Part shown: positions 1 to 64,000 of the stretch, one piece after another
How the letters are laid out: every line of letters begins with the position of its first letter
How positions within the stretch are numbered: the stretch's first letter is position 1
Assembly (NCBI GenBank): GCA_964016885.1
Contig: OZ024743.1
Location: 342,054,001 to 342,118,000, forward strand
Reading direction: 5' to 3'
DNA length: 64,000 bases
From: Eledone cirrhosa
Lineage: Eukaryota
Program-made: the position numbers and the translations under genes
The notes under the pieces: generated by a model
What the model was told of the DNA's origin: nothing
Database searches by the model: none
What the model saw: the letters and a program-made list of their open reading frames with translations, nothing else

Positions 1-1265
1 CACAGAATGCATCATCCTAAGGCAGATACAGATAGAATATATCTCCCTAGGAAAGAAGGAGGACGTGGGTTAATCCAGTTAGATATTGCGTTGAAAACTA
101 CAACAATTGGATTATCTACATATCTAAGTGAATCACATGATTGGATGATCAAATTCGTTTTGAAACACGAAAGCATCAAAAGATCATTCTCCATTACAAA
201 AGATGCACAAAGATACAGTAATGGACTACGAATTTCAGAAGTCCCATTTACTGCTGAAATGGAAAACACAGAAAAAGCAAAGCAGGTAAAAGTAACTGCA
301 AAGAAAGAACTGCTACAGAAACTGGCTAAGAAATGGCAAGAAAAGCCTCTTTATGGAAAATACCCAGAAAGAGCTAACAATCCTGATCTTGACAAAACTT
401 TAACCCATCAGTGGTTGGCATCCTCTGGACTGAAATCGGAGACTGAAGGACTGATTATATCAGCACAAGATCAGTGTCTGCCAACAAAAAATTACCAACC
501 CAACATAATAAAAAATGGATGCAACCCATTATGCCATGTATGTAAAAAACAACCAGAGACCATTGATCATATAATTTTAATGTGCAGTCCTATAGCTCCA
601 ACCGAATACCTAAACAGGAACGACAGAGCTGTATAATAATTACATTGGATAATGTGTAAGCATTTTGACCTGCCCCATCAAAAGAATTGGTGGGAGCATC
701 AACCACCACCCATACTTGAAAAAGATCACATCTCAATCTTGTGGAACTTCAGCATCCAAACAGACCGAAAAATAGATGCAAATAGACCTGATATAATACT
801 GAAGGACTTTAAAACGAGAGTATGCCTGCTAATTGATATGTCCGTTCCAATAGAAAAGAATGTATCTATAAAAACATATGAAAAATTGAATAAGTATAAG
901 GACATGGAGATATAAATTGGAAAAATGTGGAAATTGAGAACTAAGACAATACCAGTGGTTGTAGGCGCTCTAGGAATGATACCTAAGGGGTCTAATGATT
1001 ACTTATCGCAAATCCCGCGAAACCCGCGTATGGGAGAAATACAAAAGATAGTACTAAAGGGAATTGCCCATATAATAAGGAAGATTCTGTCAATATAAGT
1101 ACATCATAAGTCTAAACACCTAAAGATGCATGTGTGTGTATGTATGTTCTTTCTTGAATATGGCGGACCTTGTTGTCTCTTGAGGTCACTGGGTGTGACT
1201 TGGTGATAACTCGTATGAACATAAAGCAAGATAAATGCAACTATAATAATAATAATAATAATAAT
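1..1265 (+). mobile_element. R4/Dong-like RLE non-LTR retrotransposon, 3' part with (TAA)n tail
   Basis: RLYLPRKEGGRGL-like post-RT motif, CHVC..ETIDHI..C zinc knuckle, RPDII...LIDMSVP restriction-like endonuclease; 3' UTR ends in (TAA)n at about 1243-1265. Confidence 0.88.
7..1098 (+). pseudogene. Disrupted RT/RLE ORF C-terminus of the R4/Dong-like element
   Basis: ORFs 7-636 and 652-915 and the continuation IGKMWKLRTKTIPVVVGALG...ILSI* are all one frame, broken by TAA at 634-636 and 913-915. Confidence 0.85.
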
Positions 1266-1430
1266 ACAAGGACGATTTTTTAGACCTTCGGTACGTTTGT
1301 CGATTGGTGACGCGCGTTTCGCTATTGATCAGCTCAAGATTCGATCTGTATAGATCTGACCCGACTCTGGAATCAAAAGATCGTCGGACCTCTGCTGTTG
1401 TAATGGCAGAAGAGGTCCCTGGATACATAC

Positions 1431-1432
<2 letters not shown>

Positions 1433-1522
<90 letters not shown>
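1433..1522. repeat. (CA)n(TA)n compound microsatellite
   Basis: Direct reading. Confidence 0.97.
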
Positions 1523-1529
<7 letters not shown>

Positions 1530-1977
1530 GGGGGTGATCCCAAAGTAGGATTTTTTCTATCCCACACGTTTAAAAATATAGGGAAAAGAAATTGAAAATG
1601 TGGAAGATTATTAATAACTTCAACGGTTTCACGTTGGGATGATTTTTAAAAGTTAGGTGAGATGGAGAGATGTGAGGCCATGTAGTTGTGTGTCAAGAAT
1701 CTATATTTTTTGCGGAATTTCTTCCCTTTTTATGCAAAAAGGTGGCTCACATGGCTATCTGTTTAAAGTACAATTGTATTGGTTGTAGAAAGTCACGTGA
1801 TGAGGTATAGAGCTGTGCAGTGAGTTTTTTTGCGACAAAAATTGATAATAATTTTATGAGGAATATGATTTATCTTGTAGATTTTGCGCCACTGTTTTGG
1901 TCTGTTATACTTCAGTGAAAAAGGCTAGTGATAACTTCAAAAGGAATTCATGTCTATTTTATTGTGTTAAACAGATA

Positions 1978-2163
1978 TAACTGTTTCTACTTTAGGCACA
2001 AGGCCAGCAATTACCCAGTGCATAACTGGTACTTTATTTTATCGACCCCGTAAGGATGAAAGGCAAAGTCAACCTCGGCGGGATTTGAACTCAGATCGTA
2101 AAGGGACGTAACTATGCTGGAAAGCATGGCGTCCGACCCTCTACCGATACTGCCAATCCACCA
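1978..2163 (-). mobile_element. tRNA-derived SINE (family A), full length
   Basis: Minus strand has A-box TGGCAGTATCGG, B-box GAGTTCAAATCCC, central GCCTTTCATCCTTACGGGGTCGATAAAATAAAGTACCAG and tail GGCCTTGTGCCTAAAGTAGAAAC; many copies in window. Confidence 0.9.
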
Positions 2164-2349
2164 ATGGATATAACGGTTAAATAGATATAACGGTCTATAG
2201 AATTGTTTGTAGTAATACCTCCACCAAATTATTAATTGAACTAGCAAAAGAACCGCTCTTCGGCCGGTTTTCTGCTAGCATATGTAGTGTGGATATTGGT
2301 ATTATACGCAAATATATATATGTAAATTGAAAAGTAAATTGACAATATC

Positions 2350-2910
2350 TTCTCTTCGCCCACTTATTTCTGAGAGGGTCGTGACCAGCTCTCATGGATG
2401 TTATCCAACTATCTTTCTCAGGGTCTACCTGGGTCTCTTAGCGGTTGGTTTTGCCTGTAAAATGTGTCCAGCGATTCTTTACTGAGACATTCTAACTACA
2501 TGCTCATAATATCGGAGTTGTGATCTCTCAATTCGGAGAAGTAGCGGCTCTACCAGGAGTGACTCTCTGATCTCTGAGCTATGCACTTTATCAAGTAATG
2601 TTACCCCAAAGACCCTTCGGAGGAATCCCATTTCTGCCGCTTTTATTTGCAATTTTATTCTTTTGGTCATTACTCAAGATTCGCGATCCTCAGTAAGAGT
2701 TGGCAGGAATACCAGGAAGACAGCGAGTTTGGCTTTTACACCTACCCCCTTCTTCTGATTGCTGAATGCTGAGGCTGGCGCATTACTGCATCAGCTTTTG
2801 CAATTCTTGCACTTAATTCAGCCTCCTGCCTCCCATCACTTATTAAAACGTCTCCAAGATACTTGAACTTCTCTAACTGTTTCAGTAGAACTCCTTTCAC
2901 ATGTATATAA
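2350..2910 (-). mobile_element. RTE-clade (Expander/Rex3-like) LINE 3' fragment
   Basis: Translations KQLEKFKYLG...ARIAKA and AAEMGFLRRVFGVTLLDKVHSSEIRESLLVEPLLLRIERSQLR. Confidence 0.85.
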
Positions 2911-3099
2911 ATTAGAGGAATTTCTGTCCACCCATCCATCACACACTGTTTTCGTGTGTTTGTGTGAATGTATGTGTGTGTAAAAGGAAGGAAAGGGATA
3001 CACACATATATATGTCTCTAACTTAAAAACAGTGACACACACACACTCGTCTCTAATTTAAGAACACCGATAAACTCGCGCATGCACATACACGCACTG

Positions 3100-3480
3100 T
3101 GGAACTGTCTTGGTTGTCCAGAATTGATGGGAAAAGACTTGACGGTCTTACTCTGTGCTCCTGGTCAAGAGGCAGGTGCCTTACCTAGGACGTCACAGCC
3201 TGTGACTCTTTTCCTTCTTCCCACATCCTTGATGCAGCGATAAGAGCGTGCTACAGCATCAGCAGCTGAACAAAATCCTAAAATACCGTGTTGTGTCAGC
3301 CTGTGGCGTTCGAGACGTTTGGGGGAGTCGGGCTACTGACTGCAAGATTCTTATCTTCACTGGCGTCTCACCAAACATAGGTAACTGGTGATGCTCGTGA
3401 GAGCACTTGGTTGTTCCAGCACCTCAGCCTCGGCATCACCCCAGGTAAGGCCTCGAGCGTGCTCGCCTGCCTCAAAAATT
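3100..3480 (+). mobile_element. CRE-like RLE retrotransposon C-terminal fragment
   Basis: Manual translation RLDGLTLCSWSRGRCLT*DVT...PVAFETFGGVG...ESTWLFQHLSLGI; resembles the RPDG..W..WD / ET.G / QRGN endonuclease tail. Confidence 0.7.
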
Positions 3481-3660
3481 ATTAGAGAGGTTTCCCAGTG
3501 CTCCTCGCTATATTGCTATCTTTTGCTCTTGTAGCGTCTCAATTTTCCATTCTTTCGCCTGTATATTGTTCTATGGGCTCTAAGATGTGGGTATTACCTG
3601 CTTGTGTATTTTTTTCTCTTTCTTTTTTTCCTTTCCCTTTCCTTTGTATATACTATATTG

Positions 3661-4040
3661 AATTGGAAGTATCGGTAGAAGGTCGGACGCCATGCTTTCC
3701 AGCATAGTAACGTCAATTTACGGTCTGAGTTCATATCCCGTCAAGGTTAACTTTGCCTTTCATCCTAACGGGGTCGATAAAATAAAGTACCAGTAATGCA
3801 TTGGGATAATTGCTGGGCGTATGCCAAAGTAGAAACAATTATTAAAAGGGTGGTGGATTGGCAGTATCGGTAGGGGGTCGGATGCCATGCTTTGCATCAT
3901 AGAGTTACGGCCCTTTACGATCTGAGATCAAATCCCACCGAGGTTAACTTTGTCTTTCATCCTTACGGAGTCGATAAAATAAAGCATCAGTAATACACTG
4001 GGATAATTGCTAGCCTTGTGCCAAAATTAGAAACAATTAG
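3661..4040 (+). mobile_element. Two tandem SINE A copies (3661-3843, 3848-4040)
   Basis: A/B boxes, central domain and AGAAACAATTA tail in both. Confidence 0.88.
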
Positions 4041-5660
4041 ATTTGTTAGTGTTTTCGTTCTGTAACCATTATATTAAATAAGGTTTTAAAAAAAGAGTTA
4101 ATAAATAAATAAAGAGTTAATAAATAAGTAAAATGTTATACTTGTTTCACCGAGCACTATCATGATTGTATGTGTGGGTTTGTGTAAATGTAAATGTGTG
4201 AATGTATGTATGTTTGTGTGAAAGTATGTGTGAATGTGTGTGTATTTGCGTGAATGTCCGTGAGCGTCTATTTTTATAAGTTTGTGTTTGCGCGATTATA
4301 GTTATATACTCATAATAGTTATATACTCATACATATAGTCACAAGAATGTGCACACTCATACGCGTCAGCGTGGAAAAAATCATAATCTCTCTATCTCTC
4401 TCATCACATACTCTCTCTTTCTATATATATATATATGGTAGTTGAAGTGGTGGTGGTGGTGACGATATAACGGAAGTGTAGAAATGTGAATGAAAATTTG
4501 AAAAGAAATCAATTTTAAATTATTTATGTTTACAAAATTTAGTTTCGAAATTTAGGACATAAATTATGTAATATTCATTCATTGATTGGCAGTATCGGTA
4601 GAGGGTCGGACGCTATGCTTTGACGCATAGAGTTACGGCGCTTGTCATTCTGAATTCGAATCCCGCCGAGATTGACTTTGCCTTTCATCCTTACGGGGTC
4701 GATAAAAGAAAGTACCAGTAATGTGCCAAAAAGTAGAAACAATTATTTATTCAAAGTAATCCGACTTATTTTACTAACTGGATTAAAAGAAATAAACCAT
4801 TCGCAGTCCCGCAGACCTTCCTTTAGATTTTTATACAAATGAGTTTTTTAAAAAAAGAGTTAAACTGTGTTGTTAATAAATAAATAAAAAGTTGTACTTT
4901 TCCCGTCCCATTTCCATTTCACCGAACGCTATCATGACTGTATGTGTGTGTTTGTGTAAATGTATATGTGTGAATGTGTGTTTGTTGTGAATATATGTAT
5001 GTGTATTTGTGTGAATGGGACGTCACAATTAGTGACTCTTGCTTCTTCCCACATCCTGGATGCAGCGGTAAGGGTGAAAGCTACAGCATATATATTATAT
5101 TTGTTTCTGTTTTCGTTCTGTAAGCATTATACTAAATGTTTATACAAATGAGTTTTAAAAAACTGTGTTGTTAATAAATAAATAAAACGTTATACTTGTT
5201 TTACCCTCCCGTTTCCAATTCGCCAAACGCTATCACGACTGTATGTGTGTGTTTGTGTAAATGTATGTGTGAATGGTTTGGGGGAAAGTATGTGTATTTA
5301 TCTGAATGTATGTCCGTGAGGGTGTATTTTTATAAGTTTGTGTTTGCGCGATTATAGTTATATACTAATACATATACATGTATGTATGTGCACAATCATA
5401 TGCGTCAGCATGTTGAAAGTCATAATCACTCTATCTCATCACAAACTATCTCTTTCTATATATACGGTAGTTAAAGTGGTGGTGATGGCGACGATATACC
5501 GGAAGTCTAGAAATTTGTAACTTTGAAAAGAAGACAATTTTAAATTATTTATAAATACGAAATTTAGTTACGAAATTTAGTACATAAATTATGTAATATT
5601 CATTCATTATTTATTCAAAGTAATCGAACTTATTTTACAAACGGGATAAAAAATGTTATT
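4040..5660. repeat. Local diverged tandem duplication (about 4040-4790, partial 4820-5015, 5100-5650)
   Basis: Shared blocks ttttcgttctgtaa, ctatcatgactgtatgtgtg, tttataagtttgtgtttgcgcgattatagttatatact, cataaattatgtaatattcattcatt. Confidence 0.85.
4584..4746 (+). mobile_element. SINE A copy inserted in one duplicate
   Basis: SINE motifs; absent from the paralogous site at about 5595-5625. Confidence 0.88.
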
Positions 5661-6044
5661 CTGGATGCAGTCCAGCACTCTTTACGTCATTATAGTTTAG
5701 ATAGGAAGATTATTTATGTGTTTGTGTGCGTGTCTATATATATGCGTATATGTGTGTGTCTGTTGAGATAAGTTTTTTTTTTTTTTTCGTTTCCCGCTAC
5801 GTGCAAATATGAAGGGTCACGTCAACAAGTACATAATAAATAAACAAAATAAAAATAAGATAATAATAATCATGATTTAATCAGCAAAATGAACAAGAAT
5901 TCTACGGGAGTGAGTGTAAAATGTGTGTGAAGCGATTTGTCCCCTTCTCCGTCGGGTACAGAGGGGTCATGCGATAATAATAATATTGGTCATATTAGTT
6001 TCAATAGTTCCATTAGCAAAATGAACAAGTGTGTTACGTGTAAC

Positions 6045-6324
<280 letters not shown>

Positions 6325-6379
6325 AAATGTTTCTCGTTATAGTTTATTCAAACACGGTTTATATGTTTGAATAAATATA

Positions 6380-7070
6380 TTTTATTTATTTATTCGTTTT
6401 TGATCTGTGGAATTGTCTGGACAAAGTTAAAACGGACAACATGGAATTTGGGGGACTTATTTGTTGCACATAAATCTAAATGGCTACTAAATGGTCTCTG
6501 TCTTGTGGCGGGATCTCATAATTGTTGGCAATGATTTGTCATTCTGTTTCTGAGGATGAGTTTGGTTTGCCCTATGCAATATTCGTTACATCCATTACAT
6601 TAAATAACATGTATCAAATTTATTGATGAAAAGATAAAATTATATTTTATGAAAAATATGTGTACTGATTTAAATGTATACAATGTATATTCAATGAGGT
6701 TAGTGCATTTAGAGCAACCACGCATGTTGATTGTTGTTGTTTGTGGTGGGTAATTTGGAGTTGGTGAGTAGTTTTTTAAAGGACTTTGGTTGTCTTTTAC
6801 TTTTGATTATTTTATGTGCTTCGATTGATTTTTTTCAATCTTGGGTATTGTCTTAAAATTAGGTTGGTCCTGTGGGTAATTTTTTCTATGCTCTGTATTG
6901 TATGGTTTGTGTCTTGAGATATAGGACGTAATTGAAGATTTTCTTTTCATATTTTTCATAATTCTTGAATACCTATTGCTTCGGTACATTCTATTCTGTT
7001 GCCTATCAATAATGATGGATACTGTTTTTCGAGTAGGATTTCATTTACTCAGAATAAAAAAACCACAAGT
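6380..7070 (-). mobile_element. Degenerate Penelope-like element fragment (RT thumb to GIY-YIG region)
   Basis: Minus strand reads KQYPSLL followed by frameshifted sequence paralleling KQKYPSLLIENG of the Penelope ORF at 43483. Confidence 0.55.
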
Positions 7071-7128
<58 letters not shown>

Positions 7129-7664
7129 TTGGAGTACATTCATATACATCCAGATTTATGATTTTGCTACAGTTCCATAACCTACTTCGTTCTGCAACAA
7201 ATTACCCACACTTAATCAACGAAGCCTTGAAAATGGGTCATTAGTTTTGCAAATGTTTATAAGTAAATCAAGATCTTAACACGTCAGCCCGTATATTGGG
7301 CCCCGCGCACAACTGTCTTCTCTGTTGAAAATATGGGAACCATATTCCCCTCGAATCCTCACTGTCGTTCTTCGTTTCATTCTGCTATCTCGGATTAATT
7401 GCAAACATTCTTTGACGCTGCAAATATATTCTTGTAGGAAATCCATAAACATGTTATTAAAAATATAAACATTTTGGAATTAAACTCAAATTTGTTTTCT
7501 AAATGTAAATATTATTCCATTAAGCCTTTACTTATTTTTCATATTCAGAATGTCACTGGGCATGCATTATAGCATTTACTTATGTTTACATCAATACTGG
7601 TTTACCGTGTTATCATTTATTGAGATACTGTTTCACTAAGTAAATCTAATGTAAGAAACATTAG

Positions 7665-7818
<154 letters not shown>

Positions 7819-8889
7819 CATATGTCGAAATACATAGAAATATATTAAACCAAGGATGGAATGAATCTGCACGTGATATTTGTGAAATACACACGTATAT
7901 ATATGTATATATCTGACACCACATTAACTAAATGTTGTTCTCCTTACTTATGACGACGAGCTGGGATTGAAAGAAATATAGCTGCTACAATTGTTAATAA
8001 AACGCAACGTTGGTTTATGTATTCCTTGAATCATCCTATTAAGTGGTCGGTGTGATCATGGTTCGAATGTTTTCCAATATAGTTCTACTGTAAGAACAAA
8101 AGCCTTTATAGAAACAATAGCACTTAGTGAATTGGCTTATACTGTTTTGAGCTCTTTAAAAATATGATGCAAAGTGGCATGATTTATGATTAAACATTTT
8201 AGAAATACATTTAACATGCTCAAGAAAATTCTTTAGATATTAACTTTGATTATCCATACACGTAAAGACAATTCCAGAACGCTAAATGCAGTGTTGAGTG
8301 TTTCACGTGTTTCTTTTTTGCTATCTCTGTGTATATCTCTATGTATATCTCTTTCCTGGTGCGTTGCTGTAGGTAAGGCATTTCTAATAGGTCTATCAAC
8401 TTATTGCTGGGTATTTTGTTTTTCTGCGTCTAGATTTATTGAGAGAAACCTTGGTCAATCTCCGTCAACATTTTAAGAAACAGTATTATTGTTCCAAACA
8501 TTTCAATGCCAAACTATTGATGTATATATTCCTGACGAGAAAGTTTGAGGAAGGGAATTCGGGAATCTAAAAATTTCGTTAGCGTTTCAGTAATTTAGAT
8601 CTTTTTATTTGTGTTTATGGAATGCTTGCCAATTAATAATGCTTGAGCTGATAGGAGCCTAATGTTGTGAGTACGTGTCCAAATCTCTATCGAGTTTCCA
8701 AGTAGATGACGATTATTAAATATGCGTGAATAAGTACACGCATGTCATATACGCTTCCATAATTTGAATTTTTTCAGTTTTTGGTTGGGTCAAAATACTT
8801 TTTGTCAAGGACGTTCTGCCCACACTGTATGTTTTTAGTGTTAACATGAGCAGGGAATTTTAGCTATATATACAGTTTCTCATACCACC

Positions 8890-10130
8890 AACGGCCATAA
8901 CCTTGATAAATTCCGTAAAGATTTACTCAATACTTTTGCTAATCTTAACCTTAAAATTACTATAGATACGAACCATACCAATGCTAAGTTTCTTGACATT
9001 AATCTTGATATGCTTACTGCCTCTTTTAAACCTTATCATAAACCTAACGAAAATCTTAGATATATACACAAAGAGTCTTGCCATCCTGCTATAGTTTTTA
9101 AAAATCTTATTCCCAACATTAGCCGTAGGATTTCTACCTTATCTTCGTCTCTAGACATTTTTAACAAATCCCTTAATAACAGCGGCTCTACAGAACACAT
9201 TAAATATTTACCTACTCCTCCTCCTAAAACTAACCACAATAATAGGAAAAGGAAAATTATTTGGTTTACACCCCACCCCTTCTCTTTAACTATCAAAACT
9301 AATGTAGGAAGGAAATTCCTTGACCTTTTAGACAAACATTTTCCTCCTAATCATAGATATTATAAGATATTTAATAGAAATGTAGTTAAAATCAGTTTTT
9401 CTTGTTGCCCATCAATGAGGTCTAAAATCACCAATTCTAATCGTACGAGAATAAATCCGGCATGCATTTGCAGAAAGCCGGATGAATGCCCATTACTGTG
9501 CAAATGTAATACCAAATCCGTTGTATATGAGGCCAAAGTGACACCTTTAATTAACAACCAGCCAGCCAGGAGTGAACGATATGTTGGCATGATTCAGGAC
9601 AAGTTCAAAACCAGGTATTATGCACATGTCGCTTCTTTTAAACACTCTGATAAAAGAACAGCAACGGCTCTCGCAAATAAGGTGTGGGAATTCAAAGATA
9701 AAAACATCTCGTACTCTATGGATTGGTCTATTTTAGACCATTCCAGGGAATACCAAAGGGGCACAAAGAATTGTTCTTTGTGTACCACTAAAAAATTTAG
9801 GATTCTACAAAACTTGAAAGCCACTTCAACTTGCCTGAACCCCAAGACCGAGATCTTCAGATGTTGTCCTCACCTCAAATCACATCTGAGCTGTAACTGG
9901 ATTGACATTCCTACGATGACTCAACCACCTTTAACTTCTTCTCTGCTCTCTACGCTTTACATCCACTACGATTTGTATTACTTTCTGTACTTTTATATTC
10001 TTTTTCTCCCTTATCTCCCCTTATATTTAAACTTTTTCCTATGTTATTTATTTTCCTTATTCCCCCCTACTTTCTACCTTACCCTTTACATACCCAGCTT
10101 TTTTATTTATAGATATTTATTTCTGTGTGT
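8890..10130 (+). mobile_element. 5'-truncated Penelope-like element (RT C-terminus + GIY-YIG), probably Naiad-type
   Basis: FLDINLD, FKPYHKPN..LRYIHKESCHP, RKIIWFTP, CICRKPDECP (CxCx5C), SVVYEAKV...RYVGM, CSLC; followed by a pyrimidine-rich 3' UTR. Confidence 0.85.
9010..9930 (+). pseudogene. Penelope-like RT/GIY-YIG endonuclease ORF remnant
   Basis: First ~300 aa of ORF 9010-10368; the remainder is read-through into UTR and microsatellite. Confidence 0.8.
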
Positions 10131-10151
10131 ATGTATGTCTTGTGTATATGT

Positions 10152-10255
<104 letters not shown>

Positions 10256-10489
10256 ATATATATGTGTATATAATTATATATATCTGTATGCATAATTACA
10301 TACAGAGTGATTTTATGTTTATTTTCATGGATTATTTGCTCCATGAACGTGTTGAGTGCTCTAAATAAGCTATAAACATTTATACCTTTATCTATTTATT
10401 TATTTAATTATTATTTGTCGTATTCCCAAATATTTGTTTACCCCTTCCAACTTTTATTTTCATATATATATAATATTTATGTATTTTCT

Positions 10490-10520
<31 letters not shown>

Positions 10521-10895
10521 GTCTATGTATATATATATATATATGTGTATATATGTGTATATATATATGTATGCATATATATATATGTATATGTGTGTGT
10601 GTGTATGTATATATCTGTATGTGTATGTGTAAATGTGTGTATTGCTTACCACGTGTGTTTGTTTATTTATTTGTGTCCTTTCCTGTATCGCTGTCAACTT
10701 TATAATAATTTTTATTTTTATTCATTTTTTTATTATTATTATTTTTTCTTATAATTAATTGTGTGTGTGCGTATGTAAGTGTCTGTACACATATCTATAT
10801 ATGTGTGTGCGTATGTATGATATGTGTGTATGTATGTGTGTGTATGTACGTGTGTATATATGTATGATTATGTGTATATAAAAATATATATATAT

Positions 10896-11340
10896 AATAT
10901 ATATGCAGTAAGAAACACAGTAAACCGTGTGTCTAATATTACAAGGGTTGAAAAACCACATTTGTTTGAAATATTTAACCAAGAAGCAGACAGAATGATA
11001 AAATGAAAATATATTATTATACAAACCGCCTCAATAACCATTATATCTCTCGGACAGATTATCCCTAATCTGTTTCGCCCTGAGTGTGTTTGTAACAGAT
11101 AATCCTTAGGCATCATCAGCGAGAGAATCTGATTAAATGCAACAAAGACTATGTACCAACGTTCACACAGAAAGATGGTTAAATATTTCAAACAAATGTG
11201 GTTTTTCAACCCTTGTAATATTAGACATACGGTTTACTGTATTTCTTACTGCATATATATTATTAATCGGCTCAGTATTTTATACTTGGAGCTTAATAGT
11301 TACAGGGTTTCAATTGGAGTTTTAACTCTAATTTTCATTT
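10896..11340. mobile_element. Non-coding hammerhead-bearing element with ~85-bp inverted repeat (10896-10981 / 11177-11260)
   Basis: Arms are reverse complements; ribozyme lies in the spacer; TA-rich flanks. Confidence 0.7.
11046..11126 (-). ncRNA. Type I hammerhead ribozyme
   Basis: TCTCTCG-CTGATGA-tGCC..GGC-GAAA-CAGATT(agggat)AATCTG-TC^-CGAGAGA: 7-bp stem I, long stem III, GUC site. Confidence 0.9.
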
Positions 11341-11359
11341 ATATATATATATATATATA

Positions 11360-12560
11360 CGTAGGAGGTGAGTTTTATTGTAGCAACAATAAAACAATGC
11401 AAATATCGGATAAGTAGCACTCCACAGTTTATAGGACTGGAGTATAAATAATATAAGATCAAAATATGGTTAAAAGAGTTTCAAGTATTTTATTATGCGC
11501 ATTTCAAAAACAAGTATCATCATGGGATGATATTTGCATTCTCATCAGATAAAATAGGGAAACATGATATGAAGCTTAAAAAACACTTGTGAGCAGTGAA
11601 GTTTTAAATCAACATATGAAAAATAAAGTAAGATGGATTTATGAAAATGGGAAAAAAAGGAGGGGCGTAGGAAATGGTAAGGAAGAGGAAGAAAGAAAAT
11701 AAAGGATGAAGTGGGAGGAGTATAGGAAGGAAGGATGAGAGAGGAGGAGAAATGAGTGATACAGAGAGAAAAAACATTGTTTCACAGAGAGAAATTAAAA
11801 AAACCATTGGAAGATAATAGATAATTTAAAAAGATTTTGAAATTAAAAGTTAATGAGGTTTATGGATGTTGATGTTTATGATTAAAGAAAAGGAATTAAG
11901 AATAGTATTAAAGGTTTATATATTGAAGGGTTTAATAATATGTGCGAAAAAAAAATTTATTAATATGTATTATTAGAATAAAAATATTAATGATATTAAG
12001 GATATATGTGAAAGAAGGAGAAGAATAAATGAATTATGAACTTAAAGGAATTAGTTAGGGTTTCAGTTTGTTTTTATGTATTGTAATATGTAAAAGTAAA
12101 TAAAAGGTTTAAAACGAGCGCGAAAGGAGAGAAGAAAAAAGAAAATTTAAGGAAGCCCCTTTTTTAAGTAAAAAGAAATTCAAACACTCATATATGAAAA
12201 AAACAACCTGAGCCCCCCCCCTTGTTTGAAGGACTTTGTAACGCGAACTGCGAAATTTATTATACTTATTGACCAACCAATCAAATTACTTCTCTAAAAA
12301 CCTGGCGTTTCGAGCCACTCTTTTCCATATAAAACAAGTAACATTCAAAGACCAACCAGATGTGAGAAAAACCACAGAACCTCCATCTCAACTCTACTTT
12401 TGAAAAGCAGAAGAACTGCGAAACCGGTAAAGGAACCAAATACATAGATATATTTTTTTTTAAATAAGACTCCAGTTGCATTTTCTATTTCATCTTTTTT
12501 TCTTTATACTTTCACTCGTCTAGGACACCTCGGTTATTTTTCATTTTGTAAAAAAAAACC
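11360..12560 (-). mobile_element. Degenerate Penelope-like 3' end / pseudo-LTR
   Basis: Purine-rich tract mirroring a PLE 3' UTR, ELRWR-like endonuclease remnant at 12281-12481, hammerhead near the 3' end. Confidence 0.55.
11486..11556 (-). ncRNA. Type I hammerhead ribozyme (short palindromic stem III)
   Basis: TATTTTAT-CTGATGA-extended stem II-GAAA-TGCGCA-TA^-ATAAAATA. Confidence 0.8.
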
Positions 12561-12721
12561 CACTTTCTGATATATATTGAATTATATATATATAATTATA
12601 TATATATATATATTAGAATTGGTGTTCTGAAATAGCAAATGCGAAACAGGGCTCTGTCGGCTTCGAAATGCTTTTAATTAAGCATACAGTGTATTGCAAA
12701 ATACACTATATATACATTCAT

Positions 12722-12774
<53 letters not shown>

Positions 12775-12781
<7 letters not shown>

Positions 12782-13438
12782 GACGTAAAATAAGAAAATT
12801 AAAAAAATTAAAAATTAACTTACTTACTAAAATTTTCACTCCAACTAATTAGTTTCTGTAATGGGATAAAGATAGTTACGCAATGTAACCATCGAGAATT
12901 CATTACGTCATCAGGGGGTCTATTCTCAGCTAAGTCCCCAGACAATGCGCGGACACTAGGGACTCATATAAAAATAATAATTTGGTGGATGGAACAGCTA
13001 GCAGGGACTGAATTCCATAGCACTGAAAAAGTTCATTGTCTCTGGTCAAGTGGCAGATTCTAAAGATTCAATCACGTGACACTGAGGCTAGGCAGTAGGA
13101 GTGGGAGGGTATTATGACAAGAGCCTACTACCACTACGATGAATTAGCAGTGGATTTGGCAAGTTTGCTCAACAAATAAATAATTTGGAGTTAAATATAG
13201 AGAATTAGTATATTTACCAACATATGCGTAGAGATGTACACTAATGCTAGCAAATACATAAGTTATGTCATAGTACCTAGGTGGTTCTATGCAGGGGGAT
13301 GCAGAACAATTATATGAAAGACGTAAAATAAGAAAATTTTAAAAATTAAAAATTAACTTACTTACTAGGTACTATGACATAACTTATGTATTTGCTAGCA
13401 TTAGTGTACATCTGTACGCATGTGTTGGTAAATATACT

Positions 13439-13447
<9 letters not shown>
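12775..13447 (-). mobile_element. Non-coding hammerhead element: ~538-nt unit, partial direct repeat, then inversion
   Basis: 12778-12829 repeated at 13316-13367; 13198-13281 inverted at 13366-13447; (TA)n/(CT)n flanks. Confidence 0.75.
12838..12919 (-). ncRNA. Type I hammerhead ribozyme, slightly degenerate
   Basis: ACCCC-CTGATGA-cGTAATG..CATTACa-GAAA-CTAATTAG-TT^-GGAGT. Confidence 0.7.
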
Positions 13448-13510
<63 letters not shown>

Positions 13511-13590
13511 TAAGTTTTCATAGATATAAATTCCCTTTTCTTCTGAGTGTTGGCTTGTTCTGGCCGTTAATACTTCTTGTCTCTTTTCTT

Positions 13591-13631
13591 GCTCTGATGA
13601 GTCCCTATTAATGGGACGAAATACTATCAGC
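13591..13631 (+). ncRNA. Minimal type I hammerhead ribozyme
   Basis: GCT-CTGATGA-GTCCC(tattaat)GGGAC-GAAA-TACTA-TC^-AGC, followed by AATAAA; in a ~170-bp island between (TA)n tracts. Confidence 0.82.
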
Positions 13632-13697
13632 TAATAAAGACTTTTGATGTATTGAAGGCTTCTTTGTTTACTTTTTATAATATATATATATATATAT

Positions 13698-13865
13698 ATA
13701 GTGACGAAACATAAGTCAATTGCATGAACTCATAATCCTTTATTTACTGGTATATATATTTAGATGATAGCCATTGAATGGCTATTGAATGGCTATCATC
13801 GAAATATATATAACAGTAAATAAAGGATTATGAGTTCATGCAATTGACTTATGTTTCGTCACTAT
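13698..13865. repeat. Near-perfect ~168-bp palindrome
   Basis: atagtgacgaaacataagtcaattgcatgaactcataatcc ... ggattatgagttcatgcaattgacttatgtttcgtcactat. Confidence 0.92.
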
Positions 13866-13948
13866 TATAACTCCGGAAGTTATATCTTCGTTGAGTGTTC
13901 CCTATCCGCATACTGAAGTACTGGATTTTACCAACACTTACTTTCTTG

Positions 13949-14002
<54 letters not shown>

Positions 14003-14127
14003 AATTAAAATACTAGAGTCTGTTTGAGTTAAACACCCTCTACATATTATAGAAATGACAGTATAGGATATAGCTCAATGTAATTAAACAGAGCCGAAGA
14101 ATTTTAAATTATAATTGTTATAATATA

Positions 14128-14254
<127 letters not shown>

Positions 14255-14399
14255 TGTTATACTTTGGGAGGGTCATGTTGCCAATAAGAAACACACGCAC
14301 CAGTTGATTTTACTTCAATTTATTATAATAAATGTATAATAAATTTATTAATTTCTGGTTGGTTGGTTGGTTCCACAACCAGATAGTTGTTTATATATT

Positions 14400-14442
14400 G
14401 TCATAGTTCTTTCGTCACACACTATGTGACCTCTTCAGTGAC
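14400..14442 (-). ncRNA. Minimal hammerhead ribozyme
   Basis: GTCA-CTGAAGA-gGTCACA..TGTGAC-GAAA-GAAC-TA^-TGAC. Confidence 0.75.
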
Positions 14443-15038
14443 TAGGGATTCCTTTCTTTGTTTCTGTGCCTCTCCTTTGTTCTGTCCTACGCCATTTTGT
14501 TTCTGTGTGTGTGTGTTGTGTGCTCAGTCTGCGCATGCGCCACATCCGGATGTCTGTGTGTGTTTATGTTCATTTATTTATTTGTTTATTTACATGTTAC
14601 TGGTTGGTTGTTTGTTCTATGTGTGTGTGTGCTTTCATTTTGTCCTTAATTGTAAGTTGTGATGTTGCTGTTCCACTCATATTTTCTATTTAATTTCGGT
14701 TGTAATTCTTTTATGTCTACACACAATTTTGGTTGTAATTCTTTTATGTTTATTGCCTTTGTAATTTGTCTAAACATTGCGTCTTTTCTGTGTGTAGATT
14801 CTATTTTTATTTCTATGTTCTCCAATTTACCCTTGTGTTCTATTTTAGCATGTTGGTAGAGTACAGATGATTCTTTACTATCTTGAAATAGAATCTACAC
14901 ACAGAAAAGACGCAATGTTTAGACAAATTACAGAGGCAATAAACATAAAAGAATTACAATGACCCTCCCAAAGTATAACAATATCGGTTTCAACACACGA
15001 TTTCAGATAAAGAATCTTGCTAAACAAATTCAGAAACG

Positions 15039-15081
<43 letters not shown>

Positions 15082-15330
15082 TGTATGTGTATAAAAGGTA
15101 AACAGAAATAACAATACAATCGGTACAGTATATCGAAGGGATATATTTGGTTAACGCTTGATATAGTAGGAAGATATATATATATATCGTTTCTGAATTT
15201 GTTTATCTGAAAACGTGTATTGAAACCGATATTGTTATGCTTTGGGAGGGTCATGTTGCCAATAAGTAACACACATTTATTATAAATTTCCGGTTGGTTG
15301 GTTCTATAACCGGACGGTTGTTCATATATT

Positions 15331-15373
15331 GTCAAAGTTCTTTCGTCACACATTATGTGACCTCCTCAGTGAC
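15331..15373 (-). ncRNA. Minimal hammerhead ribozyme (CTGAGGA variant)
   Basis: Paralogue of 14400-14442. Confidence 0.72.
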
Positions 15374-15564
15374 TGGGGATTCTTTTGTTTGTTTTGTGCC
15401 TCTCCTTTGTTCTGTCTTATGCCATCTTGATTTTGCTTGTCTTTTGTGTGTCTTTTAATACCGTCTTTTTATGCCATCTTATTTTTGCGTCTTTTTGACA
15501 CACAAAAACAAGATGGCGTAAGACAGAACAAAGGAGAGGCACAACACAAAGAAAAGAATCCCCA

Positions 15565-15607
15565 GTCACTGAAGAGGTCACAGAATGTGTGACGAAAGAA
15601 CTTTGAC
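15565..15607 (+). ncRNA. Minimal hammerhead ribozyme
   Basis: GTCA-CTGAAGA-gGTCACA(gaatg)TGTGAC-GAAA-GAAC-TT^-TGAC. Confidence 0.75.
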
Positions 15608-16452
15608 AATATATGAACAACCGTCCGGTTATGGAACCAACCAACCAACCAACCGGAAATTTATAAATTCTTAAATTTATAAATTTAATTTATAATAAAT
15701 TGGAGTGAAACAACTGGTGCGTGTGTTTCTTATTGGCAACATGACCCTCCCAAATCATAACAATATATATATATATACCCAGCAAATACATGTTTCTCTG
15801 TCGTTGATTAGATGATATACACACCTCTGATGAGTGTTGAATTAGATCCGAATGTCAATTAAACATGTTTTTTTTTCAATTTACAGGTAAATTCGTATTT
15901 TCTGGCATGTTTACATGTCCAGATATTAGATATGTGCATATAATTATATACATATCTTCATAATATATAGTGGCTACTATAACGGATTATTACTTCCAGC
16001 CTGTTAACTTCCAAATTACTCATTTAAAGTAGGTTTTTAACTTCGGTGATATGTTCCGATTTATGGATTAATATGGTATAAAGTATTATTTTTTAGGCTC
16101 CGATGAAAGTACTAACACACTCATTTAACTATTTTTAATGTACTAATATCGTTTTATAATCTATAGCTAAACATCAATTTGCATTATTACTTTGCAGTAT
16201 TTAAAACAACTTATCAGCCATTAAATATATATGTACTCATAAATCTTTGTTGTTCTTTCCAGCATTTCAAATATGATTTTTTGATCTGCTTATAAAACAG
16301 TTGTTAAACTAACTCTTTTTCCATGTAGTCGCATGGCTCGGTAGTCTCGCAATCCATATGGATTGAGCACACTAACTTTCTGTCTACTGGCTTGTCATCT
16401 GTATACCTAATCCCTTTTCTCCCTTCCTGATTAGCTTACTTGCTTTTTACTT

Positions 16453-16519
<67 letters not shown>

Positions 16520-16890
16520 CATAATGATGCTGATGTTACATAAATCGTTTAATCATTAAAATTAGAGGATCGAGCGCCATGCTTTGCAGCAAAGAGTTAC
16601 GGCCCTTTATAATCTGAGTTCAAATCCCACCGAGGTTAACTTAGTCTTTCATTCTTACGGGGTCGATAAAATAAAGTACCAGTAATTCACTGGGATAATT
16701 GCTGACCTTGTGCCAAAAGTAGAATCAATTATAATTATTTCCGCGGTTCTCCATGCAATCGAGAAGTCGTTCATGCATTTGTTGTTATGAGAATGGTAAC
16801 AACAACAAATGCATGAAGGACATTTCGATTGCATGGAGAACCGTGGAAATAATCATAATGATTAAACGAGTTATGTAACATCGTCATTAT
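16520..16890. repeat. Palindromic element interrupted by a SINE A copy (16563-16733)
   Basis: 16728-16860 is self-complementary; 16523-16558 pairs with 16856-16890. Confidence 0.75.
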
Positions 16891-17242
16891 TACTGGGTAA
16901 TTACTGGCCTTGTGCCAATAGTAGAAACAATTATTATTTTTGCTATTTTTATAAAATCTCCATCGTAACTTAAGAACTACGGATGTTGAGAGTTTTCTCC
17001 TGCTTGCTCCTGTTTTTACCAAAACATTCTCCTCGGAATATATATATATTTAACCTGCTAGTTTTTTCGTTGCTTTGGTATTGTGTGTTAGGTTTTGCCT
17101 ACCACAATGTTCAATTTGCCAAGCTATTTAAACGTATGTGGTTATTCTAAGGACCTACCCTTATTGAGTGCTTTGCAAACTCATTCATATTGTAGGTCGA
17201 CTTTGCTTGCCCACAACCAAAGCTTCGATTTTACTAAGCTTC

Positions 17243-17296
<54 letters not shown>

Positions 17297-17454
17297 CAAT
17301 ATAGCAACGTACCTCCTAACTAGTGAATACACACTTACATGAAATATATAAAACCTCTTATCGAACATAGCTATGGGATTAGCTCTAGATGGGCCATGAG
17401 CATTAAGAATATGACATCCAACAAAACTGAAGGTACTCAACATACATACATACA

Positions 17455-18062
17455 TGGTGGCTGCCAACTCGTTTTCGAGTACAGCCACTACTTTATATCC
17501 ATGTAGGAGAAACTCTACCGATGCACTGAACGAGTGTGATTTTTAGTCCAGCCAGCGACTTGAAATCTCTGGTACAAAAACTACACTTGTGACAATTATA
17601 GACACATAGTGCTGGGCCCATGGTACCATGTGACGACAAGTGCAGAGAGATCTCCAGATATAAAGAAATGCCTGTGCCGTGAAGCTTTTATAGTGTGCAA
17701 AGTCACTGCACAAAGCCAGTCCCACTCTCTTAACCAAGATGATATTTACCAAAAAGAAGAACAAGTCAACATCATTGGATACCATCAGAGTTGCAGGTGT
17801 TATATCAGAGTTTTCCTTCTCCTAGAATTCTGCCTTGACAAAGGCTAACGGGTCATCTCTCCCGGTGATTTTGGATGGCAATTGACTCTTAAGAGCTCCT
17901 TTGCCCTTTGACAGGTTTTGTTTTTAGTCCTGCAGGATGTCCAAAGTCACCCTCCTCACCAAGAAATTTTGGTGGGGTTGCCAATTTAGTCGCCAACGAC
18001 CCGATCATGAGAGGGGTTGTACTGGGATACATGTTACCAGTAGTACCAACTGGTGACCTGAC
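17455..18062 (-). mobile_element. Non-autonomous RTE-derived element (5' UTR plus 3' end), copy 1
   Basis: RTE-type 5' UTR motifs (GGCGACTAA..GCAACCCC, CTAGGAGAAGGAAAACTCTG), vestigial zinc finger, (ATGT)n tail; co-terminal paralogue at 51648-52260. Confidence 0.7.
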
Positions 18063-18135
18063 ATAGATACATACATACATACATACGTACGTACATACAT
18101 ATATACACACACGTACATACATACTTAGATACATA

Positions 18136-18201
<66 letters not shown>

Positions 18202-18980
18202 CACCCACACACATGTACATACATACATACATACATACATACATACATACATTGACGAGAGTTTCCTGACGTGAAAATTTGTAATCTATTTGCCCCATGA
18301 TAGATTTAGCCATTGGATAATTAGAGGTCGACAAAATAATTACGGGACAGAGAATGGGAGTCAATATACCTGGCTACGAATTCGAAGGCGATGTGCCTGC
18401 CTGACTACATATCAAAGTCTCATATCTGTAAATGAATAAAAGTAATTTTTATGACGGAAAATGGCATTAGCCATAAAATACTGGAGACAAATAAAAATAC
18501 ATTATATCTGTGTCTACTTTCTATATCGAATTGGAGCTTATAATGTTTAAAATAAATCTCTCTGAGAATTAGATGTAAATTAAGAAGCAACAAAGTAATA
18601 TTTTGTATGAAGCGTGCTTGGATGTAAACTTGTATTGTCCAGCTCTCCTAGAATTTTCCTGATCCTGCGAATTACCTTTTCCATAAGTTGAATATTCAAA
18701 TTCTTTTCTTGTAAAGTGTCAATTATACATCGCCATATGTTATATGAGTTGTATGCTTAACAGAATGGTTAAGATGTACTTTACGCTACAACATGGATCC
18801 CTTTTCAATCCCAAGACCCGTCTAAAAAACAACAAAATAAAGTGTTAATGTAGTGTTCGTCGTACTAAATAAATCACATTGCTCTTTCTACCTGGAGTCT
18901 CAACCGATAGATAGTATTAGCAATTGGAAAGACCAACGGAAACATTCTTTCTTCGGTCCGATTTGACGAAAGTCGATCGA

Positions 18981-19033
<53 letters not shown>

Positions 19034-19117
19034 AAAGGTAAACAGAAAAAACAACACAATCGGTACAGTATATAGAAGGACTATTTTAGGTTAACGCTTG
19101 AAATAGAAGGAAGATGG

Positions 19118-19153
19118 TCTTAACGTTTCGGACGCTAGTCCTTCATTAGAAGA
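19118..19153 (-). ncRNA. Minimal Penelope-type hammerhead with core mutation (CTAATGA)
   Basis: TCTT-CTAATGA-aGGAC(tagc)GTCC-GAAA-CG-TT^-AAGA; flank 19030-19115 is paralogous to 15090-15173. Confidence 0.65.
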
Positions 19154-19748
19154 AATAATGAGAAATTAGGTAGAATGAAGGGAGGGCGGGGTGTATATAT
19201 ATATTTATATATATGTGTGTGTGTGGTGTGTTTGTCTGTGTGTGTGTGTCTGTGCGTATGCGTGTAAACAAATGTTCATGTGTAATAGAGTGCGTTTGTA
19301 AACTGTTATGTAAATAGAATTACAAGCTCTGTTCAATGGCAAATTCATTAGACTGTACTCAATTGTGTTGTATGATATATATAATTGAAAGAACCAGTTT
19401 TATTACACACATTATGACACTGAATCTCCCTGAAAACTAAGTAATGTGTACAGGTATCTGTTGAATATTAAACTACTTGTTCGTCACAGAATAACGTAAA
19501 CGTATATCGCTGAATGTACGGCATATTTTCTTTTCGAAAAGTTCCTTAGAATGAATTCTGTTTATATTTAAGGGGACTTCTATAACGTCGATATGCTCAA
19601 TAGGACCAGGCTTAGCCATTAAGGGACCCGGCTCTATTCAGGTTTGCGGGCCTCTTTGTGTATTATAGCTTGCTTCAAGCATTGCAGAATATGACAAATA
19701 GTCGTGTTGGAAGCCTCAACAATGTAGATAGGTAAATCTGCGGGTAAC

Positions 19749-20120
19749 AAAATCAGGTGGTATTGAGCTGAGAGAGAGAGAAATAGGACGATGCGTAGAA
19801 AGAGAGGTGGAGAGCGTAAAATAACGCAAGAAAGGGGTAAAAAGACAAGAGATACAAGATAACCTTGCAATTAATTTATTAGTCCCTATATTTCATGTGG
19901 ATACAACTCTTGTACGCACACGGTAAACAACAAAGCCCAGGTGTTGTTCTTTCTCCGTTACTCTCGAAAAACTCCCCTGTTGATGTGAAATACGAAATAT
20001 AGGAATTAATAAATCGCTTCTTGTCTTTTTACACTTCTCTTACGTTCTTTTACGCTCTCTACGTCTCTTTCTACGATTCCTCCTATTTCTCTCTCTCTCA
20101 GCTCAATACCACCTGATTTT
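19749..20120. mobile_element. MITE-like element with ~100-bp imperfect terminal inverted repeats
   Basis: aaaatcaggtggtattgagctgagagagagagaaatagga ... tcctatttctctctctctcagctcaataccacctgatttt. Confidence 0.65.
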
Positions 20121-20124
20121 TCTC

Positions 20125-20127
<3 letters not shown>

Positions 20128-20202
<75 letters not shown>

Positions 20203-20206
20203 AACA

Positions 20207-20254
<48 letters not shown>

Positions 20255-20260
20255 CAGAAA
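20128..20260. repeat. (GA)n/(GAAA)n microsatellite
   Basis: Direct reading. Confidence 0.95.
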
Positions 20261-21972
20261 GGCAATCGAAAGATATTAGAGAGGAAAAGATCTGAATTTC
20301 TTCAAATACTGATCATGAGGTCAAATAATGGAGGTAGCAAAATAATTGTCATTAGTAATGACACATTACATACACACTCACAAACACAAGCATTTAACTT
20401 CACATTCCCACGCATATATACATATCAAGCACCATCTTTCAATAAAATATACATACCCTCATACATATGTCCCGTTCTACCTCTATTCTTAAAGGTAGCA
20501 GGAGTTCTGTTTGAAGTCGGAGCGGGCTTGCTTCAAGAAGGGGCTCTATTTTAGGAAGGGGGCACATAGCACTTACCCCTCCGCCCCCGTCCCCCGATAA
20601 ATCCGGCCTTGATGGTCAATACTGATCAGATATATGATGTCACAGTATTACAATATTATGATGAGAGGATAATTGATTTTTGCACTTCATTTAGATTAGG
20701 TCTTATCTAATTCAAGCCCTCATTTTTTAAAACTGATTTCTTCCGCTTATATCTCCTTATCACTATCTGCAGATTTTCAGCTTTAACTTATCTCCCCTTG
20801 TCCACAAAAGATACCTTCTTTTCTAAAGCACATTCATATATGCTTTTAATTTGACATTCTCGCCTTAAACTCTCCGCCAAAAGGTCCAAGCCTCACAGTA
20901 TGTCGCTTTAAGTAGCTACCGTTTCTGTTTATCTTTCCATAGTACCCTTCGATCAGTCAGAATTAATCTAATAAGTCGATATCCCGCTCGCTTGTTCTGC
21001 TATTCTTGTTTTTTTGTTAGTATTTTCCTGCGTCACCATATTTAGTACATTGACAAACACCAGATATTAGGACACCTACCCACATTCCTTTGAATATTTG
21101 TTGAGATTTTTATCATTCTTCTCGACGAATTTTATCTTTTTTTTGCAGAGATATTAGCCAATAATTACAAACACGAGTAGTCATAAAGACGAATAGTCGG
21201 TTAACAGAACTGATGTGTTTTTGTCTCTCGGACGATCGATGGTCGAAAGTGGTAGGATCATGATTGCATGCTGGCAGACTGTTGATAACAGTTTGATCGT
21301 GCCTAACTGCTTTTTGGCCTTCAAAAGCAATATTTTGTATTACTGCTGATCAACTCACTGAATTTCTGATAATGAAATGACGCATTCAAAATACAACTTA
21401 TTTACTCGCATATCTCCCAGTCTTATATAACTTTGGTTCTATAATTATATTTTAGCGTAAACATAATATTAACTTTAAAGTAACATAGATTAGAGAACAA
21501 GAAAATCTCCCTTGAAGATGATTACAAAAATAATTATGAGCAGGAAATAGGCATAAGACCAACAATTTCTGATATTTCGATCATATGTATGTGTGTATAT
21601 GTGGGTGTGTGAAATTATTGCACGATTCTAAAAGTATATTGCAGTATAGAATAGTAAAGTGTTATATAGTGAGATGTGACTCATAGATGAGCAGATGAAT
21701 AGAGGGAGTTAATTATAGAAAACGCTTATTCACATTTTGGGAAAGTGAATTCACAATGAATTAATATATTGAAAAGATGAATTTCAAAATTAACTGTTGC
21801 TGTTGAATTAACAAATTAGTGCGAGTAGTGAAATATTTGAAGAGAATGAACTTATATGAGCAATATCCGTTATTTAAGGTAACTTTCAAGGGAAATATTG
21901 AACTAATTTCAGTCCCGTTAGAATATAGGTTTCTGTATATAGGTGTAACAAATGTATTGAAAAGAAAGTCAA

Positions 21973-22410
21973 ATAATTGTTTCTAATTTTGGCACAAGAC
22001 CAGCAATTACCCCAATCCATTACTTGTGCTTTATATTTATCAACCCCGTAAGGATAAAAGGTAAAGCTAACCTCGGTATGTTTTCGGTATATAAATGTAA
22101 AAAGTATCAGAAGGCTTAAGCGCAGATTAAAATTACTATGAATGTTGGATAGAGTAGAGAAGCTTAGAATTTAATAACAATTCAATACCAAGATATAAAG
22201 ATGTGGTAAAATTCGAAGTCGTATATGGGAAATTAATAATATACTTGTACATAAGTTTGAATTGGATATTCTATTCTCTGTGAGTATATGAATACAAATT
22301 AACAAACTTAAAATGATTTCTACGGATTTGAACTCAAATCATAAAGGGCAGTAACTCTATGCTGCAAAGCATGGCGTCCGATCCCCTACCGATACCTCCA
22401 ATCCACCGCC
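21973..22410 (-). mobile_element. SINE A copy split by a ~245-bp insertion
   Basis: 3' half at 21973-22077 ends AACCTCGG; 5' half resumes GGATTTGAACTC at about 22324. Confidence 0.75.
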
Positions 22411-23329
22411 GTAGAGATGAAATAAAATGAATACATTAAGGTGTATTCGATTGGGTTATTATATGTATGCGTCTGTGTACATGAAGACTAATACATGCAT
22501 ATATATATATATTGGAAAATGTGTGAGATCCTTGCTACAGTTAGGTGTATTTGAAAAAAAGTAAAAGAATGACTTCACTAGTAGTGTTAAAAAATGTATG
22601 ATTTAATGTTATAATATTATAATGTTATGAGTTGGTAGATCCAGTAAGTTCTTTGTTAACTTCGGTGCAAGAATTTTAGAGATTCCTGGTTAACTTGGGC
22701 TGGAGAACTTTCTCGCATTCGTCTGTCTGTGGCGATTGTCAAACTGAGATTAGGTTGTGTTGAAATGTGTAACTATATATAAGAGAGATTTGGATGTGTC
22801 TGGGTGTTGGTATGGTTTTAATGAGTGTTGATGATGATGATGATGAAGGTCCGGAGGAATTAAAGTATACATACATATACATATACAGGCACGTACCCCC
22901 CCCCCCCACACACACACACATACACACACACACATTTATATACACTCACAAAATGGTGAGGTTGTAAGATAATGGCGTTTCAGAAGGTGTTCGTAAACAT
23001 ACTCTCCAGCTGCTTTTAATTCATTAGCTGAAATTTGATGAATATATAATGGCATAGCTGAATCAACTCTTCCAAATCCATAAAGAATATCTTCTACAAA
23101 TTTCTATATCAAAGAGGAATTTAGGTGCTTGTCTGGGTTTTAATGAGGTGTAAGATACATGTCTCTTGATAAGAATGGGATGACAGGAAAACGAAAAAAG
23201 AAGGATAGTTTGGGAACATTTGTCAAAGATGTGTTGTTGATATTGGTCTGGGAAAGGGAGTGTGGGGGGGGGGACATGCTGGCTCACATATTCACTTCCC
23301 TATATGTAAATATATCTACAGTCCATATA

Positions 23330-23440
23330 TACAAACACATATCAACACATATATACATACACATATATATATACACACATATGCATGCACATACACACCC
23401 ATATATATATATACATGCATATGTATGCACATACACACCC

Positions 23441-23495
<55 letters not shown>

Positions 23496-23537
23496 CAGTA
23501 TATATATACACATATACGTACATATATATACATATAC

Positions 23538-23605
<68 letters not shown>
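23330..23605. repeat. (TA)n/(CA)n compound microsatellite
   Basis: Direct reading. Confidence 0.95.
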
Positions 23606-23607
<2 letters not shown>

Positions 23608-24629
23608 TAAAATAACACATTAAAGTTTAAGCAAAGAATCGCTGCTTTCACCCTTAACGGGATCTTCTGAAACTAACCAAGTCAATGTGGGAAATTGTTG
23701 AGACAAAGAAAACAAGAGAGGGATGTTAGTTTATGTCTTCGGAATGTTCCATTTTTAAGTTTATGCGGTTACCGATGTTGTTTAACTTCCACACATGCTG
23801 AAATAGTATTTTCTTACCTCACACCCATGTAGCTTTAATTGTCCTCAAAAGAGGTTTCCATGATATTTTAATGATAGTGATAATCAGTCATACCATGAAA
23901 CACCACGGGAAATGATGCATTTTACTCAAGAAATCACCCGTGCCCAGTACAGGAATCTAACTTACAAACACCATCGAGTATCACACACCTTAACCTCTAA
24001 GGCGCGCGTTTGCTAATATATGCTGACTCTCCTTTCACAAAAATAAATGATGTCATTTACATATATGTAAAAGTGCAGCACTAACAGGTGTTAATTTCGC
24101 TATACCCTAACTGGTCGCTGAAAGTTATGGCTAATAAAATGTTTGTGTTTTTTTTATGAAATACAGTTTTTTTTTCGGCAATTTCTCAATTTATTTTCTT
24201 CTTTATTATATATTTAATTGAAATTTTCGGGTCTTTCACACATTTTGAATTTTTCTATTCTTTCCGTTTGTTGCTTTCTTTTTCAAAATCTCTTTTTGTG
24301 GTTTCCTAGTTATCTTTAAGTTTTCTTCTTTCTACTTATACATATTTTATAGTGGTACATTTCTCTATGTGTTTCTCTTATTTCTCTTATTTTATCGTTC
24401 TCTTTCTTTTGTCTCCTTCTTGCCTTTTCTTTACATTTAAATGGCTATTTTTAGTCTATAATTGACATCGAAGTTGAATTTCTTCCATTAACATTCATTT
24501 TAGGTTTCTAAGCTGTTCAGTTAAAACTTGCTTACACAACGTATCAAAATTGAAGACAACATTTTTTATCAATCATTTTATTTGTAAGATTATTTCATTT
24601 CAAGAAATGGTTACTCTTCTTATGTACAC

Positions 24630-25680
24630 GAGGCGCATCTAGCAGCGGTGACTAACATCTAGAAGGTTGAGGTCATGGGGCAATTGAAGATATCAAATGT
24701 GGCAAGGCCAGTGAGGAGGATGAAATTCGACCCAAGATGTTAACAGGATTTTAAAAGATAATGTATTCTCTGGTTGACTTGTGTCTGCCGAGTGCAATGG
24801 CAATCGGGTGTGATAATCCCAAATGTAAAAAGCGTAAACAGGATAGATTGCTCCAATTATAGAGGGATATCCTTGTTTAGGTTCCCCAGTAAACTCTATG
24901 CTAAATGCCTGACCAAGAGATGTAGGGATAATGTCGAGTCCAAGCTAATTAATAATCAATGAACTTCTCGCCTTGGACCCAACACTGCCGACCAAATATT
25001 CACACTGCAGCATACTTTTGAGAAATTGTACGAGTATTGCCAAGATGTGTTTTCTTGTTCGTAGACCCCGAGAAAGCATATGACCGTGTTACACGTAACC
25101 TGTTGTGGAAAGATCTGCATGGGATTGATGGTCAGCTTCTTGTTTCTCTGATGTGTCGATATGAATGTCCCAGTTTTTATATCCGGATAAATGGTGCTAA
25201 GTAGAAACAATTCAATGTAGGTGTCGGACTCACCAAGGTTGCGTAAGCCACCTTTGCTGTTTATGATATTCAGAGATTGACATGCTCAGTCGAGTTAGAA
25301 GTAGTATCGAAACAGGCGGGTGTAGGATAAGTTCGCTGGAACTTGAGATCTGCATGGTGTTTCTTAACTCATCAAAAGCTGATCTCCGACGCACCTGATC
25401 GGTTTATTGCCGAGTGCTGCACGGCAGGAATGAAAACCAGTGCTGCAAAAACTGAGACGCTCGTACTCTCAAGGAAGCCTGCGTAGTGCACTCTACATGT
25501 GGGTGTAAATATCTCGGGACCATCCTCCTGAGTGATGGAAGCAAGAGGCTGGTTCAGTTCAAGAATTACAGGACTTGATTCTGTAATGCGCCAGCTTCAT
25601 CATTCGGTCTCCAGAAGAAGGGATATTGGTGTAAAAGCCGAACTCGCTATCATCAATTTGGTATTCATATCAACCCTTAG
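24630..25680 (+). mobile_element. Degenerate RTE LINE RT fragment
   Basis: CSNYRGISL..PSKLYAKCL, DQIFTLQ, EKAYDRV motifs with frameshifts; 3' part similar to 2700-2900. Confidence 0.82.
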
Positions 25681-25835
25681 TACTGTTGACACATACCAAC
25701 CCAGTCTCTGAGACACTAGTGGTACGCGTAAGTGAACATAGTAATATGTGTCACATATCGACCAGCAGATGCCTCTAGTCATGAAAAGAAGTTCGAAGAT
25801 AGCATCAGAAAGATGGAAGAATTACTAAAATACTA

Positions 25836-26739
25836 GATTAGAGTCTCAACATACTATTGGTGGGAGACTTTAACCGCCCCATGGTCAAATGGGCCGAAGG
25901 CTTCCCGCTTTCGGGAACGACAACAATTGAACAATGACACACAAATCCCTGCTGGACCTTACAAACAGATTTTGGGTGGAACAAATGGTACTGCACCCAA
26001 CAAGATGTGAGAATATACTTGGTATCTGCTTCACAAATAACTTCGTGATCATTGTAACGTTGACACCGACGATTTTCTCGGGTCATAACATAGTAGAACT
26101 AACAACATATAGCCAGAGGAAGACTAAATACGCAGTCAACGGGAATAACCCAGATTCTATCCAGCCTAATTAGCCACAAAGCTAACTGGAACAGAATTCA
26201 GGAAGAGATTATTGTGCAAATCTGAATCGACAGTCTCTCTACATATGACAACATGCAACTTGAGCATTTCATGACAGTACAAACTATATAATTTAAGTTT
26301 GTTTTCGAACTAAAGGCCAACAGACGCAAAAACTTTATTTCCAGAGCTAGAAAAATCCTCATAAAAACGAAAAATAATGGTCTCCAACTGGCTAAAAAAC
26401 AAAAAACCCATTTTGAAGCAGGCACTGTTTGAAATTGAAACTGAACTCAGACCCTCCCATGAAAAGAAGAGTGGGGAAGAAAACCAAGACTATAGAAAAT
26501 ATAAAAACAAAATCTAATCCTTTCTTTAAATTCGCAAAAGAGACCGACTCGGTACACTACAAAATAAGGACTCTTTTCCATAAAATGGCTCATTGACTGT
26601 CAACGACCAATAAATAAGTGAAGTACTGAACAAGCAATATAAAAGTGTTTTCACACACCCAACAAACCACATGCAAATAAATGAGCTATATGACTTCTTT
26701 GACACTTCAGTACTACACAGAGAAATGGAAACAATCAAC
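25836..26739 (+). mobile_element. CR1-group LINE ORF2 fragment (APE C-terminus/linker), 5' half
   Basis: LLVGDFNRP..W, EQMVLHPTRCENIL..CFTN, SGHNIVE; ends ..EVLNKQYKSVFT. Confidence 0.72.
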
Positions 26740-29700
26740 TATATAGATATGTTTCTTTTATTTGCCACCAGGGCATCAAAAGTGGGACAAGTACAAGGGG
26801 GGAGTTTACACAAAAAGGCGTCCTCAATAAGGAGGAGGCAATAACAATATATAAAAATAATATATAACAAAAAATAAAATTTATAACTAATCCTCAATAG
26901 AGAGGAGGCGCCTTGGGGGTCGCACACACCCCCGAAAAAAGTGTGCAACCCTTTTCCTCAGGAACACAGAGAGGGGGTGCTCCCTCGTTCCTTCCTCCTT
27001 TCCACCTACAGGCTTATGTAAAGAGAAGGCCCATTCACACGGGCCATTCTCGCCACTTTCACCCACCTTTCATAAAAACGACTGGGGTGGAGCACCTCTC
27101 TCTCCATCCTGATCCTTCTTCCGAAATGATATCGGAAGAAACGGACCAGTTGTTGGCCAGAGAGAAAGGTGCCTGACCTCAGTCCTTTCAGACGCGTCCA
27201 CCATACAACTTCTTTCACCATGGCTATTACGCACAGAAACACCGCCTCTCCTTCATATTTGAAGGGGGGAGGTGGCTTGATCATTACAATAGACTCGGTG
27301 GTCAACCGGATCGGTCCCACCCTTGACATCAGTTGTTCGACATAGCCCCACAGATCGGCTACGCCCGAGCAGTGTACCAATGCGTGTGCAACGGTTTCCT
27401 CGTCGCACACGCATCTGGGACAGATCTTTTTGGCGGGGTGCCTACCCGGGCGCCCGTGTCTGTAGAGCTTTTCTCGAACGGGTAGAGCCCCTCGGTAGCA
27501 CTGCCAGGCCAGGGACTTCTGGAAGTTGTCCATAGGTCCCGGGCTGAATGTCCTACCGAACAGGCTGGCCAGTTCGTCCTCCTCCATGTCTAGGGCTTCT
27601 CCGAGGGCGTCGTCGCACCTGCTGCGTACCAGCCCTCTATAGAATGTTGCGGTGGAGTCTCCACTGATAGCCGGATCCGCCTGCCAGAGGGCGGTGAGCG
27701 CCTGGGCACACTCAGTGTGCCAGGCGCCCAGTTTTCTCTCTCTTTGCTTGACCCAGGATTTCAGCTCGGTGAGTGAGACGAGTCTGGGAAAGGTTCGTCT
27801 CACAAACGAGGCCCACACCGGTTGACCGGTGAGGAATACGTAGAGGTGCCGTAGCCTTAATGCGTGTTTACGCATCATTAGCCACGGCATCCCCAGCCCG
27901 CCTTTCGAAGGGTGTTGACAGCAGATGGATCTCCTCACCATAGGAGCCCGCCTCTTCCAAAGGATTTGTAAGAGCGCCGCTCCATCTTGGCGAGGGTTTC
28001 CCTTGGGCAGGGCACTACGGTCAGGTGGTAGTAGATGACGGACGCTATATAGGTGTTCGCCACCTCCGCCCGACCTTTCAGGGATAGTTTGCAACTGGCC
28101 CACTTCTGGGTCAGTGCAAACACCCTGTTCGTAACCTCCGCCCAGTTTTTCTCCACCTGGATGTCCGGTCCGAACCAGACCCCGAGCAACTTCACCGGGC
28201 CCTCCGTCCAGCGTCCGTCGACGCCATCGGAGGGCATCTGTCTGCCCCTCCACGTGCCGAGTTGCAAACCGATCGACTTGTCCCGGTTCAGCTTAGCTCC
28301 TGTGAACCTTTCGTACTCCTCCAGTAATGTGCCGACCGCCTCGATTTCGGAGGCCGTCGACACCATTACTGTCACGTCATCGGCGTAGGCCGACACCGCT
28401 TTCCGCAATCCCGGTTCCAAAGAGATACCCTGCAACTACTCCAACTTCCGCAGTAGTGGCTCGAGAGTCAACACATACAGAAGGGAGGAGAGAGGGCACC
28501 CTTGTCGGATGGACCGCGCGATTTTGAACGGCTCCGAGAGGTAGCCGTTCACCTTGACCCTAGAGCAGATGCCGCCGCTGTGCATAGCAGTGATCCAGCC
28601 CCTGAAAACGGGTCCGAAGCCTGCCGCCGCTAGCACCGCATCCAGGTAACCATGGTCGACCCTATCGAACGCCTTAGATTGATCCAAGTTGATCAGAGCC
28701 CCACCAAAGCCGGGTTCGTTCCCAACCCTCTCTATGATGTATCGCATGAGGTGGAGGTTGTCATGGATGGACCTGGACGGGATAGCGCATGTCTGCGCAT
28801 CTCCCACCAGGTTGCCCACGACAAGCGCCAACCTCTTTGCTAGCACCTTGGCCAAAATCTGTAACTCTGTATTTAGCAGAGTTATGGGCCTGAAGTTACT
28901 TATTTAGTCCCCCTTGTTCTCGTCCTTCCTCACTAGCGTGACTACGCCCTTGGTCACAGTACAGGGAATTATCCCGTTCTGTTGCCAGTTGCAGTAGACC
29001 GCCTCGAGGAGATCGGGGAACAAGTCCGGCATAGCTAGATATAATTCGTAAGGAAGACCATCGAGACCCGGGGATTTGTGTTTGCCGCATTGGCCCAGCA
29101 CGTCCTCTATCTCAGCGGCCGAAATCGGCTCCTCGCAGCCCTTCGCCTCCCTGTCCGAGAGACGCGGCAGGCCGTCGAGGTATGGACCGAAGTCCACATT
29201 CCCAACCGGCTCCTCGCCCCTTCCGAACAGTCGGGCAAAGTGCCTTTGAAAGGCCTCACACATCTGCTTAGGCTCAAGAATCCCCGTCCATCCAGGTCTC
29301 GCAAAGACCGGATGGTGGATTTAGTTCCACTGTTGGCCTCTGTCCCGCGGGCCCAGCTAACAGCTTTGGTCCCCTCGTTCCCTAGAGCACGTATTTTACT
29401 TCGGACAACGCAGCCTTCGTGCTTCGCGTCGAAAAACTGGCTCAAAGCCGTTCTCGACGCAAGCACTCTGGCCACGTCGCCGCTTCTAATTGCCTCTTCT
29501 ACTCTATCTATTAGCTCCCTTTCCTTCCTATTCCTATCCGCAGCTAGAACCTTACTAAATTCTATCGAGACTACTCTAATCTCTCTCTTTAGAGATACCC
29601 ACCACCTGCTGTTGACGATCGCTCCAGTCAACCGTTCCTTAACTAACGTACTAATCCGATCCCTGTAAGTTCTACTTGCCGGCAAGGACAAGTTGAGCTT

Positions 29701-29794
29701 CCAGTAACCGGGGCCCTGTCTATGCGTTCTATCAAGGTTGACCATGCAGGTCACCAACTTGTGGTCTGAATAGCCAACCATGAGCATTTCTGGA
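26740..29794 (-). mobile_element. Tx1/L1-clade LINE, 5'-truncated ORF2 with 3' UTR
   Basis: SDHKLV..GPGYWKLN, KSPGLDGLP, DQSKAFDRVDH, IRQGCPLS, SAYADDVT, CPRC..ETVAHALVHC across frameshifted ORFs; GC-rich; candidate TSD CAACT. Confidence 0.93.
27006..29787 (-). pseudogene. Tx1-like APE-RT-CCHC ORF2, frameshifted
   Basis: ORFs 29107-29787, 28904-29263, 28436-28855, 27935-28435 and 27006-28253 tile one polyprotein. Confidence 0.9.
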
Positions 29795-30530
29795 CAACTT
29801 AAAAGTCCCTGTCCTTATTTGAGGAGGAAGAACTCATAGCCATAAATTGAATTAGACTAAATTCAGCTGCTGGCCCTGATGGATTCCCAGTAATCCTCGT
29901 AAAAATATGCAAACGAACATTATCAATACCACTCTTCCAAACTTCACTTGCAAATCGTAACCTACACGGAGAGCTAAAGAAAGGCACGATATGTTATGGA
30001 TGGAGCCATGGACATCTTACCCTGATTTAAGAAAGTATTAGTAAAGAAAATTAGTATGACGTGGGCCATAGAAAATTAGCTTGCGGCCTAGCAAAGGCGT
30101 TTGAGAGCCCTATGTTAAACTGATCAACAAGTAGTCAATGACAACTGTATTAACTGCCATTAGACGCCCTCCAGTGGGATGTTACACTCACTACAGAATC
30201 AAGGTGATAATGTTCGGCGATTACTTAGCAAGATGAACGTCGGCGATCCCCCGCTACCGAGCACCCACTTAACCTTTTATAAAACGGCTTCAGAGGACCT
30301 TATTGATAGGCACTGCCTCGCTCGATCTATTAAGGACCTCTTAAATCTGAGACATCTACATGGTGTGGGTGTAGATGTTTTCAAGAAGCATCTCGACTTT
30401 CTACTAAACAACATCCCAGATGAATCCACAGCTCGTGGTGAAGTACAATTAAGGGCAGCAACGACAAATGTCCTTTTACATCAATGGCCAACCAAGGTGT
30501 GCCGTCTCTACAGTTTATGGTGTATATAAG
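29795..30530 (+). mobile_element. CR1-group LINE continuation and 3' end (RT largely deleted or replaced)
   Basis: NSAAGPDGFPVILVKIC at 29860-29910; LRHLHGVGVDVFKKHLDFLLNNIPDE..RAATTNVLLHQ at 30345-30490. Confidence 0.72.
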
Positions 30531-30944
30531 TGGATGTGAGATAAATTTAATGTAAATAGAGCTATACTTGTTTTTATTAGAAATATCAGTTTGAAAAGAA
30601 CGAATAGTAAACTGAATACGATTCTCCCTGAGATATATTTCTTTCTTTCTATCAGAACATACTATTGCTGCCACGAGTAGTCATAGAAGAACCTTTTCGA
30701 TCAACCCACCGATTATTCACTTAAACCTCAAATATGACAATGTGAGAGGTGGATGACTACACTGGGCAGGTTTCTATTTATCGGTTACGAAAGGCTGAAA
30801 TTTGTGTTACTTGAATTCAAAGATTTGGTGCAAAGATCCAATACTTTAACAATTCTGCCAAACCGATCGCCAATATATTATATATGATACATACATGCGC
30901 ACGCACGCACATACACACGGACACGCACACGCATACACGCCTAA

Positions 30945-31060
<116 letters not shown>

Positions 31061-31922
31061 GTCTGTTTGTGTCTGTGTCTGTGTATGTGTCTATGTTTGT
31101 TTGTCTATAAGTATTCATGTATGTACGCATGTATATATGTAAATAAGTCGCCTAAGTGTATGTGTTACCATATACAATGTCCATTACCCTTTAATGCTGA
31201 AACACTATACTACAATGTTGTCGAATAAATTAGTTAATTTGTCGATTGTCTGCTGAAATATCCTTGAATCTAACGGAAACAAATCGCATATACATAAAGT
31301 ATCGAATTCATCACTCTAGATAAACAAAATATCTTTTCAGTCATACAGATAGATTAAATCACCAATAAATATCTAAATAATGCATTATTATTGAACATTA
31401 ATTGTAATGACATAAAAATGTTGTATTGCGAATGGAATAATTGATAAAGTATGTTGAATTAGTTAAGTTCGTACACCGGAGGGAGACGAGGATACTGACG
31501 TTTCGCGCCAAGCACGTTGTTAACGAAAGATTATATTTATATTCTTTTTATGATAATAAGATCACTGAGAATATAGATTTGATGTACGTGCGGACGATAT
31601 AAAGAGGTGATTTACACAAACGCACACACATACATTTGTGGAGTGAGGGTGCGTGTGTTTATTTTTTTTTTATTAAAGGTATAGAAAATAGAATATCTTA
31701 CAGTTACTGATCGATTTCATCTCAATGGACAATCAGATGAATCTTCATTGAGATTAAACTTCATTGAGATTAAACTTTTCCGCAACTGAGAGAATTTGTA
31801 TACCTTCAATAAAAAATATATATATATTCTACTTTAAACATGGGTTTAAAATATGTTATTATTAAAACTATCAGTCTCTGAAAGGTAACCATCATATAAT
31901 ATAAAATATAATATAAGATAAT

Positions 31923-32090
31923 ATAATTGTTTCTACTTTTGGTACAAGGACATCAATTAATCCAATGTATTACTGGTACTTTATTTTATCGACCCCGTAG
32001 GGATGAAAGGCAAAGTTAACCTCGGTGGGATTTGAACTGAGACCGTATCCCGCCGAGGTTAAGTTTGCCTTTCATCCCTACAGGGTCGAT
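31923..32090 (-). mobile_element. 5'-truncated SINE A with fold-back of its own central region
   Basis: 31988-32032 is inverted at 32047-32090. Confidence 0.8.
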
Positions 32091-32251
32091 ATATAATATA
32101 ATATAATATAATATAATATATATATATATAGAGAGAGAGGGGGGTATGAGGTTAACAGAACAGTGATTTGTGGATCACATTATAGTCTGTCGATTGTGAA
32201 GCAGATAAAAAGAAGCGCTCAACGACTTGTGTAAATGGTACAAGACGGAGC

Positions 32252-32635
32252 AATATATATTAATAAGAGATCGGAGGCCCTATTCAGTTGATTCAGGTTT
32301 ATTTAAAATTCGGTTATACATATTTCACTGTGGACTATCAATTAAGATAGCCTGAGCTCTTAAGACAGCAAAACCTAAACTAGACATTGAAAGTTCCTAA
32401 TAAACCCTTACATTTGGGAAAATCTAATAATTATCCCGAAAAAGATGTTCTTTTCATGATACAGGGGGGCGGCCCGAATTTAAGGGTTTATTAGTAACTT
32501 TCAGCGTTTATTTTAGGTTTTGCCTTCTGAAGAGCTCAGGTTATCTTAACTGATAGTCCTCAGGGAAATATTTATAAAGGAGTTTTAAATAAACCTGTAT
32601 CAACTGAATATGGCTTCCGATCTGTTATTTATATA
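32252..32635. mobile_element. Inverted-repeat hammerhead element (arms about 32252-32410 / 32481-32635)
   Basis: Diverged reverse-complement arms; (TA)n flank. Confidence 0.72.
32523..32580 (+). ncRNA. Hammerhead-like motif, stem II degenerate
   Basis: CCTT-CTGAAGA-...-GAAA-TATTTA-TA^-AAGG. Confidence 0.55.
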
Positions 32636-32857
32636 TATATATATATATATATAGTATTAAGGATACTATTTATGGTTATGTATATACTAAAACCTTTTAT
32701 AGTTATATATTTATTATACCCTTAATAGTGAAAGACAGTAATTTATTACTATCTTATTACCAGTAAGATAAATAGCTCAATGTAACAACATCAGTTGTTT
32801 TACAGAGCAGTTATATAGAGATTACATGAAACAAAGTTCTGTTTAAATCATTTATCT

Positions 32858-32902
32858 GCTTACAATTGTTTCTTCCAAACCGAGGTTTAGAGTCTTCGGA
32901 GC
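32858..32902 (-). ncRNA. Hammerhead-like motif with core mutation (CCGAAGA)
   Basis: GCT-CCGAAGA-cTCTAAACC(tc)GGTTTGGAa-GAAA-CAATTG-TA^-AGC. Confidence 0.55.
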
Positions 32903-33514
32903 AATTATTCAGTGATTTTTAACATACTTGACCTCCTTTTCAACACAAGTGACATATAGAAACATATGTATATATTGACCTACAGTGGGTTGACATCCAT
33001 TATAATAATATAGCATGGTAATTTACATACAAAGATTACAGTCATATTAAAGGACAAAATTAATTTTAAAGAGTGGAATTCTGGGGTGATTTAGCTGCTC
33101 TAATAGGCAGTCCTAAGATTGTTTTTATTAACAATTGTATTATATAATACAGTCTCTCTAACTCCATATCTAATGCGTTCAAATTCTCTACACATTTTAA
33201 CTATAATCTATGATATTAAATTACCCATAATAGTTATTTTTTATCAAATTCTATTGACTTCAAATAATTGCAATATTTTTTAATATCAATGCTCACTTAT
33301 TTTATAATTTGAGTCAATTTTATCATAGGTTGTTGTTGTTGTTATGTATTTCTAATACTTTCACTGATTGAGTAGATTTGCGATAAGACGCATTCCGTCT
33401 ACAAGCACTCTACACTTTCCTAGACGGTAGAGTGTGATTTGAGGGCAATTTTGGCAGCAATTTCTAGTTGGTCGAGCGACGACGTAGAAACTTGCTCAAA
33501 CATTGCTTTGGTTT

Positions 33515-33919
33515 ATTGCGACAAATTATTACATCTCGCAGTCTACTTTGTGTTGATTGTCATCTTTAGCTATGAGCTAAGTTTATAATTATTAAATTAT
33601 TAACTATTGTCTAATAAATAATTGTTTCTACTTTAGGCACAAGGCCAGCAATTACCCAGTGCATTACTGGTACTTTATTTTATCGATCCCGTAAGGATGA
33701 AAGGCAAAGTCAACCTCGGCGGGAGGTTGACTTTCATCCTTACGGAGTCGATAAAATAAAGTACCAGTAATGCACTGGGTAATTGCTGGCCTTGTGCCTA
33801 AAGTAGAAACAATTATTTATTAGCCAATAGTTAATAATTTAATAATTATAAACTTAGCTCATAGCTAAATATGACAATCAACACAAAGTAGACTGCGAGA
33901 TGTAATAATTTGTCGCAAT
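33515..33919. repeat. ~405-bp palindrome centred in a SINE A
   Basis: Unique flank plus SINE 3' half mirrored about position ~33722. Confidence 0.92.
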
Positions 33920-33926
33920 CTAATAA

Positions 33927-34120
33927 ATAATTGTTTCTACTATTGGCACAAGGCCAGAAATTATCCCAGTGTATTACTGGTACTTTATTTTATCGACCCC
34001 CGTAAGGATGAAAGGCAAAGTTAACCTCGGCGGGATTTGAACTCAGAAGGGCAAGGGCCGTAACTCTATGCGTCAAAGCATGGCGTCTGACCCTCTACCG
34101 ATACTGCCATTCCACCACCA
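33927..34120 (-). mobile_element. SINE A, full length
   Basis: All SINE motifs present; flanked by the direct repeat TCTAATAAATA. Confidence 0.9.
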
Positions 34121-36289
34121 TCTAATAAATACCGCAATCTAATAAATAATGCTTATTGTTTATAATACATACTGTATGTATTTAATACATTTGTTAATAT
34201 ATCTATTGTTAATCTCAGAAAAAAAGAACACTAGAGATGTTGTAGTTGCGTATATACTATGCCTGGTAAAGATTGCTGCCATTTTCTCTGCTGGAATACT
34301 TTTGTCCTGCCTGTACATTTCTCAACATTGTCATTGCTGAGCAAAAGAGAAGGATCTATGTTGTCATTACACGTGCTAGAAATAGTAGACTATTTTCATC
34401 AAATCAAATCATAACCTGTCGTCTTAATGAATGGAAGAACGCATTGGAAAATGTAGTCCTAGACATACACAAAGAATGGTCACGGTTGAAATAATTTTCA
34501 ACATAAGTCAATTCGATCTCTGATAACATGTAGCCAAATAACAATAACACCTACTATATATCAATATTAACTAGAAGAACAAATAATATCAGACACCAAT
34601 ACAACATATTTTCTGCTTACTGAAATAAAACTGTCACCGGAGTTCAGAAAATGCGAGCGCCTTGTAGTAACAAATGGGAAATAAACATTGAAAGAGAACG
34701 GTGTCAGTGGCCTTGCCTTGTAGGAAAATCGATTAAAGTAACTAATATTAGTTGTAGCTGAATGATAAAGGTGGTTTTCAATTCTCAATTAACGTAAAAC
34801 ATACTTATAGTTCCAAGCAGTCTTAATAAGGAAATATAAGCAAAGTGCTAATAAAAAATACAAATTCAAGTGAAATATAGTCGTGTATTGTCTAACACAT
34901 AAATATAGACATTACCAACGTCATGAACAGAGCTCTCTCCTTCAAACAAAAGCAATAAAAAAGTAACATATATTTAAATGAAACGTTATTTAATAAACAC
35001 ACGGGAAGATATACAGAGAAACCTGCTTACATCGCCCCTACTCCTTTAAGTGCGACACTGGAGTAATTGGATGGAATCTGAATAAAGATAGTAACGACTA
35101 CCACTACTATCTATGGGCAATAGTGCCACAGTAGTTCTGCAATTTTCAATGGATATTTCAGCATTGTCTTTTCCATCATATCTTCATGGAAAATTTAGGA
35201 GCCTAAATTCCCAACCGTATAGTGGGGATAAAACTGGATTAGATTGATGGCAACTACCTCGATATACCCACGAGTTTAAGAATGAAGTATACACACTTAG
35301 TCGTAAAGGAAGTAAAATTCATATTTAAACGTTGTGCAGCACGAAAGCAGATGGTATATTCCATTTAACGTCATTGTTTATGGAGAAGTCAGCTCGTCAA
35401 CGAATTTTGAAGCACCGTTCACTACCCCTCTAGCCAATGATTGGAAAAGAAACTGTGTGATTTTGAGCTAGAATATTAATTTGAAGTTTCCGAGACAAGG
35501 GATGTTCTTCTTACACTTCAGAATGCATGTGAATATGTCAGTGTCAACGCCAGAACCTGAATATAAGACACAGAGTTTGACGCTAGATATCACGAACCAA
35601 TAGAAGCTGCCGTTAATGAGAAAAGAGATAATTGTTTCTACTTTAGGCAGAAGGCCAGCAATTACCCAGATAATAAAAGAGATAATGAAGGCGATGTAAA
35701 CGACAATCAATTGTCCAAGAAACAGAAACACTCATATACTTGAATAGCTCGATGACGTCATAAAATTGTATTATCAATATCTGTGAAACTCAAAGCAACT
35801 CCTAATCAGGAAGCAACATCAGCAAAATGAAACAATTGCTACTTGACACATCCCCTAAGCAAGTTCAACTCAACTACAGCATTAAGCAAGCTGGCGATAT
35901 TCATGACAAGCCTACTGCTGACTCAGATTTCTAAGAATATAAAAAACTGACCCGTGGAGCATCATTTCTCAACGATCTAAGAATGACAAGCTATCAACTC
36001 TAACTATACCACACCCGACGCATTAATCTCTTCTCTGATTTGCCAGATATACATTTAACATCACTTAATTTAAGAACATTATATCGTCATAAGTTAGCTT
36101 GTCAGAGCATATATCATGATTATCCGTTATGGGGATAGCATATTCAGATATATATATAAGCAAATAAAAACATTACTCACTACAGAAAGTAGAGTTACAT
36201 TGGATATTCAAGTGTCTTTTGTGGTTATGAAAAGGGAAAAGGAAGGGAAAGGTAAGGGTTCTAGTGTCACAGAAGAATGGGAAGTGTGA

Positions 36290-37280
36290 AGGGGGAGAGT
36301 GATGCGCGGTGGTATTAAGGCAGCGGGCAAAACCACAAAAGCATTTCCAAGTACTATGGCGAGTGACACCTCAGACGGGCCGCTGACGCTGATATCTTGC
36401 AGAGAACCTTGGCAGTACGAGGTCCATGTACGCCTGAGGTCTCGACGGCAACCGATGCGAAGAGGAAGTGGCCGGACAATCCCTGGTATTTGTTTATCTT
36501 CCTTCCCTCTAAATTGTAGGCCCTAGTACCGTGGTCTGTGGCCGATGCGACTTAGATGGAGGCGCAGAACGTGTCACAGAATGTGGAGTCCTAAATGAGG
36601 GAACTACCTCCTTCGAATAGGAAGAGGTTTATTCCATCGGGGCACTTGCCGTCTCCATGGTCAAGGCTTCCTGATTCCATTTTGATGGGATGCCAGCATA
36701 TAGCCTAATTGTATATGTAAATATTTACTCTGTATGCGTGAGATCTGCATTTACTACGGCGGACAGGATGGCGAAGACGAAAATATTGCCCCGAAACTCT
36801 ACGATGAAGACGTGCTGGAACAGCCACTCAATCTCGAGGGGCGCGCACTTGCTGGTAGCCAACTCCGCCCAGATAGCAGTGAGTAGCGGTGTGGTCCAGG
36901 GGCCAAGAATCGGAAGTGTTCCCTGTAACAAGCTCAATCACAATCCTATCAGAAAGCGTTCGATATTTTGACAGGTTGCCCTCTTCCACCTGGCCGGCAG
37001 CAAATATTGTCATGCCGTCTGCCCCTTTGCCGTCACCTCGGTCATCCCCACAGGCTCGGGCTGGTAAGGGAAGCTTGTAGAATCCAGACCATGCTTTATA
37101 ATCTTGTTCAGATCCGTATGGCGTATGATTGGACCAGCACTATAACAGCAAGATAGTGGGTAGGGTCCAAAAGAATCCACAGTGGATCCGCAGCGGTATT
37201 TGTGAGGCTCACAGATCCGGAGGCGCCGCCTCGGGAAAACACTGACGTGCAAACAGCCGCTGGCCAGCGGAGTACCAGTA
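36290..37280 (-). mobile_element. Two CRE-like RLE fragments (36290-36690, 36725-37280)
   Basis: Manual translation GDGKCPDGINLFLFEGGSSLI*DST..VAVETSGVHGP; EWLFQHVFIVEFRGN; HKYRCGSTVDSFG; GC-rich. Confidence 0.7.
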
Positions 37281-37892
37281 AAAAATCTATACATAAATTG
37301 AATTAATGATATCAATATGTGTAATTGTTCTGTACCGTAATGTTATGTTTACAATATATATATATACTCATATATTTGTATATATTATAATATGAATTCA
37401 TTATTTGTATGAATTATTTATATTGCCTCTCTCTCTCTCTCTCTCTATCTTTCTATCTGTGTGTTTGTGTGTGAGTATATCGAGAGAGAGAAAAGAGTGA
37501 GAGAGGGGCGGAGAAAGAGAAACAGAGAAATTGAAACATTTGGTAGTTGTTTGGTATCTGGAGGTCATTATTCAACACTGTCCATTTATAGATATACACA
37601 AACACGCATGTGTATACATCGTGTATGATAGAGATAAGATGTGAAAGGTCATTAATACGATTATACGATTTTTAGATAATTACCTCTTCATGATACGAAA
37701 ATAAACATCTGTATATCCAACAATACTTAATGTGTTACAAATGTTATTATTTTTTATGACAAATACTTCGGGTGTAAACGATTAGTTTCTACAAATAGGA
37801 AATTGAGCAATGTCCAAGTCTCTACGTTCTCATTTGACATATTAGAAATAGCAACCAGCTATAATAAATAAAGACATGTTGGATAATTCAGT

Positions 37893-38460
37893 AATAATTG
37901 TTTTTCATCTAAGCACAAGAGCTGAAATTTGTGTGGAGAGGAAAGTCGATTAAATCCACCTAGTATTTGACTGGTTCTTTAATTTATCGACTCCGTAAGT
38001 ACGAAAGGCAAAATTGACCACAGCGGGATTTGAACTCAGGAACACATTAAACAAAGCATTTTAATCCACACCGTAACAATTTCCCAGTTCAGCGCTCTAA
38101 TAATGGTGTGTACTTTTGGCACAAGGACAGCAATTTGAAGGGGAAAATTGATTAAACCAAATCCTCGATGGAACGTTAAGGAACGTAACTATATAATGGA
38201 AAATATATTTCCGACACTCAACTGACACTACCAAATCGATCATAATAAGGGTTTCTGATTTAGGCACAAGGCCAACAATTTTGGAGGAGGGAAAAGTCGA
38301 CTAAATCGACCCCAGTTTGTTACTGGTGCTGTATGTTATCGACCTCTTAAGGATGAAAGGCAAAACTAACTCGGCGTGATTTCAACTCAGAACGTAAGGG
38401 GCTGTAACTCTATGATGCGAAGCATGATGTCCGACACTACCGATTCTTCCAATCCACCGT
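37893..38460 (-). mobile_element. Older/longer SINE subfamily copies (37893-38040, 38245-38460)
   Basis: SINE A motifs plus an extra GGAAAAGTCGA.TAAATCGACCCC segment. Confidence 0.78.
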
Positions 38461-39309
38461 CAGTCAGCGCTCTAATAATGAAAATAAGTCTTGAATATGT
38501 TTGTGGTTAGATCTGCTTTAATAATCGAAGAGAAGTTCGATCCACTACCTGTGTGTCATTGTACTGTACCAGATATACGCTACTAAGACATTCATTGGTA
38601 AATTTCATATGATGCAATATTACAAACTAGACATGATGCATTATCTCATCGAAGTCTGTTTATTTATGTTGTTTTGTGGGCGAGAGTGTAGTAAAAATAT
38701 AAGCCTACTAGGTCTTTGTTTTCAGAGAATACATATCAAATTAGTGCTAACTTTAAATCCATAATGTAGGTGGTCGGTCGGATGTTTTGGTATCTAAGCG
38801 TACTAAATAACAGAAATAATTTGAATTAAACGCTAGTTATATTTGTAACCGTGTAGATGTCTTCTTAAATAAATTAGTATAGAAAAGATAAATTTGTGTA
38901 CTCTATGACCAATACACAAATGTAAAAATATTTTAAAAAGAATTAGTGAAGTGGAGATAATTGTTAACAACAGTTATGAACTGCGTTACCAATATACAAA
39001 TTTATACATTGAAATATACGACGGTTATGATATACAGAGTGATATTGATCAATGAAGCAAACAAAAGCGGTCTTCTAATTACATCAATGAAAATCTTTTG
39101 ATATTGTAATGTTGTTGATGTTGGTATTCGTTTCAGTAACTTCCCCCATAGTCTTGTTATATTGCCAGTGAAAACAATATAAACTTACGTGTAAACACTA
39201 ACAAAAAACAAACAACTGACCGGGATAATTTTGACGCGATAAGACAAAAAAGAATCTTTGAAATAATATTTCTTTCTCGCATCACAAGGCCATCACATTT
39301 GTGGAATGG

Positions 39310-39730
39310 TAAAGTTGATGTTGGTGGCACTTGAACTCAGATCGTAAATAGACGTAACTAAATGCCGCAAAGTATTTGTTCCAAACGCTACTGATAAAGC
39401 CAATCCACCGCCATTTTTGAAATAATAATAATTTCTTATATAGGCACAAGGCCAGCAGTTTTGGCGGAAGGGGAAGTCGATTAAATCGACCCCAGGGCGT
39501 GACGGGTACTTTATTCTATCGACCCCGTAAGGTTGAAAGGTAAAATGAACCTCGACGGGATTTGAATTCAGATCACAAAGGGCCGTATGCTGCAAATCAT
39601 ACCGATACTACCAGCCCACCTCCAATTTTGAAATAATGATAATAACGGTTTCTGATACAGGCACGAGACCAACAATTTCTTTTTGTCGATTAAATCAACC
39701 CCAATGCGTTACTATTACTTTTATCGATAT
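39310..39730 (-). mobile_element. Cluster of diverged SINE copies (main copy 39425-39622)
   Basis: SINE head, central and tail motifs. Confidence 0.75.
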
Positions 39731-41749
39731 GAGAAGGTGACAATATGTCTGATTTCTGCATAACTGATACAGCAGGGAGTTGTAATAACTGGACATTTTC
39801 AGATCGGTATAGCCTGATATTTGCAGTTTGTTTTTACTACTCTATTACAGTAGGCTCAAATATATGACCCCTAATGTTCTTGACGAAATGGGATATAATT
39901 ACGATATATACTCTGTCTCGTGACCCAAATACATGTAGATGGTGATAATATCAGCTTCTGAATATGATTATAATGCGTTCAATGCAATTATTTCGATATT
40001 GTGTATTTCTTTCGTTCGGTTCTCTGAGCATAAAAAGGGTTTCTACCTCATGTGTTTGATTACGTTGACTTCTTTTGTATCTGTCCACCTTTAAATGTCT
40101 GTTCTCGGTTTGTAGATAGAATTCAACAGAATTGAAGTGGCTATACGTTTATGTTTCAAAGCGAGAGGGAAAACATCCACAAAACATAACGAGATGTAGA
40201 AATTATATTTATTCTGGAACTATTTATTATTCAGTGCAGTGCTACTCAAATTTTCCTGCACTCATAGAAGACTTAGACTGATTCGGAAATATTTGGTGAA
40301 CCTCTGGAGTAGTGATTCTAGAGTGCCCCAGCTTGGCTAGTTTTCATTGGTCAAATATGTGACAAATATTTTCAAGAGAAATCCTTTCCTAGATGTATAA
40401 ATCTCGCTATAAATGATTTAAACAATGATCAGGTCACAGCTATTTCAGTAGCCGCATGCGAATGTCGGATAAAATGTTCTCTCATCACCAATTACGTTTT
40501 CGGTAGTGAGAGAAGAATAAGCTATAGTTTAGAAACGTGTTGAGTATAAAACACTTGCTAGAGATATTCCTTTCTATATAGAGAGTTGATAATTTCATTG
40601 CAGTGTCAGAATGTCGAGACACGCGTGCAAAATCTCTGCTTAAACTTATTTTTTTACCAAATATCTTTTTTTCTGCTAACCGCTTGGAACGTAATCTTAG
40701 TTGTTCCTATGGGGCATGCATACATTTTGCTGCAGGAATATTTGAATACTTCGTTAGACTTATGCCTTGCGTTTCTCATTGAAATCGTAGAAGGGGTACA
40801 TGAATAACATATTTTAATGTAGCACCTTGTCCGTCTATCAATTCTAGGATTGGTTTACCAGTGATAGTTTTCAATTAAAGAGAAAGGGGTTATGAATCAG
40901 TTATAGATTGTTGCCATATAAAATATCTCACTCAGAGGAAGATATCCGATATAACCCTAATTGTTACGACTAGAAAGTGTTTAAGCGTAAGTATACTCGT
41001 TCTTATTAACATATTAGAAATTTGTTGTGCTTCGGATTTCTAATGCTAATTAATTTCTAAAGCTAATTAATTACTTTATATCATATAATGTAATATCGGA
41101 TTTCATTAACGGAAATATTATTTATTAAATACCTGAAATATATGACAGTCCCGATAGATTTATCTTAGGTTATAACTCTGTAAATTATTTTCGTAATTAT
41201 TTATTTACTTGGACTTCCTAATTAACAAATACACTGTAAATCGCAATTAGTTCGTTCCGCATTAATTCAGATTTGGAAATGTTGCATTAAGATCAACATA
41301 GACACAAATTACAAGACTTTTACAACTTTTCCAGTCGTACATTAGTATAACAATTCGGCCAATCATAACTTCCTCATCTATTGACTGTGTGAAAGATCCA
41401 TTCAAATTTAGACTACTTTTAATGCTCGTAATATTATGTAGATGCCTTTTTTGCAGTCCACTACAGTTGTTGTATTGCAGTGTATTTTCTATTATACTTT
41501 ATATAAGACACAACATTATTTGTTTCCTTTTTTATTCAATATCTTTGGAAATTGATTAACTAATGCCTCATTTTGTTGCACGACCCCACCTGCCTTTTGG
41601 ATACTTATAGTGGGACCAGTTTAGCAGTTTCCCCCACTAAACTTATTGGTTATGCCGCTGAACTTCCGCTTTTGATTAGGCCATGAAAACAAATTAGTTT
41701 ATTATGATCCATTGTGAAATTGTAACTTCTTCCCGTAGGCTGATTAATA

Positions 41750-42015
41750 TGAGGGGGGGGAGAAGTAAATTCCCGGGGGCCTTCAAAGCGTCGGGTGGTT
41801 CAGGATTGGTGAGGTACCTTAGTCGCCCCTATGTGGTGGCCCCTCCCCTACTGGGGAATTTTATATGTTTAATTTTTTTATATGTTTAAATTTTTTTGTT
41901 AATTGTTTTTATTAATTTGTTTTTACTCAATGTTTGTGGAAACCCCCACTGTCTATCTTATTGACCCCTATATGTGGGCCCTTGTGGCCAATACAGAAAT
42001 TATTATTATTATTAT
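41750..42015 (+). mobile_element. Tx1-like LINE 3' UTR fragment
   Basis: Ends GGGCCCTTGTGGCCAATACAGAAA(TTA)n, like the Tx1 3' end at 57030-57090. Confidence 0.65.
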
Positions 42016-42361
42016 TGGTTCATGTCTCGATGCAACGTAATACAGAGAGTTATGTATGTTAGTTGTTTGAAACGTGATTCTAAAACGTTTACATTTTGCT
42101 GGAAATGTTGCAATGATTTGTGGCTAAAACCGGCTGCTTTCCTAGAAATCTGATTGGTTGTCCTCTATTTTCAGCCCTTATTGGCTAAATCTGCGTTTAA
42201 TTTAACTAAATACCGCCACTACGCCCCTATTTTATTTTAAATAACTATAACGTGAAAGACTTAATGGAACAGCCAAAGTTAAACCACTTCAGAAGAAAAG
42301 AACAAGAACAACTCCTAATACTACTAATTCAAATCACGTTAATCATCAGAAGAACAGAAAA

Positions 42362-44193
42362 ATGAGTTCTCAGTACTACAAGGATTTGGTTGAGGAACAA
42401 CTGAAAGACACAACATTCTATCATGAAATACCGTCAAATATAGACCACAACATCATGAAGAAGATCAACAACCTGGCTTCAAAATACCACAACTCATTTA
42501 CTGATAAGGAAAGAGACTACATCACCAATTTTGAGCCGAAACCCAGCAACCTGTATGGCCTACCGAAAGTTCACAAGTCAAAAGAAATACAACTGGCAGT
42601 AAGAGAACAAAACAGTGAGTACATTAAATTATTACACCCAAAAGACTTAAAACTTAGACCTATTATAGCTGGTCCAACATGCCCCACTCACCGTCTAAGC
42701 AATTTTGTTGACATTATTTTGAAACCACTATGTATTCACATACCCAGTTTCATCCGGGATGATATCGACTTCCTGTCCCATTTTCCCAAAACCACGGAAA
42801 CGAATTCACTTCTACTCAGTTTTGATGTGGTAAGCCTTTACACCAACATTACACATGATTTAGGAATAAAGGCAGTTAAATACTGGGTGGAAAAACATAG
42901 AGAAGTGATTCCCATTAGATTCACAGCGCCATTTATATTAGACGCAGTTAAACTTATTCTGGAAAACAACACTTTCTTCTTCAATGGAAAGAATTACATC
43001 CAAATTAGAGGCACAGCGATGGGAACGAAGTTTGCTCCCGTTTACGCGAACTCTGTAATGGGATACTTAGAACAACAACTCTACCAAGAAATAGAGGAAA
43101 ATATAGTACTGACTTTAGAAAGTACATTGAAAAATCTTGGAAGAGATACCTTGACGACTGTTTCATCATCTGGACAGAATCTCTAGATACTCTGGATGAG
43201 TTCAATATCCTCCTGAATAACCTACACCCATCTCTCCAATTCACAAAAGAGATGAGTAGGACCAAATTACCATTCCTAGATATAATGATAATCAAAAACG
43301 ACACCACCATTACCACGGATATATATTATAAACACACAGACACCCATCAATATCTGAATTTTAAGTCGTGCCATCCACCTCATACAAAACGCAACATCCC
43401 ATACTGCCTAGCCAGAAGAATTTGTACCATTGTAGAAGATACGAATACCAGGTACAAACGCCTAACAGAACTAAGATAATTTTTGCTCAAACAAAAATAC
43501 CCATCTCTACTTATAGAAAATGGCATACAGCGGGCTATAAAAATACCTATACAACAACTTAGAACAACCCAAGGAAGAAGAAACCAAGAACTGGTCATAC
43601 CATTTATAATGACACACAACCCATGTCACCAGAATATATTCAACACTGCCAAAGCAAACCTACCGATCACTGCTCAAAGTAATGAATTAAAAGGCTTAAT
43701 CACAGATCGATCTTTGACTCTTAGTAAAAGACAGCCAAAAAATTTGAAGCAACTGCTAACAAAAGCAAAGTTTGACCTTAACAACAAAGACCAATCATTC
43801 ACTGTATCTAAATGCAATGATAATCGATGCGGCACATGTCAATCCATACACGCCGGTCAATATATGAAAACAAAAACTGGAAAAATATTCCCAAATGCAA
43901 ATATGAACTGCAAAAGCAGAAATCTAATTTACTGCATTAAATGCCCGAATTGTGAAGAACTATATGTCGGTCAAACTGGAAATGCACTATCGGAACGTGC
44001 ACGGGTACACCGTCAACAAATCAGAGACCCAAATGTCCGTCAGATACCCCTAAGAGGCCACCTGGCAACATGTGGTCAGGGAATATTTATAATATTCCCA
44101 TTCTACACATTACACAGCCCAAGTGAAATCAAGAGAACAATCAAAGAAAAGAATTTTATTGATAAATTCAAACCCAAGCTAAATGAACAATAA
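42362..44193 (+). pseudogene. Penelope RT + GIY-YIG endonuclease ORF (frameshift ~43100, stop 43477-43479)
   Basis: ORFs 42362-43186, 43252-43479 and 43483-44193. Confidence 0.9.
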
Positions 44194-44567
44194 TAACGCC
44201 TAGGGGTATTACTTCTACTACCACTATGACCACGACCACTAACAACAACAACAACAACAATAATAATAATAATAAAAGTGATGTTGATGGTGATGATTAA
44301 TAGAAAATGCTATTTTCATCATTTCAAAAAGCAAAACAATTGATACGTTGGGTATGACTATTGGACGTTAGCATGCTCAACCAGCCGTGACGCTTAAACC
44401 AATCAGCTGTAGTAATTCAGTGAAACTACACACTGATTGGTCGAAATACAGTTTACAGGGCTTTGCATTCTGGAGCCACTTTTCTCTGTATAAAATGTAT
44501 AAAAGGTAGTAAATTTACCCATCTCATTACAGTTGAAAATTGCAAACTCGACTGTCACCACATATCA

Positions 44568-44606
44568 TGAACCTGAAGATTGCGAAAGCATGAAAGTACT
44601 TGTTCA
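44568..44606 (+). ncRNA. Minimal hammerhead in the Penelope 3' pseudo-LTR
   Basis: TGAAC-CTGAAGA-tTGC(gaaa)GCAt-GAAA-GTAC-TT^-GTTCA. Confidence 0.78.
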
Positions 44607-44779
44607 ATTAACACTTATAATTTAATATTCTATCATACTATTTCATTATAATACCATATTATATATATTTTAAAGGATTGTAAATAAAACGAGTAAATCA
44701 GACAAAGTTGGAATTCCTCTTATTAATATAATCTTCTATACACAATCATACACACCCGTGTGTATTTACCTATCTATAT

Positions 44780-45274
<495 letters not shown>

Positions 45275-45767
45275 CACACTCACACACCAGACACATATTT
45301 CGGTTGAGATCATTTGACACACGTGATGTCTAGAGGAGACTGAGGCTATCATGAATAGTGCCTTTTATACATAATTTTCTATGAATTTGTTGTTGCTTGC
45401 TATATATGCAAAGACAATCATAGATATGGTATTATTGCACTTATTGAGACAACCTGATTGTGGTGGATGTATTTCGTCTATGAGGCATTGATATAATGAC
45501 CAATATATGCTGCTGTTTCTTTTTTTTTTTAAAGTTTATGTAAAGGAGTGTCATCTTCTGATTTCGTGGCTTAGATGGGAGCGTTACCATTAGCGAATTC
45601 CTCATTCGTTACTATCATAGCTGGATAACGAAACATTTTGAACCTCTTAGAGTAAAGCCAAATTCTTGATATAAGGCACCAGTAAATTACTAGGGCCAGG
45701 ATAAGCGATTCTAACCCTGCCCCGTATGTGAGACTCATGTCAACTATCAATATGCATACAATACAAA

Positions 45768-45958
45768 GGGTGGTGGATTGGCAGTATCGGTAGAGGGTCT
45801 GACGCGATGCTTTGCAGCAAAGAGTTACGGCCCTTTATGGACTGAGTTCAAATCCCGCCGAGGTTAAATTTGCCTTTCATCCTTACGGAGTTGATAAAAA
45901 AAGTACCAGTAATATTCTAGGATGATTGCTGGCCTTGTGCCAAAGGTAGAAACAATAT
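45768..45958 (+). mobile_element. SINE A, full length
   Basis: A/B box, central domain, tail. Confidence 0.9.
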
Positions 45959-46555
45959 TTATACAACATTAACGTTTCGATCGATTTGTTACTCACATCG
46001 TCATCGCGTGTAATATACGTGTACGTATATATTGTTTTACGATGGATTCGAACCTGAAAATAATATTTCTATACTAGGGTTTTATTACATTCTAGATTAC
46101 CTACGTATGTAATCGTTTCGTTTACCAAGATTCAATTAATAGTATTTGGGAGGCAAAAAGCTGTTGTAATAGATACAAAACCTACATGCCACCTTGAAAA
46201 ACTTACGTTGATAAAAGAATTTTAGAAAACATGTATTCATATTAATGCATTATGAAATAGTTTCATATTTTAAAGCCCATATTACACGTTTGGGGCCACT
46301 CTGCTTCTTAAAAATATTAAATTCCAAATTCTTTTATTAAGGATTTGATCTTTGTCGTGAATTTACACTTTATAATATACCGAAACCTCACATACAACAA
46401 AACTATATAGCTGAAAATAAAGAATATTTATAGAAATGTAATTGTTTAGCCTCAAGAATAGCATTGTTAGTGAAAACAGATTAGAAAATAATAGATTCTA
46501 CAATCGATTTTGAAATAACTAAGATTTATCTTTCTCCACAAAAACACACACACAA

Positions 46556-46660
<105 letters not shown>

Positions 46661-46802
46661 CATATATACATATATATAAATATATCAAGATAAGCAGAAC
46701 AAGTAAAATTCAACCAATTTTTCAAAATAAATCAAAATTAATATACAATTAAAATTAATCAAAATTAAAAAATATAATATAAATATTAACCTATTCAAAT
46801 GG

Positions 46803-46880
46803 CCCTAACTGTACAGTTTCACGATGCAAAACATTAGATATCACGTGGATATTAATGGAAAAGCAACGATCATCAGAGAA
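46803..46880 (-). ncRNA. Type I hammerhead with extended stem II
   Basis: TTCT-CTGATGA-tCG.TGC...GCA.CGt-GAAA-CTGTACAG-TT^-AGGG. Confidence 0.75.
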
Positions 46881-47549
46881 GCATCTTGCTGTACTAGGGT
46901 TAAAAACCCCAGGAACGACAAAATATATGACCTCACTCCAACTAATACAGGTCTGAAAGGTCGTGAAAATGACCCGTAAATACATTGGTGTATAGTGAAG
47001 GCGGGAAATCATAGACTAGCCGTCTATGATCGCTACCAAAAAAGATTTTTAACAACTAAATAGAACGACAGGTTTTTTCTCTACATACTGGAGAATGTTG
47101 AATATATCTGAGGGTACAATGTACCCCCGGAAATATATAGTGTGTCTATGATTTAAGGTGGTTCTATGGTAATAATTTGATATACCAGAACTTAATATCA
47201 AGATAAGCAGAACAAGTAAAATTCAACCAATTTTTCAAAATAAATCAAAATTAATATACAATTAAAATTAATCAAAATTAAAAAATATAATATAAATATT
47301 TACCTATTCAAATGGCCCTAACTGTACAGTTTCACTCTCCAGTATGTAGAGAAAAATCCTGTCGTTCTATTTAGTTGCTAAAAATCTTTTTTGGTAGCGA
47401 TCATAGACGGCTAGTCTATGATTTCCCGCCTTCACTATACACCAATGTATTTACGGGTCATTTTCACGACCTTTCAGACCTGTATTAGTTGGAGTGAGGT
47501 CATATATTTTGTCGTTCCTGGGGTTTTTAACCCTAGGACAGGAAAATGC

Positions 47550-47626
47550 TTCTCTGATGATCGTTGCTTTTCCATTAATATCCACGTGATATCTAATGTT
47601 TTGCATCGTGAAACTGTACAGTTAGG
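47550..47626 (+). ncRNA. Type I hammerhead (inverted copy)
   Basis: Same motif on the + strand. Confidence 0.72.
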
Positions 47627-47659
47627 TAAATATTTATATTATATATAAATATATTATAT

Positions 47660-47729
<70 letters not shown>

Positions 47730-48520
47730 ACACATGTAGTGTGAGATTCAGTGAAACATTAGTGGTGGTACCAAAACAAATACTCAATGCACAGGCAGTG
47801 TATATAGTACGGAAAAGGATGAAATTCCGTTTCCATGAATTTAGTTTTCAATTCTGTATCGACCTGTTAAGCGCGTTTTGCCAAGGATCGGCTCACGGTC
47901 ACACATAGAAGTTATAGATCCGATCTCATTAGCAAGCTGCTCCCCCAGACTAGTGATTCAAAGAAAAATATACAGTGGTTGTTGAATAGCTGGTCTCAGA
48001 AGCAGATCAACAGTGGAGTCGGATCCATAACATCCATGCGAAACGCACGTAACAGGTCAATACACACTAAAAAACTAAATACATGTAAATGAAACTTCCT
48101 CCTTTTTTTTTTTCAATATATATATAATAAAAAGGTAGATTTGTTATGTCTTCATTACGTTTAGAGTAGTGACGCGTGTTTTGCTATTGCGACTCACAAC
48201 TCAACAAACGTCATGAAGGAAAAACAAGTGGCTGCGGATATGCAATTATACCTTTGACTCCATATACAGCTCAGAGTATCACATACCATTACGGCTCCTG
48301 TGTATTTGCTGTTTTAGGCGTTTTGTAGGAAATTCAAACTTTTACTTTGTCCAAATTCCTCAGCTCTTTTAAAATCGAATATTTACTTAATTTCTTCTCT
48401 GATACAATGAGATCGGTTCCTATATTATTGAGTATTGAGCGAGCTTTTCCAGATAATCACCACATGTTATACATGTTTTATATATATATATATATATTTA
48501 ATGTATAAAAACACAGTATA

Positions 48521-48596
48521 ATTACCTCATTACCCGAGGTTTCCCGAACAGGACGAACACAAGAGACGTCCGCATTCGTTCGTCAGATAAGGTAAT
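48521..48596 (-). ncRNA. Type I hammerhead, 10-bp stem I
   Basis: ATTACCTTAT-CTGACGA-aCGAAT..GTTCGg-GAAA-CC(tcg)GG-TA^-ATGAGGTAAT. Confidence 0.82.
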
Positions 48597-48815
48597 ATAT
48601 ATATATATATATATAAATGGAATAGAATGAAACGAAATTTCATTTCTCACTCTTAGTACGGCACTTACTTAAATGTAAATATGTATGTATGTATACGTAC
48701 ATACATATATGTATACAGACGTACAGTAGTATGTATATATATACATTCATGCACACATAACATGCATAGGGAGAATATATACTTTCAGACGTTCAACCAT
48801 CTGGCAGGAAGGTAT

Positions 48816-48858
48816 ACGATGCTGACGATAGCTAATAAGATTGAAACTAGTACATCGT
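48816..48858 (+). ncRNA. Minimal hammerhead, copy 1
   Basis: ACGATG-CTGACGA-tagctaataagatt-GAAA-CTAG-TA^-CATCGT. Confidence 0.75.
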
Positions 48859-49265
48859 TCCTGTGTCAGTGTTGAACAAAAAGGTGACGTGGTTGCCTAA
48901 ACAATGTACGGTGTAATTCAGGCTGTTTGTTTGTTTACAAAAAAACAAACCGAGCATTATAATAAATGTTCGGTAAACCGATACGTGCATATATACATGT
49001 GTGCATGTATGTATATATATACATACTACAGTACGTCTGTATACATATATGTATGTCTGTATACATACATACATACATACTTACATTTAAGTAAGTGCCG
49101 TACTAAGAGTGAGAAATGAAATTTCGTTTGATTCTATTCCATTTATCGTTTTCATTGCGCCCAGCTGACTGAACTCACTTCATATGCAAATTAAGTTGCT
49201 CAGCCGTTAATACGCATAGGGAAAGTATATACTTTCAGACGTTCAACCTTCTTGCAGGAAGGTAT

Positions 49266-49308
49266 ACGATGCTGACGATAGCTAATAAACTTGAAACTAG
49301 TACATCGT
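49266..49308 (+). ncRNA. Minimal hammerhead, copy 2
   Basis: Same motif exactly 450 nt downstream. Confidence 0.75.
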
Positions 49309-49418
49309 TCCTGTGTCAGTGTTGAACAAAAAGATGACGCGGTTGCCTAAATTCGGGCTGTTTTTTGTTTACAAACAAACAAACCGAGCATTATAATAAA
49401 TGTTCGGTAAACCGATAC

Positions 49419-49459
<41 letters not shown>

Positions 49460-49543
49460 CATGTATGTATATATATATACATACTACTGTACGTCTGTAT
49501 ACATATATGTATGTACGTATACATACATACATACATACATACC

Positions 49544-49575
<32 letters not shown>

Positions 49576-49600
49576 AATGTATAAAAATCAATACAATATA

Positions 49601-49678
49601 ATTACCTCATTACCAGAGGTTTCCCGGATGAGGCGAATACGAAATAAACGACTTCATTCGTTCGTCAGACGAGGCAAT
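49601..49678 (-). ncRNA. Type I hammerhead (family of 48521)
   Basis: ATTGCCTCGT-CTGACGA-..-GAAA-CC(tct)GG-TA^-ATGAGGTAAT. Confidence 0.8.
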
Positions 49679-50464
49679 ATAAAACATGGGCAAATACTTA
49701 AAAAAACACATCAAGAAAATCAAAAAAAGATATAGATAAATGAAATAGAAATTGAAATATATAAAAATCTATCAAGAAATATATTTAAGTGTGTGTATAT
49801 GTATGTATATACGCTCACAGATGTGCATATATGTATATGCGCACATGTATATGTATAGTGAGAAAGTGTGCGTAATTCTAAAATTTAGGGCAAATGTATC
49901 TATATGTCTGTATTATACAGACAGAAATTGTTACATCGTAAATATATGAATATGAAGGCGCGCGCATAACACGCCTGGACACTCGTACACTTAGATGCGG
50001 AAAGAAAGGAGGTAAGGGAGTGTAATAATTAAAAGAAAAGTATCAGTCTCGATATATTTATAAAAATATAATAACGATAAATTAGAAAGAAAAGATATTA
50101 GAAAGAAAAAATTAAAGAAAACAAAAAAAGAGGGGGTACATACATACACAGACACGCGTGTCTCACAAAAGAAATGTAAAAATAATTATGCTTATATACA
50201 CACGCACACTTACACTTCCATACGTTCGATACGTACATACACACACACACACACACATACTATACTCACGCATATAAACCTGTTTGCATGCCCACGTGTG
50301 AAACTGAGTAAGTAAAAAAAGGGGAAGGGGGGGGGGAGAAGAAAAAAGGAACAAAACATAAAACCGAGATGTCAAAATCACAATCACGGATATAAAGACA
50401 CGTACACATACGCATAATATATACATATACACACACACAAACACCTGTACACACACACATATAT

Positions 50465-50543
<79 letters not shown>

Positions 50544-51307
50544 CATACACGTACGCGCGCGCACACACGTAGTCACTCATGTACATATATAAAAAGTATA
50601 CACACATTAAGGCGTTCAGCCATATTGAATTGTGGATAAATAAGTACAAATATAAAATTGTAAGATAGGCTGCGCAAAAATAAAATAAAAATAAAAATGA
50701 AAAATATATCTGGCTGAAAAACACGAAAGACATGTGTAATCAGTTAGTGGAGGAAAAAGGGAAGTAAAAGAAGGGGAAGTAAAAAATAGAAAATAGGAAG
50801 TGGATCGGAGAATAAAAGGGGGGGGGGACGCGTGTCTGTGTATGTATGTACCCCCTCTTTTTTTGTTTTCTTTAATTTTTTCTTTCTAATATCTTTTCTT
50901 TCTAATTTATCGTTATTATATTTTTATAAATATATCGAGACTGATACTTTTCTTTTAATTATTACACTCCCTTACCTCTTTTCTTTCCGCATCTAAGTGT
51001 ACGAGTGTACAGGCGTGTTATGCGCGCGCCTTCATATTCATATATTTACGATGTAACCATTTCTGTCTGTATAATACAGACATATAGATACATTTGCCCT
51101 AAATTTAGAATTACGCACACTTTCTCACTATACATATACATGTGCGCATATACATATATGCACATCTGTGAGCGTATATACATATATATACACACACCTA
51201 ACTATATTTCTTGATAGGTTTTTATATATTTCAATTTCTATATAATTTATCTATATCTTTTTTTGATTTTCTTGATGTGTTTTTCTAAGTATTTGCCCAT
51301 GTTTTAT

Positions 51308-51385
51308 ATTGCCTCGACTGACGAACGAATGAAGTCGTTTATTTCGTATTCGCCTCATTCGGGAAACCTCTGGTAATGAGGTAAT
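51308..51385 (+). ncRNA. Type I hammerhead (inverted copy)
   Basis: ATTGCCTCGA-CTGACGA-aCGAATGA..TCATTCGg-GAAA-CCTCTGG-TA^-ATGAGGTAAT. Confidence 0.78.
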
Positions 51386-51485
51386 TATATTGTATTGATT
51401 TTTATACATTAAATTTTGCTCTGATACTTACATAGAGCACTCTTCATTTCTATGACCTTTTCTGTTTGCAACGGAATTTTCAATA

Positions 51486-51623
<138 letters not shown>

Positions 51624-51647
51624 CATATATATATATACATATACATA

Positions 51648-52260
51648 TGGTGGTGGCTGCCAACTCGTTTTCGAGTACGGCCACTACTTTGTATCCATGT
51701 AGGAGAACCCCTACCGATGCGCTGAATGAGTGTGACTTTTCAGTCCAGCCACCAACTTAAAAACTCTGGTACAAACACTACACTTGTGACAATTACTGAC
51801 ACATAGTACTGGGCCCATGGTACCATGTGACGACAAGTGCAGAGAGATCTCCGGATATAAAGCAATGCCTGTGCCGTGAAGCTTTTATAGTGAGCAACGG
51901 CACTGCACAAAGCCAGTCTCACTCTCTTAACCAAGATGATATTTACCAAAAAGAAGAACAAGTCAACATCATTGGATACCATCAGGGTTGCAGGTGTTAT
52001 ATCAGAGTTTTCCTTCTCCTAGAATTCTGCCTTGACAAAGGCTAAGGGGTCATCTCTCCCGGTGATTTTGGATGGCCATTGACTCTTATGAGCTCCTTTG
52101 CCCTTTGACAGGTTTTGTTTTTAGTCCTGCAGGATGTCCAAAGTCACCCTCCTCACCAAGAAACCTTGGTGGGGTTGCCAGTTTAGTCGCCAACGACTCG
52201 ACCATGAGACAGGTTGTACTGGGATACATGTTACCAGTAGCACCAACTGGTGACCTGACA
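51648..52260 (-). mobile_element. Non-autonomous RTE-derived element, copy 2
   Basis: Co-terminal with 17455-18062; encodes vestige [20 protein letters not shown]. Confidence 0.72.
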
Positions 52261-52301
52261 TACATATACATATATATATATACATATATACATATATATA
52301 T

Positions 52302-52353
<52 letters not shown>

Positions 52354-52361
52354 TCACATAT

Positions 52362-53370
52362 CTAAGGCGGGTAAAATTCCCGAGATCCATGGACGAGTTC
52401 TCTCCAGCGGTCTCTGTCCCTCATTATCGCTGCCATGTCCTGCGTCTCCAACACACCAGTGTCTGTCCTTAGGGCATCAACATATGTTAACCTTGGTCTT
52501 CCTCTTCTAGTGTATCCATGTAGGGGATCCCAAAGGAGTACTGAGTGCAATGTCAACTCTGGATGTCGGTGAGCATGTCTAGCTAACCTCAGTCTCCTCT
52601 GTGTCACTTTTGAGCTGACTTTTGGGATGCTCCCATACAGCTCTGCGTCTTTCATCCTCAGTGTATACTGATTAATGTTCAGAGCCATCCTCAGCATCTT
52701 CGTGTAGCACCCATCCACCATCTGAGTGAGTTTTTTGGTCAGATGAAGATCTAACAGGCTTATGGAATCCCAAAAAGGATAGTGGACCTGATATCACTGC
52801 TCTACACCAACACCAAAGCCCAAGTCATTACACCTGATGGGATGACAGAGTTCTTTGAGATAGTGGCTGGAGTGCACCAGGGAGATACATTGGCTCCCTA
52901 CCTTTTTGTCATCGTAGTGGACTATTCTATGACCTTGCACTGGAGAAACACCAGGACTCTGGCTTTACTGTAGCACCGGCTCAGAGCAGGAGAGTTAGGG
53001 CGAAAAAGGTATCGGATGCTGAATTTGCCGACGACATAGTTTTGGTGACAAATACAGTGAAGGAGGCAGAGGATTTGATGCGGGAGGTTGAGACTGTGCC
53101 GATGAGTGTGGGGCTGATAATGAATGAAACTAAAACAAAATATCTGGTAGAGAATGTTGAGAAGCCAGAGGGGATCACTAATGTAGGCGGGAAGCCGCTG
53201 GAATTGGTTGAGGACTTCCTGTATTTGGGAGCAAAGATTGGGAATACGGAAGATGATGTGGTTGAGAGGAAGAGCAAGGTCTGGGCGGCGTGCCACAGTT
53301 TGAGATCGGTGTGGAAGTCAGACCTTCGTAGAGACCTGAAAATCCGCCTCTTCATTGCTGTAGTGGAGTC

Positions 53371-53400
<30 letters not shown>
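52362..53400. mobile_element. RTE LINE with 5' inversion (3' part on - 52362-52741; RT part on + 52750-53400)
   Basis: [32 protein letters not shown] on +; LTKKLTQMVDGCYTKMLRMAL..RGRPRLTY on -. Confidence 0.88.
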
Positions 53401-53620
<220 letters not shown>

Positions 53621-53635
53621 TATATATATATAGTG

Positions 53636-53897
53636 AAGGCACATAGCTTAGTGTGGTTAGAGCATTGGGCTTGCAATCGAAAGCTTGTGAGTTCAATTCT
53701 CGAACCGGGTGATGTGTTATTTCCATGAGCAAGACATTTTATTTCACGTTGCTCCAGTTTACTCGGCTGTAGAAATGAGATGAAGAGGTACCGGTCTGCC
53801 CGCCCAGCCAGTGGGATGGCGTTATCTTATGGCTAAAACAGCATGACGTGCTGTACAAGCCGCGCCGAATGGACGCCCGACAGACTGGTCGGTCAAG

Positions 53898-53900
<3 letters not shown>
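53636..53900 (+). mobile_element. tRNA-derived SINE family B (CORE-like)
   Basis: TAGCTTAGTGTGG A-box, GAGTTCAATTC B-box, TGAGCAAGACATTTTATTTCAC..CTGTAGAAATG. Confidence 0.7.
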
Positions 53901-53954
<54 letters not shown>

Positions 53955-54139
53955 GAGAGGTAGAATACTGGAAGGTATTATCCGTAGTGGTAGCGCACAG
54001 TGTCCATGGGACGAGTTTGGTAAAAGTAGTAACACAACAGTTAGTTCCCCAGTCCGAGCTGAAGATCCGATTAGGTGAAACAATTGTTCTCAGTATGGTG
54101 AACAAACTGTTGTGATACTACTTATATATATATACATTA

Positions 54140-54620
54140 GTTTTGCAACCCTTTTGATATGAAATCGTGTGTCGAAACAAATATTGTTATACTTGGGAAG
54201 GGTAATATTGCTATAATATTGCCAGAAATAATAACAGAACACCCTCACTGTTTGGTTTGGGTTGGTTTTCGCTTTTGTATCTTTTATATCTCAATAGTTA
54301 GTTTATTTGGCAATCAATGTTTATCATTGATTAACCAACGGTTAAAAATACAGATATAAATATATATATATATATATAGCCTATTAATTTTGGCGTAAAC
54401 TTTACAATGGGAGGAAACAAAAAGTACCACTGATGATGTGGCAGATGTGTGACGAAAGAACTTTGATATTTATATCTGTATTTTTTACCGTCGGACAATC
54501 AATGATAAACATTGATTGCCGAATAAATCAGCTATGGAGATATAAAAGATACAGAAGCGAAAACCAACCCAAACCAAACAGTGAGGGTGTTCTGTTATTA
54601 TTTCTGGCAATATTATAATA
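54140..54620. mobile_element. Inverted-repeat element related to the 14250-15770 hammerhead family
   Basis: 54213-54362 inverted at 54467-54617; CTGATGA..TGTGACGAAAGAACTTTGA at 54430-54467; attgttatacttgggaagggt end motif. Confidence 0.72.
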
Positions 54621-54634
54621 ATATATTATAATAA

Positions 54635-55045
54635 AGGCGGTGGATTGGCAGTATCGGTAGAGGGGCGGACGCCATGCTTTGCAGCAAATAGTTAGGGCCC
54701 TTTATAGTTTGAGTTCAAATCTCGCCACGGTTAACTTTGCCTTTCATCCTTACGGGGTCGATAAAATAAAGTACCAGTAATACACTAGGATAATTGCTGG
54801 CCTTCTGCCACATGTAGAAACAATATTATAATGGTATATAACACTATATATATACATATATATAACAATAATATATATATATAATTGTTTCTACTTTAGG
54901 CACAAGGCCAGCAATTACCCAGTGCATTACTGGTACTTTATTTTATCGACCCCGTAAGGATGAAACACAAAGTCAACCTCGGCGGGATTTGAACTCAGAT
55001 CGTAAAGGGACGTAACTGTGCTGGAAAGCATGGCGTCCGACCCTC
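54635..55045. mobile_element. Tail-to-tail SINE A pair (54635-54828 +, 54882-55045 -)
   Basis: SINE motifs. Confidence 0.88.
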
Positions 55046-55083
55046 AATAATATATATGTATATCTATATATATCTATATTATG

Positions 55084-55133
<50 letters not shown>

Positions 55134-55186
55134 TATATTTATATACATAATATAGATATATATAGATATAGATATATATATATAAA

Positions 55187-55276
<90 letters not shown>

Positions 55277-55683
55277 ATTTGGTGAGACAGATTTCTTTAT
55301 ATATTTATTATATTATTATTATTATTTTCTGTTACTACTCTTGGTTTCGCTGATAAAACAACCTGAAATCATTTTTACATGACAGAGTATATATGCCCAA
55401 TATATTTGGTGTTTGCTATATATATATACCGCGTTATGTCAATTTCCATTTGAATGATTATTTGAATGATCAGCATAATCCGAAACGAAGAGTAGTCACA
55501 GAGAAAATCTTAATAATATAATATATACAAAGTACTCTCAACTCTGGTATTGAGCACATTTTCCGGTTTTATAAGGAAAGTGTTCGCAGTGTCTTCGAAA
55601 TTTCGCCTGTGATCTACTTTGTCAGATATATGCGAATGTGTGTGTGTGCTGTGTCTGTGTGTGTGTGTGTGTGTATGTGTGTG

Positions 55684-55763
<80 letters not shown>

Positions 55764-56483
55764 AGTATGTATGTTGTATATCTAAAACCTGATCGATCAA
55801 TGATACAATGTTTTGGTAAGTAGTAGAAGGCAACCATTGGTCAGAATATAAAGATCTTGAAAAAGATTTCTTAGCTTATTCTATGTTATATTTTACTCAA
55901 TAAAACTTTTTTCAATCGCTTTATTACATTGCCCTTTGCTTGAAAGATTTCATTATAAGTCAGCTCAATCAGGGCTCAGATCGAAAACATTGACCACAAT
56001 ACCAACTGAAGATTATTGAGAATGATTGAACTGAAAAAATAATGGATAATTAATTCCCAAAAGATGAATGTATATTTCTGAAAGAAGTATGGAGTTGAAA
56101 ATAGGAAAGCTAAGTCTAAATATGGGAAGATTAAGAAGATTGGGGGAAAAGATAGCAGTAAAACATAGGAAAGCACAAAAGTAATTCCAGTAATACGAAC
56201 AAGAAAATGTGATACAGATATGTAATCAGTTTTCCTGGAAGTATACATACATACCAGCATGAACAAATTAAAACAGAACCTCTGCTTAAAAACATTTCCC
56301 CCAATGCCTTAAATAAAAATAAAATGCACATATGATGTGTAAAAATCAATCTCAATAATAAAATCACTGGTATAATGTTAAAAAATCTCAACATGACAAA
56401 ATATTATACGTACTAAAGCATACAAAACAGTGCTGTGTAGCACAACGAAAGAAAGCGATAAAAATAAGGTTTCTGGAATAATT

Positions 56484-57025
56484 ATAATTGTTTCTACTTT
56501 AGGCACAAAGCCAGCAATTACGCAGTGCATTACTGGTACTTTATTTTATCGACCTCGTAAGGATGAAAGGCAAAGTCAACCTCGGCGGAATTTGAACTCA
56601 GATCGTAAAGGGACGTAACTATGCTGCAAAGCATGGCGTCCGACCCTCTACCGATACTGCCAATCCACAATAGTAATTGTTTCTACATTAGGCACATTAC
56701 TGGTACTTTATTTTATCGACCCCGTAAGGATGAAAGGCAAAGTTAACCTCGGCGAGATTTGAACTCAGACAGTAAAGGGGCGTAGCACTATGTTGCAAAG
56801 CATGGCGTCCGACCCTCTACCGATACTGCCAATCCACCACCCTAATCATAATAATAATTGTTTCTACTTTTGGCACAAGGCCAGCAATTACCAGTACATT
56901 ACTGGTACTTTATTTTATCATAATAATAATTGTTTCTACATTTGGCACAAGACCAGCAAATATCCCAGTGTATTACTGGTACTTTATTTTATCGACCCCG
57001 TAAAGATGAAAGTCAAAGTTAACGG
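56484..57025 (-). mobile_element. Tandem cluster of four SINE A copies/fragments
   Basis: Tails at about 56484, 56674, 56852 and 56925. Confidence 0.88.
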
Positions 57026-57029
57026 TGGC

Positions 57030-58883
57030 TTTAATAATAATAATAATGATTTCATTTATTTGCCACAAGGGCCGACATGTAGGGGATAATACAAAGACAC
57101 AGACAGTGGGGGTTTACAATAAGGTCGAGTAAAAATGCGCAATGGCAAGAGTAATTTAACAATAAAGATATACATATTTAAAATAAACTATGCATAAATG
57201 TAACAAAGTAAATTCCACTATGGGGGGGACTCAGGGGTGACTCAGGTACCCCACCAATCCTGAACCACCCTGATCTTCAGGGAGAGCACCCCTCTCCTCA
57301 AATAAGCTACCCTATAGGCGCATGGACAGAGTAGGCCCATTCACCCCGGCCATTCTCGCTACATTCATCCACCTTTTAGCAAATGTACTGAGGCGGTAGC
57401 ACTTCTTTCTCAACCCTAACCTTCCTTTCCAGATGAAACTTGAAGAAGTTGATGAGGAAATGGCCGAAGTGAAAAGTGTGTGTCTTCAGTCCTTTCAAAC
57501 TGGTCCACCATATAACATCTTTCATAACTGCCTCCAGACCGAGGAAAACTGCCTGCTTTTCATGGCCAAAGGAACGCGGCGGGTCAATATTCACTATGGA
57601 CTGTTCGACATAACTCCACAAGTCAGTAATGCACGGACATTGAACAAGTGCATGCAGAACAGTTCGTCGCTCTGTGCGCATCTCGGGAAGGTCCGTCTGA
57701 CAGCCTTTCTGCGACTGTAGAGTTTATCCGGAACCGGCAGTGAGCCCCCCCCCCCCCCTCCCGGTAGCACTGCCAAGTGAGGGATTTCTGGAAATAGTCC
57801 ATCGTCCCCGGCTGGAAAGTAAAGTCCTGCAGAACAACTGGTCAGTTCAACTTCGTCGAGTCCCAAAGCTTCTCCGAGTGAGTCATTGCACTTCCCCCCA
57901 GTAATCCTCTATAGAACTCGAGAGTGGAAGTTCCACTGATTGCATTGCCTGCTTGGTAGAGGGCAGTGTGTGCCTGGCAACATTCCAGGTGCCAGTCACC
58001 CAGTCTTGTTCTCTTGAGGACCCAGAACTACAGCTCAGTCAAAGAAACGAGCTGCGGAAAGGCCCGTCTGATAAACGGCGACTACACCTGTTCACCGTTT
58101 AGGCAGAATATCGGAAGATATCGCAGCCTCAGAGAATGTATGCGCATCATTAGCCACGGCATGCCCAGCTCTCCGCGTAGAGGATGCTGACAGCAGATGG
58201 ACTGCCTCACCAACGGAACTTGTCCTCTCCACAAGAATTTGAAGAGGCGCCGTTCTAACTTGGCGAGGCGCGGATGAGGGCAAGGTACGACGGTCAGGCG
58301 GTAGTATGACGGACGCAATGTACGCATTCGCCACCTCCGCGCGACCTTTCAGTGATAGCTTCCTCGCAGCCTATTTTTGAGTGACACTGGCTACCCTGCT
58401 CGGTACCTCTCCCAATTCTTTTCACCTGGAGGTCTGGTCCGAACAAAACCCCGAGCAACTTTACCGGTCCGTCCGTCCAGCGCCACACCACTCTGTTTGA
58501 CGGCATGGACTTGCTTCTCCAGGTTCCGAGCTGCAAGCCCACCGACTTTTCCGGGTTAAGTTTGGCTCCTGTCAACCTTTCATATTCCTTCAATAAGGTG
58601 CCGACCACCTCGATTTCTGAGGTGTCTGACACCATCGCAGTGATGTCGTCGGCATAAGTCGACACAGACTTTCCACCTCCCTGTTCGAGCGGGATGCCGT
58701 GCAACAGCTCCAGCTTCCGCAGTAAAGGCTCGAGAGTCAATACGTACAGAAGGGTAGAGAGAGGGAACCCTTGACGGGAGAGCCGAAACGGTTCCGTGAA
58801 GTGGCCATTAACCTTGACCACCGAGCAGGTGCTGCTGTCCATTGCAGCGATCCAGCTTCTGAAGACAGTGCCGAAGCCAGGGA
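57030..58883 (-). mobile_element. Second Tx1/L1-clade LINE, 5'-truncated, with (TTA)n tail
   Basis: STYADDIT, NPEKSVGLQLGTW, SICCQHP..GELGMPWL, HALVQCP; homologous to 26740-28640. Confidence 0.9.
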
Positions 58884-59893
58884 ACGTAGGAGGGAACGTA
58901 GGAGGGCCTGCGATGGGGCACCTGGAGAGGCAGATCCATGCCATCCAGCGGACCGGTTTAATTGCTCTGGACCACCAGATGGACAAAAACTGGGACAAAG
59001 TGACGAACAGACTGACCAATTTCACCCAGCAATGGGTTGAGAGAAAGCTGTCCATGAAAAGAAGAGCGGATATGGCAAGCGCGTACATCACGTCCGTTAT
59101 CCACTACCACCTAAACGTTGTGCCTTGTCCAAGACTTGGTCTAATTGCCCTGGAGCGTTTACTGCTCCAAATCTTGAGCAATGGACGCGTTCCGATGGAC
59201 ACGTTGTCCATCTTCTGTCAACACACACTGCGTGGGGGACTGGGAATGCTGTGGAGGATAATGCACAAACATGCACTGAAGCTACGAGATATCCATCTTT
59301 TCCTTAAAGGTGAACAGGCTTTCCTCAAAGTCCCTGGCTTCGGCACTGTCTTCAGAAGCTGGATCGCTGCAATGGACAGCAGCACCTGCTCGGTGGTCAA
59401 GGTTAATGGCCACTTCACGGAACCGTTTCGGCTCTCCCGTCAAGGGTTCCCTCTCTCTACCCTTCTGTACGTATTGACTCTCGAGCCTTTACTGCGGAAG
59501 CTGGAGCTGTTGCACGGCATCCCGCTCGAACAGGGAGGTGGAAAGTCTGTGTCGACTTATGCCGACGACATCACTGCGATGGTGTCAGACACCTCAGAAA
59601 TCGAGGTGGTCGGCACCTTATTGAAGGAATATGAAAGGTTGACAGGAGCCAAACTTAACCCGGAAAAGTCGGTGGGCTTGCAGCTCGGAACCTGGAGAAG
59701 CAAGTCCATGCCGTCAAACAGCGTGGTGTGGCGCTGGACGGACGGACCGGTAAAGTTGCTCGGGGTTTTGTTCGGACCAGACCTCCAGGTGGAAAGAATT
59801 GGGAGAGGTAACGAGCAGAGTAGCCAGTGTCACTCAAAAATAGGCTGCGAGGAAGCTATCACTGAAAGGTCACGCGGAGGTGGCGAATGCGTA
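58884..59893 (+). mobile_element. Tx1 fragments: diverged piece 58900-59330 plus inverted duplicate 59331-59893 of 58320-58883
   Basis: Near-identical ~560-bp reverse-complement arms. Confidence 0.88.
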
Positions 59894-60278
59894 CATACAT
59901 ACATACACACATACATACATACATACATACATACGTACATACAAACATCATGGCTGCCCCCTCGTTGTCGAGTATGGCCATTGCACGAGGAGAAAGAAAA
60001 AAAAAAAAAGAAAAAGAAAAAATAATAATAATAATAAATAAATAAAAAGAAAATAAAAAAAAAAAATTTAAAAAATAAATAAAAAAACATATATATATAT
60101 ATATATACATACACACACACACACACACCCACACACACACTCACACATACATATACACACACATACATTAATAACAATAATAATAATAATAACAACAATA
60201 ATAATAACGACAACAACAATAATAATATACATATATATATACACACACACGCACACACACACACACACACGATAGCAA

Positions 60279-60630
60279 CTAACAGCGCTGCGATCGAATG
60301 TGGCTTTTTAGCCCAGCCAATGATCTAAAATGTCTTGCACAGAGTCGACAACCAAAACATTCACTGGTAATAGCCGGCTGTGGTTGGAGTTCGTGTACTT
60401 TTGCATGTCGCTTGAGTCCTCCTGCTGATTTACATTCTCTACCACATGTTTGGCAAGCATGATGAGTAGCATCTCCAACTGCAGCCTGGTAGTCAACCAC
60501 TGGTCTTACTTTATGACTGCGAAGATGACTTTCGAGTCCAGCTTTGCTTAGGCAGAGTCTCGCACATACGCTGCATGTCAGCACCATAGGAGGACCCTCG
60601 CCGTCTGGAAGTGCAACAGCAATGCCCTTC
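60279..60630 (-). pseudogene. Three C2H2 zinc fingers, likely an RTE ORF C-terminus
   Basis: CSVC..GLESHLRSH, CQTC..GLKRHAKVH, CRLC..GLKSHIRS; similar to the vestige in the RTE-derived elements. Confidence 0.65.
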
Positions 60631-60634
60631 CTCA

Positions 60635-61265
60635 CATACATACATACATACATACATACATACATACATACATACATACATACATACATACATACATACA
60701 TACATACATACATACATACATACATACATACATACATGCATACATAAATACATACATGATGGCTGCAAACTCTGCCAAGAGTATTGCAATCGCTTGTCAT
60801 ATTGTAGAGTTTGGTGCACTTTTAGGCTAAGGCTAGCCACACGAACATGTAAACATATCCTGAACAAGCAATACCTGTGCTTTGAAGGTTTTTTAAGTGG
60901 GGAAAGGCCTTGCACTCGACCTATCCCACTCTCTGAGCATCGAAGACTCTACCCGAAAAGTAGAACTGGTCAACATCGTCGGATGCTTCCGAAACCGCAG
61001 GTTTTTTTTTCAGAGTTTCCCTCTCCTAGAGAGGTGTTGTGACAATAAATGAGGGAGAGGGGGGGGGGATTTCACTCCCAGGTGAGAAAAAGTCAAAAAG
61101 AGAAAAAACCTACTATTTGGATAGCCGTTGACTCTGCTGAGTTTCTCCGCCCTTTGCAGGAATCTTGTATTTCATCCTGCAGATTGTCCAAATATCACCC
61201 TCCTCCCCAAGTTAGCTTGGTGGGGTTGCTGGTTTAGTCGCCGACGATGCGACCAGGAGACATCC
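60635..61265 (-). mobile_element. RTE-derived non-autonomous element (second subfamily) with long (GTAT)n tail
   Basis: GGCGACTAAACCAGCAACCCCACCAAG..GGAGGAGGGTGA, CTAGGAGAGGGAAACTCTG; 3' GCAGCCATCATGTATG. Confidence 0.65.
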
Positions 61266-61279
61266 ATACATACGTACAT

Positions 61280-62620
61280 ATATTGATGTTAGAATTCGAA
61301 AAATACTAAACAACATCGGAAACTTCCACATCAACAGTGACATAGACCACCTTTTCTTGAAATGTACGCAGGGAGGCAGAGGCCTAACATCAGTCCAGAC
61401 AGCATTTGAATGTCGCATCATATTCCTCCGACAACATCTACGAACCTCGAAGCGTAGGAGCCCGTCTCTCTAGCAAGTCTATCTGCATGAAACAGATAAG
61501 ATCATGAGAGTTGGGAAGGAACTCCTCGAGAGATATACCCTGTGTGATAATCAAAAACTCACACCCAGTGAAGTCGCTCAGCAGTATCGCAGTAAATCCA
61601 TGGATGAAAAACTGCATGCTTATCAACAAATAATCATGCATGCATATGTTGCCAGGAAGCTCCAGAGTGAGAGTAATATAGATAAGGAAAGTAGTCTGTC
61701 TTGGACCAACAACCGCTATATTGGCTCCCACTTTGAAGGATACGCGTTTGCAATCCAAGAATAGGAAATTAACACGAAATACCTGATTCACAAAACAGAT
61801 AGGGATGCTGGAAAAACACCTAGATGTGATAACAAGTGCAGACTCTGCAGAATTAACATTCGAAGATGTCACCTATGTCATCAGCAGCTGTCCAAAGATG
61901 TCATCGCGGTACTATCTACCTATGAGGCCAAAACACTGTACAATGCAATCTATAGAAAAAATTGCACCGATACATTAAAAGCTACAGCAATGTGAAAGAC
62001 ATCCATATGAAGACATAATATGAAAGAGTACTGGAGGAATGTTCCAGTAAAAACCTCAATAAAATTCAGGCATAACAGACCAGATATTATGATATGGGAC
62101 AGGGAAAAGATAGCATGCACAATAGTGGAAGTTAGCTGCCCAGCAGATACCAATATAATATCAAAGATTAGCGAAAAGGAGAATATTTTACGAAGAACTG
62201 ATGAGAAATCTGCAGATACTCCACCCTGATTACACCTCCAGATCTATGCCTGTGATTATTGGGGCACTGGGGTATGTTAGTAACTGCCTCAATACAAATC
62301 TTGAGAAGCTAGGCTTCACAGGAACAGAAACAACACAACTAGTTAGGAAATTACAAGTACAATACATTAATGGAACAGTAAAAATATGTAAAACATTCCA
62401 AAAGTATTGCATCTAATAACTGCATATACACATGTACAGATACAAAATATATACACATGCACACATACAACTCAAAACATCCACATCCACACATACAGTT
62501 AAATCCATATCTACACATGCATGCAGACATGCATACATATCTACCTAGTTGATGTTGTGTAAATTCCAATGAGAGTCTTGCGTCTATGTTAGAAACCGAC
62601 TCTCTCTCTATTGGTAAAAA
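61280..62620 (+). mobile_element. R4/Dong-like RLE LINE 3' part, frameshifted
   Basis: DIDHLFLKCTQGGRGL, HFEGYAFAIQE, CRLC, HNRPDIMIWD..IVEVSCP, PVIIGALG. Confidence 0.85.
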
Positions 62621-62679
62621 TTTGTGAAATTATTAAACCAGAAGAACATACATACACACATAGATACATACATAAAATG

Positions 62680-63220
62680 CAAGCATAAAATACCAGATAT
62701 AATGATATGGGATAGGGAAAAGAAGGCATACACAGTAGTGAAAATTAGCTTCTCAGCAGATGCCAATATAATATCAAAGATTAGCGAAAAGGAGAATATC
62801 TATCCAGAATTAATGAGAAATGTGCAGATACTCCACCCTGACTATACCTTCAGATTTATGCCTGTGATTATTGGGGCACTGGGATATGTTAGTAACTGCC
62901 TCAGTACAAATCTTGAGAAGCTGGGCTTCACAGGAACAGAAAGAACACGACTAGTTAGGCAATTACAAGTACAATCCAATAATGGAACAATGAAATTATG
63001 TAAAACATTCCAAAAGTTCTGCATCTGTTAACAGCATATGTACATATACAGATGCAAAGCATGTGCACATGCACACATATAACTCAAAACATCCGCATCC
63101 ACACATACAATCATATCCATACCTGCACACACATGCATGCATTCATACATATCTACCTAGTTGGTGTTGTGTACATCCCAAAGAGAAAGTCTTGTAAGTA
63201 TGTTAGAAACCGACTCTCAT
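62680..63220 (+). mobile_element. Diverged second copy of the RLE domain plus 3' UTR
   Basis: PDIMIWDREKK..PVIIGALGYVSNCL repeats 62075-62600. Confidence 0.85.
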
Positions 63221-63359
63221 TCTCTCTCTGTGTCTCTCTATCTATCTCTCTATCTCTCTCTTGCTCTCCCTCTCTCTCTCCTTCTCTCTCTCTCTATCTC
63301 TCTCTCTCTCTGTTGGTAAAACATTATAAAATTATAAAACCAGAATTACATACATGTCA

Positions 63360-64000
63360 CTGAGGCCCCTTTCCAGAAAGACATAGAGTCCTGCTGGAGA
63401 ACAATATGGGGTAAACGAAAGATTTAAACCAAGATACAATGTGATGTGGCTAAAACAAATCCAAAAGAACTATTGCTCCTACACTGCAACAAAAACATGC
63501 GAAATGAATGAGGATACCCTTGAGACTGTGATAGAAAAACTCCAAGATGAGAAAACACCAGGAAGACACATGATTGTTGGCTACCGGTGCAAAGAACTAA
63601 TATTCTATCCCATGTATTTTATCGACCTCTACCAGCATGTTCTCACGGGAGATGCACATATACCAGAATGGTTGACATTAGCACAAACTATATTGGTCCC
63701 CAAGAACAAAGACACCCACTTGGCAAGAAACTATCGACCCATTGCATGCCAGATCCTGATGTATAAGATGTGTACTGCCTGCCAGAACCTATTTCCCCAA
63801 TGTCACTGCAACAGTAATCAGATCATTACAGATGAAGAAGAAACTGGAAAGAAAGGTGTTTGGGGGTGTGCTGAACACCTCCTATTTAAGAAAATTGCGA
63901 TATCGGAGGTGTGACAACCTATGAGGTATATGGCTACAGTCTGGCTGGACTACTGGAAAGCATTTGAATCTGTTCCCCACTTTCTGATGATAGAAGCCCC
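63360..64000 (+). mobile_element. R4/Dong-like RT N-terminal fragment, runs off window
   Basis: KTPG, IPEWLTLAQTILVPK..NYRPIAC, GCAEHLL, WLDYWKAFESVPH. Confidence 0.85.

Follow-up and report, generated by a model that had tools for sequence, protein, structure and literature searches.

A 538-nt non-coding element in a 64,000-nt stretch of the Eledone cirrhosa genome (contig OZ024743.1; the window, meaning this whole stretch) is probably a non-autonomous, retrozyme-like passenger of a Hydra-clade Penelope-like element (PLE), with hairpins that position the reverse transcriptase. This reading draws on the layout of the insertion, its hairpins, the offsets of insertion ends from hairpins and an association of such hairpins with Hydra-type genes, all of which we observed. 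As an element it belongs to a known class and is unremarkable there; what seems to be new is the hairpin as a putative clade-wide start-site mark. The parts of the insertion are:

12720..12772, either strand: (TA)n target microsatellite, left flank (read from the sequence)
12773..13310, minus strand (RNA sense): 538-nt non-coding monomer (from the repeat period)
12773, minus strand: monomer 3' end, the proposed primary reverse-transcription start, site 1 (from the repeat period)
12773..12842, minus strand: U-rich tract, 70 nt, 53% U, from the hammerhead cut to the 3' end
12837..12919, minus strand: type I hammerhead (descriptor scan)
13167..13191, minus strand: hairpin 2, ACUC/GAGC with a UU bulge, site 2 (model trained on outside hairpins)
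13279..13291, plus strand: shared 13-mer, the 3' arm of hairpin 1 plus CACCU in the opposite-strand reading
13284..13307, minus strand: hairpin 1, GUUC-UGCA-loop-UGCA-UA-GAAC (fold z -3.06)
13311..13367, minus strand: partial tandem, 57 nt, a second copy of the monomer 3' end
13365..13446, plus strand: inverted arm, 82 nt, a copy of 13199-13280
13447..13508, either strand: right flank, (CT)n(TA)n (read from the sequence)
46682..47644, minus strand: sister element, with a 513-nt monomer, hammerhead, 141-nt repeat and inverted arm

The preliminary description of this locus had proposed a hammerhead monomer in a tandem-plus-inversion layout, and both parts hold. Our own descriptor recovered the type I core on the minus strand, the partial tandem matches the monomer at 55 of 57 positions at period 538, and the inverted arm is the reverse complement of 13199-13280 (80/82 identical). 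The tandem ends 13 nt short of the next hammerhead cut; the inverted arm covers the interval between hairpin 1 and hairpin 2 and is joined at 3 shared bases. The architecture recurs, as had also been stated, at 46.7 kb, where the sister has a 513-nt period, a 141-nt repeat (140/141 identical) and a 294-nt inverted arm (288/294). The A-rich tract described beside the ribozyme is a U-rich tract on the RNA strand (53–54% U in the two elements). Immediately past the hammerhead cut, the sister's inverted arm (47623-47644) is missing the 14 nt that separate a pair of short direct repeats.

PMC8557442 describes a PLE insertion as a partial tandem accompanied by an inverted 5'-truncated copy and, optionally, by a 30–40-bp tail, and PMC3846280 shows the same layout. 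Since the 538-nt element carries this hallmark, it is an ordinary product of PLE machinery. It has no gene: its longest ATG ORF is 33 aa, four Hydra-type protein pieces gave no tblastn match to it at E≤1, and it lacks reverse transcriptase (RT), CxCx5C linker, GIY-YIG, RWK and DKT, so it is not an autonomous Hydra-clade PLE. The monomer is strongly self-paired (circular fold z -5.5, 30 shuffles). The family has one copy within the 64-kb window, and the (TA)n target masks any target-site duplication. Part of the element is contained in 12 of 17 listed sequencing runs (9 studies), the best listed run holding 0.41 of its words and 4 rows exceeding 0.2; none of the runs listed as containing it was an RNA run, and the reading of the element does not draw on these runs. 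The immediate neighbour of the element, beyond the right microsatellite, is a separate minimal hammerhead PLE end (13510-13690, plus strand, with C3 at 13594).

The hammerhead of the element (C3 at 12914, minus strand) is predicted by the descriptor to cut after GUU at 12843, and has a long stem II with a C.A base, a palindromic stem III and a mismatch in stem I. That of the sister (C3 at 46876, GUU cut) has U.U at the stem II base, which is also known from axolotl. The type I descriptor found 17 motifs in the window, with a null mean of 0.47. No hammerhead family was among the 127 Rfam matches for the window at E≤1, most of them microRNA models on microsatellites, and the hammerhead at 12837..12919 is absent from the free minimum-energy fold. 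Several hammerheads of the window have a long stem II in which C.A, G.G or A.G takes the place of the closing G-C or U.U:

12914 (minus), 32527 (plus), ~32897 (minus), 48586 (minus), 49668 (minus), 51318 (plus): long-stem-II hammerheads with C.A, G.G or A.G closure

Animal retrozymes have been described as non-autonomous PLE derivatives of 51–972 bp (bioRxiv 10.64898/2026.07.22.740005, here the 2026 preprint). Like the non-LTR retrozymes of PMC7229834, the 538-nt element is an AT-rich, folded, non-coding monomer with a type I hammerhead and a head-to-tail repeat; unlike them, it comprises 1.1 units and adds an inverted arm. The preprint counts a copy as active when it has at least two units with a hammerhead in each, whereas this element has a single hammerhead in its 1.1 units. 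The likeness is one of DNA layout; retrozymes are further marked by linear and circular RNAs, self-cleavage and many copies in a genome. The text available for PMC7229834 and the preprint names no recognition element for the PLE enzyme.

The Hydra clade is marked by CxCx5C, RWK and DKT and targets (TA)n (PMC8557442). With it the 538-nt element shares the (TA)n target, the tandem with an inverted copy and the hammerhead near the 3' end; Hydra-clade hammerheads often have U.U and a palindromic stem III, and the tail is optional (PMC8557442). The unit is also arranged like a Hydra element, as hairpin, second hairpin, body, hammerhead and U-rich tract, but has a folded non-coding RNA where the gene would be. 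It differs from the clade in having no gene, a longer stem II, and GUUC/GAAC rather than GCUC/GAGC at the hairpin base.

The two elements had been said to share a 12-mer about 35–40 nt from the repeat junction in otherwise unrelated monomers, and the word had been read as a cis-signal for RT recognition, priming or processing. GGTGGTTCTATG indeed occurs at 13280 and 47157, with no other window site at ≤1 mismatch, but the match is actually 13 nt long, and its distance from the junction, 38 nt in the sister, is 31 nt in the 538-nt element. Nor are the monomers otherwise unrelated, for they also have in common the 5' arm of the hairpin and a second exact 14-mer (12836-12849 and 46933-46946). The 14-mer spans the hammerhead cut in the 538-nt element and, in the sister, precedes the hammerhead by ~60 nt; we set it aside as a further signal because these positions are not equivalent. 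Taken alone, the 13-mer is only modestly rare: its chance mean is 0.31, with two matches at one mismatch in 4 of 100 window shuffles, and among 3000 pairs of shuffled monomers, 71 had a 13-mer in common and 2 had at least two.

Read on the RNA strand, the shared word forms the 3' side of a hairpin with a bulge, GYUC[stem-loop]UN-GARC. Hairpin 1 begins 3 nt beyond the element 3' end, in tandem register, in both the 538-nt element and the sister; in both it has the 4-bp base GUUC/GAAC and the 2-nt bulge UA, and the upper stems, different in sequence, are paired. A U-A pair with the CACCU ending occurs in just 2 of 19 distinct hairpins, so a conservation test on the word itself would fail. The 13-mer is family-specific, and what stays conserved is the structure. 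The proposed cis-signal draws support from its position, 1–6 nt from insertion ends, and from its spread through Hydra-clade PLEs, but its conserved unit is the hairpin, not the 12-mer.

Hairpins of this shape recur across the window:

47161..47191, minus strand: sister hairpin 1, GUUC/GAAC base, other upper stem, 3 nt past the 3' end
51418..51438, plus strand: family C hairpin, top model match (E 3e-7)
11270..11292, plus strand: element F hairpin, 6 nt past a tail-less end
32217..32251, minus strand: element I hairpin, ~1 nt past a tail-less end
32775..32808, minus strand: element J hairpin, downstream of a degenerate hammerhead with C.A at the stem II base
14073..14094, minus strand: hairpin within a 120-nt insert flanked on either side by (TA)n, without a hammerhead
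11419..11443, minus strand: ACUC/GAGU hairpin downstream of a hammerhead-like core at 11548
8845..9912, plus strand: decayed Hydra-type PLE gene end with CxCx5C linker (34% identity, E 6e-62, to the protein of outside locus L307)

Our hairpin descriptors were widened twice after data inspection; with the widened form the window has 7 loci, where 300 shuffles gave a null mean of 0.24, and two of the 7 were additions, element J and the 120-nt insert. Families C, F and I carry the same shape with GCUC/GAGC after tail-less ends. In family C the hairpin lies 2–3 nt past two such ends (49571, 48497), and over the 538-nt element, the sister, C, F and I the offsets are 3, 3, 2 and 3, 6, and ~1 nt. Downstream of the decayed Hydra-type gene end lies a hairpin at 10338-10357, and the hairpin at 11419..11443 is followed by (TA)n ~55 nt later. 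A MAFFT alignment of the window hairpins did not follow their structure. In a 450-nt hammerhead unit of the same layout (48615-49545; 1.7 tandem copies, a 5' inverted arm and internal microsatellites) no such hairpin was seen.

A model built from outside hairpins only ranked family C, element I, the 11443 element and then hairpin 2 as its first four matches in the window. Hairpin 2 (rank 4 of 21, rough E 0.024) folds weakly, at -3.0 kcal/mol with an A.C mismatch. The model did not list hairpin 1 of the 538-nt element, that of the sister, or the F hairpin at E≤10. By descriptor and offset the 538-nt element carries a candidate for the tail hairpin of the clade; the model recovers hairpin 2 and misses hairpin 1. 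The inverted arm ends 3–7 nt before hairpin 2, the range depending on whether (CT)n is taken to have arisen from the arm by slippage, and therefore both insertion arms end just before a hairpin; the inverted arm also stops 4 nt from hairpin 1. The inverted arm of the sister ends in the U-rich tract with no hairpin behind. A possible second sister hairpin (UCUC/GAGA, UA bulge; 47070-47097, minus strand) lies where that arm begins; its fold is weak and the model did not list it.

Outside the window, we examined PLE loci on animal contigs binned into bacterial assemblies. Such contigs in G001, G004 and G009 (for example L307, L308, L309 and L345) abound in Hydra-clade PLEs, many of which are nested end to end in (TA)n. 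Evidence on the Hydra clade comes from three outside assemblies, most loci being from G004, related and non-independent. Across the 69,254 unique bases surrounding Hydra-type genes, a descriptor relaxed after inspection of the outside loci gave 21 hairpins where 1.6 were expected. A hairpin lay within 230 nt downstream of 15 of 38 hammerhead cores in Hydra-type loci, upstream of none, and on the other strand for two. Neptune-type PLEs were considered as partner and rejected: a hairpin followed 0 of 15 hammerhead cores (48 loci), and the best E of the outside model was 1.9 (17 of 48 loci). Tail-bearing ends may be rare in Neptune-type loci, which could account for a lack of hairpins there.

A narrow pattern search covered the ten assemblies behind some of the PLE loci. 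Among the matches listed, a full hammerhead lay upstream in 2 of 140 (138 loci), and the remaining matches are mostly chance; three near-identical G003 repeat copies and most G001 and G010 matches fall outside the 138 loci, and 27 matches lie beyond those listed. Both hammerhead-backed matches sit behind Hydra-type PLE genes. Nematis was rejected as the clade of these genes, since CxCx5C, RWK and DKT denote Hydra in PMC8557442. The gene start of L345 has the RWK and DKT motifs, and L345 also carries the CxCx5C linker, which is found as well in L319 and at 8845-9912 of the window. In L345 the gene end is followed by a hammerhead, then by two hairpins set 43 nt apart, and the start codon comes after the second.

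A script sorted 24 outside gene ends into 11 where a microsatellite comes first, 8 with a tail and hairpin arms, 3 with neither and 2 without a hammerhead core. Inspection by eye places a hairpin 3 nt behind a brief (AT)4 run in one of the 11, finds one of the 3 to be truncated within its hairpin, and adds a hairpin to one of the 2. Tail-less copies in three outside families stop 6, 3 and 5 nt before the hairpin, and tail-bearing ends in one family lie 5–6 nt before the second hairpin. Among 12 distinct outside hairpins (three assemblies), the four lower pairs are invariant and the upper stem changes on both sides in all 3 pairs, with 83 of 84 cells paired; two of these three upper pairs were forced by the selection of the hairpins, and the third, which was not, is paired in 11 of 12. 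The model of the 12 hairpins gave 8 strong new matches on contigs beyond the protein search, seven of which are followed by (TA)n 26–34 nt later.

The GUUC/GAAC base occurs in none of the 12 distinct outside hairpins, and because no autonomous element with GUUC/GAAC was found in those contigs, the Hydra partner is assigned by likeness only. Among six published Hydra consensus sequences inspected by eye, three carry the hairpin (two from sea cucumber, one from coral), one carries a variant and two are without; one begins with the same hairpin pair as L345. The main text of PMC8557442 does not mention a tail hairpin. In the literature covered, with most subscription papers and some supplementary figures outside it, we did not find the hairpin as a clade-wide start-site mark. 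The GUUC/GAAC hairpin with the CACC word was also sought in metagenome contigs and matched at least 120 loci, which we reject as chance in mainly prokaryotic DNA: of the 121 matches listed, 2 have a loose hammerhead core upstream and 6 have one on the other strand, and none of those listed has (TA)6 beside it. Viral contigs gave no PLE relatives with three queries.

If the 538-nt element is such a passenger, its RNA template would be circular or a multimer left uncleaved, since this copy reads past the hammerhead cut and continues for 1.1 units; the cut is crossed once by this copy and twice by the main arm of the sister. The Hydra protein would nick (TA)n and bind the GYUC[stem-loop]UN-GARC hairpin, binding by the reverse transcriptase being something we infer. 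DNA synthesis would start on A/U-rich bases 1–6 nt 5' of the hairpin, and because it begins on that side the hairpin would normally be missing from the end it specifies. The other target strand would be primed beside hairpin 2 to give the inverted arm, whose synthesis would halt at the foot of hairpin 1 before joining through the 3 shared bases. Two serial hairpins would thereby give two start sites and an optional tail.

Stated for the whole clade, we hold tentatively, and a little short of an even balance, that the bulged hairpin is the downstream start signal of Hydra-clade reverse transcriptases, one per site, that a serial pair makes the optional tail, and that non-coding RNAs carrying it become passengers. 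The GUUC/GAAC version would then mark the passengers of one enzyme subfamily. Because it lies a few bases past reverse-transcription start points, the hairpin is a good candidate for the handle by which a PLE enzyme is borrowed. LINEs and SINEs share 3' stem-loops, a small RNA structure that lets a non-coding passenger use its partner's reverse transcriptase; these sit upstream of the start, and each insertion contains a copy of them, whereas the hairpin here lies downstream of the start and is left out of the end that it marks. Another likeness is Poseidon PAc, where synthesis has two starts inside the RNA, on either side of the tail, and depends on downstream RNA (PMC11167929); the AT-rich target and a stem-loop at the start are further points in common.

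We think it unlikely, yet worth weighing, that the hairpin is real and clade-wide and acts at another step, as a DNA target of the GIY-YIG endonuclease, a stop for synthesis, or an element of transcription or translation in the 5' UTR, the fixed offset then resulting from cutting or trimming and not from priming. The endonuclease of Drosophila Penelope needed tail sequence on DNA (recounted in PMC11167929), the inverted arm halts next to hairpin 1, and the L345 hairpins fall just before the start codon. Nearly all hairpin pairs are Watson-Crick, so the data do not fix which strand folds; one G.U favours the RNA sense strand (10338) and one the opposite strand (hairpin 2). However, tail-less ends occur in (TA)n targets that lack the hairpin, so recognition of target DNA is not needed for them, a translation signal is useless to a non-coding unit, and the in vitro Poseidon data place the needed sequence on RNA, downstream of the start.

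We give little credence to a reading of the locus as a one-off or dead derivative of a Hydra terminal repeat, in which the two elements inherited the 13-mer from one ancestor and the GUUC/GAAC hairpin is a relic that drifts and no longer works as a signal. It would fit the one window copy with its one hammerhead, the poor cleavage suggested by the stem I mismatch, the C.A in stem II and the GUU site, and the second shared word, the 14-mer, at unrelated positions. Against drift, the change from C-G to U-A in the hairpin base is a double one with pairing preserved, the upper stems are paired in spite of their different sequences, and each of the two insertions stops exactly 3 nt short of the hairpin. 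The repeats, moreover, are 96–99% identical, which makes the insertions fairly young, and the C.A recurs in element J. Chance sharing of a word in a window crowded with AT-rich repeats is very improbable: the shuffles given above allow it for the word, but the same strand, the same 3-nt offset and a complementary 5' arm in both elements, together with the excess of window loci over the null, tell against it, and the enrichment outside and the published Hydra consensuses largely refute it.

Penelope-like reverse transcriptases are the closest relatives of telomerase. How a PLE RT picks an internal RNA start, why insertions come with or without the 30–40-bp tail and how retrozymes use the PLE enzyme are questions raised in PMC11167929, PMC8557442 and the 2026 preprint. 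A hairpin of 20–35 nt that keeps a fixed distance to the start, and occurs in published coral and sea cucumber consensuses as well as in this genome, makes these three questions testable, allows non-coding passengers to be matched with a PLE clade and is of use in annotating element ends.

Other elements of the window were noted in passing. The nearest named relatives of one window PLE protein are from bivalve molluscs. A decayed PLE at 42251-44640, with RT and GIY-YIG and a U.U hammerhead at 44573, is one we take from its motifs to be Neptune-type. Two hammerhead PLE-end families (14255-15762 and 54212-54617) carry a conserved tail of another kind, which opens, 2 nt after the tail-less end, with GTTTC and an AC-rich run; no stable fold was found in this tail, and its AC-rich run recalls the AC-rich start region of Poseidon. 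Non-LTR retrotransposon remnants lie at 58318-59896 and 27006-29814, one of them with a 566-nt inverted duplication of 99% identity.

Follow-up and report, generated by a model that had tools for sequence, protein, structure and literature searches.

The window, which is the whole 64-kb stretch of DNA analysed here, consists of AT-rich animal DNA that is rich in (TA)n and (CA)n microsatellites and decayed retroelements. A SINE of a type present in octopus suggests that the DNA may be from a cephalopod. At positions 46682–47194 it contains a complete 513-nt non-coding monomer (copy 1; 32% GC), whose RNA sense is the minus strand. The unit restarts at 47195 as a 5'-truncated, pseudo-LTR-like copy of 141 nt on the same strand (copy 2, 47195–47335). 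The direct repeats (46682–46822 and 47195–47335) are spaced by 513 nt and identical at 140 of 141 positions, in agreement with the unit length and restart point given in a preliminary description of this DNA. Copy 2 retains the GAAA, stem III, cleavage site (47320), and 3' strand of stem I of a hammerhead ribozyme, and is without the CUGAUGA. Its end at 47335 is 2 nt 5' of G12 (47333) of this second minus-strand ribozyme half, such that the restart stops inside the second ribozyme, just past its GAAA, as described earlier.

The strand switches at 47335/47336, a junction with 2–3 nt of microhomology. From there, BLAST and alignment identified an inverted copy of the unit on the plus strand (47336–47626, corresponding to unit positions 47094 to 46804). 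This inverted arm differs from the reverse complement of 46804–47094 at 5 of 291 nt, and the match of the whole arm to the unit has an E-value of 7e-146. A 15-nt deletion in the arm, flanked by two TAGG words, separates it from the final 18 nt of the inverted copy (47627–47644, plus strand), which end 36 nt 3' of the cleavage site. The inverted copy totals ~309 nt and its end at 47644 corresponds to unit position 46771; the strand switch, the copied length of about 300 nt, and the end point given before were all correct. The outer 3' end of the insertion, at 46682, borders a U-rich stretch of 125 nt located 3' of the cleavage site on the minus strand (46682–46806), and the two 3' ends of the insertion are 89 nt apart.

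The insertion is located within a microsatellite, the left part of which (46560–46681) is (CT)n(CA)n(TA)-rich and the right part of which (47660–47733) is (TA)n(CA)n. The ATAT at the 46682 end is common to the unit and the flank. The right junction contains 15 nt of TA-rich filler or duplication in the alignment (47645–47659), which may have arisen by slippage while priming, or later. A 15-mer at 46671–46685 (plus strand), overlapping the unit by 4 nt, has a word match at 47660–47674, with the 15-mer also at 47640–47654, and is the candidate target-site duplication. Because this 15-mer occurs seven times in the window (three at the locus and four elsewhere), which contains 70 TA arrays, sequence support for it being a target-site duplication is moderate.

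Copy 1 carries a type I hammerhead (46797–46886, minus strand), as judged from a descriptor, its predicted fold, and related copies. In 5' to 3' order it is composed of the 5' strand of stem I (46886–46877), the CUGAUGA (46876–46870), a stem II of 49 nt with U.U at its base (46869–46821), the GAA (46820–46818), a palindromic stem III of 10 nt (46817–46808), U at H17 (46807) in a GUU site with the predicted cut after 46807, and the 3' strand of stem I (46806–46797). The motif thus has the type I order of CUGANGA core, GAA, A15.1-U16.1, and NUH triplet. Stem III has 3 bp and a tetraloop as a monomer, and forms a dimer helix of −13.4 kcal/mol. The inverted copy contains a second hammerhead on the plus strand (47544–47626; core C3 at 47554, predicted cut after 47623). 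This was described as a second full hammerhead, and its core and stems II and III are indeed intact, but it is not full: because of the 15-nt deletion most of stem I is gone, with only 3 nt left of its own 3' strand and about 3–4 bp possible. The stem I duplex is −2.0 kcal/mol in the plus-strand hammerhead versus −4.3 kcal/mol in copy 1.

The hammerhead descriptor, run over the 64-kb window with 100 block shuffles as a control, yielded 13 matches versus a mean of 0.43 (maximum 2) in the shuffles; a palindromic stem III occurs in eight of the 13 versus 0.06 in the shuffles. Rfam had no hammerhead match at the gathering score in the 64 kb, missing all 13, and a separate Rfam search returned only a chance match to S15 (E 6.7). 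The long stem II may account for these misses. At 49 nt, stem II is unusually long, as had been stated, in comparison with canonical hammerheads, but not within the window, where others have 51 and 36–38 nt. That Rfam misses hammerheads with a long stem II implies that ribozymes are undercounted in such genomes. Further hammerhead-like motifs without an Rfam match stand alone at 11548(−), 13594(+), 32527(+), and 54059(+).

The hammerhead motif folds no better than shuffled sequences (z −0.8 to +0.8), and the active fold of copy 1 (−10.1 kcal/mol) lies 5.9 kcal/mol above the minimum free energy (MFE) fold (−16.0 kcal/mol). The 513-nt unit has a z of −5.0 when folded as a circle; as 2 of 16 control strands had values of −4.9 or below and 5 of 16 reached −3.3, we dropped this value as strong evidence. 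In the minus-strand MFE fold of the locus, the inverted arm is the pairing partner of 87 of the 89 nucleotides of the ribozyme. A read-through transcript is predicted to form a hairpin of ~290 bp that would bury the ribozyme, and for this reason the copy at this locus is probably inert, except if a transcript were to begin within the unit. Given such a start, one may speculate that the copy 1 core could cut the copy 2 half-site and thereby free a monomer.

The longest stop-free stretch in the unit is 74 amino acids. None of the frames, nor tblastn of the unit against the rest of the window, nor Pfam (0 of 8 stop-free stretches at E≤1) revealed any coding trace, an RT or GIY-YIG open reading frame included, consistent with the earlier statement that there is no coding remnant. 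Elsewhere in the window, profile matches identified a broken Penelope/Poseidon-like element (42251–44600) with RT and GIY-YIG in pieces; in its ORFs (42251–44193) the RT match is weak (E 4.5e-4) and the GIY-YIG match has an E of 1.6e-6. A short hammerhead is located at 44573, in the 3' region of this element. The C-terminal half of a second PLE-like ORF (8845–9990) falls in atlas clusters with HTH_animal and GIY-YIG, and has no match in Pfam. We take this ORF to be Neptune-like from its motifs. A U-rich tract and a TA/GT microsatellite adjoin its 3' end, and it is a candidate relative of the mobilising enzyme. By BLAST, the 513-nt unit has no DNA similarity to the window's PLEs, nor to a pLTR within the window.

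The tandem-plus-inversion layout is not special to this locus, as it recurs at 12773–13446 and 48613–49455. The first of these insertions, flanked by TA/CT microsatellites, contains a 538-nt unit (12773–13310, with the insertion continuing to 13446) with a 57-nt restart and an 82-nt inversion. Its hammerhead (core at 12914, minus strand) has a stem II of 51 nt and a palindromic stem III, and the z of its circular fold is −4.6. The inversion start is not adjacent to the stop of the first cDNA in this case. The second insertion (48613–49455, region to 49540; plus strand) contains a 450-nt unit (48758–49207) with a 264-nt restart (87%) and a 150-nt inversion, and has two complete ribozymes in tandem (48822 and 49272). 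With three insertions of this kind in the 64-kb window, the 513-nt locus itself is unremarkable; its value lies in its clear footprint.

The window contains other repeats as well. A hammerhead element at 49571–51415 has inverted arms of 589 nt (98%), with cores at 49668 (−) and 51318 (+) and a stem II of 38 nt. Its arms include a long, apparently non-coding, microsatellite-rich stretch (49780–50165 and 50820–51210), and a short related copy with a hammerhead at 48586 (−) occurs in 48490–48590. Both this element and the 513-nt unit have a splice-donor-like AG/GTAAT 3' of the cut site. To the right of the 513-nt locus is a long imperfect rod-like hairpin (47798–48133), perhaps a MITE-like or fold-back remnant; the stretch 47735–48247 has MFE z values of −8.4 and −7.5 for the two strands and no match in Rfam. 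A 556-nt inverted repeat (58328–59886, 99%), which is either a young inversion or an assembly fold-back, is located inside an RT-coding fragment that is presumably L1/Tx1-like, going by its motifs. A SINE-like repeat is present in many copies (31918–34130, 37892–39587, and 45750–45950, with an inverted pair at 33610–33920). The region 31918–34047 was considered as a further tandem/inversion insertion and rejected, as it consists of SINE-like copies.

Related copies of the 513-nt unit were sought in public sequencing runs. Four of the nine listed runs were compared (X1, X5, X6, and X7; X2, X3, X8, X9, and X4, which had a small share, were left out). X1, which is from organism A, not necessarily the window's species, has 331 variant contigs on the unit that cover 29 of 29 bins, with depth not equating to copy number. 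X7 has 116 reads on the unit, X5 has 18 contigs, and X6 has 12. At the 80% likeness used for comparison, at which joints can stem from other repeats, the head-to-tail joint (47191 to 46682) was found in X1 (depth 208), X7 (3 reads), and X5 (1 contig at a depth of 2.4, below 5), and was absent from X6. These occurrences of the joint come from three studies with two organism labels, or from two studies if X1 is set aside because it may be the source of the window. As three of the four compared runs contain the joint, the 513-nt unit is, on sequence comparison, a non-coding repeat family and not a local accident. The absence of other copies had been named as grounds for rejecting the original description; instead, X1 has copies over every bin, and X1, X5, and X7 have the joint. 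None of the listed pieces in the four runs spans the whole unit, and the strand-switch joint of this locus is listed in none of them. X7 reads also cease matching near 46763, with mixed flanks. Pattern scans for relatives gave no matches in metagenome_contigs or viral_contigs, as expected for an animal repeat.

The related copies differ from copy 1 in ways that keep the hammerhead paired. These variants are unphased, and covariation was judged by matching depths among the 40 of 80 variant rows listed. The U.U at 10.1/11.1 is replaced by G-C in X5 (a depth of 15.7 out of 23.5 at each of the two sites), the G-C at 10.3/11.3 by U-A (X1, X7, and X5), and the U.U at 10.4/11.4 by U-A through a change at 11.4. 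In X7, the centre of stem III is changed jointly from TA to AT, with the palindrome kept (16 of 27 reads), and H17 is changed from U to A (26 of 32). The core is unaltered among these listed variants. These compensatory changes argue for the hammerhead fold, which folding energy alone does not.

Taken together, we consider it likely that the locus is a young insertion of a non-autonomous PLE, that is, a non-LTR retrozyme, with a 513-nt repeating unit. A Penelope-type partial-tandem and inverted insertion, as first suggested, is supported by the layout of the locus in (TA)n, which is the pattern described for PLEs by Craig 2021 (PMC8557442). It might be instead that the unit represents no more than the pseudo-LTR of an autonomous PLE, produced by successive 5'-truncated cDNAs of an RNA with an ORF or as a recent derivative with an internal deletion, and was never an independent short RNA. 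Type I hammerheads do occur in PLE pLTRs, with opposite-strand pairs 100–700 bp apart having been called truncated PLEs (Cervera 2014, PMC4209133), and Li 2026 (10.64898/2026.07.22.740005) derives retrozymes from pLTRs. A deletion joint might also give the dip in X1 depth at 47078–47113, as well as the module at 47100–47180 that is common to families differing on both sides of it. However, the restart joint is not locus-specific, being present in X1, X5, and X7; coverage in X1 is complete (29 of 29 bins), with the share of X1 records running on unlike being 0; and there is no coding trace in any frame. A pLTR origin fits a non-LTR retrozyme too, and the alternative is distinct only in holding that the unit was never independent, which we regard as unlikely.

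A second alternative is that a single unit was inserted and that the tandem and fold-back arose later at the DNA level, through slippage or fork-associated template switching, or through a second, nested insertion of the same family. The flanks are prone to slippage. Five letters are private to copy 1 (46788, 46885, 46888, 46893, and 47052), and at these positions the letter of the family is found in copy 2 or in the inverted copy, such that the pieces may derive from different templates or times. The sixth difference, at 47073, is not among the variant rows listed. These same letters argue in the other direction, however, since a later local copy of copy 1 would share its private letters and does not, with three of the five lying within 9 nt and possibly representing one event. 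In addition, one candidate target-site duplication frames the whole structure, and the same layout occurs in two unrelated families within 64 kb. We therefore consider a DNA-level origin quite improbable. An assembly or library artefact (fold-back chimera or collapsed repeat), to which the lack of the strand-switch joint in X1, X5, X6, and X7 might point, is highly improbable, as there are 5 differences in 291 nt between the arms as well as a deletion of 15 nt, and family letters are found in the inverted arm, whereas a chimera would match its source exactly.

For a retrozyme insertion, the junctions suggest that the reverse transcriptase of a PLE copied the unit by priming from both target strands. 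The GIY-YIG endonuclease of a PLE would nick the two strands of the TA microsatellite ~15 nt apart. Reverse transcription would then be primed by the first 3' end at an internal site of the RNA, which lies 125 nt 3' of the ribozyme's point of cleavage and makes 46682 the putative first RT start; the first cDNA would copy 654 nt (1.27 units) from there, across the head-to-tail joint. The second strand would prime from the right flank on an AU-rich tract located 36 nt 3' of the cleavage site, with 47644 as the putative second priming site; its cDNA would skip 15 nt at the TAGG microhomology and copy ~309 nt in all. The two cDNAs would finally be joined at the 2–3-nt microhomology. The second cDNA starts 51 nt before the stop point of the first, and one continuous template would need to be 926 nt (1.8 units) in length. 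Because three passes cross an intact GUU/A site, the template would be an uncleaved multimer or a re-ligated circle, and not a cleaved linear monomer. The hammerhead in the family most likely would cut multimeric transcripts to monomers, and the palindromic stem III would allow dimeric folding. In LINE-1 twin priming, the second target strand primes near the stop of the first cDNA and the junction has microhomology. The 51-nt overlap and junction microhomology here are similar, but at this locus a poly(A) tail and L1 sequence are both lacking, and the template exceeds a single unit.

One 13-nt motif, CATAGAACCACC, is common to the 513- and 538-nt units; it was first spotted by eye and is based on these two units (n=2). 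In the 513-nt unit it is located at 47157–47168 (minus strand), which on a tandem or circular RNA would be 26 nt 3' of the putative RT start, and in the 538-nt unit at 13280–13291, 19 nt past the restart. Whole-unit homology between the two is not significant (local score 33 versus a shuffle mean of 30.5 and maximum of 50), and the global alignment is uninformative. A 13-mer common to the first 60 nt was seen in 0 of 5000 shuffles. When 4264 windows of 60 nt were taken from real sequence, a 13-mer match was found at the 513- and 538-nt loci only. Scanning the window for the motif with at most one mismatch gave two matches versus 0.31 expected, one of the two being the query itself. Organism C also has the 68-nt segment 47112–47179, with 8 differences, and one letter of the motif is changed in X5 and X6. 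A hairpin around the motif is present in the MFE fold of the 513-nt unit, not in that of the 538-nt unit, and the motif is absent from the 450-nt unit. A further common word, a 14-mer found at 46933–46946 and at the stem III/cut site in the 538-nt unit, was borderline, with 31 of 2000 shuffles reaching 13 or more, and was rejected; there is no second ribozyme core at 46933–46946.

CATAGAACCACC is a candidate RT-recruitment signal, and it may also reflect common ancestry without function. We tentatively raise the possibility, which we think somewhat doubtful, that large (450–540 nt) long-stem-II hammerhead units parasitise one PLE enzyme through a short common cis signal that only a circle or multimer can present, because the motif lies beyond the 3' end of the copied part. 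If true, this would give a reason for the tandem or circular form that animal retrozymes must have, and would constitute junction-level evidence for PLE proteins mobilising animal retrozymes. So far, the case for PLEs mobilising animal retrozymes has been built on their co-occurrence and on similarity to pLTRs (Cervera 2020, and Li 2026, which leaves the mechanism open). The present locus adds a non-coding unit having PLE tandem-plus-inversion junctions, with ribozyme sites intact in three copied passes. If the motif is a recruitment signal, the link between PLEs and retrozymes is testable in the existing in vitro PLE assay.

The class to which the locus belongs is already published, namely non-LTR retrozymes as non-autonomous PLEs, and the locus is a new member. 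No report of cephalopod retrozymes was found in the literature searched, which included few subscription papers and whose supplements may list such families; the repeat annotation of O. vulgaris has no uses of "ribozyme" or "retrozyme". As in the non-LTR retrozymes described by Cervera 2020 (PMC7229834) and Li 2026 (10.64898/2026.07.22.740005), the unit here is short, non-coding, and low in GC (32%, below 50%), has one type I hammerhead in a head-to-tail arrangement (1.27 units here), is multi-copy, and occurs beside PLEs; in the view of Li 2026, animal retrozymes are derived from PLEs and non-autonomous. The U.U at the base of helix II is likewise seen in the axolotl HHR_Amex2. At 513 nt the unit exceeds the 150–450 bp reported in Cervera 2020 and is within the 51–972 bp of Li 2026, and its stem II is 49 nt as compared with ~4 bp. 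Target-site duplications of non-LTR retrozymes, when present, are >4 bp, and the candidate here is 15 nt in a TA array. Li 2026 designates as active those retrozymes with two consecutive complete hammerheads. This particular locus falls outside that designation because copy 2 is without the CUGAUGA, and the 450-nt unit would come under it because it has two complete ribozymes in tandem. Of nine retrozyme dimers assayed in Li 2026, only one showed cleavage. Inverted insertion junctions are not analysed in the passages of Cervera 2020 and Li 2026 compared here, and may be in the supplements; the word "inverted" has no occurrence in the main text of Cervera 2020 and one, in a reference, in Li 2026.

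PLE minimal hammerheads with a palindromic helix III and an enlarged helix II were already described in Cervera 2014 (PMC4209133), as were pairs of ribozymes on the two opposite strands. The hammerhead here resembles these in being type I, in both of these helices, in its U-rich/AU-rich flanks, and in its predicted dimeric action. It differs in that helix III has 3 bp and a tetraloop, helix II extends far beyond 7–8 bp, and G10.1-C11.1 is U.U at this locus, although G-C in relatives. PLE insertions of the Penelope/Poseidon, Neptune, and Naiad types (Craig 2021, PMC8557442) similarly have a partial tandem pseudo-LTR, an adjacent inverted 5'-truncated copy, (TA)n targets, and a hammerhead near the 3' end, and non-autonomous versions that make pLTRs are reported there (Chlamys/MRC1). 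Unlike these insertions, the present one has no RT/GIY-YIG ORF, and its 3' ends are 89 nt apart as compared with a "tail" of 30–40 bp.

The biochemically characterized PAc, a Poseidon element of Anolis, provides a further comparison (Frangieh 2024, PMC11167929). PAc is autonomous and the AC-rich stem-loop at which it starts is inside its ORF, whereas the candidate motif here is non-coding; PAc is reported to prime without homology, and in this it differs from the present locus, where microhomology is seen at both ends. In that work, purified PLE protein cut and extended both strands, favouring AT-rich DNA, and reverse transcription started internally, at the AC-rich stem-loop 3' of the ribozyme, on unprocessed RNA for which cleavage was not required. 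The present locus likewise has an AT-rich target with both strands apparently extended, a putative internal RT start ~85–125 nt 3' of the cut site, and an intact ribozyme site in the template.

What the first reader, a model, noticed from the sequence alone, without database searches (positions are those of the whole stretch)
48616..49545. Tandem hammerheads exactly 450 nt apart delimiting an ORF-less monomer
Two same-strand hammerheads (48816-48858, 49266-49308) lie in a head-to-tail repeat, so double cleavage would release a 450-nt monomer. The short palindromic stem III (CTAG) fits dimer-dependent cleavage. The copies carry different stem II changes (agc..gat vs agc..act), implying an ancestral agc/gct pair. 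A 5' inverted segment precedes them. This is the architecture expected of a non-LTR retrozyme reverse-transcribed from a circular or multimeric RNA (inference).
Basis: partly seen in the sequence, partly recalled or inferred. Interest (0 to 1): 0.82.

Follow-up and report, generated by a model that had tools for sequence, protein, structure and literature searches.

The report
Penelope-pasted hammerhead retrozyme, two-armed copy
This is one aged copy of a roughly 450-base non-coding repeat that carries a predicted self-cutting RNA motif and occurs thousands of times in this animal genome; its two fixed ends and mirror-image arms match the footprint of Penelope-type jumping genes, whose enzyme likely copied it from a small RNA that is probably a circle.

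Summary
Observation confirmed. Two type I hammerheads lie exactly 450 nt apart, each with one stem II mismatch; the family majority is AGCT/AGCT. The unit is not single-copy: 3,224 exact core matches and 15,100 exact matches to the 25 nt after the cut site, controls 0. No consistent ORF is attached.

Copies are not freely permuted. Their 3' ends fall at two fixed sites about 60 nt apart, next to (TA)n. In 48 of 61 head-to-head pairs, including this one, one arm has the long end and one the short. An intact Penelope-like element (PLE) in the same genome shows the same layout.

In the youngest subfamily, units within an insertion differ by 0.4% against 4.4% between insertions, with no scar at the cut site. 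That favours rolling copying of one circular monomer, but no RNA data were available. This locus is decayed, and the partner PLE was not found.

Verdict: new member of the metazoan non-LTR retrozymes. The scan noted this architecture before on other DNA of this genome (310-, 422- and 467-nt units).

The parts
48596..48614 (.). (TA)n target tract, left flank
   Evidence: sequence; 172 of 202 family arm ends have (TA)4 or more nearby
48613..48758 (-). Inverted arm: unit positions 145-294, ending at the long 3' end (carries the tail)
   Evidence: blastn 93%; alignment; classed long
48758..49542 (+). Direct arm: last 95 nt of a unit, one full unit, then 232 nt ending at the short 3' end
48791..48877 (+). 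Hammerhead 1 with extended stem I (minimal motif 48816-48858); predicted cut after 48852; stem II mismatch at 48840
48853..49302 (+). 450-nt cut-to-cut monomer, 35.6% GC, no ORF of 120 aa or more; folds as a circle at -117.1 kcal/mol, z -4.6
49084..49146 (+). Optional tail between the short and long 3' end sites, about 57-63 nt
   Evidence: loose ends turning into (TA)n at 49146 in 29-38 contigs per run
49090..49104 (+). Small hairpin 1 (AGTA, 7-nt loop with GCC, TACT) starting 0-6 nt past the short end; candidate RT-positioning signal (inferred)
   Evidence: stem constant while loop positions 1-3 and 7 vary among the commoner variants
49153..49167 (+). Small hairpin 2 (7-nt loop with GCC) starting about 6 nt past the long end; decayed in this copy
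49184..49191 (+). ATGCAAAT octamer, 119 nt before the cut; possible internal promoter element (untested; the name octamer is recalled)
   Evidence: exact in 148 of 163 passes and in all 4 subfamily majorities
49241..49327 (+). Hammerhead 2 with extended stem I (minimal motif 49266-49308); predicted cut after 49302; stem II mismatch at 49289
49543..49571 (.). (TA)n target tract, right flank
   Evidence: sequence

Best explanation
This is a decayed two-armed insertion of an abundant, ORF-less hammerhead repeat (a non-LTR retrozyme) that was likely written into a (TA)n tract by a Penelope-like element's enzyme, probably copying a circular RNA monomer. Steps: (1) tandem source copies are transcribed, possibly from an internal promoter (inferred); (2) two hammerheads pair through the palindromic ACUAGU stem III and cut, releasing monomers (inferred from structure and published analogues); (3) monomers are ligated to circles (inferred from PMC7229834); (4) a PLE RT-endonuclease cuts (TA)n DNA and primes from both strands, one arm at each of two fixed internal sites about 60 nt apart (the end geometry is shown; the enzyme is inferred); (5) each RT runs through the ribozyme site for a variable distance, giving 5'-truncated arms of a fraction of a unit up to nine passes joined head to head (shown). 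PLE mobilisation alone I put at about 0.9, the circular monomer template at about 0.65.
For: Copy number: 3,224 and 15,100 exact matches, controls 0. Arm ends: 108 short and 94 long of 202, 172 next to (TA)n; 48 of 61 divergent pairs are long+short against 49% expected, p=2.4e-6. An intact 728-aa PLE is two-armed with one long and one short end, and its family shows two ends about 50 nt apart (12 long, 8 short of 20, read by eye). PMC8557442 lists partial tandems, an inverted 5' copy, a one-ended tail and microsatellite bias as PLE features. PMC11167929 shows a PLE protein cutting and extending both strands and starting RT at two internal sites that define the tail. Youngest subfamily: median distance 0.39% within insertions (54 pairs) against 4.4% between (1,377 pairs), and the two arms share private variants. 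Only 2 indels lie within 6 nt of the cut in 184 passes. All 30 loci chosen only on post-cut sequence run through the cut. Ribozyme constraint: 32 of 275 columns differ among four subfamily majorities, but only 3 of the 43 hammerhead columns, all tolerated (A-U to G.U, N7, loop II). 99% of 675 stem cells pair in 27 hand-picked, least-diverged copies.
Against: No RNA evidence of any kind. No partner PLE shares sequence with the unit. The hammerhead stems show no two-sided compensatory change. In the window's own older subfamily, within- and between-insertion distances are alike (4.8% vs 5.4%), so this locus itself cannot show single-template copying. One six-pass array has a partly alternating pattern (484/502/484/494/456 nt, with a linked A/G), which fits a dimer template or later DNA duplication. 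In PMC11167929 uncleaved RNA was the dominant substrate in vitro, and ribozyme mutants inserted normally. Li et al. 2026 saw cleavage in only 1 of 9 retrozyme dimers.
Confidence: 0.62

Rival explanations
1. Same PLE mobilisation, but the template is an uncleaved linear multimer read from tandem source arrays. The hammerhead is a slow or protein-assisted passenger, and arrays stay uniform by DNA-level duplication or by RT re-priming on the same RNA.
For: 205 of 210 passes run through the cut site (partly selected for that). Uncleaved RNA is the main substrate of an anole PLE in vitro. One array is partly period-2. The weak U.U base of stem II and the dimer-dependent stem III predict slow cleavage.
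Against: Linear copying cannot make arrays longer than their source, yet arrays of up to nine passes exist and are uniform for insertion-specific variants, so some monomer-to-multimer step is needed. The ribozyme is conserved across subfamilies. 5 of 13 arm 5' ends within 36 nt of the cut fall at the cut itself (hand count; p=0.04; post hoc and weak), which hints at real cleavage.
Confidence: 0.27
2. The unit is only the pseudo-LTR of an autonomous PLE, and the copies are 5'-truncated insertions of that element.
For: All end features are PLE features. Family B next to it is such a case: its hammerhead is the 3' repeat of a longer element with an RT-thumb/GIY-YIG-type ORF upstream.
Against: Upstream of a unit lies another unit, not an ORF; arrays repeat directly. 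PLE protein fragments abut an arm at only two insertions (L025, L068), at different unit and protein positions (132 overlapping loci tested with proteins of two PLE families, L153-L184 not tested).
Confidence: 0.05
3. A local tandem duplication or satellite, with a chance or dead hammerhead-like motif.
For: Both window copies are mutated in stem II, and Rfam gives no hit.
Against: Thousands of dispersed copies on many contigs; stereotyped ends; 149 of 197 passes have an intact motif (sample partly selected for intact cores).
Confidence: 0.01

Closest known systems
Metazoan non-LTR retrozymes (Cervera and de la Pena 2020, PMC7229834; parts 2-4 of 6 read, supplement unreadable)
   Same: Short ORF-less AT-rich tandem unit with one type I hammerhead and a self-paired predicted circle. 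Stem III is one pair capped by a palindromic tetraloop, as in axolotl HHR_Amex1; the base of stem II is U.U, as in HHR_Amex2.
   Different: Units are 426-538 nt and contain a variable TA microsatellite. Most copies are sub-dimer, two-armed insertions with fixed long and short ends. That paper proposes PLE mobilisation but, in the parts read, shows no such end signatures. Expression and cleavage are untested here.
Li, Clavereau and Pollet 2026 (bioRxiv 10.64898/2026.07.22.740005; parts 1-3 of 5 read)
   Same: [quoted passage not shown]
   Different: Their evidence is co-occurrence and pLTR homology, mainly in vertebrates, and they favour local DNA-level array growth. Here no homologous pLTR was found, but the insertion geometry and within-insertion uniformity point to arrays made at insertion.
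EN+ Penelope-like elements (PMC8557442, passages read; PMC11167929, parts 1-2 of 4 read; PMC4209133, parts 1-2 of 4 read)
   Same: Partial tandems, inverted 5'-truncated arm, tail at one end, (TA)n targets, 5' truncation, type I hammerhead with palindromic stem III.
   Different: No RT or GIY-YIG ORF. The tail is about 60 nt rather than 30-40. The hammerhead has a long stem I with internal loops and an RNnA loop II, closer to canonical than to minimal PLE motifs.
Non-autonomous Chlamys elements such as MRC1 (PMC8557442, passage read)
   Same: Non-autonomous PLEs forming pLTRs and multicopy head-to-tail insertions.
   Different: They resemble an autonomous family at the 3' end, and most Chlamys lack canonical hammerheads. 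Here the hammerhead is conserved and no partner was found.

Membership tests
Metazoan non-LTR retrozyme | One type I hammerhead per unit | tested here: met
   149 of 197 passes intact (partly selected sample)
Metazoan non-LTR retrozyme | [quoted passage not shown] | tested here: met
   units 426-538 nt, arrays up to nine passes; 27 of 121 sampled insertions have two or more same-strand cut sites
Metazoan non-LTR retrozyme | No protein coding; GC below 50% | tested here: met
   no ORF of 120 aa or more over the unit; GC 35.6%
Metazoan non-LTR retrozyme | Highly self-paired monomer | tested here: met
   circular MFE z -4.6 against 40 shuffles (part of this comes from self-complementary TA/TACA tracts); two-sided changes at 7 of 76 predicted pairs, 6 of them in one downstream hairpin
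Metazoan non-LTR retrozyme | No LTR, primer binding site or polypurine tract | not tested
   ends are ragged at 5' and fixed at 3', unlike LTRs, but no PBS or PPT search was run
Metazoan non-LTR retrozyme | Target-site duplication over 4 bp when present | tested here: inconclusive
   flanks are (TA)n, so a duplication cannot be told
Metazoan non-LTR retrozyme | Self-cleavage, and accumulation as linear and circular monomer RNA | not testable with these tools
   no RNA holder listed
Autonomous EN+ Penelope-like element | RT plus GIY-YIG ORF | tested here: not met
Autonomous EN+ Penelope-like element | Partial tandem, inverted 5'-truncated copy, tail at one end, microsatellite target | tested here: met
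   48 of 61 pairs long+short; 172 of 202 ends near (TA)n
Non-autonomous derivative of a named PLE family | Sequence homology to an autonomous pLTR or 3' end | tested here: inconclusive
   none to the three PLE types examined; the genome holds many more (30,357 and 56,006 first-look candidates)
Canonical type I hammerhead | Conserved core CUGANGA, GAAA, UH | tested here: met
Canonical type I hammerhead | G10.1-C11.1 pair | tested here: not met
   U.U in 190 of 191 and 194 of 194 passes; the same variant cleaves in axolotl HHR_Amex2 (PMC7229834)
Canonical type I hammerhead | Loop II of RNnA type facing a U in loop I | tested here: met
   loop II AATA 121, AACA 72, AAGA 7 of 202; stem I bulge TAT 160, TAA 31 of 197; motif from PMC2632901 (passages); the contact itself is not shown

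The most novel reading that the evidence does not exclude
The family is a still-active circular-RNA parasite of a PLE. A dimeric PLE protein docks on two small GCC-loop hairpins about 60 nt apart on one RNA circle, primes one DNA strand at each, and both RTs roll round the circle, so every insertion records two simultaneous rolling-circle reverse transcriptions. The unit would supply its own promoter, ribozyme and RT-docking sites, giving a minimal natural substrate for testing circular-template TPRT.
Probability: 0.3. Interest if true: 0.8.

Novelty: new member of a known kind. Interest (0 to 1): 0.5.

Why it matters
Which enzyme mobilises animal retrozymes, and whether it copies an RNA circle, is proposed but not shown in the papers read (PMC7229834; Li et al. 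2026). This family gives countable genomic footprints: long+short paired arms shared with an intact PLE in the same genome, and uniform young arrays with a scar-free junction. It also provides near-identical young copies and intact PLE ORFs with which to test the step in vitro. No description of a cephalopod hammerhead retrozyme appeared in searches, but the supplement of PMC7229834 could not be read, and repeat databases were not available. The class is known, and the scan has already noted this architecture on other DNA of this genome, which limits the surprise.

Tried and rejected
Rfam: only TA-repeat miRNA-type matches, all below gathering score, and no hammerhead.

RNA expression: no RNA holder listed. 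The three listed runs are contigs of one sample, of unrecorded kind, possibly the assembly source; they were used only for allele counts and end positions.

RNA-editing scars (lead from note e1-8803865): no A>G excess over T>C on the sense strand. Shared variants 21 vs 26, single-pass variants 24 vs 33, solo positions 69 vs 84, all p>0.4. The test is crude and confounded by subfamily substructure.

Heterodimer template (the window's 15-nt deletion recurring elsewhere): not seen in 56 passes.

Partner PLE: no homology to the Neptune/Nematis-type family at 42251-44193, to the family at 8845-9900, or to family B. No GCC-loop hairpin tail outside this family in 240 stored sequences. A look-alike hairpin at 51684 belongs to an unrelated 610-nt repeat.

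Free circular permutation of copies: rejected, because 3' ends are fixed.

Per-position mutation rates in the hammerhead were not used, because the loci were selected on those bases.

Dimer cofold of two majority-type motifs did not return the ACUAGU duplex as minimum-energy structure, so dimer cleavage rests on the palindrome and the literature.

A look-up of earlier findings by sequence returned nothing. Two papers (Lunse 2017; Coats 1994) were not held and are known only by recall or citation.

Full report
1. Observation. The window is G000:C4:342054001-342118000 of a 3.0-Gb animal genome rich in TA repeats; a cephalopod is my guess and was not tested. A descriptor scan finds both hammerheads at the stated coordinates, with cuts after 48852 and 49302, 450 nt apart. 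The window has 6 cores with stem I of 6 bp or more, against 0-1 in each of 20 shuffles. The element is an inverted arm (48613-48758, unit positions 145-294) joined to a direct arm (48758-49542: 95 nt, one full unit, 232 nt), between two (TA)n tracts. Rfam does not score the motif.

2. The ribozyme. Majority-type copies fold stem II (z -2.7 and -2.9); the window copies do not (z -1.5 and -1.6). Stem I extends to 21 bp in four helices; across stems I and II, 99% of 675 cells pair in 27 hand-picked, least-diverged copies, but all variation is one-sided, so there is no covariation proof. Four subfamily majorities differ at 32 of 275 columns. Only 3 of these lie in the 43-nt hammerhead: an A-U to G.U change, the free N7, and loop II. 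The U.U base of stem II and the one-pair stem III with a palindromic tetraloop each occur in axolotl retrozymes that cleave better as dimers (PMC7229834). Loop II fits the RNnA motif. Cleavage itself is inferred.

3. The family. There are 3,224 exact matches to the 37-nt majority core and 15,100 to the 25 nt after the cut, with reversed controls 0. From 128 stored loci I kept 210 distinct cut-site passes in 121 insertions; the sample is top BLAST hits plus the first matches along C1, not random. Subfamilies range from old (the window's, median 2.6% from its majority) to very young. Units are 426-538 nt, varying mainly in an internal TA tract. Upstream of a unit lies another unit, an inverted arm or flank. 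PLE protein fragments abut an arm at two insertions only, at different positions (L153-L184 not tested).

4. The ends point to the class of enzyme. Arm 3' ends fall at two sites about 60 nt apart: 108 short and 94 long of 202, with 172 next to (TA)n. Of 61 divergent pairs, 48 are long+short, 10 short+short and 3 long+long (expected mixed 49%, p=2.4e-6). The classifier is imperfect: one pair is probably two insertions, and L048 was called short+short against BLAST. The window copy is long+short. PLEs are described with partial tandems, an inverted 5'-truncated copy, a tail often at one end only, and microsatellite bias (PMC8557442, passages). A purified PLE protein cuts and extends both strands of AT-rich DNA and starts RT at two internal sites that define the tail (PMC11167929). 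In this genome an intact 728-aa PLE is two-armed with one long and one short end. Mobilisation by a PLE is thus well supported, but no partner family was identified. A 7-nt-loop hairpin with GCC starts a few bases past each end; in hairpin 1 the stem is constant while the loop varies. I looked for this after reading note e1-9535582, and it is a lead only.

5. Circle or linear multimer. In the youngest subfamily, passes within an insertion differ by a median 0.39% against 4.4% between insertions, and the two arms share private variants. Over all subfamilies, tandem neighbours share 7.4 derived variants against 0.8 between loci (mostly subfamily markers). Arrays reach nine passes. Only 2 of 184 passes have an indel within 6 nt of the cut, which argues against sloppy end-to-end jumping. 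All 30 loci picked on post-cut sequence alone run through the cut. A monomer-to-multimer step is therefore needed, and rolling copying of a ligated monomer is the simplest. Against it: no RNA data; one array is partly period-2; the older subfamilies, including this locus, give no resolution; and uncleaved RNA was the main substrate in vitro. Five arm 5' ends sit at the cut, among 13 within 36 nt (hand count, after setting aside rows that were point changes or internal deletions; p=0.04), a weak post hoc hint that some templates were cleaved. No editing signature was seen.

6. Comparison. By sequence it meets the definition of a metazoan non-LTR retrozyme (PMC7229834); the functional criteria could not be tested. 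It works like a non-autonomous PLE but is not an autonomous one. Li et al. 2026 already argue for the retrozyme-PLE link. Searches showed no cephalopod retrozyme description; the supplement of PMC7229834 was unreadable and may bear on this. Earlier notes of this scan report the same two-armed architecture for 310-, 422- and 467-nt units. The last two may be subfamilies of this family, but the look-up by sequence was empty. I take the word two-armed from those notes; they are not independent support.

7. Verdict. Real, and a new member of a known kind. This locus is an old, probably inactive copy of a family that is young elsewhere. Interest 0.5.

Noticed in passing
window 49678-49601 (-), 51308-51386 (+), 48596-48521 (-): A second hammerhead family (A.G at the base of a long stem II, 10-bp stem I) flanks the finding. 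49571-50159 and 50828-51487 form a two-armed short+long insertion, 99% identical to at least 39 other copies; in L217/L218 it is the 3' repeat of a PLE-type element with an ORF 65% identical to the window's 8845-9900 protein. The copy at 48596 is older (about 80% identical).
   Followed up: partly
window 42251-44770 (+); L219: PLE with RT, a CX4CX2C linker and GIY-YIG (Neptune/Nematis type by PMC8557442), hammerhead at 44568-44606 with U.U and palindromic GTAC. Many young copies with 775-aa open frames, often head to head; L219 also has an upstream 449-aa ORF.
   Followed up: partly
window 8845-9900 (+): 3' part of another abundant PLE-type family (56,006 first-look candidates); no Pfam hit.
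   Followed up: partly
window 46682-47626 and 12775-13447: Two more ORF-less elements with direct plus inverted layout (513- and 538-nt units), already noted by other reports of the scan.
   Followed up: no
window 11556-11486 (-) and 11126-11046 (-): Two further hammerhead-like motifs; relatives of the first recur in L110, L114 and L121.
   Followed up: no
window 51651-52262 and 17450-18060: Two copies of a 610-nt repeat with fixed ends and an (ACAT)n tail on +, 2,690 candidates genome-wide; SINE-like, with a structured 5' end.
   Followed up: partly
L184 (G000:C1:5539900-5544400): Young six-pass array with unit lengths 484/502/484/494/456 and a linked alternating base: possible dimer template or two-unit duplication.
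   Followed up: partly
L068:2111-2128 and L025:2033-2058: Retrozyme arms joined directly to mid-ORF PLE fragments; possible template-switch chimeras or nested insertions.
   Followed up: partly
window 27006-29814 (-), 52362-53826 (-), 58294-60025, 62618-63914: Broken LINE-type RT fragments of several kinds (names by resemblance, recalled).
   Followed up: no
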